A stretch of 64,000 bases of DNA from Flaccisagitta enflata (taxonomy: Eukaryota). The stretch is taken from the NCBI GenBank assembly GCA_965153355.1, contig OZ231126.1:26660001-26724000 (forward strand), read 5' to 3'. Under the pieces are notes generated by a model. That model made no database searches and was not told the DNA's origin. It saw nothing but the letters and a program-made list of their open reading frames with translations. A program made the translations under genes and the position numbers. This document shows positions 1-64,000 of this stretch, piece by piece (within the stretch, counting starts at the first letter, position 1; each line of letters begins with the position of its first letter).

Positions 1-543
1 AGAATTTTTTATCAACTCAAGTCCTCTCAATTTACCTTTTAACGATTAAATGTAATCAGACACAAAATATCGAACAAATCATGAGATCGTTTTTTGAACA
101 ACAAAAGATAAGATTAGCGGGTCTGATTAAGATCTGCAATATGCAAATAGGCTCTTTGAGCGAAACAGATCAGTGGTTTTACAGGGAGGGAAATGGTCAA
201 TAGAACCATAGACCCTGTAACCCCACATCCCAGGCCCGCATCCGCTGACCATATAAAATTCGAGAAGAGCCAACCAAGTTTTCAACACAGCTTACAAAAA
301 GCCTGCTTTGTTTTCTTGCATATATCATGAAACAAATCTTGAACCGTTCAAAACTGATTTTCAGCTAAATATGAATTGAAGTATTTTTTATCAACTCAAG
401 TCCTCTCAATTTATTTTTCAACGATGAAATGTAATCAGATACGAAACATTGAACAAATCATGTGATTGTTTTTTGAACAACAAAGATAAGATAAGCGGGT
501 CTGATTCAGATCTGCAATATGCAAATAAGCTCTTTGAGCGAAA
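1..543. repeat. Direct repeat, ~165 bp, two copies ~379 bp apart (1-164 and ~380-543)
   Basis: TTTTTATCAACTCAAGTCCTCTCAATTT...CTCTTTGAGCGAAA occurs at both positions with scattered substitutions; the first copy may be cut by the window edge. Confidence 0.85.
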
Positions 544-774
544 ATCACACTCATTCAAATTTCCTACCTCAACATTATCAGCCAACCTTGTATGACCAGT
601 GGAACAATATCTTTCACTATACCAAAACAAAAAATATGCCGGAAGAATGCCTTTTGAGCTCTGTATCAGTGATTTGAAAGAGTTTCGCTGCAAGTTCATG
701 CTTTTATACTGATACAAACTGAGAACGAACTCAAGCAGCGATATCATTGACTACCTTGTGACGGAGTTCCATGC

Positions 775-982
775 AGAAAGAGTCTGGCTGCCGGCATGAT
801 TTTCAGTCTAGCTTACTTTGTATTAGCGATTCATTTGCAAAAAGCCTTGCTGCCGGCGATAGTTCAATTAAGCTTACCTCGCATTTGTGATTCATTTGGA
901 AACAGTCTAGCTGCCTTCGGGGGTTCAATTAAGCTTACCTTGCATTTGTGATTCATTTGGAAACAGTCTAGCTGCAGGCGAG
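775..982. repeat. 60-bp tandem minisatellite, ~3.5 copies
   Basis: Unit approx. AAACAGTCTAGCTGCC..TTCAATTAAGCTTACCTTGCATTTGTGATTCATTTGG recurs at 60-nt spacing. Confidence 0.85.
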
Positions 983-984
983 GG

Positions 985-1100
985 TTCCGGCGTCGGCGGT
1001 GACGTCAACAAGAAACCGGAAGTTACGTAAGCAGCGGAATTCATGGCGTTAAAATCAGGCGCCGCCGACGAGACGGCGACAGCGAGAGAATCGTGCCAAC
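985..1100. promoter_or_regulatory. Candidate CpG-rich promoter with CRE, ETS and PAR/bZIP motifs
   Basis: TGACGTCA at 1000-1007, CCGGAAGT at 1016-1023 and TTACGTAA at 1023-1030 lie within 31 bp in a local CpG-rich patch. No downstream gene could be identified. Confidence 0.45.
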
Positions 1101-2087
1101 GTCTTAATCACCGACTTTTGACTTTTTGTTTTTTTGTTTTATTTTTCTATGAAATCAATTTGTGTTCAAGTATGACGAGAATTTCCGAGACTAGGGATTC
1201 TACTCAAGGATCGCTCTTCTTCCAATTTTTGTGTGTGTTCCAAATCTTCTTGTTGTGTACGACGTAAAAAATGATTCATTGGACTTCACGAGTAAGTCCA
1301 ACAATAAGGTCTCAGAAAATTGTAGATAATGCTTTCGGTCTGACGAATGTCAGTTACGTCACATGATCTCCTCTACTCCTTAATAATGATTAATGAATAA
1401 TGGTGATAATGAAGCGGGGCGATTCATTTATGTAATTGACGTCGTAGTCTGGTAGATATTATCGAAGGTACAGACGCCAGGTTGAAGATGGAGGATGGCA
1501 GAATTTCTCCGTTGGCTTTCCACCAAAGTTTTCGATCCTTTACGATTAATTCCGAAATGACCTGAAATGACGACGTTCTACTTAGTGACTTTTTCTTTCT
1601 TTCGTTGTTCTTGATAATTCGAATATGTGGTTTTTCTTTAACTGTATTGCACTCCAGATGGAAAAAATGTTGCGCGAAGCTGAAATCTGCGAGATAAAAA
1701 GAGAAATATATGAATTCCTTTCCTCATGACATTTATAATTGTAAATTTTAGTACAATCTATCCAATTCGTGAATATGGGTCAGTGGTTTTTTTATTCTTC
1801 CCTCTTTTTCCAACCTCTTGTTTTTTGTTGTTTTTTTTCTTCTCTTATTTCCCATTTGTTTCTTTTTTTTTTCAGGCCTAAATAATGACATTTACGGAAA
1901 AGAGCGATTCAAAGAATGATTTTTTTTTTAATCTAAAAAAAAGTCAAATGCGATTTTTTTTGTTAAATGCCAGCGAAAGAAAAAAACAACTTGTCTCGAT
2001 GTTTTCGTCAGAAACGGAATGGGAGTAGATGAATGAGGTTAAGACAGATTCTGAAAGATGTTTGAGTGATTGTGAACGCGCGCGCGC

Positions 2088-2131
<44 letters not shown>

Positions 2132-3487
2132 CTGGAAGAAGAATTTTCGATGCGAATCTAAAAATTGCGCGACCGAAACGAGATGGAAAGAGAAGGACGT
2201 AACGCCGCGTGAGAGAGAGAGAGAGAGAGACAGACAGAGAGACAAACAGGGATAGACAGACGGAGTACAGGCAGACAGGATAGCAAACGGACAGGGTGAC
2301 AGACAGTGACCGATAAAGCAAGAAGAAAAAGACTAAACAACAAACAAAATAAAAATCAAACAAACTAACAATCAAACAAACAAAAATGTGAGCTCACGCC
2401 GAGGCGACATACTTACGAACTGACAGGTAGAAATGGGATCGAGAAATGATTAAACAGTGTTTGATCCATTTAGACACAGTCAAAAAGAGAGCAATTTCAA
2501 CCTCAACTCAAGTCTTACAAAGTTTCAACGTACAAGAAATATATGTATGACATACAGAAATGCAAGACAGAACGCCCAAGATGAATGTAGACAGAAAGAA
2601 GAGAGACAAAAAGGGAAAATCCAAAAAGAGGACAGAAAAACAAAAAAAATCTTTTCACCATAACTGTCTTTTTCCTTCTTTTCTCTCAAATTTATTTTGT
2701 TTTTTCTCCTCTCACGGTAGACTTTTGTCTCTGTCTCTCTCTGTCTCTCTGTCTCTCTCTCCCTCCCATTTTTTTTAAAAAGCCGAGTTAGATCGATGTG
2801 CTCGCACCATGGAGATCCTTATATTCGGCCCATAAGGTTCTTCTTGGGGGAAAATTCACCCTTTTCATCGTCTATTGTGGCCCCGGTGACGGTCGTCTTC
2901 GTCGTCGTCGTCGTCGTCGCCAACGTCGTCGTCGTCTTGTTGGTCCTAAATGCTGACGCGACACGAGCGATGATGATGACACGATCACAGGTGGCGACGA
3001 GGAGGCGACGAGGAGGTGGCGCTCTAAACAGCGCCGCCGTCGCCGTCCCGAGTCTACGAGTGATTGATGGACGCCGGGGAGGAGGAGGAGGAGGAGGAGG
3101 AGGAGGAGGAGAGGAAGGAAAAGAGGAAGAAGAAGAAGTAGAGAGGAAGGAGTAATAGAGGAAGAAGACAAGGAAGAGGAAGAAGGGAAAAAGGAAGAGA
3201 TGGAGGAAAGAAGATAAAGACAATGTAATGATAAAGGAGATAAGAATGAATGGAAGCAAAGAAAGGAATTGAAGAAGAAGAAGGAGAAAAAGAAAAAAAA
3301 AAAGAGGAAGAAGAAAAAGAAAAAGAAAGTAAAAGTAAAAGTAAAAGTAAAAGTAAAAGTAAAAGTAAAAGTAAAAGTAAAAGTAAAAGTAAAAGTAATA
3401 GTAAACGTAAAAGTAAATGTAAAAGTAAAAGTAAAAGTAGAAATAAAACAAAAAGAAAAAGTTAAAAGAAAAAGGAAAAGAAAAAGA

Positions 3488-3618
3488 AACAAGGCCAAGT
3501 AGGCCAATAAGGTGCGACGTGTGGATCGTCGAACGAATGCGTTACAGACAGACCAACCGACCAACCGACCAACCGACGGACACAGCCAGTTATAGAGGTG
3601 CTTTGTCGCACCTAAAAA
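3488..3618 (-). mobile_element. Non-autonomous Helentron-type element (HINE/DINE-1-like), family A, complete
   Basis: Minus strand: T-run, subTIR AGGTGCGAC with adjacent short inverted repeat, (GTCG/GTTG) microsatellite, inverted subTIR GTCGCACCT, GGCC-TACTT-GGCC hairpin, terminal TTGTT. A second copy lies at ~12477-12598. Confidence 0.8.
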
Positions 3619-4210
3619 AAAGAAAAAGAAAAAGAAAAAGGAGAAGAAGAAGGAGAAAAAAAAGAAAAAAAAAAGACAAAGAGAAGAAGAAACAGGAGAA
3701 GATGTTATTGGAGAAGGAGATTAAAATGACACTAGATGCACAGATCATGTCGCGGACGGTTTGATAGGGTCAATAATGGGGAAGGGAAACTTTTATACTG
3801 TTGCGTTACAGACCAACGGACGTACGGCCAAAGTCACTGATAGAGTCGACAAAAAGAAAAGGAGAAAAGTCAGGGCTAGCAATTGGACATGGGAGACTAT
3901 TGCGAAACACGAAGCGATCCGTGCAAGCAAGAAAAAAGTAAGTCAAAACCTTGAAAGACAATGGAATTAGATAGGACAATGCCAAAGGCCATCAACGGGA
4001 ATCATAAACTAATCCACTTCTCAATGACATTGGATATTTTGACGATAGGGACCAGCGACATTACAACTGACAACCCGAATGAAAAAGTTGTGGCGTTTAC
4101 ATTGACAACTGTTCCCTGCGCCAGATTGCGAATGATGATGAGTTTGATGACCTATCGAATGCAGATACTGTCTAAGAAAAAGCTTATTGCATTGTTAAAG
4201 CTAGCTTATA

Positions 4211-4784
4211 CAGTAGATGTCGTCTAGACTTGGAAATCTGGGGGAATTCATTACAGGAAGACAAATAAAGTTAAGAGAGTGATATTTGAAATATGAACTA
4301 TTAAAAGGATGCTTTATTGCCCATGGGTGTTGGTTGCCATGGAAACACATTTCCATGTATTTATGCTAAAGTATCAATTTTTTGAGAAATTTTTTGAGGG
4401 AACATTGTTTAAAATAAAATTTGCTACAACTTTCCCACAGTATGTTCTGTAAGAATATCGCCGGTTTGGCGGTTGCTAGGGAGCATCACAGGGCTGTCAC
4501 ACATAGTTACGCTCCCTAGCAACGGCTAAACGAGCAATATTCTTATAGAACATACTGTGGGAAAGTTGTGGCAAATTTTATTTTAAACAATGTTCCCTAA
4601 AAAAATTTCTCAAAATATTGATACTTTAGCGTGTATACATGAAAATGTGTTTCCATAGCAACCAAAACCTATGGGCAACAAAGCATACTTTTATTAGTCT
4701 ATATTCCAAATATCGGTCTCTTAAGTAAATTTATCTTCCTGTAATGAATTCCCCCGTATTTCCAAGTCTAGACGACATCTACTG
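4211..4784. mobile_element. Fold-back MITE, TA target-site duplication (Tc1/mariner-type)
   Basis: TA|CAGTAGATGTCGTCTAGACTTGGAAAT ... ATTTCCAAGTCTAGACGACATCTACTG|TA; almost the whole 574 bp is an imperfect palindrome. Confidence 0.9.
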
Positions 4785-5360
4785 TATCAATTGGATATTC
4801 ATGTAGTCACAAAAATGGGGCTAGACTTAGAGGAATGTAGTTGGCGATGTATGAATGAGTTTGTGAACTGGTTTCAGCACTTGCTCATTTTTTCCTTTTT
4901 ATAAGTTTCCTTGGGTATTAATGCTAATAAAAGAAATGCGACAAACTTATTTCCAGCATTTCATGATCTGTAAACTCCTACCTCAATGATTCATTCATCA
5001 CAACGAAAATCTTTCATTGTTTCTAATCTTTCACTCAATCTCTACTAGCCGATTTACTCTTCACTAAGTTAGTGCCATTGGCACTGACCAATTGCATTTC
5101 AAGTCCACCTCCAGCAATTCCAACTCTTCCATTGCCGTAACTGCTTTTCACCTCCTCATTGCCTTCATTATTTCCACTTTCTCTTTTTATCCTTTTCTCT
5201 TCTTTTCTCCTTCATTTTCTGACCACCTCGGAATGACTATCATGCAGATTCACAGATTCAGACTCATTCACGCTTTAATGCACTTTCTTTGTTAGTCTGT
5301 CATAGATGATGCTTTTATTTACCATCCCCTTCTCTTGCTCTACATCTCTCTCTTTCACTC

Positions 5361-5428
<68 letters not shown>

Positions 5429-5494
5429 TTCCTTCTTTTCCTCTTCTTCTCCGTCTTCTCTTCTCTCTCTCCCTCTCTCATATATATGCCCCTC

Positions 5495-6098
5495 TTTTTG
5501 GGCAGCGGCCCCGAAGGGGCACACATAGGAAATTTCTCCTTCTTCTTCTCCTTCTTCTCCTTCTCCGTCCCCCCTCAAGACCCAAATCCTAGTCTCGAGA
5601 CCAAATCTTTCGAGCCTCAAATCACCGCTTTGACTCAAATCCCCACTTTGAAGCTCAAATCCCAGCCTCGAGGCTCAAATCCCAGTCTCCAGGCTAAAAT
5701 CCAAGCCTTGAGGCTCAAATCCCAGTCTCAAGGCACAAATCCCAGCCTTGAAGCTCAAATCCCAGCCTCGAAGCTCAAATCCCAGCCTCGAAGCTCAAAT
5801 CCCAGCTTTGAAACTCAAATCCCAGCCTCAAAGCTCAAATCCCACCCATAAAGCTCAAATCCCAGCCTCGAAGCTCAAATCTCAGCGTCAAAGCTCAAAT
5901 CCCAGCCTCAAGGCCCTAATCCAAGCCTCAAGGCCCCAATTGCAGCCTCCAGGCCCTAATTCCATCCTTGAGGCCCAAATAAAAACAGCATAGGTCATCG
6001 GCCCCTTCGGGGCCGCTGCCCCTCTAACCATCTCACACCCACAAACACTCACATAGGGGCAACGGGTACCGCTGACCATCTAACGCTTTTGCGACTAT
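5495..6098 (+). mobile_element. HINE-like element with central 21-bp tandem array (type I), complete
   Basis: T-run followed by GGGCAGCGGCCCCGAAGGGGC (5500-5520), with its perfect inverse at 6001-6021. Array of approx. GGCTCAAATCCCAGCCTTGA(G) units at ~5580-5980. 3' hairpin CGC-TTTT-GCG then ACTATT. Confidence 0.8.
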
Positions 6099-6409
6099 TT
6101 ATGTTTTTCTTTCTTTTCTCAAAGTCATAGGTCCAACATAGGTCCAAACTCGATCGTCTGCCTAAGTGCTTGCATCCTTGCATCCCAACATGGCATCCTG
6201 GGTTTGTCGAACAAAGGCCATTTACAATTGAACCCCACAATAATGGATGTCAACGGATCAATAGATTTTATCAGTTATTATTGACAACATAAGAAATATA
6301 GAGAATTATCACTAGGATACTAATACTTCATAGGTTTTGTAAGTGGAATTCCGTTACTCTGGGCTTCGTTATTGCGGGATTTAACTGTTGTTCAATTCTA
6401 GCGTCCCTA

Positions 6410-7008
6410 CAGTGGGGTTCATGGAATAACAGCCTAAACTGGAGGAAGGTATTTAAGTGTCTTAATTTCATTTGACAAACTTGATATTTGAAATTTAAGT
6501 TGTTCACTTGATTTTGTCCCTGAGTTTTTTGGTTGCTATGGAAACCAAAATTATTTTTTTGAATATTTATAACAACTAGAATATCGATATTTTGACAAAT
6601 ATTATCAGGGAACATTGCTCAGAATTAAATTTGCTACAACTTTCCCACAGTATGTTCTGTAAGAATATTGCTCGTTTAGCCGTTGCTAGGGAGCATCATT
6701 TAGCGGTTTCTAGGTGTGATGCCCCCTAGCAACAGCTAAACGAGCAATATTCTTACAGAACATACTGTGGGAAAATTGTAGCAAATCTAATTTTGAGCAA
6801 TGTTCCCTGACAATATTTCTTGAAATATTGATATTTTAGTGGTTATAAATGTTTGAAAAAATAATTTTGGTTTCCATAGCAACTAAAAAACTCAGGGACA
6901 AAAGCATCAAGTGAACAACTTATATCTTAAATATCAAGTTTGTCAAATGAAATTAAGACACTTAAATACATTCCTCCAGTCTAGGCTGTTATTCCACGAA
7001 CCCCACTG
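6410..7008. mobile_element. Fold-back MITE, TA TSD
   Basis: TA|CAGTGGGGTTCATGGAATAACAGCCT ... AGGCTGTTATTCCACGAACCCCACTG|TA; palindromic, with the central core shared with 4211-4784. Confidence 0.9.
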
Positions 7009-7659
7009 TATCCTGTTTTTTTTTTCTTCTTTTTTTTTTCTTTTTCAAAAATGACACAGGGCTAGTGCATGATGTGGTTCTGCGACGTGTTCACTTTATT
7101 CGCTTTCGCTTCTTTCCGTAGTACCACCGATCGCGATATGCGCGTTGACACTTGACAGACACTTTTCCATTTCAAGTTCCCCTTTCATTCCCCCGCGAGT
7201 TAATCGCAGATCTCAAGAAGTCTGATGTGGAATCGGCGATCATGCAGCCCGAAAAATTACAATTCTCAACTTCCGAGATCTCCTGCGCGAGCCTTATCTA
7301 TAGTCATTAACAAAATAGTCAATCAATTATACATACAAATAAATGGCAAATACAACTCTTTTATTGAGGTTTAGAATGTACAGGGAACCAACGCATATTT
7401 CAAATTAACGCCAAGGCTGCTATCCAAATCACTAGAATGACTTTTTGCGCCTCTCAAGAAACCAAAAGGAAGGAGAAAAAAATGAAGAAAAGGAAGAAGA
7501 GTATGAAAAGAAAACAGAATAATCGGATTGAAGGAGCGACAGTCAGGGAACAAAGGGAGGGAGGGGGGGGGGGCTGGGTAAGGACCGGTGCTGGGGCCCG
7601 CCATCTCTCTTAACATCTCTGGCGCCACCCAAGAGTTTCGATGCAACATCAAGGGCCAT

Positions 7660-7865
7660 ACCATCTCGATTGAAAATCAAGGGCGACACCAATCACCACC
7701 TCCGGTGACGACCGAAGTGACACCAAGCTCCATCTCGATTGACAATTGTATCAACACCAAGTTCCATCTCGGGTTACAATCAAAGCGACACCAAGTGCCA
7801 CCTCGGGTGATAATCGAAGCGACACCAAGTACCACCCCAGGCTGACAATCGAAGCGACACCATGT
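7660..7865. repeat. ~34-bp minisatellite, ~6 diverged copies
   Basis: Unit approx. CACCTCGGGTGACAATCGAAGCGACACCAAGTNC; GACACC/AACACC recurs every ~34 nt. Confidence 0.75.
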
Positions 7866-7971
7866 GCGTGGGGTGAAAATTAATCGTTTCTGAATTATCT
7901 TCGACAAACCCAAGCATGGAAACTGAAAGTTGCCACTGTCGGGGAGTACGAGGAGGGAGGCAGGAACACGT

Positions 7972-8051
<80 letters not shown>

Positions 8052-8819
8052 CTAGACATACAGACAGGCAGACAGACAGACACGATGAGAAAGAGATAAA
8101 AAGAGAATGACTTTTTTTAAATTTTTAGTAAGATAAATAAAGGAGCCTATTTGTGGATTTTTTAGCATTCAAATACAAGAAAACATGTTTATCAGTGAGG
8201 GTGTTTTTTCACTATTCTAGCTCATTTAGCTCAGCTTTTTTTTTTCTTTTTGTGATTTGAATGCGATAGATGAATCATTGTTTTGATCCATTTTTCAGCA
8301 TGCAAATACAAGAAAGCATATCAATGAGCATAGTTAGTCATCTGTGTGAGTGATATGATTATTATAGTACAGCTTGCTCATTTAGCTTAGTCCTATTTTT
8401 GTTTGATTTTTAGTGCAATCAATACATACAATGGCTCTTGCTTCAGTCTAACAAATGAAAAGATTTACAGTGACTGAAGACAAAAGCTTGGTGGAAAATG
8501 GCCAATTCTTTCGCCTTTTTAGTCGCTTGCACGCAACTCTACAACCCGCTCTGTCCGCTCTTTTAGTCATTTAGTCTTATGGTCTTAACAACCGCACGCG
8601 ACTGTAAAGTGGTGGCCTTGTTTTCTGGTTTACTGGTAACTAAGCAGTGAGCGTGAGTCATGCCATCTGCATCCTCCATATACACTATAAATTGAAGCTG
8701 AAGCCTGCCACCCGAATTTATCAGCGTCATTGGTACAATGATTATGCTGTTGTAAGACACCGATTGCAAAAACTTCAAATAGGACCAGCATAAATAAGAA
8801 CAGAGCCAACGATTTCATG

Positions 8820-8950
8820 AACAAGGCCAACACCTATAAGTCGCGTGCGAGACTTATATTTAGAATGACTTAGAATGAATTAGAATGACTTATTATACTC
8901 TTATATGACCTAAAATGCCCCAAAGAAATAAAATTGATTAAAAAAGTATG
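8820..8950 (-). mobile_element. HINE family B fragment (3' end plus 10-bp TTAGAATGAC repeats)
   Basis: AACAAGGCCAACACCTATAAGTCGCGTGCGAGACTTA start; reverse complement of the copy at ~33820-34047. Confidence 0.75.
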
Positions 8951-9494
8951 CTTCTTACGAAATTCCGCCTCTAGCGAATATCTTTGAAAGTCCCATCATA
9001 CTTTCTTTAGATTTTTTGTTAAAAAAAATCGCCTATAACGTACTGTGACTAACGAAAAACCGCCTGTAGCAAAGTATTTTCCAGTGAAAATGGTATTTAT
9101 GAGTGACGTGTCACGTGTAACGAAATTTGGGGAGAAAGAAAGGAAGGATCAGGAATTATCAGGAAGGAAGGAAGGAAGAATGAAACAGAGAAAGAAAGGA
9201 AGAAGAGAAAGAATTTTTTTCATGGAGAGAAATAAAGAAAGGAGGAAGGGAAGGAAGGAGGGAAGGAAGGAAGGAAAGAAGGAAGGAAGGAAGGAAGGAA
9301 GAAAGGAAGGAAGAAAGGAAAGAAAGAAACAGAGAAAGAAAGAAAGAAAGAAAGGAAGGAAGAAGAGAGAAAAGGATGAAAAGAAAGGAAGAGAAATGAA
9401 GTGAACCTAGAGAGAGGGAAGAAGAGTGTGTGTGTGTGTGTGTGTGTGTGTGATGATATGCTACTTTGTGCCGTGTAACTTTCAAGATGAATAA

Positions 9495-10378
9495 CAGGGT
9501 GAGCAAAATTATCCGGAATTACTTCATGGAAAGAAAACTATACTTAAAAGTGACCCAGCATCGTAAAATTTGAACTAGAGTACCCCAGTCATTTAGACTA
9601 GAAGCTAGAATTGATTGTAGGACTTTTCAGTATCCCTAGTCGCTATGGGAGTCAAATAATTGGGGGCAAAGGTTTTGATTTTGACATGATTTTATTCCCC
9701 CCCCCCACTTCCTTTGATTTTCTTCCCCGCAACGCGTTGCCTCGCATTTTTATATCTATGATTTTCTTCCCCATATAGCAATAAAACTAAGTAGTTAAGG
9801 TTTAAATGGTGTTAAATTGTGTTTTCCTAATTGAGTTTTATGATTTGGTACTGTAAAAAGTTATATTTTCCCCAAATTTCCTTTTTTTCTCTGTTTTCCC
9901 CTTTTAATTTCCTTCCCCATCTCCAGACCCTTTGATTTCCCCCCCCCACCAGGGGGGGGGAAACTAAAGAATATACAGGCCTGTTTCCTAGGCAAAATAG
10001 GTTAAGAAAATCAAAGATTCTAGTATTTGTGCCTACGCCATAGTGACTTTCTTAGCTTGGCACACACTATGCTGAAAGAGGTAAGTTATATCAACATGAA
10101 TCGCGGTTACCGAAGCAAATAAACTAGACAGTGAGGGCAAGAAAAACTAACAACAGATTTGCAGTTTTCTCTTTATAAATCTTTTTGATAAATGTTTTAT
10201 AAGAATCAAATTTACCCAAAAAGTTCTATTTCTGACTTTTTAATTCTATATGAATTTTAGTTTTGTACACTAAAAAAGATATTTTTTCATGTATACCAAT
10301 TATGCTTTCAAAAACCATTATTTTTACATAGTTTTTAGGAAAAGTAAGTGCCTATTCCGGATAATTTTGCACACCCTG
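9495..10378. mobile_element. Non-autonomous TIR DNA element (CAGGGTG termini, mariner-like)
   Basis: CAGGGTGAGCAAAATTATCCGGAAT ... ATTCCGGATAATTTTGCACACCCTG; TA TSD not preserved. Confidence 0.7.
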
Positions 10379-11127
10379 TTAAAACCATTCTGATGGTTGT
10401 TTATGCTACTATATTACTAGCAATTGTTTCTCTATGGCAGTATGGCTACAGCGAAATTCTCCTGTAACGAAAAAATATCAGGTTCCCTTGGGCTTCGTTA
10501 GAAAGGTTTTTAACTATACTTGTTTTATGGTTCTACATGTTAAATAATTTCGGGAGACAATCAAAACTATCTGCATATTCCCACAATGATAGTTATTCTA
10601 TGAACGATGAAGTCATGGCTATTTGTGCATTACGCTCAGAAGTGCATTACGCTCAGAAGTTTCTTTATTTCTTCTCTGACATTTCTAAGCCAATATCCTA
10701 CTGCAATATGTGTATTAAGAGGTTATTGCCCTGCTGGTTAGACATGAATTCATTTCTAGGATTCTTAATTAGGTTGGATTTTCTTGAGAAGCCGACCCTA
10801 ATCTTTTTGGCCTAAAAATACAGCCTTCGGCTTGACTAAGCCAATTAACCATTTTGTTCATTCTCGACTTTTCAAATGTTTTCGTCTAAAAATGACATCT
10901 CCGGTAGGAACCAATATCGATACTTTTTAGACAGATTTTAAACAAAATTCTGAACGATTTTAAAAATTACAAGTACATTACTGGGTTTTGAAAATATAAA
11001 ATGATGGCTTTCGTTTTCGACTTGACGAATGATGAGAATTGTCGAAAATGATCCAATGAAGTCCCAAAAAAATCATGACGGACCACACAGAAAGAAAGGA
11101 AGCTCGATGACCGATCGACCCAGGTGA

Positions 11128-11580
<453 letters not shown>

Positions 11581-11623
11581 AAAAAGAGAAAATGAGAAAG
11601 TGAGAAAAGTAGGAATGATCATG

Positions 11624-11847
11624 AACAAGGCCGGATACACGGCTACCCCAGTGGCATGCGGGTGGGTAGGAGCAGTGCTGGAGAAGGTAACTTGGGCATC
11701 TGGGCAGGAGCCGTATGCTCAAAAAGCTCAAAAACGCCGAAAAAGTAAAAAGGCGAACAACCGACAAACCAACCAACCAAACGACCGACCAACCGACCGA
11801 TGGACCGACATAGCGGGGTGTAGAGTCGCGTAGCACGCGACTAAAAA
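11624..11847 (-). mobile_element. HINE family C, complete
   Basis: Minus strand begins TTTTTAGTCGCGT-GCT-ACGCGACT (hairpin), has a (GGTC/GGTT) microsatellite and ends GCCG-TGTATC-CGGC hairpin plus CTTGTT. Relatives at 42001-42201, 54719-54815 and 24600-24632. Confidence 0.8.
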
Positions 11848-13275
11848 TTTGAAAACGAAATTCCTAATCCTATTCAAATCTCAACTGTCAGTTGTTGAGA
11901 TGAGGTTTGATTTCTTGACACTTGTCAGTTGTCACTCATCAACATGAAATTGGTCGTTTTCTATTTTTAAACAAGCGTGCTATAGACTCTACCAAGGAAG
12001 ACGATCAACTTTTAATTACAAGATAAGATAAGATTTCCTGCCCTGCATTACTGTTAAAACCGCCATTGTCACACATCACTGCCCCTGCCCAGTTAAAATT
12101 GAAATTTATGATTTTCTATTGACCCAGACGTGACAAGTGACAAATAATCACGAGTGTCTAGTCTAAATGGTTAAATTTGTAAATGCGCAAAGCCGTCTTC
12201 CTTGTTCGCCACCTGCTGAGTTAGTAAGTAATATCGCGAGAGACAAAAGCACATCGTAATATGTTCCTAGACCAAGATTGATCGTTAAGGAGAGTCACAC
12301 GCACCAATTATTCGTCGGGCCTTGCCTCTTTCTCTTACGGAGCAAAAAGTAAAAAACAAGCCCTAAACAAGGCAAAAGTCGCGGACGGTTGGGCAGGGGC
12401 AGTACTACAGTACTACAAAACTACAGTACAACAGTGGTTCACACCTACCTTCCTCACTATGACGTAAAACAATAATAACATGGTCAAGTAGGCCAATAAG
12501 GTGCGACGTGTGGATTGTCGAACGAGTGCGTTACCCGACCGACAGACTGACCAACCAACCAACGGACATAGCCGAGGTGCTTTGTCGCAACTTAAAAGAC
12601 AAACAAGACAATATCTCAATATATTATGGACGGACGGACAGAGGGACGGACGGACGGACGGACGGAAGGACGGAAGGACGGACGGACCGACATAGCAGGG
12701 TGTAGAGTCGCGCGTACACGACTAAAAAAGAAATCGTGAACATTTCAGCAAAAATTGTATTAATTGTGAATGAATATTGATAAGGAGGGGCTGGTTGTCA
12801 ATCGAGTCTGACCCGAGTTTCGTGGTGATGAGTGAATTGTGGTGGTGGTCTGTGATCGTGTGGTGGTGGTGGTGGTGGTGGTGGTGGTGGTGGTGGTGGT
12901 GGTGGTGGTGGTGGTGGTGGTGGTGGTGGTGGTGGTGGTGGTGGTTGTGTTGATGTTAGTGGTGTTGGTGGTGATGGTGGTGGTGGTGATGATGGTGGTG
13001 GTGGTGATGGTGGTGGTGAGGGTAATGGTGGTTATGATGTTGGTGGTGGTGGTGGTGGTGGTGGTGGTGGTGGTGGTGGTGGTGGTGGTGGTGCTAGTGG
13101 GGGTTGTGGTGGTAATGGTGGTGGTGTTGTATGGCTGTAGTGATGAGTGACGTGTGGCCATCTCTGCCGAGGCCAACCGCCAATTGCCCCTCCTCTTTCA
13201 TTTCATTCTCCGCCTTTTACCTGCTGAGGCTGTCTCTGTGTGAGAGTGTATCGTTGCTATGTGTGTGTATCGTCG

Positions 13276-13329
<54 letters not shown>

Positions 13330-13343
13330 GTGTGTGTGTGTAA

Positions 13344-13432
<89 letters not shown>

Positions 13433-13933
13433 AATAAGTCCGTCAATCTGATAGTTTTAGTTAAATACACGCAACTCTATGATAAGGTTTGTTTGTCCAT
13501 TTGTCCGTCTGTTGGTTCGATGGTTTGTGTTTTTGATACTTTTTGTAGGTGTGTGTAAGGGGGGGGGGTTGGGATGTGGATGAGGTTTGGACGCCCCTAC
13601 CCACCCATCCGCTAGGACATTGTGACCCTGCGTCACTCTCTCCCTCACCCACTCTCCTTTCCCCTCCCATTTTTCCCAAAAAGCGCTAATCCAAGTTGAA
13701 ATATTTTTCTTTTCTCTGCTGGGAGGGGAAGTTTAAGGCCTACGTTTTGAAATGCAAGTGTACACGCTAATTTCATAATAACAAAAAATCAAGATTTTGA
13801 TGGTTGGAGAGCATTTCAACATTGATTAGTATTTGGCGGATCTTAACTGTCACCCTTCATTCAATTGTCAAATTGTCAGTCTCAGTCACTTATCTCTCAG
13901 TATCTCCGTCTCTATCTGTCACTCTCTCACTCT

Positions 13934-13999
<66 letters not shown>

Positions 14000-14205
14000 C
14001 AGCTACACAAATATACAGTTAGCGAAATGGACAGACAGACAAACAGACGAACAGACAGGGATGTTCGGATGGACAGTAGGACAGTGATGGTTAATGGGAC
14101 TAACAGAAACAGATGCAGCAAGAAAAATAGAATGCCAGGGAGGAGAAATAAACAGCTCTAGCTAGGCTAAATTCTAAAAGAAAGTTAGGCGCGCTGATAT
14201 CAGAT

Positions 14206-14327
14206 AACAAGGCCAACACCTTTAAGTCGCCTGCGAGACATTCATTATTACATAATGGCATAATCAAAATTACCGACCGACGGATGGACAAAGCGGGGTG
14301 TAGAATCGTGTTGCACGCGACTAAAAA
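14206..14327 (-). mobile_element. HINE family B, short complete copy
   Basis: AACAAGGCCAACACC ... GCACGCGACTAAAAA; absent from the paralogous site GATAAAAACG at 58695-58704. Confidence 0.85.
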
Positions 14328-15203
14328 CGGAAGAGATAGTGGTAGAGATAATGTAAAATTGTTTTCTCTTTTTTCCTCTTGTGCCGTTTTTCAGATCAAT
14401 TTTACGGGAGATCTTTTCTCAAAGATTTACAAAAAAGTGACAATTGACATTATTCCTGCCTGCCAGAGTGCCGATGACAATTGAAACTTTCTCCCGCCAT
14501 TGACAATTGACATGTCATCTGATAGGCAGGATGACAACCTGCCCGCGATGTCAAGTATATTTGGAGCCACGCGGTTGCCCGGCCCTTTGACTTTAAATTA
14601 GATCTTACCACAACTTTTCAAGGGACACATGGGTACGTCTTTTTCCTCAGATCAATCCAAAATTCAAACTCAACACCCCCTCTTTCCCCAATTAAAAGAA
14701 TGTGCGGGTGGACAGCCAGGGTGGGAGTAATGATGTGGAAGGCCTTCCACATCAAGGGGCTGAAACAAATGCGGCGCATACTGACTTGTATTGTATGCAC
14801 AAGAAGCGTTTAGCAAAAGATTCTTCCTGAAATGCTCGTCATTTGTCAATTGAGTTTCTTAGATTACGTATGACAAGGACCGGTTCTTTTTTCCATTTTA
14901 AAAGATCTCTTACGTAATATCATCAGAATCATGAGCCAGTACAAAACAATTTAAGATTAGAACGTTGTTTTAAACGAAATCATGCGAAATCAATTTACTA
15001 CTGATTGGATATCAAATTCCAGAAAATACTAGGCTAAGTGGGTTGGAAAATTCTCTTCTCTTCTCTTCTCTTCGATCGATCTGAATATTTCTAGATGCGA
15101 ATTTTAACTTATTACATCGGTCACGTCGGTCCATTATCAAAAACAACGTCCCGTCAGACCGTCCACCATTTCTTTACCTGCGTCGATGTTGGACAATGAT
15201 ATA

Positions 15204-15636
15204 CACTCCGTATTTTTTAAAAGAACAGTTTTTTAAATGAGGCTCAGCGTTCTTATTTTTTCGTCAATTTTCAGGCATAAACGTTCTTAACCCATTCTTA
15301 TTCTTAAAGCATTGAAGCTTTTTTATCATAGTTGCTAGTTATTCACATTCAATAGAAAAAATATGTTATGGTCTTGGTCTTTGCAAAATTTTGCCTTTGT
15401 AACTTAGTTCATTAAAAAGATATAAGTGATAAAGGTAACAGGTTGAATTGTTTAAGTTGGAGGATTCTGTACAACGTTTTTTTGATAGTTTTCTTAAAAG
15501 ATCATATAAAAATGTACTAAAATATATTTTTATGCTGAAATCTGAGCCTGAGCATGTGCTTAGGTTGTTCTTATTTTTTCCCCAAATCTGAGGCTGATGT
15601 TCGTATAAACAGTCTTCTTAGACAAACTACGGAGTG
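15204..15636. mobile_element. MITE with CACTCCGTA termini
   Basis: TA|CACTCCGTA...TACGGAGTG; absent from duplicate copy B (GATATACATTTCCGAATC at ~59836). Shares GAGGCTGA/GTGCTTA subterminal motifs with 16149-24434. Confidence 0.75.
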
Positions 15637-17884
15637 CTATTTTCCGAATCACAGATTTAGCTAAAACCACTGCCCCTACCCACCAATGTCCAACGATCTG
15701 GCCTTGATTCACATGAAACTAAATCTCTCATGACTAAGGTCATCTTATTTGACGCGGGAATTGAGGAATTGTGAGGAAATTGAGGGATGAATTACAGGGA
15801 ATTAATGAATGTAGAGAAGTTCAGAGGCGGCTCGAAATGTCCAGAACAAGTAACGCGGGGTTAAAAAAAAGTCGCGGAGGGGTTGGCAGGAGGATACCAC
15901 TCCCCTCCACCCCCCTCCCCCAAACACGCACATACAGAGGCGAAATGCACGTTTCTCCACTTGTTCGTTATGGACGGACCAATGGACCAACGGATGGATG
16001 GACAAAGCCTCTTATAGAGTCACTACTCCTGGTAGTCTTGCTCTCCACTAGTCCGAGTTTGAATAAATGATAATCAATCGGTAAACGAAAACCCATTGGC
16101 ATTGTCAATCACCCGCATAACAAGTAGAAAAACGAGGTACAAATAATACACTTTTTTTATAAGCACGCACTTTTTTTGGCTGAGGCTGAGCGTGCTTAGC
16201 AAAATCTCATTTTTGAGGCTGAAATGTGTTTAAATGCGTGCTTATCATTTAACGGTAAATAACTATCCTATTCAGTATAGAACAAAGTACACAATAGGGT
16301 ATAGAAAACAGTATAGCACAGTGTATTGTATAGTATAGAATTAAGTATAGTATAGAAAAAAGTATAATATAAAATACAGTAATGAATGTATTTTGTATAA
16401 AAAGATATACAGTATTTTTCACTGACATTGTCCTACTTTCATATAAATCATGGGATGAGTTAAGTTTCTTGGTATTCTTTTTAGATTTCTAGTGTTATTT
16501 AGTATCATGATATATTTTCCTTTTTTTGGTGGTCCTTGTCACAGCAATAAATTCTTACTACCAATGGTATCTAAGCAATAATACTCTAAAATATTGTTAT
16601 AAATTAGATTATTTCTATTAGTATCCTGAATGTACTAACAGATTGATATTTTAGATAATCTAAATTTCTATCAGAGTTTTTTTTTTTAATTTCCAACCAA
16701 AAATGTCTAAGAATTGGCATATTTTTAGAAATTCACTATGAAGCTAAAATTCTTTTATTTGCTTAATTAAGGTTCTCACGTTTTGATGCCGACGCAAGCT
16801 CGACGACACGAGGGCGAACGCGGTGGACACAGTGACGTCGACATCAAGAAGCGAGAAGTTTCAAAATACGGAAAAAAAAAACTCATATCTTGGATGTTAA
16901 AATAAACTTTATAAAAAACGATCATTAAATTAAAACAATCGCGCTTTGTGTTATCTTCCTGAAGACGAAAGTTAAAAGGACCCCTTTCACACGGAATAGA
17001 GTGAATCAAAAACAGTCAAAGCTGAAAGAAAATCTTTTCATTTGGAAGAGAAGAAAAAACCCGACGCGCGTTAAGCTGCGAAGAATCATAGCTGAAATTT
17101 GTGTTAATGTGAAATACAAAACGACAACGAAAACAACAACGACAACAACAACAACAACAACTATAACGCCGCAGTTTTGATAAAAACTAAAACTGAGAGA
17201 TAGTTCTGCTCTACAAAAAGAAAATGCGGATTAACTAGGCGTCACCTTGGGGAGCTTTTGCGAGCGACAGGATGCCTGCAGATCTGGCAGCCGGCAACCT
17301 ACAGGACTGCCCACTGGACCTCACACGGGACTGCACACTACAGGATGACATAATTTAAGGCTTTGTATATCTGTATCCTTTACCAATCTCCATAAACTGC
17401 TTGTAGCCAATCACAAATTTCATGTGCCCCCCTGAACTTATTATGCAAATTGACACTGAAAGTAACTGGAATGACTAGCACGACCTAATTAACCATACCC
17501 CGTGACAATGATTAATCTACCTGCTTGACCATTTAAATCCTACATCAGGCTTTGCGTACTGGTTATCCCCGAAGGCTTCGCTGCCCCACTCATTTTCTGC
17601 TGCATCTGCTCGCCTTCACCATCGCGGCTAAACATCTCCAGACCAACAGGACTCCACACCATCAGCATCACTTACTTCCTCTGGAGATCTTCACAATCCC
17701 GGCCAAACATCCTCAGTCAACCAAAAGACGTCCACACCCTCTGTAACCCCTGAGGACCTGCAACGCATTCCATCCAACTCCCGGTAAAGTTAAACCTGGC
17801 ACCTGTTTAGTCAAAACTCCCCTCTCCAAGCTTGTTTTGTACTCTTTCTTTTACCAGCCTAGCTTCCCCTAGCGTAACCCTTAG

Positions 17885-19096
17885 ATGACAGAAGATGAGC
17901 TAGCTATCTCAGATGTCATAGCTGATGACTTAAAAAACTTTTGCAATGTTTATACAGATGCTACAGATAAAGATGAGGGACATAATCTCACACTCAGTGA
18001 CAGTCTTTATTACACAGGAACTGAATTTATAGATTTAATCGATAGTAGGAACTTTAGTGATAGGCAAAACCTGACCATTATATCAGTAAATATTGCTAAC
18101 CTCCTGACTAAATTACGCTCATTGAAACTGTTCTTACACAACATTACAACTCCTGAAAATACACCCGACATTATAGTAGTTGTTGAAACTCACCTGACAA
18201 CATTAACAAAAGCTGGCTATACTGAAGTAGAGTTAAGATCTATAATCCCTGGATATGAATTTTTCCACAAAGAGCGAAAAAATAGAAAAGGAGGGGGAGT
18301 TGGAATATTTGTAACAGAACGTCTGAGCAATAAGGTTAAAATTCTTGATCAAATTGGCATTTCTGAAGAGCACTTTGAGAATCTGATCCTGCAAATTCCC
18401 AACTGTATCTCAACTGGCAATATCATCTACAAAAAAGACTTAACATTAGCTGCTGTTTATAGACCACCAAATGGCTGCAACTATGATGCATTTAACTCAG
18501 ATTTAGAAAGCTTCTACAAGTATTTGACAGAAACAAAAATGAAGTGGTGCTGACTGGTGATTTTAACTTAGACTTGTTAAAATATGAAAATCACTTACCA
18601 ACTGCAAACTACATTGACCTTGTTATCAATCACAAATTATTGCCACGTATAGTTCGACCGACAAGAATAAAAAAACAAAGTGCTACCTTAATAGATCATA
18701 TATTTACAAAGGATGAAAGTAACCACCTAGTTAGTGGCATAATTGATGTGGAAATTGCAGGAACCTCTGGCTACACAGATCATCTACCAGTATTTACTAT
18801 TTTACAGACACAAGCAGACAAAAATAGGAAAAAAGAAATAATCTTTAAGTCCTTTTTTACAAAACAAGATAGTGAGGCTAGAAGAGAAAAATTGAGACAA
18901 GAAGACTGGAATAGTGTTTATGAACAAGATGACCCTAACATAGTCTATGACATGATACAACAGAAGTATGGACAACACTATCATGATACTATTACCATGA
19001 CAGCACATAAAAAAGGATCTAATCGCTACAAACGGGAACCATGGATGACTATGGATATACTGGCTGACATAAGAAGAAGAGATAGGTTAGCAAAAC
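17885..19096 (+). pseudogene. LINE ORF2 N-terminal apurinic-like (APE) endonuclease domain, frameshifted near 18540
   Basis: Motifs ISVNIANL, DIIVVVETHL, KGGGVGIFV, AVYRPP, LTGDFNLD, PTRI..ATLIDHIF and TDHLPVF across ORFs 17885-18553 and 18544-19116. Confidence 0.92.
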
Positions 19097-21210
19097 AACA
19101 AGGCCAACACCTATAAGTCGCGTGCAGGACAAAAATAACTGAACTGACCTGACTCCTTATTGTATCTTTTTATTGAAAATCAGACTTAAACGCAACCCAA
19201 AAAGACACAAACCAGACTCAAACCAGACTCAACGGAGACTCAAACCAGAATTAAACCAGACCGAAACCAGACCTAAATCAGACATAAATCAGACATAAAC
19301 CAGACATAAACCAGATTTAAGCCAGACTCAAACCAGACTCAAACCAGACTCAAACCAGACTTAAACCAGACTGAAACCAGGCTCAAACCAGGCTCAAACC
19401 AGGCTCAAACCAGGCTCAAACCAGAACCAAACCAGACTCAAACCAGACTCAAACCAGACTCAAACCAGAATTAAACCAGACCAAAACCAGACCAAAACCA
19501 GACCTAAATCAGACCTAAATCAAACATAAACCAGACAAAACCAGACATAGACCAGACCTAAACCAGACCTAACCCAAACCTAAACCAGACATAAATCAGA
19601 CATGAACCAGTCTTAAACCAGACTTAAACCAGACTTAAACCCGACTTAAACCAGACTTAAACCATACTTATCATTAGTATCATTTTTACCAGCAGACTTA
19701 AACCATTAGACCAGCAGACTTAAACCATTAGATTTAAACCAGCAGACTTAAACCAGCAGACTTAAACCAGCAGATTCAAACCAGCAGACTTTAACCAGCA
19801 GACTTAACCCATTAGATTTAAACCAGCTGACTTAAACCAGCAGATTTAAACCAGCAGATTTAAACCATGAGACTTTTACCATCAGACTTTACCTAGCAGA
19901 CTTTAACCAGCAGACTCTAACCTGCAGACTTGAACCAGCAGACTTCAACCAGCAGACTTTAACCAAAAATGACCAAAAATGACCAAAAATGACCAAAAAT
20001 GACCAAAAATGACCAAAAATGACCAAAAATGACCAAAATGACCAAAAATGACCAAAAATGATCAAAATGATCAAAATGACCAAAAATGACCAAAAATGAC
20101 CAAAATGACCAAAATGACCAAAAATGACCAAAATGATCAAAATGGCCAAAATGACCAAAAATGACCAAAATGACCAGAAATGACCAAAAATGATCAAAAA
20201 TGACCAAAAATGATCAAAATGACCAAAATGACCAGAAATGACCAGAAATGACCAAAAATGACCAAAAATGACCAAAAATGATCAAAAATGACCAAAAATG
20301 ACCAAAAATGATCAAAATGACCAAAATGACCAGAAATGACCAGAAATGACCAAAAATGACCAAAAATGATCAAAAATGACCAAAAATGACCAAAAATGAC
20401 CAAAAATGACCAAAAATGACCAAAAATGACCAAAAATGACCAAAAATGACCAAAATGATCAAAATGACCCAAAATGACCAAAAATGACCAAATTGACCAA
20501 AATGACCAAAAATCACCAAAATGACCAAAATGACCAAAAATCACCAAAGATGACCAAAAAATGACCAAAAATGACCAGAAATGACCAAAATGACCAAAAC
20601 GACCAAAAATGACCAAAAATGATCAAAAATGACCAAAAATGACCAAAAATGACCAAAAATGACCAAAAATGACCAAAAATGACCAAAAATGACCAAAATG
20701 ATCAAAAATGACCAAAATGACCAAAATGACCAAAATGACCAAAATGACCAAAAATGACCAAAAATGACCAAAAATGACCAAAAATGACCAAAAATGACCA
20801 AAAATGACCAAAAATGACCAAAAATGACCAAAATGACCAAAATGACCAAAAATGACCAAAATTGATCAAAATTGATCAAAATTGATCAAAATTGATCAAA
20901 ATTGATCAAAAATGACCAAAAATGACCAAAATTGACCAAAATGACCAAAATGACCAAAATGACCAAAATGACCAAAATGACCAAAATGACCAAAAATGAC
21001 CAAAAATGACTAAAAGCAACCAATAATTCCAAAAAAACAAAAAAAATGATTCAAAATAACTCCAGACTACCCAAAAAGACGCAAAAAATGACCAAAAATG
21101 ACCAAAATAGCCAAAAATGACCAAAATGACCAAAATGACCAAAATGACCAAAATGACCAAAAATGACCGAAAATGACTAAAAGCAACCAATAATTCCCAA
21201 AAACAACAAC
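19097..21210 (-). mobile_element. HINE family B 3' end followed by a ~2-kb three-tier satellite array (11-bp, 14-bp, 9/10-bp units) inserted in LINE ORF2
   Basis: Begins AACAAGGCCAACACCTATAAGTCGCGTGC (as at 8820 and 14206), then (AAACCAGACTC)n ~19210-19665, (AAACCAGCAGACTT)n ~19685-19962 and (AAAA[A]TGACC)n ~19963-21180. Confidence 0.8.
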
Positions 21211-21305
21211 AAAATGATACAACAAAATGGACAACAAAATAATACTAGACCAAAACAGCACAAAAAAAGGATCTAATCGCTACCGACGGGAACCATGGAT
21301 GACCG

Positions 21306-23290
21306 ATGGACATACTGGCTGACATAAGAAGAAGAGATAGGTTAGCAAAACAAAAACATAGACGCGAGGATTACAAAAAACTGAGAAATGAAATAGTATC
21401 AAAGACCCGCAGAGCAGAACGTGAACACATTTGCCAACAGATTGAAAACAATTATGGTAATATAAAGAAACATTGGAGTGTAATTAAGAAGGCAACAAAT
21501 AAAATGAACAATAAGGAAGATACCCCCAATGAATTCCACTACCAAGGCAACTCCGTAACAAATCCTCAAACTAATGCAGAAAATTTTAATGACTACTACT
21601 CTAAAATAGGAATAGATACTAACAAAAGTGTTGGTGAACCTTCTCATAGCTCTAAACACTATCTTCAAAAGCATAAAGCTAGAAATACTAATTCTCTATT
21701 GTTCAGTAATGTCTCTCACGATGATGTGATACAGGTCTGCAAAAAATTCACACCCAAGACTAGTACAGACTCTGCCGGCTTTCAGCAAAACATCATTCTT
21801 AGTGATATAGATATAATGGCTCCAGTTTTAGCACACTTAGTCAATTGCTCCATGAATACAGGAATATTCCCTGAAAATGGTAAAGTAGCAAGGGTTATTC
21901 CAGTATATAAACTTAAGGGAGACAAACAACTTTATGAGAACTACAGACCAATTTCTCTCTTACCTGTCTTCTCAAAAATCATTGAACGCCTTATTTACAA
22001 CAAGGTCTTTGAATTTCTGGTCCGTTATGAGATTCTGTTTGAGTCACAGTATGGTTTCAGGTCAGGTCACAACACAACTTTATAAAAAACATTGAAAATT
22101 CTATAGAGTCAGGAAACTATGCTATTGGAGTATTTTGTGACCTCAGTAAGGCCTTTGATACCCTAAACCATGAAATTCTGATAAGTAAACTAGAACACTA
22201 TGGCATTCGTGGTACTGCACTCATGTGGTTTGAATCCTATCTAAAAAATCGTATCCAATATGTAGAACTTAATGGATTTAAAAGCAGCTGCTTACCGCTA
22301 AAGACTGGGGTTCCCCAGGGCAGTATATTGGGTCCTCTACTATTCCTGTTATACATAAATGATTTGCCATCGGCCTCAAAATTGAAGTGTGTTATCTTTG
22401 CTGATGACACAAACCTTCTCATTGAAGGAAATGATCTTGGGAAAATGATAGATAGTCTGAATAAGGAGCTAATAGAAATTAGTGACTTCTTCAAGGCAAA
22501 TCAACTTAAGTTAAACCCCAAAAAGACTAAATCAGTCATTTTTAGAAGAAAGACACTCCGACATGACTATGAACAATCTGACATACTTCTTGATGGAGAA
22601 GTCCTGACAGTCAATGATGAGGCCTCATTTCTCGGAATTACAATAGATAGTAACTTGAGCTGGGAAAAACATTGTACAAATGTTGCTAATAAGATTTCAC
22701 GAAACAATAGTGTCATAAATAGAATGAAAAACTTGCTCCCACCCAAAACATTAAAGATACTCTACCATTCATTCATTCAGCCACATGTGCAATATGGCCT
22801 TCCAGCATGGGGAGGTTGCAATGCTCAAAATAGGAAAAGAATTATAAATATCCAAAAGAGAGCCATAAGAACAATTACAAAATCTTATTTTTCAGCACAC
22901 ACTGAGCCACGAATGAAAGAGCTTGGCCTACTAAAATTTAATGATTTGTACGAGCAACAGTGCTTGATGCTAACCCATGACTGTTTTTTTCAAAGAGCAC
23001 CCAAAATGATTACAAACTTAATTAGTAGGCAGAACTCCGAGTACAATCTTAGAGGGCAAGCTCAAAATCCCCTTGATCTTAAAATCCCCAACCTTAAATC
23101 AAGGGCAGCTAGTAATAGCTTCAGTGCCAAAGCTCCAGTGCAATGGAATAATACCCCCATAGAGTTAAGACAAATTGAACAAAAGCCACTTTTCAAGAGA
23201 AAGATAAAAAAGGCGATTCTCAATAGATATGATCACAAAACTGATTGTAACAATCCTAGATGCAAAGATAGAAAACACCACACTACTTAA
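21306..23290 (+). pseudogene. LINE ORF2 reverse transcriptase domain, frameshift/deletion near 22080
   Basis: NYRPISLLPVFSKIIERL, QYGFRSG, CDLSKAFD (22082-22222, frame of next ORF), GVPQGSILGPLLFL, IFADDT, FLGITID..LSW, and a C-terminal CNNPRC. Confidence 0.93.
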
Positions 23291-25705
23291 AGTTAAACAA
23301 AGCTCACTTAGTCAGGTCGTTTGGTTAGGTTTGGATAGGGTTTGCTAGGTTAGGTTTGCTAGGTACAAATAGGCCCTTTTTTTTTCTCTATTTCCTACTT
23401 ACAACTAAACCCATTAAAACTAATTTTCTCTGATATTCAATGCCATCTCGATGGCACCCAGACAGTTCCTGGCCCTCACAGGCCATGTCCTGTCAGACCA
23501 TAGCCCTCTTGTCATATTATGAAACTCAGCTTTAGCCCAATTAAAGGTAAACACAAGGGGGTGTCCTTCAAAGGACAGACTCTTCCCCGCTATACCTGTT
23601 TGTTTTCTCAAACAGTGTCCCTAGCGGATCCTCATAACAACGGTACAGTAACAGAAATTTGTATTGAGTTGATCTTCATGTTGATTGGTATCTGTATTTA
23701 ACCTCATAATCAATTCACTTCTTCGCGAATATTGCAATGATAATCTACGTAGGCAAGATGGATTGTCTAGAAAGCTGTGCACAAAACTGATTTGAGCCTA
23801 ATCATATTATGTACGACTAGTGCGCAGTTTGCTCCCCCATGAAGCAGGGGATCTTCTTGTGGGTGCCTTTTCTGGTCTTTCTCCATCTTTTCTTCTCAGG
23901 AACACCTGGCTCTGACATCGCCTCATCAAACTTGAAGAAAATGAACATCCGATATCCAACATCCAACACCCTTCTGAATCCCAAATACTTGTAACCTAGT
24001 ATTTATAACTGTCTATCGTTATATGGTAGCATATACCATCTTGAATAATTATTTATTCGGTTTTTTTCTTGTTGATGCCTTTATCTAACGTACCTGTACG
24101 TTTTTGTTATGTACATTTTTGTACTCTCTCTTTTTTTAAAGAATACTTACTAACGATACTCTTGTACAATGAGGGCTAGCTAGAGCAAGCCCGTCGTGAA
24201 TTTGAAAAAAAAACTTGTCACATAAATAGACTTAGACACTGGAGGCTAAGTCATGGTCCTCCCCGACAAAACATGTCACTCCTTGATGTTAACCACTGTT
24301 CATGTTGGGAAATAAACTGTTTGATTTGATTTGATTTGAAATCTCAGCCTGGAGCGTGCTTAGCACTGTGCTTAGATTTCCCAATATCTGAGGCTGGGCG
24401 TGCTTATAAACGAGGTGCTTATAAAAAAAAAGTGTAGCCAACCCAGAAAGACAACGACGGCAAAAAAAAACCTGTGGCAGCTCGGTATAGGTCAATAATG
24501 TTCAGAGATACAATTGATAGAGCTAGGGATAAGGGCTGATAGAGCTGGGGGATAGGTCTGATGGCGCTAGGGATAGGTCTAAGAATCAATAACGCCCGGC
24601 GCACCGTCTTGACCCGTGTATCCGGCCTTGTTTATTAAAGGACTGTCTTTGAATCACTGCCCCTGCCAGACCACGTGCAACCACTTTGTATCAGTCCTAT
24701 CAGGCTTGTTTAAAATTCAGCTGAAATAGTTAGATGTTTCATTTAGTTGACTCTTGGCCCACTGCGTCTCGACGGTTGGATTGATCGTTGGTCTAGCATA
24801 AACATTTTGTCCACAGCCATTTTGTCCACAGCCTCATTTTGAAGTAGTTTTGCATTTTTCAACTTAATCAAAATTGACACATTGCTTACAGGAGTGTTTT
24901 TCTTCAACATTCTCTTATTTCTAAAGACAGAGCGACAAATGCGAGATGGGTCTCAAATGAAAGTTAATTTGATGTATTTTGCCATATTTTCTTTTGTTGG
25001 TAATATTGAACACAAAAAACATTTTGTTTTTTTGTTTTTTGTTTTTTGTTTATTCCGCTTCGAGTTCGACCTCGGCACATAAATGCTTCAAGTAGCTTAG
25101 GAATACGGGTTTTTAGGTGCGCCACAGCACTTCTTTAAGAAGCTCTGCCCGATGGTTGGTCTGTCTGTCGGTCACTTGTCCATCATTCCTGTTCCTTGTC
25201 ATTTCATTCATCATCATATTCAGCTATGCTTAGGTCTGATGAAGCTTGGGAAAGGTCTCACTATAGGCGTTTTGGGCGATACCGGCATAGTATTATTTTG
25301 GTCACTTTTAGGATATTTTTTGTATAATACAGACCTATGAGTGTATTAGAAGCTAAAACAAGGAAAAATATCCAGCTTTACGGGCCCCAAAGGGCCCTCT
25401 GGGCCCCAGAATGTTGATTTTGAGGAAAAATAAGCTTTTTTGCCTATTTCTTATACTAAAATGATTTCTTTGTGCCTATGTATAACCTTGCTTGGGTCAA
25501 GCTAGCCCTATCAAGCAATATTATATAGTTTTACGGGCCCAAAGGGCCCAAAAATGGCCAAAAAATGGTTATTCTGAGGAAAAAAAGCTTTTTTGGGCAG
25601 CGGCTCCGAAGAGGACAAAGTCCTCCTGTAGAACACAGGGGGACTTTCGTTCGTTCGTTCGTCCGTTTGTCCATCCCCCCCCCTATCAGTAGCCTAACAA
25701 TAATT

Positions 25706-25991
25706 CATGCTATGTCATAGAAAAGTTCTCTATCAGAGGGATATGATCCAAAATCTTGTTTACAAATGGTCCATGAAAAAAATTTAGCCCTGGAACACCA
25801 GTAAATTGGCGCCGCCACTAGCCCCCTTTCCCATGATAAAATATCCTTCCTGTACATTTTCAATGGGATATGAGGGGGGTGGCGGCGGTATTTCTTAGAA
25901 GTCCCAGGTCCAAATTTTTGTAGTGGTTTATATGTGTACATGATTTTGAGTGATATCCCTATGATAGAGAACTTTCCTATGACTTTGGATG
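25706..25991. mobile_element. MITE with ~55-bp inverted ends, nested in a HINE
   Basis: GTCATAGAAAAGTTCTCTATCAGAGGGATAT mirrored by ATATCCCTATGATAGAGAACTTTCCTATGAC. Confidence 0.65.
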
Positions 25992-26203
25992 AACTCTTGT
26001 TATGCTACTTATCAGGCCCCTCAGGCCTAAAATCTAGCCTCTCAGGCCTCAAATTCAGCCTCTCAGGCCTCAAATCCAGCCTCTCAGGCCTCAAAACCAG
26101 CCTCTCAGGCCTCAAATCCAGCTTCTCAGGCCTCAAATCCGGCCTCTCAGGCCTCAAATCCAACCTAGCAGGCCTCAAACCTGGCCTTTCAGAATTCAAA
26201 ATA

Positions 26204-27498
26204 CTATCTAGAACATAAGTATATCGACAGTATGAAGATTGGTTAATTTAGCAGTATAGGAATCGCAGAAAAACCGCTAAAACATCTCAGATACTTAATA
26301 TTACATCTTTGGGTTTCAACAACTAACTGTATGTGGATTTTCTAAGCACTTTAACACAAATGCTTAGTATAAATGCATGATAACTATCCCTCATAAAATT
26401 TTATTTAAAAAATTTCTTAGTGTATGCTTTGTTCTCCCTTATGCTTCAGTTGCAATCCCAATGATTCAGAGACGTTGAAATCAACCAAGATAATGTAGCA
26501 AAGGTGTTGGGCGCTGTAATTAGGACCAAAAATAGGGTGGAAAACACCTCCAATCTATCTGAAAGGAGACTTAGTAACTTGTACAGAAACTAGATGCATG
26601 TTTTTGGCCATTTTCTAATTGAAGTATCACTCTTGTTTTGCCTGTCAATTCTAAACGCCCTGAGCTAAAAGGATGCGGTTAGCGGCATTTGGTCAGAAAT
26701 TTGAAATAGTTTCAGAATTTCACTGATTTTTGGGCCGGCCCGAGAAAGGGGCTCAGGGCGACCTGCTGCTTTCACACATAGGGGAAATTTTCCTTCTCCT
26801 CCTCCTTCTCCTCCAATCTTACCCCTCAGAAAGCTCATATCCTGGCCTACTCCCAATCCTAGTCTTGAGGCCCAAATCCTAGTCTCCAGGCCCAAATTCT
26901 AGCCTCAAATCTCAATTGCCAGCCTCAAGCCTCAAATCCCAACTTAACCCAAACCTTCTGGAAGCTCATATCCCAGCCTCAGGGCTCACATCCCAGCCTC
27001 ATGGCTCACATCCCAGCCTCATAGCTCAAATCCAAGCCTCAAGCCTCAAATCCCAGCCTCAAGCCTCTAGTCCCAGCCTTGAGGTTCAGATATCAGCCTC
27101 ATGGCTCAAATCCTAGCCTAAAGCCTCAAATCACAGCCTCAAGGCTTATATCCTAGCCTAAAGCCTCAAATCCCAGCCTCAAGACTCTAATCCCAGCCTT
27201 GAGGCTCAAATCACTACCTCAAGTCTCAAATGGCAACCTCAAGGCTTAAATCACATCCTCATGGCTTGAATCACAGCCTTGAGGCTCAAATCCCATTATT
27301 GATGCTCAAATTCAATCCATAAGGCTCAAACTTACTAAGCATGGGTCATCGGTTGCTTAGGGCACTGCTCTCATGCACTCCACACTAACACCAGGGCATC
27401 GGGTGCCATGACATCAACACATGGCTATTATATAAATCTTTTATTCTTAACAGAGTTATTGCTTAAAATGCCTGTCGATATACATATGTTCTAGATAG
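26204..27498. mobile_element. TA-TSD TIR element (CTATCTAGAACATA termini) containing a type I HINE
   Basis: TA|CTATCTAGAACATAAGTATATCGACAG ... CTGTCGATATACATATGTTCTAGATAG|TA. Confidence 0.85.
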
Positions 27499-27801
27499 TA
27501 CTAAGCTTGAACAGGATCACCAAATCGAAATTCCCATGCCTCAAACCTGTCCTCTACGCATAAAATTGGTCTATCAAATTGGTCTCTCAGAAATTTTCCA
27601 ATTGGCATTATCAGGCCTTACATCAGCCTTCTTGAGCCTCAGTTTAGGGTCTTGAAGGCCTCTATGATGGCTCCTCTATGTAGCATCTCTGTCCAGGTAA
27701 GGCAGGACAGGCAAGAGATCCCCCTGTGTTATGCAGGACTTTGTCCCCTTCGAAGACGCTGCCCTGCTTCCCCTCACTTCAACTCTCAATCGCTGACCAT
27801 A

Positions 27802-28411
27802 CCATCTAGCTCATAAATTTACGGACAGCTGGCGAAAAATAAGCATTTTGGCTCACTGTCTGAAAACATGTTCAAATAAATTAATTTTTAGTCATCATAG
27901 GATATTTTGATCAAACAAGTGCTTCTGTTTCGAGTTTCTATCTAATTGGTCTGTGATTTTTTAATTCAAATCAGTGTATCCTGAATGTCTTAAAAAGTAA
28001 CAAAAAACATTGATTTCTTTTTCATTTTCTTTTGATAAAAGATAATTTTGGAGAGATATGTTAAACCGCTGCCTTAAATTTTTTTCAACACAAAAGAAAT
28101 TTGGTACAAATGTGATCTAATGAGGTCAAGCAGAATGATTTTTGCCAATCCATTTGGATTCAAGAACTGTTTCTATAAAAGTCGTCCGTTGTCAATATGA
28201 ACTGAAAATCTCTAAATTTGATTTTGGTAAGATGATTGTTTTTCTTAAAAACGCTGTCATTTCCAAACGGATTGAGCCACTGGGCTCTGCTTGGTCTTGA
28301 ATGGAAGACTTTTTGTCATAGTTTGTTGATCTGCTTTCATTTTTGTATTGAATATTGAAGTTTAGCTGCTATGAACATGAGTAGGTGTCCGTATATTTAT
28401 GAGCTAGATAG
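27802..28411. mobile_element. TA-TSD TIR element (ATCTAGCTCATAAAT termini)
   Basis: TA|CCATCTAGCTCATAAATTTACGGACA ... TGTCCGTATATTTATGAGCTAGATAG|TA. Confidence 0.8.
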
Positions 28412-31400
28412 TATATAGTCAAATGATATCTTTATGCCTATGTACAACCTTGCTTGGGTCAAGCTAGCCCTGGTAAGCAATATCATGGAATACTACGGGC
28501 CAGAGAGGATCCTAAGGGCCCAGAAATGGCCAAAAAATGGCAATTTTGAGCAAAAATAGCTTTTTGGGCAGCGGCTCTGAAGGGGACAAAGTCCTGAAGA
28601 ACACAGGGGGAATCTGTCCATACATCCATCTGTCCTTAGCGTCCGTCCCGTCCCCTGCCCCATCCTCAGGGCTTTGTCTCCTTTGGGGCCCAAATCCAAA
28701 CTGTATGGCCAAAATCCAAGCAAAATGGACCAAATCTAAGCAAAATGGCCCAAATCTAAGCAAAATGACCCAAATATAGCTAGAAAACCTGAATTCTGGT
28801 CAGAGTTCTATCATTTTGGCCCTTTAGACCTAGATTCTGGTTTCTAATAACCAGATTCTGGCTACTAAAACCCTGGTCCTAGCCAAGAAATTGGTCTCTG
28901 AGACCCTGATTCTAGCCTAATAGACCCAGATCCTGGCCTGCTCCCCCCTCAACTGAACCTACAAACTACTCAAGAAGGGCAGAGGTACCCTTGTCCATAT
29001 ACTGTCTTTTGTTATTTCTCCATGTTATTCAATGAGAGTTTGAATAACAGGGCATTGTAGACAGAAGTAAGGATGAGAGAAGGAAGGACAGATGGACGGA
29101 CGGATGGACGGACAGACGGACGTACGGACAGATTACCCCTGTGTGCGGATGACCTATGCTATCACACAGGACAAATTTCTCCTCCTTCTCCTCCTCCGTA
29201 CGTCCACCTCCTTCAAGGCTCATATCCCAGCCTTGAGGCCTAAATCCTAGTCTCAAGGCCCAAATTCTAGCCTCAAGGCCCAAATTCCAGCCTTGAAGCT
29301 AAAATTTCAGCCTTGAGTCTCAAATCCCAGCCTTGAGGCTCAAAACCCAACCTAAAGGCTCAATTCCCAAGCTCAAGGCTCAAATCCCAACCTCAAAGTT
29401 AAAATTCCAGCCTTGAGGCTCAAGCCCCAGTTTTGAGGCTCAAATCCCAGCCAAAGGCTCATATTCCAGCCATATGGTTCAAATTTCAGTCTTGAGGCTC
29501 AGATTCCAGCCTTGAGGCTCACATTCCAGCCTCAAGGCTCAAATCACAGACTCAAGGCTCAAACCTCAGCCCCAAGCCTCAGATTTCAGCCTCAAAGGTC
29601 AAATCATTCATGAGGCTCAAATCCCAGCCTAAAGGCTAAAATCCCAATCAAGGACCTTCTAACTTGCTAAACATACACTCTTTTTTGGGCAGCGGCCCCC
29701 AAAGGGGACGAAGTCCTGTAGAACACAGGGGGACTTTTGTTCGTCATTCCGTTCATCCGTCCGTCCGTTTGTCCCCCGGCCAGCTCAGATGCAGAGTCTG
29801 CCTCAGGGACTGAAATTTGCCCTCTCAGGCCTTGGATCTTGCCCTCTCCCCGGGCCTAAAATCTGCTCTCTTGAGCCTGAAATCTGTCCTCTCAGGCCTG
29901 AAGTCTGCCCTCTGAGGCCTGAATCTTACCCTCTCCAGGCCTGAAATCTGCCCTCTCCAGGCCTTGAATCTTGTTCTCTGGGCCTGGAAATCTGCTTTCT
30001 GCTCGGGACTGAAATCTCTGTCCTTTCAGGCCTGAAATCTGCCTCACAGATTCAAGGCTCCAGAGGGCAATTTCAGGCCTGAAGTATTCCAGCCTGAAAG
30101 AGGGCTAATTCAGGCACAGGGAGCCCTGAGAAGGGAACAGACAGACAAAGGAACCCGGACGGAATGACAGACATCCTACCTTCTTAATGCTTGCCCTGCT
30201 CATCTCATCATTTCTAATAATGAGCTTGGAACAGCAAAAAGTACATAAGCGCTGACCCACATATTGCCAGCAGGGCCTGAAGTGCATAAGGACAAGTGTT
30301 TTTTTTTTTTTTTTTGAGGTTTACCCTCTGCCTCACATCCATTACCTCTGCATTGGGGCAACGGGTGTGTGACCATCTACTTTGCGACTATTTATGTTCA
30401 AATGATATCTTCTAAATGCCTATGTACAATCTTGTTGATTTTTTTTTAAAAGTAACTACTCACATATCTTTTAGACAGCTAAGGACAAGTTCATGAAGCA
30501 CCGGGGGGGAACTTTCGATTGCGTCCCGTTCGTTCATCCCCTGATCCCATTCGTCCTTCCATCTGTTCGTCCTTATATCGAACCCTCGAAATCTCAAATT
30601 TGGCCTCTCAGGCCTCAAATCTCTAGTCTCTCAGGCCTCAGACTATGCCTCTCAGGCCTACAATCCTGGCTCTCTCAAGGCTCAAATCTGGCCTCTTGGG
30701 CCTCAAATCCAACCTCTTGCCTCAAGATGGGCCTCTCAAGCCTCAAAATCCCTAGCTACTCAGATCTCCTCCGTCAGTTCTCTATGGCCTTCCAAGCCTT
30801 GATCAAGCTCTTTTCAGCCTCAAGTCAGCCTATTCCAGAAAGCCTCAACCTGGCTTTCTTGCCCATCAGCCACTCTTGAACTTAGAATTCAGCCAAACGG
30901 ACGGACAGATGGACAAACAGACGGACAAACAGAGTCCCCCTGTGTCCCACAGGACCGTGCCCCTTCAGAGCCCCTTCCTTTCCCTCACTCCCCTTCTTCA
31001 GCAAATTACTCCAATCAGTGCAAGCAGTACGGCTGACCTTGTGCGATCCTTTGACCACATATTGCCCTTGGGCGACCTGTTCCTATTCCTCCTCCTCAAC
31101 TACCTCTTCCTCCACCACCACTACTACCACCAACACCACCATCCAATTGTAGACTGCGCATCCTGCTTACCCACAATCTAAATAGTCGCAAAAGCGTTAG
31201 ATGGTCAGCGCAGTACCCAGTGCTAGGTGGTGGCTTTGGTGTGAGTGAGCAAAGGTGTATTTAAAGGGGCTGATGACCTTTGCTGTTTTTAATTTGAAGG
31301 CCTCAAGGCCAGATTAGGCCTGGGTTTGGGTGGGACCTGAGGCTGGATTTGTAGTCTCGAGGCTGGGATTGAGCTTGAGGCTAGTTGAGCCTGGAGCTGG

Positions 31401-33745
31401 GATTTGCAGGCTTTGAGGCTGGGGATTTGGGCCTCGAGACTGAGATTTGAGCCTCAAGACTGGATCTGAGCTTCAAGACTTGGGTTTGAGCCTTGAGGCT
31501 CCCAGTTGAGTCTCGAGGCTGAGATTTGTAGGCTAGTGGGAGTTTGAGACACTTCGATGCTAGGATTTGGGCCTGGCGGGGGGGGGCACAGAGGAGAAGA
31601 AGGAGAAGAACGCGACTTTATTCCTCGCTTTGTTCGTCCATCTGTTGTCTGGTCTATCTGTCCGTCACACTTTTACTTCTTTATGAATTTTATTTCTTTA
31701 AGTCATTTTAAGTCATTTGGGAGTATACTAAGTCTTTCTAAGTCAATTTGTAAGTCTCGCACGCACCACCCTCTCCTCCTCCTCCTCCTCCTCCTCCACA
31801 GCTCCACCACCACATTCACCACCATCTTGTCATACATAGCAAATCTTCTTTCCCACTATCAACAAGAATATGTCAAAGATAATCAATTTTAGCAATTTTT
31901 CACTGAGCTGCTGCCCTCTGCTACTCCTCCTCCTCCTCTTCCACCACAGCTCCACCTCAACCACCACCTTGTCATAGACAGCACATTCTTCTTACCCACT
32001 ATTAGCAAAAATGTGTTAATGAGCTTAGTCTACCTTATCAATTTGCGCAATTTTTCCATCAACCCCCTTTTTTTTGGGCAGCGGCCCCGAAGGGGCCAAT
32101 GACCTATGCTTTCACACAGGAGAAATTTCTCCTCCTTCTGTTCTCCTCCCTTTCTTTAACCTCAGTCTTCCTTTGAAGCTCATATTCTAGCCGCCGAGGC
32201 TCATCCCTAATCTGTCGAGCCCCAGATTCCTAGTCAAGGCCCAAGTTGTTCTAGCCTCAAGGCCCAAATCCTACGCTCAAGGCCCAAATCCTAGCCTTGA
32301 CGCTCAAATCCCAGCCTCACGGGCTCCGTCAGCCTCAGGGTGAAATCCCAGTCTAGGGGCCTCCATCAACATGGGCTCAAATTCTCAGCCTAGAGCTCAA
32401 ATCAGCTAAGGCTCACAATCCCAACCCGGGGCAAGAATCCTGGCAGGCTCAAATCTCAGCCTTCAGGCTCAAATCCTAGCTTCGAGGCTGAAATCCCAGC
32501 CAGGCTCAAATCTCAGCAGAGCTCAAATCAGCCAAAGACCAAAGACTCACATCCCGTGTGAGAACAAATCCACCCTCGAGCTCAAATCCTAATCCCAACC
32601 TCAGAGGCTACTAAAAATCTACATTATTGATGCTCAATTTCAACCTGGTTCAAAAATTACAAAGCATAGGTCATCGGCCCACTCCAGACCACTTTATTTC
32701 TCACCATCACATCTACATATACTCACAAAGGGGTGTGGTGCCATGTTCCTAACGCTTTGCATTATTCTTCTTGTCCTCTTTTTGGGCAGCGGCCCTGAAG
32801 GAGATGATGCCTGTGCTTTCACTGCATGGGAAATTTCTCCTTCTTATCACCCCACCCTCTTCTCAAGTCCCACCCTCAAGCCCAAATCCTGGTCTAAAAT
32901 TTAAATCTACTCAAAGTCCAAATCCTACTCTTGAGGCCCAAATTCTAGCAGGGCTCAAATCTAACCTAGAAGCCTCTGGAAATCCCAGCCTGGGCTCAAT
33001 CCCAGCCTCGGCTCAGAATCCCAGCCTTCAGGCTCAAATTCCAGCCTGAAGGCTCAAATCTCAGCCTGAAGGCTGAAATCCCAGCCTCAAGGCTCAAATC
33101 TAAGCCTCAAGGCTCAAATCCTAGCCTTGAGGCTCAAACGCCAGCCTCAAAGCAAAAATCCCAGTCTCGAGGGTCCAATCCCATTCCCCAGGCTCAAATC
33201 CCAGCCTCGAGGTTCAAATCCCAGCCTTGAGGCTCAAATCCCAGCCTCAGGGGCCCAATTCCTGGTCTTGGGGCCCAAGTCTGGTCTCAAAGCCCAAATT
33301 CTGGTCTCAGAAGGCTCATATCCCAGCCTTCCCGACCTGATTCCAGCCTCGAAGCTCAATGAAAACAGCATAGGTCATCAGCCCCTAGGGCCGCTGCCCC
33401 TCTAACCACCACCCACCCACATACACTCACATAGGGGCAACGGGTATCGCTGACCATCTGACGCTTTTGCGACTATTCTTCTTCTTTTCCTCCTCCTCCT
33501 CCTCGTCATCCTCCTCCTCCTCCCACCACCATCTTGTCATACACTGCACATTCTTCTTACCCACTATCAACAAGAATATGCAAATTAACTTGGTCCAGCC
33601 TATAAATTTGCGCAATTTCTCCCCCTAATGCCACCATCGTCTCCTCTTCCTACCCCTCCTCCTTCTCCCCACATCACCACCACTTCTGCCACTACCTATA
33701 CACATTCTATCTATCCACTATCAACAAGAATATGTTTGAATGATT

Positions 33746-34548
33746 CCGGGTCATCAGCCTGAGATGCCGGATTCTGTTAAGCTTTCGCTCATAGATGCCA
33801 CATATCTTGGATTTCATACTAACTGCGTGCACGCAACTCTACACCCCGCTTTTTACGTCCGTCTGTCGGTCTGTTGGTCACACTTTACCTTTTTTTATCA
33901 ATTTTATTTCTTTAAGTCATTTAAAGTTATTCAAGAGTATACTGAGACTGAGTATACTGAGTATACTGAGTCATTCTAAGTCATTCTAAGTCATTCTAAG
34001 TCAATCTGTAAGTCTTGCACGCACAACTTATAGGTGTTGGCCTTGTTTGTATAAAAATTTCATCCAAATCGGTCAAGTAGTTTAGATTTTACAAGGCTTT
34101 GAAGTAAAAACTAATTTTCTCTCAATAGCAGAATTTTCAATAAAAATTCTAAGGAAGAGAAACATTTTCAAGTTCTCTTTTTGAACAGTTTAAGATGGGA
34201 ACATGTCAATGCTATAGTTTGAAAAAAATTGGTCTGGTTTCATAAATTTGTCAAATCATAATTTATCTATAGGCCTAATCTTGTGTCTACAACCAAATAT
34301 TGCACTGAATGAAATAGGGAAAACCTTACTGTTCCTCCATTTTCCCATCAAAAAAACAGAAGTAGCAAAAAGAAAGTTTTTCCCTTGTTCACATGTAAAA
34401 TCTAAACTACTTGACCGATTTTGATGAAATTTTGACACAAAAAACGTTAATCTATACTCTTTAAGAGACAATTAGTGTAAAATCCGTGATATATGGCATC
34501 TCAGAGTGAAAGCTTAACATTATCCGGCATCTCAGGCTGATGACCCGG
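33746..34548. mobile_element. Tc1/mariner-type MITE (CCGGGTCATCAGCC termini) with nested HINE family B (~33820-34047)
   Basis: CCGGGTCATCAGCCTGAGATGCCGGAT ... ATCCGGCATCTCAGGCTGATGACCCGG|TA; the internal HINE ends TATAGGTGTTGGCCTTGTT. Confidence 0.85.
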
Positions 34549-34831
34549 TAAACAATATATCAAAAGAACTTGGCTTAAAGATGAAAATTTATAATAGAGC
34601 TGATCTAGAAGCCTCTTTGTGAACAGTGGTATTTTTCATTTCATTACATTGTGCAATAGAAATGAAAAAATAGCATTGCAAATTTTGCTCTAATTCAATC
34701 GAAGTTTTACAAATCTGATTCCTTTTTATTGTTCTGCAATAACTCTTTAACGTAAGTTTTTGCTTTGACTAAAATGGGGGTTTGCACCTAAAGATAGTGG
34801 CTTGTTTGAAGTAACATCTGGCTACTATTTA

Positions 34832-35684
34832 CAGCCGGAGACCCTAGAAAAGCTGATTTTTCAGCTTTTGCATTTTTTTCAATTTTTCCTTATATTAGCT
34901 TTAATGGGCTCATTGAGTGCATTCTTCTTTTTGTTATTATTGGACCTGTGGTCTGTTTGCTACATTGTGTAAAATTGTGGTTTTATTTAACTCAGTTTTA
35001 ACACTTTGCAAATCATGAAAAAAATTGGGTTCAGATGGCACCTTTCAATTTTTCTAATTTTTGGCTTACAGATAGATTTTGAGACAAAAAATTCACGTAA
35101 ATGTCACATCCTTTACGCCTCATTAATAAATAGGTCAAAACAGCGCTTTCCCAAATATTTAAAAACAAGAAGTGTTTTGAAATAAAAATGAAGTCTCCAG
35201 GGTGCTGAGCTGAAAAAGCTCAATTCTGAGCTTTTCAAAAGCATCAGAGTTGAGCTTTGGTTTGAGGAGATAAGGAAGACTCAAGTCTCAAAAAGCTCAA
35301 CTCTGAGCTTTTTGAAAGCTCAGAGTGGAGCTTTTTGAGATCTAACAACTTGGGTGTTAAACTACTGGGCTTTTAGATATTTAAAAGCGCGTTTTGACCT
35401 ATTTATTGATGAGTGCTTAAGGATTTGACATTCTAGATGAATTCCTTGTCTCAAAATGTATCTGTAAGCCAAAAACGAAAAAAATTGAAAGTTGCCATCA
35501 GAACTCAATTACCTATGATTTTGAAAAAAATACTAAAGTGAGTTATTAACAATTTTTCCATAATCTTCACAGACCATGGATTCCATAACAAGAAAAGAAT
35601 AACCACTCAATGTTTGTTGCCAGAAAGGAAAAATTGAAAAAAAAGCAAAAGCTGAAAAATCAGCTTTTCTAGGGTCTCCGGCTG
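34832..35684. mobile_element. Fold-back MITE, TA TSD
   Basis: TA|CAGCCGGAGACCCTAGAAAAGCTGATTTTTCAGCTTTTGC ... perfect inverse |TA; the interior is also palindromic. Confidence 0.9.
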
Positions 35685-37605
35685 TATTGAAGGTTACAAC
35701 TTCAAGGGCCCAAAAAGCATAGAAGATATGGTCTCAGGTGCATCAAATTTTGACTCAAGTTAGCTAGCAAGTGGTTCTTGCTCAAAAAAGCGGCGTTTGG
35801 ACAATTTGGTTACGCACCGCCCCCCTGGAAAACCTCAAGCATGAAACGCGTAGGCAAGTAATCATCAATTCTTATCAAAAATTTTAAAAGAAGCGAAATA
35901 GTACCTAACAGCGCATTTTGCACAGATGAATGTAGGACACTGGTCTGGGGAAGATTTTGTATCTTAAGCAAACACCTTGCTAGAATTTAGAGGGAGAATG
36001 GATGTTATAAAAAGGCGCAAAAAAGGACAATGACAATTTTTGATATGGGAATATTTGTATAGCATTGAGAGTATTTCACAACCCCAGGCAATTTTCTAGT
36101 CATTTCACATCACATTTTAGTAGAATATACATTTAGTTAATGATTTTTGGCCTTTAGATGTCAACATACTTCAAAGTTGTGACGTTAAATAGTAGCTACC
36201 TGTTACTCAGCGATATTTTCTACGATAAGGATGAAGGTCCAAATAAGCGGTTTAGCTTTGTGGGCCGCACGGTAGAACTTAGGGGGCTGTGTAGACGGAA
36301 CATGGTTGAATGAATATGTGGATTACTTACCTATCAAAAATTTCTAGTCGCCTGCTACGCTTTGTTTGTCTGTTGGTTGGTAGGTCTGTTGGTCCTGCTC
36401 CTGCTCAAATACTCTGGTGACATCAAATACACTTTTTTATAAGAACCTAGTTTATAAGAACATCAAGGCTTCAGATAGCCCCAAAATTAAGAACATCTTA
36501 AGAACATACAAAGGCTTCAAATTTGGAGAAAAAGTTTTTGCTTAAGATGTTATTCAAAAAACATAAAGAAAACACTTGAATTATAGTATGATTAAGATGA
36601 TATTTTTTAATTTTCAAATAAATATCATGAACATGTCTCCAGACTTTCATGATTGGTATTTGTTTTTACAGTATTTAATAGAAATATATTTAGTACAATT
36701 GAGTAATAGAATATAGTATAGTATACTATAGATTATAGTACTCCTAGGTCAGCGTACGCTGACATGGCGGAGACATTGTTTCCTCATTGTCGGGACGATG
36801 TTCAGTCAAGATTTTTTTTTCAGTTCCCTGCTTAGTCATGGTTATGTCCCTCACGAATTCCTTTGCGGCACTATTACTCCAGTTATCAACTGAGAAGCTA
36901 GAAGGTTGGTTGTGATCTCATGTATGACTCACAGGAACCTTTTTTTTACAGGGTCACACCACATCCACATGGCACTTTCGATGAACATGTTTATGGTTAT
37001 CAGTCGCGGAAGTTTAAGTCGCTTGCAAAGTGTGTCTATATAAGGGTGTGTCCGTCCGTCGGTTGGTGAGCCTGTAGAAAGGTCTGTCATGGCCCAAAAA
37101 AAAACGGCTAAAAATTTAGACATTACTGTCCCGACCCATACGCAAGCAGCTACTCCTTGGTGTAACGTGTAACGTAGAGCTCGAATGATAGTTTTAATTA
37201 AAAACATTATTCTGTGTGGTACGCAACAGAGCTGAGAAGGGAGTTCGGACCTTTGGCTGATGCAGACACTTGTAATAAAAATTGAAAAAAGGCGCCTGAT
37301 GGACGTAAAGCTATGAAAGTTGAAACAACATTGCCCTCAGAAAAGGAGGCCAGAATTCTCCAATTTACAAAGGATGAAAGCCTTGCAAGCTTTCAATGGT
37401 GTTTACTCCGGATTGCTCACGACTATCCTTTACAATTAACAAAAGAAATGCTCACCTGAAAAAACCATCAGCTTGACTGCATACCTCATTAGTATAGGTT
37501 CGGACAGGCACAAAATCTCTTAAAAAAGTAACAATCAAACATTACTAATGTACTGGTGGAAGAACTGACACTAGCAATATTGATTAGAAAACCAAACCCT
37601 ATATA

Positions 37606-38222
37606 CCGGGTGATCAGCCGGAATTGAGTAAATGTATGATGCCATTACTCCTAAACTACAAAAGCAAATTAGTTGGGGATGGTCTAGAATTGAAGAGAAT
37701 TGCTGAACGTTTGCTTATATAAAAAGAAATAGCCCCATAATGTTAAAGAAGCAGCCTTCTAAGTTATATTTCAGTTTAAGTCGATTTGGAAAAGTGGTGC
37801 AATTTTGCGCAGAATCCTCGTCTAATGTCAAGTCATTTCCTTTAAAGTAGAGACATTTTTGGTGAAAAATTGCGGTTCTTATGATTTTCTTTTCAAAACT
37901 GGATTAAAAACTCGTCAATTCGGCACCTTGAAACGGATTTTAGCTGTACTCAATCGACAGATATACTTAAAACACCAAGGACATTGCGTTAATGGGAAAA
38001 AGTCAATCGTCCAAGTTACTCTAATTTTGGCATCAAGTCCCGATCTTGGAAAAAAGCAGCTTCAGCCATTACTTGCAAGCCTTTTGGGCTACAATATCCA
38101 TCTTTGGCTTAAAGTAAACGTTCATTAATTTTCTTTATAATAAACTATTGCCCAAGTTTTAACCAACAGTTGTTCAGTCTCAGTGTCCAAAAAGATTTAC
38201 TCACTTCCGGCGGATCACCCGG
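37606..38222. mobile_element. Tc1/mariner-type MITE, TA TSD
   Basis: TA|CCGGGTGATCAGCCGGAATTGAGTAAAT ... ATTTACTCACTTCCGGCGGATCACCCGG|TA. Confidence 0.85.
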
Positions 38223-38353
38223 TACCCCATACCCTATATACGACCAACTAAAGTCACGGATTCGGGAATTTCAAGTAAATCTACAACCGTTTAGAACTCT
38301 TTCTAGCGAAGGCTACTTGAAAAGTATGCGCAACAAATTGAGAGTGAACCGTA

Positions 38354-38416
38354 AGCTTAGAGCTCATACGCGAGCTTAGAGCTCATACGCGAGCTTAGAG
38401 CTCATACGCGAGCTTA
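38354..38416. repeat. Perfect 19-bp tandem repeat x3.3
   Basis: AGCTTAGAGCTCATACGCG three times plus AGCTTA. Confidence 0.95.
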
Positions 38417-38561
38417 CACCTGAACGAATACAACGCGGATTTCTCCGCTCTTGATTCAATATAAATTCACTTCCTTGAAAAGGGGGAGAAACCAAACTTA
38501 GTTAAATGGATTAGATCGCAATGCAATGAGCATACAAATGGAGGAGGAAGTTCAGAGAGAG

Positions 38562-38656
<95 letters not shown>

Positions 38657-38664
38657 ACGAGAGA

Positions 38665-38698
<34 letters not shown>

Positions 38699-38714
38699 CT
38701 ATCCTTTTTCGCTC

Positions 38715-38790
<76 letters not shown>

Positions 38791-38839
38791 TCCTTCATTC
38801 TCTTTTTTCCCTTCTCACTCTCTCCCCTCTCCCCTCTCC

Positions 38840-38925
<86 letters not shown>

Positions 38926-39300
38926 GCCCGCGTCCGGTCAACTGTCGGTTGGTTGGTCATGATGCATCTTTGCCACGGTTGGTTTCTTCATCTTCCCAAA
39001 TCGGCGGATAATCCGGTTTGATTTTGGGCTTAGGGCCGGGCAAAGGGCCGTCAATGGCTCAGAGGCCGGGCAAAAGGCCGCTCGGCGACCGAGAGGCGGC
39101 CTCAGGAACGTCGCCGCTTAGAAAGCCTCTCCGTGGGGTGCGTTGGTCGGAGGTGACCAGCGCCTACTTTGCCCGCGTCATCGTCGTCGTCATAGCCATT
39201 ACGGGGCTTCCATCAAACAACAAAAATAACAAAAACAACAAAAACAACAGAAACAACAACGACAACAACAAAAATAACAACAACAACAACAACAACATTG

Positions 39301-39376
<76 letters not shown>

Positions 39377-39518
39377 CGATAACAACAACGACAACAACAA
39401 CAATAACAACAATAACCGCAACAACAATGACAATCACAATAATCACAACTCCAACAACAACAACCAAAATCACAACAACAACCAAAACAACAACAATAGT
39501 AACAACAACAACAATAAG

Positions 39519-39550
<32 letters not shown>

Positions 39551-39551
39551 T

Positions 39552-39639
<88 letters not shown>

Positions 39640-40249
39640 GAACAAAAAAAACAATAACAAAACAACAACAATGATAGCAACAACAACAATAGCAACAACA
39701 ATGACAACAACTAAAACATCAACAACAACGACTGCAACAACATCTGGTTACTTCATCATTATCAAATAATCATGACCACCATCGTCATCTTCATCATCGT
39801 TTACATTTACGTCATCACTGTCACCAAAGTCAACGCCATCGTCACTTTCTTCGTCACTTTCGTCATCATCATCGTCTTCGTCCTCGTCGTCGCCTTTTTC
39901 GTTAAGGGAGGGAGAGCGCATTGGGCCTTACGGGGGATTTGCGTACATAATCGTTGGTTAATCCCGGAAGCGTTTCTTGTCTTCTTCTTATGTTTTCGCC
40001 CGCGGATTTCCGCCGCCTCCGCCTCTGCCGCCTCCGCCGCTGCCGCCTCCGCTGCCGCCTCCGCCAGCAGCACTTCCGTTTCCAACGGATTAAAGATATC
40101 ACCATGAATGTTTTACAAACTTTTCGTTTGACTTTTCGTGACTGAATGCGAGCATGAACGCGCACATAACTAACATTACCTCCCTGCAGAATGAAAGATT
40201 GGCTCTGGATTTTTCGTTTACCTTACGATGATAAAATGAAATACACGAC

Positions 40250-40343
<94 letters not shown>

Positions 40344-40359
40344 CACATACACATACACA

Positions 40360-40548
<189 letters not shown>

Positions 40549-40562
40549 ACACACGCACACGC

Positions 40563-40636
<74 letters not shown>

Positions 40637-40924
40637 GTGCATCCGCCTGGCAAAAAAACAAACAAAAAAAACAAACAAAATAAACAAATTAGTGTTTGAG
40701 ACTTTGATTTGAAAAGACAAACAATTCGTTTGCAAATCCTGTTTTGTGGCTATGTACTTCGAAGGGACAAATTTTTACTTCCTTTTCTTAGCGCTATCTT
40801 TAGTAGAAAACCCGGACCTGGACCTGGATAAAGCCCCAATGTCCCCGGTAAAAAATAATTTTAGTCTGAAAATCCCCAATTTCATCCCTTAAAAGTGAGT
40901 GCAAAAATCGATTCGGGTACAGTA

Positions 40925-41777
40925 TAGTAGATCTCGTCTAGACTTGAGATAACGGGGGCAAGCATTATAAGAAAACAAATGAAGCTGGGGATTAATATTT
41001 AGAATATAGATTAATAAAATGATATTTTATTGCCTATGATAGTTGGTTGCCATAGAAATGCATTTCCATGTATTTACGCTGAAATATCAACATTTTGAGA
41101 AATTTTTTGAGGGAACCAGGCATACAGATTGTGGAGAAGTGGGAAGCGCCGCTTCTTGGAAGCAGGGTGACAGAGAGGGAAGATTTTGCACTATGACATT
41201 AAGAAAAAATGAAAGAAAATGATATTTTGTTTCAAAGGAGCACTTGAAAAATTGTCACAAATCATTTTATCATTGGATAATCTATGAAATTGATGTATTT
41301 TCTATAAATCTATAATTTATAAGATTGATATAAAAAAATGACTGCATTCTGCTTGTCAGAATCTTGTGAGAAAAAAAGATCGCTTCCTGGAAGCTTGGAG
41401 GAATATCAATATCTGGAGGGAACATTGCTTAAAATCAAATTTGCTACAACTTTCCAACTGTATATTCTGTAAGAATGTTGCTCGTTTAGCGATTGCTAGG
41501 GGTTGTCACACATGGATACGCTCCCTAGCAACAGCCAAATGAGCAATATTCTTACAGAACATATTGTGGGAAAGTTGCAGCAAATTTAATTTTAAACAAT
41601 GTTCCCTGAAAAAATCTCTCAAAATATTGATATTTTAGGGAGAATACATGGCAACTGAGTATCATGGGGAATAAATCATTCTTTTAATAGTCTATATTCC
41701 AAATATCAGCCTCCTAGCTTCATTTGTTCTTCCGTAATGCTTGCCCCCGTTATCTCAAGTCTAGACGAGATCTACTG
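40925..41777. mobile_element. Fold-back MITE of the 4211-4784 family, TA TSD
   Basis: AGTAGATCTCGTCTAGACTTGAGATAACGGGGGCAAGCATTA mirrored at 41734-41776; same palindromic core as 4211-4784. Confidence 0.85.
41117..41415. mobile_element. Non-autonomous hAT-type element with 8-bp TSD
   Basis: GAGGGAAC|CAG...CTG|GAGGGAAC. The host MITE has a single GAGGGAAC at the equivalent position in the 4211-4784 copy. Confidence 0.75.
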
Positions 41778-44700
41778 TACTTAACGAGGGATAACCCCCG
41801 CTGAGTTCAGTTCAATAAATTCTTTGTGCGAAAACAGAAAATCCCCGGGAAAAAAATTAGTTTCAATAGGGGATTCCCCGGGTGATTTAACCCCGAGCAA
41901 CCCCAATCAACCCCGAGCAACCCCCGGGGGTTAATCTCTCCCCAGATTACGGGATGTTTCGTGAGTTGCTAGGGCGTGGACGTGGAGAAATACTTACATC
42001 ACAAGGCCGGATACACGGCTACTTTATTCGCGTGCGGGAAAACACGGGTAGTAATAAAGAAAGCCAACCAAGCATTTGGGCAAGAGCAGTTGTATAAAAG
42101 ACCGCCCAAAAAGGCAAAAAAAGAAAAAAAAAAAAAAACAAAGTGGGGCATGCGACCGACCAGTATAGCGGGTTATAGCGTCACGTGCACGCTACTAAAA
42201 ACAAACCTCAAAGAATTCGCCCTTTTTTCAGCATTCCCCTTCGTGAATGTAACTGCAGGCGCCATCAAAGGATTTTTCAACACAATCGCGATAGCACTTA
42301 TTTGGAATATATAACCATTTCCCGCTCTCCTCCTCTCTTATCGGCTAAGGACGATATACCAGGATATGGAAGCTGGTTGCAATCGTACCTCCTCGCACAA
42401 AATCGCACTGCACAAAAGGGCGAAATTCGCGCTTTAGAAGGTATCTTTTAACAACTATGTGAAAATTGTGCTATGGATTAATTTTTTTTACCAATAAGGG
42501 ATACATTAGGGTGGGACTATTATATAATTGTACGTTTAAACTAAATGATCAGCCGGTATCTGATCCTTACACAACTCATACAACTACACATACTTTAGCA
42601 ATCGTGTTCGCACTCACTCCACGATTTTCTCACCCAAAACAATTTGGAATCTCCGAAGCTCAATCCCATGCATCCACGTGTCATAAGCCACCAAGTCAAC
42701 CGTACACCCGGCCCTCGATGCTAACCGAAACCTCCTCAGATATCCTCATTGATCAAAGTCTCGTTGTTTTCCGGCTACTCCTGGGTGGGCTTTAGAGATT
42801 GTGGGAGGTCCACCAGTTTAAATATAACTCATGAAAAAAAGAAGGGGAAAACGATCCGTCTTTTTAGTACTTAAAGGCAAGAGTAATGACTTTTGTTCCA
42901 ATTTGACTTTTTCCCCTTTTCAAATGAGGCAAGAATGAACACTAAGAGTAAGTATTTGCATAAGATAGTGAAGTTGTTTCCGGAGCCTTTCGAAACCACG
43001 ATTTTCGGATTCCCCGGCGAAAATTGTGCGGACTGGTCAAAAACGGCGTATTTTTAGCAATTTCGAAGCCTTTTTTGTCCTTCCAGATCATAAGACCCAC
43101 CCTCGAATATTTTGCCGTCCATCTTTTTCATTGCAAGAAAGAGATTGTGTCATTACAACTTGTGCTTAACGCTTATAGAAACATTTAAAGTCCTGTGACC
43201 GAAGGTGGGGAAGTGGATGGGATGGGGGTATTAACCTACGGGCCTGGCTACGTGATATTGTTCATTTGTTTTGGATGTGATGGGGCATAGATCGTGGTTA
43301 CTCTGTGGCGAGAGAGAGAGAGAGAGACAGACAGATAGACAGATAGACAGACAGACAGAGAGGGAATACGCTACAGATAAGAAAAGAATGACAGAAAGCT
43401 CTAAGCGACCTAAATAAAGATATATCTGTTGTAATGGTTACCTATTAATTAGAAATGAATATCAATTATCTAATAAAGCAATACACCCTGTCGTATCTTG
43501 ATGAAAAGCGTCACCAGGGCTAACTTTGGGGGGTCAAAAATCAAAATTGAGATTATGGCGTTAATTTTTTTTTTAATGGCCAGGTAAAACGTAAACTAAG
43601 ACCAAACTAATGATTTTCAACTTTTTTTCCGACTAACGTGGCGCTACGACCTCCACAAAGTTGAAAATCGACTTTTTTGGGGGGTTGAAATTTCGACCTT
43701 TTTTGTCATGAATCGTTGTTACAAAATCGGTCGCTGTGGCTCTAAAAATTGCATTTTGGACATGCGGATTTTTTTAAAGGCTCGGTTTTGAGCAGCTCCA
43801 CTGGTATCTGAAAAAAAAATCCCATATAGTCTAGTATCCTAGTCGCGATAAACAAAAAAGTACACTTTTTCATCTTTTTTAACATAGAATACGCGCAAAA
43901 ATGGACCTGAAACTTATATTACCCCAGAAAACCCCATGAATTTTTTTCACAATTTGAAAGCCCTATAAGGGTACTTTCCAGGACCAGTGTCAAAATACCC
44001 GGACTCTGGCGGGCTTTCAGTCATTTTTGACCAAATTTGCCAGAATATCAAAAATGACAAAAATGACAAAAATCAAATTTGAATATCTACAACCCAAATT
44101 TAGCTGACTCCATAAATTTTTAGGAGAAATACTACCTTGATATGGTGTTTCCAAAACCAACAGTTGATTTTTTTTTTTAAATGCATACCAGCCCAACTGA
44201 CCTATCACTTAAAAACGCATTTTTTCTGGCTGTTTTGCTCCTATTGTCTCCAAATTTTGCATGAGGGTTGTCACTGACCCTAGAGACTATTTGCATACGC
44301 TATAGCCGATCGAATCGATGATACTCGCCCAAATACTATGCGCAAAAAAAACATGATTTTGGGTGAAATTATCCAAAATTTTTGGAAAAGTCAAAAATGG
44401 CCAATTATCAGTTCAGTTATTTCCATATTGTAAACAAAACAAAAAAACAAAAAAATTCATCTCAAATTTTTTTGTTTATAGCACTTTTTAGGTAAAAAAA
44501 GCTTATTTCTAGCATTTTTTTTGTTAATAATTGTTTATGTAGCTTCAAAAATCCCCATGAATCCTGGAAATTTGTGGCAATAGTCTAAATATACACATTT
44601 CTACCTGTAACAACAAGTTTTTTTACATATTTATCAGATAAGAGCTTAAAAATAGGCTAAAAATAGCAAAATATTGCTTTTTTCAGCGTTATTAAGTTTT

Positions 44701-45594
44701 TTCATGTTATTGAAGCATAAAAACTAAAAAAAAATTCTAGAAATGTATAGTATTAGTCCAAGTATAAATGCTTATGCCCTGAATAACCAGTTATTCATGA
44801 TAGTTTTGGGTTTATAGCCCAAAAATAGCTTAAAAATAACAAAATTATGGCTTTTTATAGCATTTTTGAGCAAAAAACTGTTTATGCAGCTGTATTTATC
44901 CAGAAAAATCCTTGTAATGTGTAGTCATAGTTTGAGTAAAGATTTTTTTACCCAGAACAACCAGTTGTTGGGGATTTTTTAAAGTTTAAAGATCAAAATT
45001 GCAGAAAAAAACCATATTTTATCATTTTTAAGCTATTTTTAAGCTCTAATTTGTATGTTATCTCAAAAAACATGTTGTGAAGGGTTAAAATGTGTATATC
45101 TAAACTATTGCCTCACATTTTCAGTATTCATTAGAATTTTCAAAGCTGAAAAAAGATTTTATGCTTAAAAAATGTTAAAAATACCTTTTTTCTACCAAAA
45201 GAGTTATATAAATGAAAAAATTCAAGATAAATTTTTTTGTTTTTTTGTTCCTGATGACAAATGACACAGTGGCAAAAATGGTCTTTTCATACCTCTTGGG
45301 GGCGTATCCAGAGAGGTGTGATAATCCAATACAATTAATTTTCATTTTTGGAAAAACTAGTCTATGTAGCTAGTGTTACAATATCGTTGCGGATGAATGG
45401 GCAAGGACTTTCAAATTCCCCCCCCCCCCTCATACACCTCTTCAACAATTGTTTTTCCACTTTCCGGACAAAGCCTCTCATAGATTCGCGACTAGAAACG
45501 TGCAAGTTTGAAAATAGAATGGAATGGATCAGGTAGTAGGTGAATGAGATGATTTTGATTTAACGGACAGACAATAGTAAGGACTGGAGCATGG

Positions 45595-47566
45595 ACGGTA
45601 TTTTACGGCAAAAAATGACACTGAATGATGACGGCTCCACTCAATATTTGGCAAAAGTATGTCCCAGAGCCAAACCATTAGTGTTTGACCCTTTGCCACC
45701 TATTACAGCTGCTTTAAAACATGAACGACCTAAAAAAGTGTGAAAATAGCCATTTTTACGGCATTTTACGGCAAAAAAATGACACTGAACGACAATGGCT
45801 TCACTCGATATTTGGTAAGAATTTGTCCCAGAGTCAAACTATTAGTGTTTGACCCTTTGCTACCTATTAGAGCTCTTTAAAACATTTACGATTTAAAAAA
45901 GTGTGAAAATAGCCATTTTTACGGCATTTTACGGCAAAAAATGACACTGAATGATGTGGCTCCCTCAATATTTGGCAAAGTATGTCCCAGAGCCAAACCA
46001 TTAGTGTTTTACCCTTGGCCGCCTATTACAGCTTGCTTTAAAACATGAACGACACAAACAAGTGTAATAGCCATTTTTACTTATGGCATTTTACGGCAAA
46101 AAATGACACTGAACGACAATGGCTTCACACAATTTTTGGTAAGAATTTGTTGCAGAGCCAAACTATTAGTGTTTGACCCTTTGCTACCTTTTAGAGCTGT
46201 TTTAAAACATTTACACGACTTAAAAAGGTGTGAAAATAGCCATTTTTACGGCATTTCATGACAAAAAATGACACTGATTGATGACGGCTCCACTCAATTT
46301 TTGGCAAGAGTATGTTCCAGAGCCAAATCATTAGTATTTGACCCTTTGATACCTGTGCACAGCTGTTTTAAAACATTTACAACTTAAAAAAGTGTGAAAA
46401 TATCCATTTTTATGGTATTTTACGGCAAAAAATGACACTGAATGATATTGGCTCCTCAATATTTAGCAAGAGTATGTTCCAGAGCCAAATCATTAGTATT
46501 TGACCCTTTGCCACCTATTACAGCTGTTTCAAAACATTTACGACTTAAAAAAGTGTGAAAATAGCCATTTTTATTCTGACATTTACGTAAAAAATGACAC
46601 TGAACGACAACGGCTTCACTCAATTTTGGTAAGAATTTGTTCAGAGCCAAACTATTAGTGTTTTGACCCTTTGCTACCTTTTAGAGCTGTTTTCCCAAAA
46701 CTATTTACGACTTAAACTAAAGAAGTGTGAAAATAGCCATTTTTACGGCATTTCACGACAAAATGACACTGAATGATAGCGGCTCCACTCAATTTTGGCA
46801 AGAGTATGTTCCAGAGCCAAATCATTAGTATTTGACCCTTTGCCACCTATTACAGCTGTTTTAAAACATTTACAACTTAAAAAAGTGTGAAAATAGCCAT
46901 TTTTACGGTATTTCATGACAAAAAATGACACCTGAATGATGTGTCCCTCAATTTTTGTAAGAGTATGTTCTAGAGCCAAACCATTAATGTTGACCTTTGC
47001 CACCTGTACAGCTGTTTTAAAACATTTACGACTTAAAAGAAGTGAAAAGAAAATAAGCCATTTCTGACATTTCTGACAAAAAATGACACTGAACGATGAC
47101 TTGGCTCCTCAATTTTTGTAGAGTATGTTCCAGAGCCAAACCATTAGTATTTGACCCTTTGCTACCTATTACAGCTGTTTTAAAACATTTACGACTTAAA
47201 AAGTGTGAAATAGCCATTTTATTCTGACAAAAAATGACACTGAATGATAGCGAGAATCCATTCAATTTTGGCAAGAGTATGTTCCAGAGCCAAACCATTA
47301 GTATTTGACCCTTTGCTACCTATTACAGCTGTTTTAAAACAATAACGACCTAGAAAAGTGTGAAAATAGCCATTTTTACGGCATTTTACGGCAAAAAATG
47401 ACGCTGAGTGATGACGGTTTCACTTGATCTTTGGTATGAGTATATCTCAGAGCCACACAGTTACTGTATGACCGTTTGCCAACCATAACAACTTTTTTTA
47501 AACATCATTAACCTGAAAAACTGGCAAAAATGCCACTATTACGGAATTTTACGGCATTTTACGGCA
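45595..47566. repeat. Satellite array, ~163-bp monomer, 12 copies
   Basis: ATGAC[A/G]C anchor at 45615, 45779, 45941, 46103, 46268, 46432, 46594, 46763, 46925, 47083, 47234 and 47398. Confidence 0.95.
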
Positions 47567-47890
47567 CTGCGTCGTCAATTCTTTACCGAATGTGCTCTAT
47601 AACTTTTTTTGACTTCTATGCAATACATATGATTGGTTTAAGGCAAAAAATTGTGATATTTGTGACTTTTGCCAAATTGCTTAGGGGTGACATACATAAG
47701 ACACTGTGCAATAAAGACCGAAAAATGTAATTCAACAATTCAAGTAGAGTATATGAAAACTAATAAATATTTCCAAGGAGGAGTAAATTCACAATCTCTC
47801 TAAATTCGAGTAATCAGTAAGTGGAAGGGACTAGAAAAATTTTGGTAAATAAATTCATAAACTGAAGCCACAAATTCATAAATATCAATC

Positions 47891-48159
<269 letters not shown>

Positions 48160-48173
48160 TTGCAAACGTTAGT

Positions 48174-48542
48174 TCATTCTTTTCCCTTTGAAAGCGGTTG
48201 ACGAATGATGAGCTTCAATCTGTCAGTCATTTGTGCTGGAGTGAATTGAACGCCACCCTCGGAAAAGTTCCACAGTTTGCCGTCGACGAGCTTCTGTTCA
48301 AGGACTTTCCGTCGATATCCAATTTGAGTCTTGATGGCGTCAATGGTGAGGGCCTTCTTCCCGGTGAATTGTTCCAGTCCGTTGTCGATGTCTTGGTCGC
48401 ATTCCCAAACGCCGCCGAGCTTCTGTAACTTATTGCAGATTTTCAGTTTTTCCGCCGCCTTCTCCCGCTGTCGTCGCTCTTGTTCCGCGCGCTGACGCAT
48501 CAGATTCTCCCGTCGTGTCGCTGCGATCTGCTGCTGTCGCTC
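48174..48542 (-). CDS. Probable terminal coding exon (122 aa) of an unidentified protein, possibly DNA-transposon derived
   Basis: Open, non-repetitive frame ERQQQIAATRRENLMRQRAEQ...GGVWECDQD...IKTQIGYRRKVL...LWNFSEGG...LKLIIRQPLSKGKE*, preceded by a TAG acceptor (48543-48545). GC-rich codons contrast with the AT-rich flanks. Confidence 0.55.
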   Translation of the reverse strand, partial: ERQQQIAATRRENLMRQRAEQERRQREKAAEKLKICNKLQKLGGVWECDQDIDNGLEQFTGKKALTIDAIKTQIGYRRKVLEQKLVDGKLWNFSEGGVQFTPAQMTDRLKLIIRQPLSKGKE

Positions 48543-49593
48543 CTATATTGTAATTCAGTAATTGAGTTGCAAGTGAGTGAATAGAGACACTAATTATGAA
48601 TGCTTTTCTACAAGTCATTTTATCCATCGGTCTGTACGTCCGTCAGTCACAAAAATGATTTTGAGCCATTGGAGGACGATTATTCTACAGTTGAACCCCG
48701 CAATAACAGAGAGTAAGAAACATAACAGACAATAAATCTTGGTTCCATTGTGTAATTAATTTTTTCAATGGCAAAAACACATGCTACAATAATGGACACA
48801 GTTTGTTGGTCCCCTGAAATCCGTTAGTAGTGAGAGAGAGAGAGAGAGCAGACCCAGATTATCCAGCTACCACCACAAAAAACAGGTACTTACAATTTAT
48901 TTCAGCTCCTCTCTACATAGGAAAATGAATATCAATGATTTGAGACGATGGGAGGAATCGAGTTTAGACGGAAACAAAAGGCCCGCGACTTATGCGCAAA
49001 ATGGGCGCAAAATCGACGTTTTGCGCAAAAAGGCGAGAGTGGAGATGGATGACTCGGATGGAAACAAAAGGCGCGCTTCAACGAAATTGGACAATTGAGG
49101 AATGGAGAAAAAAAAGGATCGGCGCGCGCTTCATAACAGACACATAGTGAGTGAGGGCAACATTATGAGCGTCAAAAATAGAAAAACCAGAATACAGTGG
49201 GAAACTGATATAACGAATCGCCGCGAATAAGAGACTCGCACACCTTAATATGTACGCCAAAGGTTCCAGTCATGAAAATTGTAGAGAGACCGAGACACTT
49301 AGACAGAAGGCAATTAACTGACATAGTCAGATAGAGTTTTTGTGAGACTGTACCCGCGTATAATGAATTATCGCAAATAAAAGAATTCTGTACATGACAT
49401 AACTCGATTAATCATTTCTTTACAGCAAAAGCAAGTTTTTATCATTTTTAAAATTTTAGTTTCCACCTTTTGTTTCATTTCTCTCGGGGGTTTGAGTGTT
49501 TAAAAATCTTTTAGAAAATTAAAGGTGGGTGGTCGCTGTTCCGTCTATTAAGGAATTTATATCTGCACACTTGTCTGTGAAATTACGTGCAAA

Positions 49594-49971
49594 ATGAGTT
49601 ATAATGAGACCTATTGGAGTCATTCTCCCTCAGCGACCGAGAATGCAACAATGGAGCAGGCCCATGATAACCCTTGGTACCCTTGGTGGTTGGAAGAGGT
49701 GGTTGGTTGCGCCGCGGCCGCTGTCCTGTTAATCATTTGCATCGTCATAGGGATAAAAAATCCTGTCCTGGCTCGACGCCTGCTGAGCCATGGGCAAGAT
49801 TTTCTCTCAATGATGATGGAAAGGATAAGGAACAGAGGCCACAGGGCACCGCCACCACTTCCACCCCGCAATGGAATCCCGCGCAATTTCACAGATGATG
49901 AAATGATAGAGATGCGAGAATGCGGTCAAAATGGAGGATATGATGCGCCCGCAAGAAGTGTGTGGATATAA
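49594..49971 (+). CDS. Small single-pass membrane protein (125 aa), antisense to the adjacent Gypsy pol
   Basis: CAAAATG start context, N-x-T sequons at N4 and N17, hydrophobic segment V36-I54, basic residues after it, PPPLPPR, YDAP; AATAAA at 50069-50074. Confidence 0.65.
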   Translation: MSYNETYWSHSPSATENATMEQAHDNPWYPWWLEEVVGCAAAAVLLIICIVIGIKNPVLARRLLSHGQDFLSMMMERIRNRGHRAPPPLPPRNGIPRNFTDDEMIEMRECGQNGGYDAPARSVWI

Positions 49972-50123
49972 ATATAGGGGTAATTCAGTTTATGGTAAAA
50001 TGATCATGGTTATTCATTTTCTTTCTACTTTGTACTTCTTAAAAAAAATACAAAAACCAAAAAAAAAAAATAAAAATCATCTTTCCTATAAACTCAAAAT
50101 TGATCATCAAATGGAAAAATAGA

Positions 50124-53100
50124 CTAAACCCACAAATCAGAGATTCCAAAATCAACAAGTGAATCGAGACTATGATTGTTTTTTCCACTATGATGGATGA
50201 AAAGTTTTTCGACGGAATTCACCGAGGCATCATCATTCAATGCCCTGGCACGAGAACGCGTTAAAGCTGGCTCAATCTCTGGCTCACTCAGCTCTAAACT
50301 TACATTCATTGAGTCCACGAGTTTACGTAACTCATCTTCAGTGAGTTTAGTTTTGATCAACACGTCACCTGGGAGAATTTGATGCTCATCCGTCACGACA
50401 CTTCGAACCTTAAATGCATTTGTGGCGACTCGTTCTTCCACCACAAATCCGTCCACAACCACTCTGTGGCCGTATTTCTAAGGCGTCCCGACGGGCCACA
50501 CAGAGCGTTTCTTTAAGACGCAATCACCGCCTTGAGGCGGCGCGTGTAGCCTCGTGGAGATCGCCCTTCTGTCGCCGGATGAACGCAGCTTTCACGCTGC
50601 TTTGGAGAGACGTTGCGCCGGCGGCATTATTGTAGCAGCGACGCAGTCGACGAGCGATTTGGAGACGCCGTCGAGACGCCGTCGGATGCAGAACGAAGAA
50701 ACGAAGTTGGAGGACGCACATAGAAGAGATCACGTGGGAAAGATTCATGGGGAGAGCGTCACATGAGATGCGTTATAGGTGAGCGTGGATTCCTCTAAAA
50801 GACGGGGAAAAGCGATTTTGGACACTCGGTACTGTATTTGACGATGAGACGAGAAATAGTGCCGATAGTTTTTTCAGCACGAGATTGTGATCTGCTGACG
50901 TACGCGTGTCCGTGTGAGATTGAAACATGATGCGAAATCAGAAATTGTTTTGCGCGTGAGTTTTCTTTCAGCAATCCGTTATCGCATTGTATTTTTGAAG
51001 GTAGTCCGGAGAAGTGGCGACGCATATCGAAAACAATCCAAGAATTTCGCGCCAGAGGTCAATATATCGCTGACGCGTGAACGCAAATCGAGACACCGCG
51101 TCAATTGCGACAAAGTATGACGGCGTTCGGCCGGAAGGGGTCTTGAAATTGTTCCACGGGCCACACACGTCCACTTCAACGGTCGATAAAGGCTCAGTCG
51201 CGATTTTGTTGCCATCGTCTTCCTTTCTACAGGTGGGATGATTGTTTAACACACATGCCGAACATGCACGGACGTAAGAATTGATCACCCGCCTCATGTT
51301 GAAAGCGTAGTACTGTCTTTTGAGAGAATCCATGGTCTTTCTTTGACCAATGTGACCGGATGATGATGGTGAGTCGAATGAATGAGTTTCGCCGACAAGC
51401 TTCAAAAATTCATTAGATCCCACCACAATGAGTGGGTCAACGATACCCAACGGATTTAACCAAAATCTGATTATTATGTTTTGGTCTGTTAGGCGGACAA
51501 GTGAACGATGTCTGAGGAAATCTTGCAACGGTGCCGGTAATAACAAAGCCTCAGCCTTGTTCGGAAGCGGCGTCGTTCCCATCAAAAAGTCTCGGCAACG
51601 ATCGAGAATATCGTCGCCGGCTTGAAGGCGACGCACGAAATCCAATCGACTTCCGGAAAAACGCGGCAGTTTGATACTGTCCATGACTTCATTATCCGGC
51701 GGCGAATCATCGTCCTCTTCCACTCTTCCAGCATTTAAATCGTCATCGTCGAGAGAGATGGCGCAAATCGACGTGTGGATCGCCGCGATGGCGCCGGCGA
51801 TGGGCGTCGCCACCGGCGGCGTCGCCGGAAGATCGTCGACGACAATGGTGTATTCGCCGTCGGGCCTAGAAGCATAATCATCCTCCTCCTCCTCCTCCTC
51901 CTCCTCTTCCAACGGTCCGTCGACGGCGTATGATAACGGCTGTCGGCGATGGCGATGAAAAAAGGCGATCATTTCATCGTGTTTCCGCTGGGAAAAGAGG
52001 GATTGCCAAGGCACCTTCTGTCCATGGGCGTTGTAGATCCTTTCCTTCAAAAATTTTGGGTAAGTGCCTGATGGTGCTGGGAGTGATTCTAAGCGTGAGA
52101 ATGGATCAGCAGCTTGCAATCTACTTTCAACAAAGACGATATTAGCCTGAAATTTCTGAATGTGTAGGATCTTACGGGCCAAGTCTTTGGGGACACCCTC
52201 AAGACTGGCCCAGTTAGCTACTGTAGAGCTATCAACGACCACCCAAAAAGCTTTTGCACTGAGCAGATGGCGAAATTTGCGAGTAGCTTCGTAAAGACTG
52301 ATTAACTCGAGCAGCCATATTGGAAAGTTAAGCCAAGAGTCCTTGATGACTGAAGAAAAACACCCTACCACATACAATCTTCTTTTTCCATCATTATCAG
52401 GAGCAGACGATGGAGGAAGCATATATTGCGTCAACAAACACGAGATTGAATTTGACGATGCATCTGTCCATAGCACGAACTGGTCTGAAGGGTCAGAAGA
52501 CTGAAGACGAATGACATTCACTTTCTTATCTTGCAGGTGAGTTATGGCCTTATCAAAAGCCTCCCTGTGTGGGTCAGTGGGCGTGAAACTTACCTTTAAT
52601 TTACACAAACGGCGCAATGGCGCTAAATGCTCAGAGAGCTTTGGCGCCACGCCATTAAAGTACTGCAGAAAGGCTAGGCGCGAGATACACTCATCTTTTG
52701 TGACTGGGAATTTAAGATCTGAAATTTTCACCTCTTTTTCCTTGGAAATTGACAACTGAGATTCACCAATTTGAAACCCTAAGACTCTAGTCGATTTCCT
52801 GACCATATCAGCCTTACTAGGTTTAAGGAGTATCCGATAGTAGGAACAGAGGGCAAAGAATTTGGGAAGATCTTCACAGAGATGCTGTTGAACATTCTCT
52901 GAACCAACAGAACAGTCATCAATGAACGGAAAGACACGCTCGTGAAAGCGCATGGCTTTGCTGATGAAATTTTGGACAATTGGTGGGCTGAGTTTTAGAA
53001 CTTTAGATAAGCGAATGTAACAATAGATCTTATTCATTGCATGAATGCCCAACAACTTAGAACTTTCCTTTGAGACCGGAAACTGGTGGAAGAAGGACGA

Positions 53101-53750
53101 ACAGTCGAAATTACTAAAGGTGGAGTAACCCATTTTTCCCACTTTTTCACGGTATTCATTGCAGTTTGGAAGCGGAAAGGATCTGTCAGCCAGACAAGCA
53201 TTCAATTGGCGCTGGTCTGCAGTTACCCTACTTTTTTCCACCACTGCAATGCGCTAACTGACGAATCTTTGCTCGACGACAAGATGCAAAGGACTTGCGT
53301 AGACGCCGGCGCTGCTGTCCAATTCGGCGATGACGACTGGATCGAGAAGCGTTTTAAGGTGAATTTTGATGTGACGAATTTTCTCATCCGAGAGACGCCT
53401 AAGTTTGTGTTTTTTAGGAGTCATGTCGGGCTTAAGCTTTATCTCGATTGGCTTCATGTTTATCCCCTTCATTAATTGGGCAGGGACAGAAGAGTCAAAA
53501 ATGTGACGGAACTAAAATAGAAGATCTTTGAGTGGGTCCAAATGCTCTTGGGCCAAATCTTTGAAGTTGAATTCAGAAAAAGACTTTATCTTTCCAGGCG
53601 ACAATCATCTGCTTTTTCCTTTTCAGCCTCTAAAATATCATGGGGTCTTCAAGAATTTCCATTTCAACATCGGGTCCATTTTTGTCATCCAATTTCAAGT
53701 CAAAGTCTATACCATCCCAACGGCAACGGTCAAGAACATCATCACCCACC
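50124..53750 (-). mobile_element. Ty3/Gypsy LTR retrotransposon pol (RT-RNase H-integrase), decayed
   Basis: RT: YASPLHLV, FSNFDCSSFFHQF, FPFIDD. RNase H: LWTDAS, LELISL. Integrase: H..GHIG..C..C zinc finger, VEVDVCGP, IQCDNG, SQSRAEK. In-frame TAG at 53254-53256 and ~53512, frameshift at ~51050. Gag, protease and LTRs were not identified. Confidence 0.92.
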
Positions 53751-53764
53751 TTATTCTTCCCAAC

Positions 53765-53960
53765 TATGAGTGGTAGGTTGGTTGGGATGGTTGGTAGGAG
53801 TGGCAGGTTGGTAGGGTTGGCTGATAGGAGTGGTAGGATGGTTGGGTAAGAAGGTAGGAGTGGTAAATTGGTTGGGCTGGTTGGTAGGAGTGGTAGGTTG
53901 GTGGGGTTGGTTGGTAGGAGTGGTAGGTTGGTTGGGTTGGTTGGTAGGAGTGGTAGGGTT
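53765..53960. repeat. 30-bp minisatellite, ~6.5 copies
   Basis: Unit approx. TTGGTAGGAGTGGTAGGTTGGTTGGGTTGG. Confidence 0.85.
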
Positions 53961-55307
53961 ATTTATATTTGAATATTCATCAGTGTCATTATTGCATACA
54001 TCATATGGGGATGTGATACCATATTTATATTTCATATCTTCACCAGACACCATCTCTCTCCTTTCTATTTCCTCCAACAACTCCCTCAAATCATAACACT
54101 CGGCATCATATTGCTGTGAATCATTTGAGTGGCGAACCATTTCACCTAAGATGGTCAACGTTGACATAGTAGTTTTGGGCCTTAGCCAGATTATTTGCAA
54201 CAGGACTAATAGCGGTGTCATGATTCATTTGAAGCTCTCCTTTTTCCCTACCATCTGGGAAGGAAAGAGATGGTATGTATGTTCATGACTAAACTTGCAT
54301 AGAATGCTTACGATTCTAGGTCTTCTATGACTTAGTCTCCCAATGAAATGTCAAACTACCATAAGTTGATCTTTTGCTCATGAATCATGATTCAATCTTT
54401 TGCTCATGATTTTAGTCACTTATTATGAGAGGGTGTATTGGTAGGTCCATTTTAAGGTCCACTAAAAGGTAACCCAAATTTCTGGCTGACATGAAACTGA
54501 ACAAAAAAATTTTATGCCCATCTGTATAGCTGCTTCAGCCAGTCACACTTGTTTTTCATTCATTCTACTATTAATTTTCTTGATACGAGGTCCATTTGTA
54601 TGAACATAGCACTGTTTTCATAGGTGTTGATTCTTCGGTCAGTGTGTTGACAGATCCAATATTTATCACTGTGCATATGATCTTGTTTAATGTTTTTTAT
54701 CAAGTGATGATCAAATCTAACAAGGCCGGATACACAGCTACCCTAGTTGCATGCGGATGGGCAGGAGCAGTGCTGAAGAAGGTCACTAGGGCATCTGGGC
54801 AGGAACCATATGCTAACAGGTCGCCCAAGGGCAATATGTGGTCAGCGATACCCGTTGCCCTGCTTTGAGTGACTTAACTGGGTGCTTTCTTGGTTGGCCC
54901 TGTGATGGTGGTGGTGGTGAGGGTGGTGGTGGTTATGATGTTGGTGGTGGTGGGGTGGTGGTGAGTGGTGGTGGTGGTGGTGGTGTGGGTGGTGTCAGTG
55001 GTGGTGGTGGTGGTGGTGGTGGTGGTGGTGGTGGTGGTGGTGGTGGTGGTGGTGGTGGCAGTGTAAATGGTGGTGATGGTGCTGTGGGGGTTATATAGGT
55101 GGTAATGGTAGGTGGTGTTATACATGGTACTGTGAGGTGGTGACGTGTGTGTCTGCAGGGTGTGCCGAATTACTTTCCTCTTTCATTCATTCTCCGCCTT
55201 TTTACCTGCTGAGGGCTGTCTCTGTGTGAGAGTGTCTCGTTGCTATGTGTGTGTATCGTCGCTCTGAGTGTGTGTGTGTGTGTGTGTGTGTGTGTCTGTG
55301 TGTGTAA

Positions 55308-55397
<90 letters not shown>

Positions 55398-55432
55398 AAA
55401 TAAGTCCGTCAATCTGATAATTTTAGTTAAAT

Positions 55433-57846
55433 ACCGCTTTTGAAAATGAAATAAGACATTGTTATTTTACCCTCTAATTAGCGCCCCCTTTTGATTTGTG
55501 AGCACTCTTTTATCCTATGTCATTCACAATAAATACTTCTTTAGATATCAGAAATGCAAGATTTTATGTGATGTGTGCAACAATTTATTCTACATAAAAC
55601 TCATACAATTATCCAAATAAGAAACATTTAACTTTAAAGAAAATCTGAAAAAATACGGACATTTATATAGTGTAACGGTCTAATATCCGCTAGCCCAAAA
55701 GCTCAATTTTAAGAGTTCTGAAAAAAAAAAATTAACCCGTCTCCAAATTTTTGCATACTAGTCCTAAAAAAGGTGTAGATTAAGAATATCAACTTTATTT
55801 TACCCGATTGCGAGCCGAAAAAATTAGAAACACTTTTTTTGGCCAAAAATGGTGGTTTTTTGAGATAAACAGCATGAAGATACATCTCTGAAGAGGTAAC
55901 ATGCCCTGGTATTGATAAATAATCATCTGCTGAATATTTGTGAGAAATTTCACGAAATTTTGTCAACGTTAAGATGCCTAAAATGCATTATTAAACTCCA
56001 AAAATAAAAAAAATCAGCCTTGATGAAAAGATAATGTCTAAAAGAGCTCATGGGATGTTAGAAATCATGAAAATATACTTCCCCACAAATTTTCAGGCAT
56101 ACCTGATGAATATTGGACGAATTATAACCAAAAAATCAAATTACAACAATATGCAAATGAGCTTTTGGGCGAAAATTGCTAAAAACCCACAAAATCGTTG
56201 TTTCTTGCCAAAATATGATGGTTATAGCTCTGTTAACCTTCTTAAAACCTAGCAAGCTTTCTTTTTATTTATCTAAGCAATTTTTGCTCAAAAACTCATT
56301 TTTGTATTGTAGTAATTTGGTTTTTTGGTTATAATTCGTCCAATATTCATCAATTGTGCCTGAAAGTTTGTGGGGAAGTATATTTTTATGATTTCTAACA
56401 TCTGTGAGCTCTTTTGGACATTATCTTTTTATCAAGTCTGATTTTTGATTTTGAGTTTAATAATGCATTTTAGGCATCTTAACGTTGACAAAATTTCGTG
56501 AAATTTCTCACAAATATTCAGCAGATGATTACATGCCACAGGGCATGTATCTTCAGAGATGTATCTTCATGCTGTTTATCTCAAAAACCACAATTTTTAA
56601 AAAAAAATATTTCTATTAACAGCTTAATAAGCAAAACAAGCTGAATTTTCTACCTTTTTTAGGACTAGTATGCAAAAATTTGGAGACGGGTTAATTTTTT
56701 TTTTTTTTAAAGGGTTTTGGGCTAGCGGATATTAGACCGTAAGCTTCCATTACATACACATACATACCTAATATATGGTTTTTTGAAACGCTATCAAAAT
56801 TCCTCAGGTATATACTTTTTACTAAATGTGTCATATTTCTTCTATTTAAAACAAAATTTTAAGTGTATTTTAAAAAAATATATAAAAAATATTTTAGGGG
56901 AAGGGTATTGTTAGAGCTGTCCTCTGGCATTGATCGGGACCATCAACTCAGCCCAATTTTGGTTAAAATTACCTAACTGAAAAAAAGGAACCAGGGTGTC
57001 CATATCCCCAGCTGAGCCCCTTTATCCTAATTAGGGGGGTGGGAGAAAGGTGAATTTTTACTAAAATTGGTTAAGGTTATAATTACTTCTTAGTGATTAA
57101 AGGGAAAAAGCCTTCATCTTCACAAGAAGATATATCATGGGATGATAGGTCACCATGAGGGGTAAAAGGTTTTGTACATGTCCATGAAAATTAATAAAAA
57201 TTGATATAATTAATATAATTTGATATAATAACAAACCATTCAGCTTCTGGTCATCAGTTGGTGTCCTGTACCCAAAAAAAGGGTTTCGCCCCATATATAC
57301 ATATATATTTAAAATACACATGTATATATTCACCAAGACCCAAGTACAGGTGAGGCACACCTTGAAGGTGTCCTTCACTGCATGGTTTGTAGAATATAGA
57401 AATCATCAGGAACACGCCATGACATCAAAAAGAATATCATGAGTTTTCCCAATTATTTTCAAAATTCTTTATTATAGGAAAAAATCTTTTTTAAAAAAAT
57501 ATATTAGGTATAATAATTAAAACTATAGTAAAACCTAGAAGGTGTTTGGCTATGGTCTGCGACAAGTGGGTCAAAAGATTCTCATAGCCTCCCACCAATA
57601 CTGTTCTCTGAAAAATATTAAAAAACATTAGAGAAATGTTGGAAGATAATAATGTGTCAGAGTACCTTTTTTGTTTGTTTTTTGTTGAAGCTTTTATAAA
57701 AACACTGAAACAAGCACAACTTTTCTATTTTCAAAGATTATTTGCTTCTCTCAAATTATTCATCTTCTTTCAAATCATTTTTCTGAGAAACAAAAAGAGG
57801 AGGGGGGCGCTAATTGGAGGGGGGGCGATAAATGGAAAAAATACGG
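55433..57846. mobile_element. TA-TSD DNA element (CCG...CGG ends) specific to copy B
   Basis: Copy A reads TTAGTTAAATACACGCAA (13457-13474); copy B reads TTAGTTAAATA|CCG...TACGG|TACACGCAA. Subterminal AATTAGCGCCCCC is mirrored at both ends. Confidence 0.75.
55676..56739. mobile_element. 1.06-kb fold-back element with TAA TSD (PIF/Harbinger-type)
   Basis: TAA|CGGTCTAATATCCGCTAGCCCAAAA ... TTTTGGGCTAGCGGATATTAGACCG|TAA; ~480-bp inverted arms. Confidence 0.85.
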
Positions 57847-58341
57847 TACACGCAAATCTATAATAAGGTTTGTCCGTCCATTTGTCCGTCTGTTGGTCCG
57901 ATGGTTCGTCGGTAATGATCAAGTCAAAAAGTGGAAACACATGTGTTTTAGATACTTTTTTATAGGTGTGTGTGAGGGGGGGGGATGTGGATGGGGTTTG
58001 GACGCCCCTACCCACCCATCCGCAAAGATATTGTGACCCTGCGTCACTCTCTCCCTCACCCACTCTCCTTTCCCCTCCCATTTTTCCCAAAAAGCGCTAA
58101 TCCAAGTTGAAATATTTTTCTTTTCTCTGCTGGGAGGGGAAGTTTTAAGGCCTACGTTTTGAAATGCAAGTGTACACGCTAATTTCATAATAACAAAAAA
58201 TCAAGATTTTGATGGTTGGAGAGGATTTCAACATTGATTAGTATTTGGCGGATCTTAACTGTCACCCTTCATTCAATTGTCAAATTGTCAGTCTCAGTCA
58301 CTTATCTCTCAGTATCTCCGTCTCTATCTGTCACTCTCTCA

Positions 58342-58496
<155 letters not shown>

Positions 58497-58752
58497 ACAG
58501 CTACACAAATATACAGATAGCGAAATGGACAGACAGACGAACAGACACGGAAGTTCGGACAGTGAGAACGACAGTGATGGTCACTGGGACAAACAGAAAC
58601 AGCTACAGCAAGAAAAATATTTATAGAATGTCAGGTAAAAGAAATAAACAGCTCTAGGCTAAATTCTAAATGAAAGTAAGGCGCGCTGATATTGGATAAA
58701 AACGTAAGAGATGATGGAGGAATTTTTCTCCCTCTTTTTTCCCCTGGTTCCG

Positions 58753-59038
58753 TTTTTCGATGCGTCCTCGCATCTCTATAAGAGGGTCTGTCCGTCCCTC
58801 CGTCCGTTGGTCCGTCCGTCTGTCCATTGGTCCGTCCGTTACGCAAGTGCGAAAACCGCGTTTCTTGGCTGTTTTTGGCCATAGTGAGATCCAAGGATCA
58901 ACCAACATGTTTTGAGAGCCTCCTTTGTTACTTAGTCATTTCACCCGTCTGTTTGTCCATTGGTCTCTCGATTTATGTCACATGATCAATGCACGCAGAG
59001 ACACAGCCCGGACGCATCGTTGCCTGGTCGGGCTTGAT
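58753..59038 (+). mobile_element. HINE family D, complete
   Basis: TTTTT, subTIR CGATGCGTCC (58758-58767), (GTCC)n, inverse GGACGCATCG (59010-59019), GCCTG-GT-CGGGC hairpin, TTGAT. The empty site CCGTTTTTCAGATC is at 14384-14397. Confidence 0.88.
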
Positions 59039-61464
59039 CAGATCTTTTTTACAGGAGATCATTTCTCAAAAATTTACAAAATAGTGACAATTGACATTAT
59101 TCCCTCCTGTCAAAGTGCCGATGACAATTGAAACTTTCTCCCGCCATTGACAATTGACATGTCTTCTGATAGACAGGATGACAACCTGCCCGTGATGTCA
59201 AGTATATTTGGAGCCACGCGGTTGCCCGGCCCCTTTGACTTAGAATTAGATCTTAGTCTTACCACAACTTTTCGAGGGACACATAAGTGCGACTTTTTCC
59301 TCAGATCAATCCAAAATTCAAACTCAACACCTCCCCCCTTCCCCAATTAAAAGAATATGTGGGTGGACAGCTGGGGTGGGGATAATCATGTGGAAGGCCT
59401 TCCACGCATTTGGGAAGGGGCTGAAACAAACGCAGAACGTATTGAAATATTGAATTGATTTGTATTTTATGCACGATAAGCGTTTGAAAAAAGATGCTCG
59501 TCATTTGTCAATTGAGTTTCATAGACTATGACAAGGACCGGTTCTTGTTTTCCATTATAAAAAATCTGTTACGTAATGTAATCTGAATTATGAGCCAGTA
59601 CAAAACAATTTAAGATTAGAACTTTGTTTTAGACGAAATCATGCGAGCGATATCAATTTGCTACCGACTGGATGTCCGATACCTGAAAATACTTGACTAA
59701 GTGGGTTGGAAAATTCTCTGAATATTTCTAAATGCGGATTTTTTTTTATTACACCGGTCACGTCGGTCCATTATCAATAACAACGCCCCGTCAGGTCGTC
59801 CACCATTTCTTTACCTACGTCTATGTTGGACAATGATATACATTTCCGAATCACAGATTTAGCTAGAACCACTGCCCCTGCCCATCAACGTCCAACGATC
59901 TGCCCATGATTCACATGGAACTAAGTTTCTCATGACTAAGTTCATCTTATTTGACGCGGGTATTGAGGAATTATGAGGGAATTGAAGGATGAATTTAACA
60001 GGGAATTTCTGAATGTAGAGAAGTTCAAAGGCGGCTCGAACTGTCCAGAACAAGTAACGCGAGGTTACAAAATAATCGCGGATGGGTTGGCAGGGGCCTA
60101 CCACTCCCATCCACCCCCCTCCCCCGAACATGCACATACAGGGGTGAAGTGCACGTTTCTGTTCAACGTGTTCTTTATGGACGGATCAATGCACCAACGG
60201 ACCAACGGACCAACGGACCAACGGACTGGGTGGACAAAGCCTCTTATAGATAGAGTCGCGAGTCCGCGACTAAAAACTCTGAAAACCCACTGGCATTGTC
60301 AATCGCCCGCATAATGCCTAGAAAAACGAGGTACAAATAATAGCCAACCCAGAATGACAACGACGGCAAAAAAAAAAACCTGTGGCGGTCTTCCCACACA
60401 CAGAAAATACCGCTCATCATACTGGACTCAGAACAACCGCGTCTTCAAACATAATCCCATCCTCCGTCTTAAAGCTGCTAAACGTCCACAAGTCCCCAAA
60501 GTGGGCTTTGACCTATTTGACTCCGCGATGAGACCGCCTTCTTCTTTCTTCCCTTCTTTCATCAACATCATCATCATCGGTTACTATACAGTGATTTACA
60601 GTCGCTTAGGAAGTCGCTCAGAACTCGATGATCGCCGAGGCTTAAAAAGGGCTAAACCGAGGATTAACCAACTTTCAAACGAGGAAACGTGTTCCCCGGA
60701 GAGCGAATTCCAAAAAGATCGGAGAGCGGACAGCCTTGGAAAGAAGAAATCGATGGAAACTCATTCATTCATTCATTTCTCTGTCGTACTTTTTCTTTGA
60801 TCGATCCTTACTCATCGTTTGTAATCGTTGGCGCTCATCATGATGGACTCCACCTTAACTCGTCAGTCCACGTCAGTCCACAGTCTACCAATCGTCGTCG
60901 TCATCGCCGTCGTCCTCATCGTCGTCATCTCCGTCATCGTCATCCTTACCGTCGCGTTGCTTCGATCCGCGTATTATTGGTTTCCATCTTTGTAGTATAA
61001 TTACCTGTTTGTCTCGTTTACATATAATCCGACTGATCCGGGATCATCCTAAAATGATTATTTTTCTTCCATTCGTAATCCACGACGGCCCGTTTGAGGT
61101 TGGTCGTCGGTCGTCGGCCCGTCTTTGCCGTTGTTGTAAACCATTATCGACTTTTAACTTTTCTTTGTCGTTTTGTTTTCTTTTCTTTTCTTGTGTTGAT
61201 CTTTGCACATCGGTCCGTCTTTGGCTAGGCCTTGATCTACAACTTGGAATTTCTAAGGCTAAAAGCGGATCTCGCTTTGAAAAAAACTTGCCCCCTGAAG
61301 TGTTGACTGTTGTTACAGGCTCTATACGCCACCGATCATGGCGTTCTTGGTCTTGTTCGATGGAGATTTGATTTCTCTCGCCGTCGGCTTTAACTTAACA
61401 TTATTAATTTCTTCTTAGGGGCCCCTAGGGGCCCCCAAAAAAGCCCTTATTGAGATTTTTTTTT

Positions 61465-62025
61465 TGAAAAAAAAAGTGGGGTGCAATCAATAGGAAATTG
61501 TTTGATTTGCCTAGATCCAAAATCTTGTATTTTCATTTTTTTCAAAAAACTTAGAAAATTTTTATGTCGCGCGTCAGGGACTTAAAAAAAAATCACAAAA
61601 TATTTTTTTGAAAAATGGTTTTCAAAAGTGGGGTGCAATCAATAGGAAATTGTTTGATTTGCCTAGATCCAAAATCCTACATTTTCATTTTTTTTTTCAG
61701 AAAACTCAAAAAAAATTTCTGTCGCGCGTCAGGGACTTAGAAAAAAAATCACAAAATATTTTTTTGAAAAATGGTTTTTGAAAGTGGGGTGCTTTCAATA
61801 GGAAATTGTTTGATTTGCCTAGATCCAAAATCTTGTATTTTCTTTTTTTTTTTTCAAAAAACTTTGAAATTTTTTTGTATCTTGCATCAGGGACTTTGAA
61901 AAAAAAATCACAAAATATTCTTTTGAAAAATGGTTTTCAAAAATGGGGTGCAATTGATAGGAAATTGTTTTATCCGCCTAGATCCAAAACCTGTAAAATT
62001 ATTTTTTTCAAAAAATTCAAAAATT
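61465..62025. repeat. ~155-bp tandem repeat, ~3.5 copies
   Basis: TGGGGTGCAATCAATAGGAAATTGTTTGATTTGCCTAGATCCAAAATC at ~61476, 61628, 61784 and 61943. Confidence 0.9.
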
Positions 62026-62767
62026 TGATTGGGGGCGAGTTCAAAGAAAAAACAGAAAAAAAGAACGTCGGTTTTTCTTTTACTTTTTAAGTATGAAAAA
62101 GGCCGTAACTTCTAAACTATTGATGCGATTGTCCTGAAATTTGAAATACTAGCTGACGTCATGCTTCTCGACATACGTGCTAAAAATCTCGATTGTGAAC
62201 TGTCGTAAAGTTGGGCGCACTTCTTTGCCTACTTTGGCGTTGTCGTGGATACTTTCTTTCCTTTGACTTACACTTGTCATTGGTCGTTTCGTTCTTATAT
62301 ATATATATATATATATATATGTCTAATGTCTAAATCACAAAATTCATTCATTCTCAAACAGCATACATTCGAAGAAAAAAACTGTTCATTTATGGAGGGC
62401 GCATCGTTGGTCTACTTGCTCTTGTTTCTAATTTTAAATGCCTCATCGACTTTGGACGCCGATATGCGATTCATGCTGCCGCTAATCGCGCGTCTGGGGA
62501 AAACCATGCAACTCAAACTGATCATGTCGTGTACACCGTCGAATATTCCATGAAGTAATCCTCTATTCTATCCATTAATCAATCGAGCCATAAAACAAGG
62601 ACGGCTTAAGACATAAGATATATTCATGTTGATAATAAAAAGTACATTAGAAAACATGTTCAACACGAAAAATTGCTATATGTAACTAGTGACTAAGGAG
62701 ATTAGTTTGACTTTGAGGAGTATTTGTCATTACATGAATCAATCAGCTCGAGAGTTGGAATGTGTAG

Positions 62768-62857
62768 TTAGACTCCGTTGAGGCTCAACTTGTCCTGGAA
62801 GTCCATGTTACCAATCACAGCACAGAACTCCTCGAAACCAATTCGTCCGTCGCCATC
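62768..62857 (-). CDS. CanB: Calcineurin subunit B, last coding exon (EF-hand 4 and C-terminus)
   Basis: After a CAG acceptor: DGDGRIGFEEFCAVIGNMDFQDKLSLNGV*, matching the canonical DGDGRISFEEFCAVVG of calcineurin B. Confidence 0.93.
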   Translation of the reverse strand, partial: DGDGRIGFEEFCAVIGNMDFQDKLSLNGV

Positions 62858-62871
62858 CTGTACAATATGAT

Positions 62872-62957
<86 letters not shown>

Positions 62958-62966
62958 TATCATCAC

Positions 62967-63060
<94 letters not shown>

Positions 63061-63189
63061 GTAATCATAATCATAATCATAAATTCATAATCATCATCAT
63101 CATCGTCATCGTCATCGTCATCGTCATCATCATCATCATGATCAACGTCATCATCATCATCATAAACATCATCATCTGCGTGTCCTCAC

Positions 63190-63325
63190 TTTGTCGTGAA
63201 TCATGATGGTTTTGTCGACGACTTGTTGCAGTTGCGTGTCTTTGAGGTTGTTGCCGACCATCGCTTTGAGGACGCGGAACAGCTCGCCGTTCGTGATGTA
63301 ACCGTCTTTATCGATATCGTAGATC
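63190..63325 (-). CDS. CanB: Calcineurin subunit B, internal exon (EF-hand 3)
   Basis: [66 protein letters not shown] is diagnostic, and the phases join correctly with both neighbouring exons. Confidence 0.95.
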
Positions 63326-63409
63326 CTGAGTGAGTCAGTGAGTGAGTGAGTGAGTGAGTGAGTGAGTGAGTGAGTGAGAGAGAGATTTTAACACCCCCGC
63401 GCGCACAGG

Positions 63410-63531
<122 letters not shown>

Positions 63532-63601
63532 GTGAATGTGTATGTGCCTGTGTCTGTGTGTGCTTTAGCGTGTTAGTCGCAAAAAAGGAATGACTTATTA
63601 C

Positions 63602-63747
63602 TTGAAAGCGAAAGCGAGTTTTTGTGCTTTGTCAGCTTTGTTGGCGACTTGGGCCAGTCCGTCGATGAATTCCTTGAAGTCCAATTCTCCGTCGCCGTTC
63701 GCATCGAAAACGTCCACAACTCGACGGACCAAAGGATTCTCCGCAAT
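63602..63747 (-). CDS. CanB: Calcineurin subunit B, internal exon (EF-hand 2); upstream exons lie beyond the window
   Basis: TCCTTCCAG|IAENPLVRRVVDVFDANGDGELDFKEFIDGLAQVANKADKAQKLAFAF-AA|GTAAT. Confidence 0.93.
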
Positions 63748-64000
63748 CTGGAAGGAATGGAGAGACTCTGGTTAACATTACTTTGCCATCAAGAATGTCC
63801 ACAACTCGACGCACCAAAGGATTTTCGGCAATCTGGAAGGAATGGGGAGACTCTGGTCAGCATAGCTCTGCTATCGAGAACGTCTTCAACACGCCGAAGC
63901 AGCTTCTCTTGTAGCGGTAGTTGAAGGGGAAAATCTAGGGTATGAAAAACTTCCTCAACACGACCGTCCGCATCTCTTGAAAGAGAATGTCTATTAATCG

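What the first reader, a model, noticed from the sequence alone, without database searches (positions are those of the whole stretch)
49594..49971. Intact antisense small membrane ORF at the 3' end of a Gypsy element, with a FAST-fusogen-like layout
Seen: a 125-aa ORF on the strand opposite pol, ending ~150 bp from the integrase stop (50124), i.e. in the position where env or accessory genes sit. It is intact, with CAAAATG context and a downstream AATAAA, whereas pol carries stops and frameshifts. It has no signal peptide and a 35-aa N-terminus with two N-glycosylation sequons and a Trp/Pro-rich membrane-proximal patch (PWYPWW). One TM helix (V36-I54, two Cys) is followed by basic residues and a possible amphipathic helix, a class II SH3 ligand PPPLPPR, a YDAP tyrosine motif and a hydrophobic C-terminus (SVWI). 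Established: reovirus FAST proteins are ~100-200-aa N-out single-pass fusogens with a polybasic region and tails that recruit actin adaptors via SH2/SH3 motifs, and YDxP fits Nck/Crk-type SH2 preferences. Inference: this env-less retroelement may encode a membrane/actin-adaptor protein for cell-to-cell spread or host signalling. It lacks the Gly2 myristoylation site found in some FAST proteins, and its membership in the element is not proven because no LTR was found.
Basis: partly seen in the sequence, partly recalled or inferred. Interest (0 to 1): 0.85.

Follow-up and report, generated by a model that had tools for sequence, protein, structure and literature searches.

The report
Conserved antisense membrane gene beside Gypsy pol
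A small gene for a single-pass membrane protein, lying backwards just after the polymerase gene of a dead jumping-gene copy, belongs to a conserved and apparently transcribed protein family, probably an accessory gene of the jumping gene, but nothing tested supports it being a reovirus-like cell-fusion protein.

Summary
The 125-codon ORF at 49594-49971(+) is there as described. Its length alone is not unusual.

It is a real gene family. There are 18 protein clusters at 62-90% identity, with 238 member sequences, and more distant small proteins share the same layout. Sites are strongly constrained: 52 invariant sites against 13.7 expected. No Pfam, PHROG or PDB relative was found.

The ORF and the Gypsy-like pol lie in one high-copy repeat. 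In an independent DNA run they have the same depth and the same divergence from the window. In two metatranscriptome runs, contig depth peaks on the ORF at about 44 and 290 times the pol level.

The window copy is a 5'-truncated, frameshifted relic without LTRs. The ORF being intact next to a broken pol is therefore weak evidence (P about 0.5-0.6).

Best reading: an antisense accessory gene of the kind known from plant and fungal LTR retrotransposons, here encoding an N-out membrane glycoprotein with conserved motifs in its cytosolic tail.

FAST membership fails on acylation, polybasic motif and sequence similarity. The SH3-ligand and YDAP motifs are specific to the close clade. Linkage to the element is supported but not proven.

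The parts
49594..49971 (+). Complete single-exon CDS (125 aa plus stop) of a small N-out single-pass membrane protein. Residues 1-35 form an acidic ectodomain with two sequons. Residues 36-54 are the TM helix. Residues 55-125 are the cytosolic tail.
   Evidence: The ORF is. It has 18 homologous clusters, 15 of them with both termini kept. Sites are constrained. The AF2 model has helices at 31-55, 57-82 and 101-112, with mean pLDDT 57. No joints were seen in the RNA runs.
49603..49650 (+). Two N-glycosylation sequons of the ectodomain: N4-E-T at 49603-49611 and N17-A-T at 49642-49650.
   Evidence: A sequon within the first 10 residues is present in 62 of 70 close and 42 of 47 distant members. 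The middle residue of the second sequon varies while N and T are kept.
49849..49869 (+). Proline-rich motif PPPLPPR (residues 86-92), which has the form of a class II SH3 ligand. It is specific to the close clade.
   Evidence: PxxPxR is present in 66 of 70 close but only 8 of 47 distant members.
49879..49917 (+). The most deeply conserved cytosolic motif, P-R-N-x-T-D-D-E-x-I-E-M-R (residues 96-108). It is partly helical in the model.
   Evidence: It shows 0.83 changes per site against 5.0 in the neighbouring linker. [RP]NxTD is present in 67 of 70 close and 35 of 47 distant members. The motif is visible in alignment A3.
49939..49968 (+). C-terminal Y-D-A-P-A-R-S-V-W-I. YDAP is clade-specific. 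The terminal aromatic-aliphatic pair is family-wide.
   Evidence: YDAP is present in 65 of 70 close and 2 of 47 distant members. A hydrophobic C-terminus is present in 65 of 70 and 37 of 47.
49465..49593 (+). Probable promoter-proximal region and 5' UTR of the ORF transcript.
   Evidence: RNA contig depth rises in this bin, from 17 to 70 in X3 and from 33 to 130 in X10. Loose ends of RNA contigs from other copies carry the same CAAAATG start context (table 7). The strand and the exact start are not shown.
49972..50084 (+). 3' UTR followed by an A-rich tract (50041-50084) that includes AATAAA at 50069-50074.
   Evidence: The sequence is. RNA depth falls from 123 and 255 to 16 and 8 in the bin 50020-50204. 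The tract itself was masked by the tool.
48942..49464 (.). Left part of the repeated unit, upstream of the ORF. The edge of similarity to other copies lies at about 48942-49111.
   Evidence: X1 depth steps from 215-703 (48170-48909) to 20,927 (48910-49094). There are loose ends at 48942 and 49047. An X4 contig covers 49111-49512 at depth 14.8 and 4.2% divergence, matching pol.
50124..54173 (-). Decayed, 5'-truncated Gypsy-like polyprotein gene (RT, RNase H, integrase). It corresponds to residues 257-1525 of a 1555-aa relative.
   Evidence: Pfam finds RVT_1, RT_RNaseH, RT_RNaseH_2 and Integrase_H2C2. tblastn gives frames -3, -1, -2, -1, -3. There is an in-frame stop near 53257. No LTR was found.
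53768..53957 (.). A 30-bp tandem repeat (6.3 copies) that interrupts the polyprotein region of this copy.
   Evidence: One search reports the repeat. It lies between the two upstream tblastn pieces.

Best explanation
**What it is.** The ORF is a real gene carried, in antisense, in the stretch 3' of pol of a high-copy Ty3/Gypsy-like retroelement. The host is a marine plankton animal, possibly an arthropod, though that is only a lead. The gene is an animal counterpart of the 'aORF-3R' antisense additional ORFs described in plant and fungal LTR retrotransposons.

**Shown here**
- The protein family is conserved and constrained.
- The ORF is a complete, unspliced coding unit.
- Its region shares copy number and divergence with pol in an independent DNA sample.
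- RNA-library contigs pile up on it and not on pol.

**Inferred**
- It is transcribed on its own from a start about 0-130 bp upstream of the ATG, and the transcript ends at or before the A-rich tract.
- The product inserts N-out without a signal peptide and is N-glycosylated on its short acidic ectodomain.
- It leaves the ER through its C-terminal aromatic-aliphatic pair.
- It works as a membrane-anchored adaptor. The family-wide cytosolic motif P-R-N-x-T-D-D-E-x-I-E-M would dock host factors; its T-D-D-E has the form of a casein-kinase-2 site, which is recalled. In this clade a PxxPxR motif and a YDAP motif would add to that.
- This would serve the element's trafficking or its spread between cells, much as small retroviral accessory membrane proteins do.

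The window copy itself is a dead relic.
For: **The family is real and old**
- There are 18 clusters at 62-90% identity holding 238 member sequences, 233 of them in the 14 clusters whose representative keeps both termini.
- A profile search of 1.84 billion representatives gave 13 hits. Among them are 66-150-aa proteins at 20-48% identity with the same order of sequon, TM helix, basic pair, helix, P-R-N-x-T-D motif and hydrophobic C-terminus.

**Sites are constrained**
- Among 58 intact members plus the window, 284 parsimony changes leave 52 of 125 sites unchanged. A codon-neutral model expects 13.7, with a maximum of 23 in 2000 simulations.
- W8, W32, W124, M1 and M107 never change.

**DNA-level signs of coding**
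- The three listed contig pieces that lie wholly in the ORF have 57 substitutions and 0 gaps in 553 nt.
- The four listed pieces in the upstream flank have 74 substitutions and 49 gap letters in 1351 nt.
- The only indels listed inside the ORF are 3 nt long (2 of 2).
- 4 of the 6 listed variants in the ORF are synonymous.

**Same repeat as pol**
- In DNA run X4, mean depth is 18.6 on the ORF bins and 18.5 on the 19 pol bins, against about 1 to the left of 48910.
- Divergence from the window is 4.2% for 49111-49512 and 3.8% for 3124 nt of pol.
- In X1, depth is about 17,000 on the ORF and 30,000 on pol, against about 420 on the left flank.

**RNA**
- ORF bins average 98 in X3 and 206 in X10. 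pol bins average 2.25 and 0.71.
- The peak sits on the ORF and does not rise towards either end.
- 10 and 12 distinct RNA contigs cover position 49675.
- There are no joints in the RNA runs.

**Precedent**
- Antisense aORFs between pol and the 3' LTR, present in most copies and of unknown function, are described for Grande, RIRE2, Retand, PvRetro13 and Boty (PMC7264820, passages read).
Against: - No contig was seen to bridge the ORF and pol in another copy. Contigs on both sides stop at the A-rich tract.
- This copy has no LTR, so 'inside the element' is not shown.
- No nucleotide copy could be fetched. Four collections gave nothing usable and no genome is held. No dN/dS could therefore be computed.
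- The protein database holds no close pol of 396 aa or more, the best being 50% identical, while it holds 238 close ORF sequences, some on contigs of 4.7-7.9 kb. The ORF may therefore often occur without an intact pol of this family.
- In X1 the ORF region has about 0.6 times the depth of pol.
- The RNA runs were chosen because they hold this stretch. Contig depth is a poor measure of expression, the strand is unknown, and both RNA runs come from one study.
- Only called ORFs are in the protein database, so the share of intact copies is biased upward.
- The adaptor function is inference from short motifs alone.
Confidence: 0.52

Rival explanations
1. Passenger or host gene. The ORF belongs to a host family of small membrane proteins. 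One member was captured by the repeat, or simply lies in a composite repeat that also contains a pol relic. It is selected, where it is selected at all, for a host function and does nothing for the retroelement.
For: - The distant relatives sit in small clusters of 1-9 members, with one of 33, as low-copy genes would.
- No close long pol is in the database although 238 close ORF sequences are.
- X1 depth on the ORF is about 0.6 times that on pol.
- RNA depth on the ORF is far above pol, as for an ordinary expressed gene.
- Gene capture by LTR elements is known (PMC7264820, passages read).
Against: - The ORF region is high-copy: X1 depth is about 17,000 against about 420 on the flank, and about 18 against 1 in X4.
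- It matches pol in depth and divergence in X4.
- According to PMC7264820, captured genes are usually present in one or a few copies. Here there are 14 intact clusters below 90% identity, 233 member sequences in all.
- No member comes from an annotated genome or carries a name.
Confidence: 0.25
2. Separate retroposed unit. The stretch from about 48942 to 50084 is its own plus-strand retroposon or processed gene copy, made of 5' region, ORF, 3' UTR and A-rich tail. It landed next to the pol 3' end and was then co-amplified, or it is merely adjacent here.
For: - An A-rich tract (50041-50084) follows the 3' UTR on the + strand, like a retroposed poly(A) tail.
- Contigs from both sides break there.
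- LINE-type endonuclease and RT relics are in the window at 17885-23290.
Against: - In X4, depth and divergence are equal on the two sides of the tract. pol-side contigs in X4 and X3 start about 44-45 nt before 50085, so they carry the same tract next to pol.
- No target-site duplication or defined 5' end could be shown.
- An A-rich stretch is also what a normal polyadenylation region looks like.
Confidence: 0.1
3. The protein is a FAST-like fusogen or actin-adaptor that fuses cells so that an env-less retroelement can spread from cell to cell.
For: - Its size of 125 aa is within the FAST range.
- It has a predicted N-out single-pass topology without a signal peptide.
- It has an aromatic membrane-proximal ectodomain patch and a polyproline motif.
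- FAST proteins are defined by such motif sets and not by sequence similarity (PMC12945298, passages read).
Against: - Acylation, described as critical for FAST fusion, has no conserved site. Gly2 is in 5 of 117 members and a juxtamembrane Cys in 3 of 117.
- No member has a polybasic cluster, 0 of 117.
- The aromatic patch, PxxPxR and YDAP are lost in distant members, while the deeply conserved motifs have no FAST counterpart.
- No Pfam or PDB similarity was found.
- Two conserved glycosylation sequons mark the ectodomain.
Confidence: 0.06
4. Chance ORF or pseudogene fragment with no product.
For: ORFs of this length arise about 1.8 times per 64 kb by chance. The window copy carries private changes, W28 for example.
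Against: Relatives keep the frame and the motifs down to 20-48% identity, and site constraint is strong.
Confidence: 0.03

Closest known systems
Antisense additional ORFs between pol and the 3' LTR (aORF-3R) of LTR retrotransposons: maize Grande, rice RIRE2, Silene Retand, Phaseolus PvRetro13, Botrytis Boty (PMC7264820, passages read; PMC11963269, search listing only)
   Same: The position just 3' of pol and the orientation opposite to gag-pol match. So do the lack of similarity to known proteins, the conservation across copies and the unknown function.
   Different: Those elements are from plants and fungi, while this host is a marine animal. Some of those products are nuclear (Grande GENE23) or carry an SMC domain, whereas this one is a 125-aa membrane glycoprotein. 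The 3' LTR was not found here, so the defining position is only half shown.
Small transmembrane ORF3s of bdelloid rotifer LTR retrotransposons, Vesta4 and Vesta6c (PMC5408684, abstract and section 3.2 read)
   Same: These are animal LTR elements with short non-env ORFs bearing TM segments downstream of pol, of unproven function.
   Different: Section 3.2 places them downstream of pol, as env is in retroviruses, and gives no strand; I take them to be in sense. They are 210-230 aa long with two TM regions, cysteines and coiled coils. No homology to them was tested here.
HIV-1 antisense protein ASP (PMC8156140, passages read)
   Same: It is a protein encoded on the antisense strand of a retroelement. 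It is membrane-integrated and carries a conserved PxxP-type motif of unproven SH3 binding.
   Different: ASP is about 189 aa with two TM domains and both ends inside the cell. It overlaps env as an overprinted gene. This ORF overlaps no gene, has one TM helix and is N-out. The two are analogues, not homologues.
Reovirales FAST proteins p10, p14, p15 and others (PMC12945298, passages read)
   Same: Both are 100-200 aa with a small N-terminal ectodomain, one TM helix, a C-terminal endodomain and a possible polyproline motif.
   Different: This family has no acylation site, no polybasic motif, no cystine-loop hydrophobic patch and no sequence similarity. Its genetic context is different and its ectodomain carries conserved sequons.
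HIV-1 Vpu and Nef as small membrane-bound accessory adaptors (recalled, no call)
   Same: The idea is the same: a short membrane-tethered tail with an acidic, phosphorylatable motif (Vpu) or PxxPxR plus an acidic cluster (Nef) that redirects host trafficking.
   Different: There is no sequence relationship. The likeness is one of layout only and was not tested.

Membership tests
FAST proteins (fusion-associated small transmembrane proteins) | About 100-200 residues with an N-terminal ectodomain, a single TM helix and a C-terminal endodomain | tested here: met
   The protein is 125 aa. A TM window is found in 70 of 70 close and 46 of 47 distant members. Residues 1-35 have 0 K/R and the stretch after the TM helix has 3 K/R, which predicts N-out. 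This is prediction only.
FAST proteins (fusion-associated small transmembrane proteins) | Acylation: N-terminal myristoylation or palmitoylated membrane-proximal cysteines | tested here: not met
   Gly2 is present in 3 of 70 close and 2 of 47 distant members. A Cys within 12 residues after the TM helix is present in 3 of 70 and 0 of 47. C39 and C49 lie in the TM helix and vary.
FAST proteins (fusion-associated small transmembrane proteins) | Juxtamembrane polybasic motif | tested here: not met
   At least 4 K/R within 8 residues after the TM helix occurs in 0 of 117 members. Only a [KR][KR] pair is present, in 29 of 47 distant members.
FAST proteins (fusion-associated small transmembrane proteins) | Ectodomain hydrophobic patch or fusion-peptide-like motif | tested here: inconclusive
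   P-[WY]-W-L-[ED]-E is present in 68 of 70 close members but is not kept in most distant members.
FAST proteins (fusion-associated small transmembrane proteins) | Induces cell-cell fusion | not testable with these tools
   This needs expression in cells.
Antisense aORF-3R of LTR retrotransposons | Opposite strand to gag-pol, downstream of pol | tested here: met
   The ORF is on the + strand at 49594-49971. pol is on the - strand and ends at 50124.
Antisense aORF-3R of LTR retrotransposons | Lies inside the element, between pol and the 3' LTR | tested here: inconclusive
   There is no LTR in the window. The ORF has the same depth and divergence as pol in X4, and the repeat edge lies at about 48942-49111. 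No bridging contig was seen and no other copy was fetched.
Antisense aORF-3R of LTR retrotransposons | Present and conserved in most copies of the family | tested here: inconclusive
   233 of 238 member sequences lie in clusters with an intact representative, but only called ORFs are on record. The ORF to pol depth ratio is 1.0 in X4 and about 0.6 in X1.
Ty3/Gypsy (Metaviridae-like) LTR retrotransposon, for the neighbouring element | Domain order RT, RNase H, integrase | tested here: met
   Pfam finds RVT_1, RT_RNaseH and RT_RNaseH_2, then Integrase_H2C2. Relatives also carry rve.
Ty3/Gypsy (Metaviridae-like) LTR retrotransposon, for the neighbouring element | Long terminal repeats, gag and protease | tested here: not met
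   This applies to this copy. There is no direct repeat around pol. The copy starts at residue 257 of a 1555-aa relative. One 1880-aa relative has a weak RVP match, E 8.7e-4 and below the cut-off.
Retroviral or errantiviral env glycoprotein | Large precursor with a signal peptide, surface and transmembrane subunits, and a fusion peptide or heptad repeats | tested here: not met
   The protein is 125 aa with no hydrophobic N-terminus and no Pfam env match. No longer fused form was found (weak evidence).

The most novel reading that the evidence does not exclude
A lineage of env-less Gypsy-like retroelements in marine zooplankton maintains its own antisense gene for a tiny glycosylated surface protein. 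That protein lets the element's particles or RNA pass between cells, for example from soma to germline. It would do so either by fusing membranes in a FAST-like but acylation-independent way, or by rewiring host trafficking in a Vpu- or Nef-like way. It would be the first accessory membrane protein of an animal LTR retrotransposon outside env.
Probability: 0.1. Interest if true: 0.9.

Novelty: new variant of a known kind. Interest (0 to 1): 0.55.

Why it matters
Additional antisense ORFs of LTR retrotransposons are known mainly from plants and fungi, and none has an established function. A compact animal example would be a tractable handle on what such genes do. This one has a clear membrane topology, sharply conserved short motifs, hundreds of natural variants and signs of high expression in ocean samples. 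It also bears on how env-less retroelements reach the germline. In addition, it defines a protein family with no Pfam, PHROG or PDB relative that seems abundant in marine plankton sequence data.

Tried and rejected
**Searches for other copies**
- The whole genome is not held.
- Metagenome contigs were scanned with alignment A1 and with P0019, and neither gave a confirmed locus.
- Viral contigs gave nothing with the ORF alignment or with the pol alignment A4.
- Genome contigs gave one locus, L001. It is a 25-residue proline-rich match in a bacterial MAG and I rejected it as spurious.

**Searches for fused forms, folds and earlier notes**
- The search for longer fused forms found none, which is weak evidence.
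- The Atlas search with P0077 gave no usable hit.
- The Atlas search with the window ORF gave unnamed arthropod clusters at 0.92 and 0.91. I keep these only as a lead to the host.
- Rfam found nothing in the window.
- Earlier notes of the scan had nothing relevant.
- I made no fold search, because a model with mean pLDDT 57 would give meaningless matches.

**Ideas tested and dropped**
- Contig-length coincidence between ORF relatives and pol relatives, as a proxy for co-location, gave no matches. Only up to 15 members per cluster were listed, so this is uninformative.
- The X1 joints, including one that goes back from 50005 to 48942, at first suggested a tandem or LTR-LTR junction and internal deletions. 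12 of the 18 listed joints have GATC on both sides, counting 50005 to 48942, where the four letters between are GATC. A 13th has GATC on one side only. They therefore look like proximity-ligation junctions and I discarded them. The joint from 50422 to 52157 (side 67, no GATC) may be a real internal deletion in some copies.
- The idea that the ORF lies inside an LTR (TG at 48941, a purine-rich run near 50013-50040) was dropped. The depth of 49111-49512 equals that of pol in X4, where an LTR would be at least twice as deep, and no second copy is in the window.

**Limits of the RNA evidence**
- Parts of the stretch without RNA cover, several pol bins in X3 and X10, are not evidence of silence.

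**Not run**
- No complex prediction was run, because the report claims no binding partner.
Full report
**Observation**

ATG is at 49594 in the context CAAAATG, TAA is at 49969-49971, and the ORF is 125 codons on the + strand. It ends 152 bp from the end of the minus-strand pol, whose stop is at 50124. The described features are all present. They are:
- a hydrophobic stretch V36-I54 with C39 and C49;
- the sequons N4-E-T and N17-A-T;
- the motifs PPPLPPR, YDAP and C-terminal SVWI;
- an AATAAA at 50069-50074 inside an A-rich tract.

Length alone means little. The window holds 14 ATG-ORFs of 125 aa or more, and simulated 64-kb sequences hold 1.8 on average.

**The neighbouring element**

The minus-strand reading frames carry RVT_1, RT_RNaseH and RT_RNaseH_2, and Integrase_H2C2. 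tblastn with natural relatives shows that this copy corresponds to residues 257-1525 of a 1555-aa polyprotein. The match runs from 54173 to about 50240 in frames -3, -1, -2, -1, -3. The copy also has an in-frame stop near 53257 and a 30-bp tandem repeat at 53768-53957.

There is no direct repeat around the element and no second copy of the ORF in the window. This is therefore an old, 5'-truncated, dead copy without LTRs. At 5-8 lesions per 4050 bp, a neutral 378-bp stretch stays open with probability 0.47-0.63. 'Intact ORF, broken pol' is therefore not evidence of selection on this copy.

**The ORF is a gene family**

The word-index search found 18 clusters at 62-90% identity, 71-131 aa long, standing for 238 member sequences. 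All come from metagenome or Logan assemblies and none has a name. Fourteen cluster representatives keep both termini, and their clusters hold 233 of the 238 members. P0010, P0016, P0017 and P0018 are frameshifted or truncated. Of the 70 close sequences I hold, 58 are intact at both ends.

A profile search of 1.84 billion representatives gave 13 hits. Three belong to the close group (P0014, P0018 and P0071, which is 48% identical) and one, P0078, is a repeat artefact. The rest are proteins of 66-150 aa at 20-41% identity, again unnamed and from metagenomes. They share one layout:
- a sequon in the first 10 residues, in 42 of 47 distant sequences;
- a TM helix, in 46 of 47;
- a [KR][KR] pair, in 29 of 47;
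- a helix;
- the motif [RP]-N-x-T-D, in 35 of 47;
- a hydrophobic C-terminus, in 37 of 47.

By contrast, PxxPxR is kept in 8 of 47 distant sequences and YDAP in 2 of 47, so both belong to the close clade only.

There is no Pfam match for the ORF or for 10 distant members. There is no PHROG match, no PDB sequence below E 0.08 and no longer fused form.

**Constraint**

On a tree of 58 intact members plus the window, 284 amino-acid changes leave 52 of 125 sites untouched. A model weighted by each codon's share of non-synonymous changes expects 13.7, with a maximum of 23 in 2000 simulations. The index of dispersion is 4.0. Changes per site by region are:

| Region | Changes per site |
|---|---|
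| P-W-W-L-E-E | 0.5 |
| N-F-T-D-D-E-x-I-E-M-R-E | 0.83 |
| Last ten residues | 0.9 |
| TM helix | 3.2 |
| Linker 110-115 | 5.0 |

The DNA level agrees:
- The three listed pieces wholly inside the ORF have 57 substitutions and no gap in 553 nt.
- The four listed pieces in the upstream flank have 74 substitutions and 49 gap letters in 1351 nt.
- Both indels listed inside the ORF are 3 nt long.
- 4 of the 6 listed variants in the ORF are synonymous, and the 2 others are private to the window (W28 and V51).

These tables are truncated by the tool, and the protein database contains only called ORFs, so the numbers are indicative. I could compute no dN/dS, because I could fetch no nucleotide copy.

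**Is it part of the element?**

I laid two DNA and two RNA runs on 48170-53700.

In X1, 1801 contigs were laid. Summed depth is 215-703 to the left of 48910 and 5,860-56,566 from there to 53700. The ORF and pol therefore sit in one very high-copy repeat whose left edge of similarity is at about 48942-49111.

X4 is a marine metagenome from a different study. Its contigs differ from the window by 2-6%, so it is an independent copy set. Its figures are:

| Region in X4 | Mean depth | Divergence from the window |
|---|---|---|
| ORF bins | 18.6 | not computed |
| 19 pol bins | 18.5 | 3.8% over 3124 nt |
| Contig upstream of the ORF (49111-49512) | 14.8 | 4.2% |
| Left flank | about 1 | not computed |

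Equal copy number and equal age argue for one unit. They also argue against the ORF region being an LTR, which should be at least twice as deep.

Three things count against a firm conclusion:
- No bridging contig was listed, because contigs on both sides stop at the A-rich tract, which the tool masks.
- In X1 the ORF has about 0.6 times the depth of pol.
- The database has no close pol of 396 aa or more, the best being 50% identical.

The X1 joints that first looked like tandem or deletion junctions lie at GATC sites on both sides, so I discarded them as ligation artefacts. I put the chance that the ORF belongs to the same repeated unit as pol at about 0.75.

**Transcription**

The two metatranscriptome runs come from one study. 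Mean contig depth on the three ORF bins is 98 in X3 and 206 in X10. The 19 pol bins average 2.25 and 0.71, and the 500 bp upstream reach 11-33. The DNA run is flat across the same bins. The peak sits on the ORF and does not rise towards either end, so it is not the 3' bias of a full-length element RNA.

Ten contigs in X3 and twelve in X10 cover position 49675, so many copies or taxa contribute. No splice joint was seen. There are several caveats. The runs were chosen because they hold this stretch. Contig depth is a poor measure. DNA may be present in RNA libraries. The strand is unknown.

**How it probably works**

The shown steps are listed above. The rest is inference from sequence.

With no basic residue and six acidic ones before the TM helix, and three basic ones after it, the protein should insert N-out without a signal peptide. 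The conserved sequons, whose middle residue is free to vary, suggest glycosylation of the ectodomain. The AF2 model (mean pLDDT 57) shows a TM helix at 31-55, a second helix at 57-82 and a short helix over the acidic motif at 101-112, and the rest is disordered. That is the look of a tail made of short linear motifs.

The family-wide elements are the P-R-N-x-T-D-D-E-x-I-E-M motif and the terminal aromatic-aliphatic pair. The T-D-D-E in the motif fits the casein-kinase-2 pattern, and the terminal pair resembles C-terminal ER-export signals. Both comparisons are recalled and were not tested. The N-x-T inside the tail motif is also a sequon, but on the predicted cytosolic side.

I therefore read the protein as a membrane-anchored adaptor. 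Its benefit to the element, if any, lies in trafficking or intercellular transfer.

**Comparison with what is known**

The closest described kind is the antisense additional ORF between pol and the 3' LTR. It is known in Grande, RIRE2, Retand, PvRetro13 and Boty, is conserved in most copies, has no database similarity and has unknown function (PMC7264820, passages read). Small TM-bearing ORF3s exist in rotifer LTR elements, but they are longer and I take them to be in sense (PMC5408684, abstract and section 3.2). HIV-1 ASP is an antisense-encoded membrane protein with a PxxP motif, but it has two TM domains and overlaps env (PMC8156140, passages).

FAST proteins are defined by an ectodomain, TM helix and endodomain layout together with hydrophobic patch, polybasic and polyproline motifs, and acylation that is critical for fusion (PMC12945298, passages). 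This family meets the size and topology criteria, fails on acylation and the polybasic motif, and shows no sequence similarity. I do not file it as a FAST protein. A fusogenic activity of another kind is not excluded.

My four searches for antisense or third ORFs in Gypsy-type elements of animals or crustaceans listed no paper describing this family. I did not see supplements.

**Verdict**

I rate it a new variant of a known kind, with interest 0.55.

Noticed in passing
window 45595-47556: A satellite array with a 163-164-bp unit, about 12 copies at about 80% identity. It is followed by a (TCTC)n run at 47895-48154.
   Followed up: no
window 48174-48500 (-): A 108-aa ORF with no Pfam match. 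It lies in a separate, lower-copy repeat: X1 depth is 480-700, and the contigs there differ from the window by about 8-16%. It sits just left of the edge of the Gypsy-like repeat.
   Followed up: partly
window 17885-23290 (+): A relic of a non-LTR (LINE-type) retrotransposon. An endonuclease/exonuclease/phosphatase domain is followed by RVT_1, spread over several frames.
   Followed up: no
window 53768-53957: A 30-bp tandem repeat, 6.3 copies, read as P-T-T-P-T-N-Q-P-N-Q units in a 156-aa minus-strand ORF. It sits inside the polyprotein region between two pieces that match relatives.
   Followed up: partly
window 54719-55437 and 11624-13472: Another dispersed repeat, 83-90% identical between the two places. 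It includes (GTG)n and (GT)n runs and bounds the upstream side of the pol relic.
   Followed up: no
pol relatives P0119-P0170: The pol belongs to a little-sampled Gypsy-like clade. The nearest database proteins are only 39-50% identical and all come from marine metagenome assemblies. Full polyproteins are 1555-1880 aa, and typical Ty3/Gypsy proteins match at only 22-23%.
   Followed up: partly
run X1, laid on window 48170-53700: 12 of the 18 listed joints have GATC on both sides, so this DNA run behaves like a proximity-ligation library. Its joints should not be read as rearrangements.
   Followed up: yes
window 49885-49893 (residues N98-T100): The invariant cytosolic motif contains an N-x-T sequon that is kept in 9 of 10 distant representatives, although the predicted topology puts it in the cytosol. 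Either it is not a glycosylation site or the topology needs an experimental check.
   Followed up: partly
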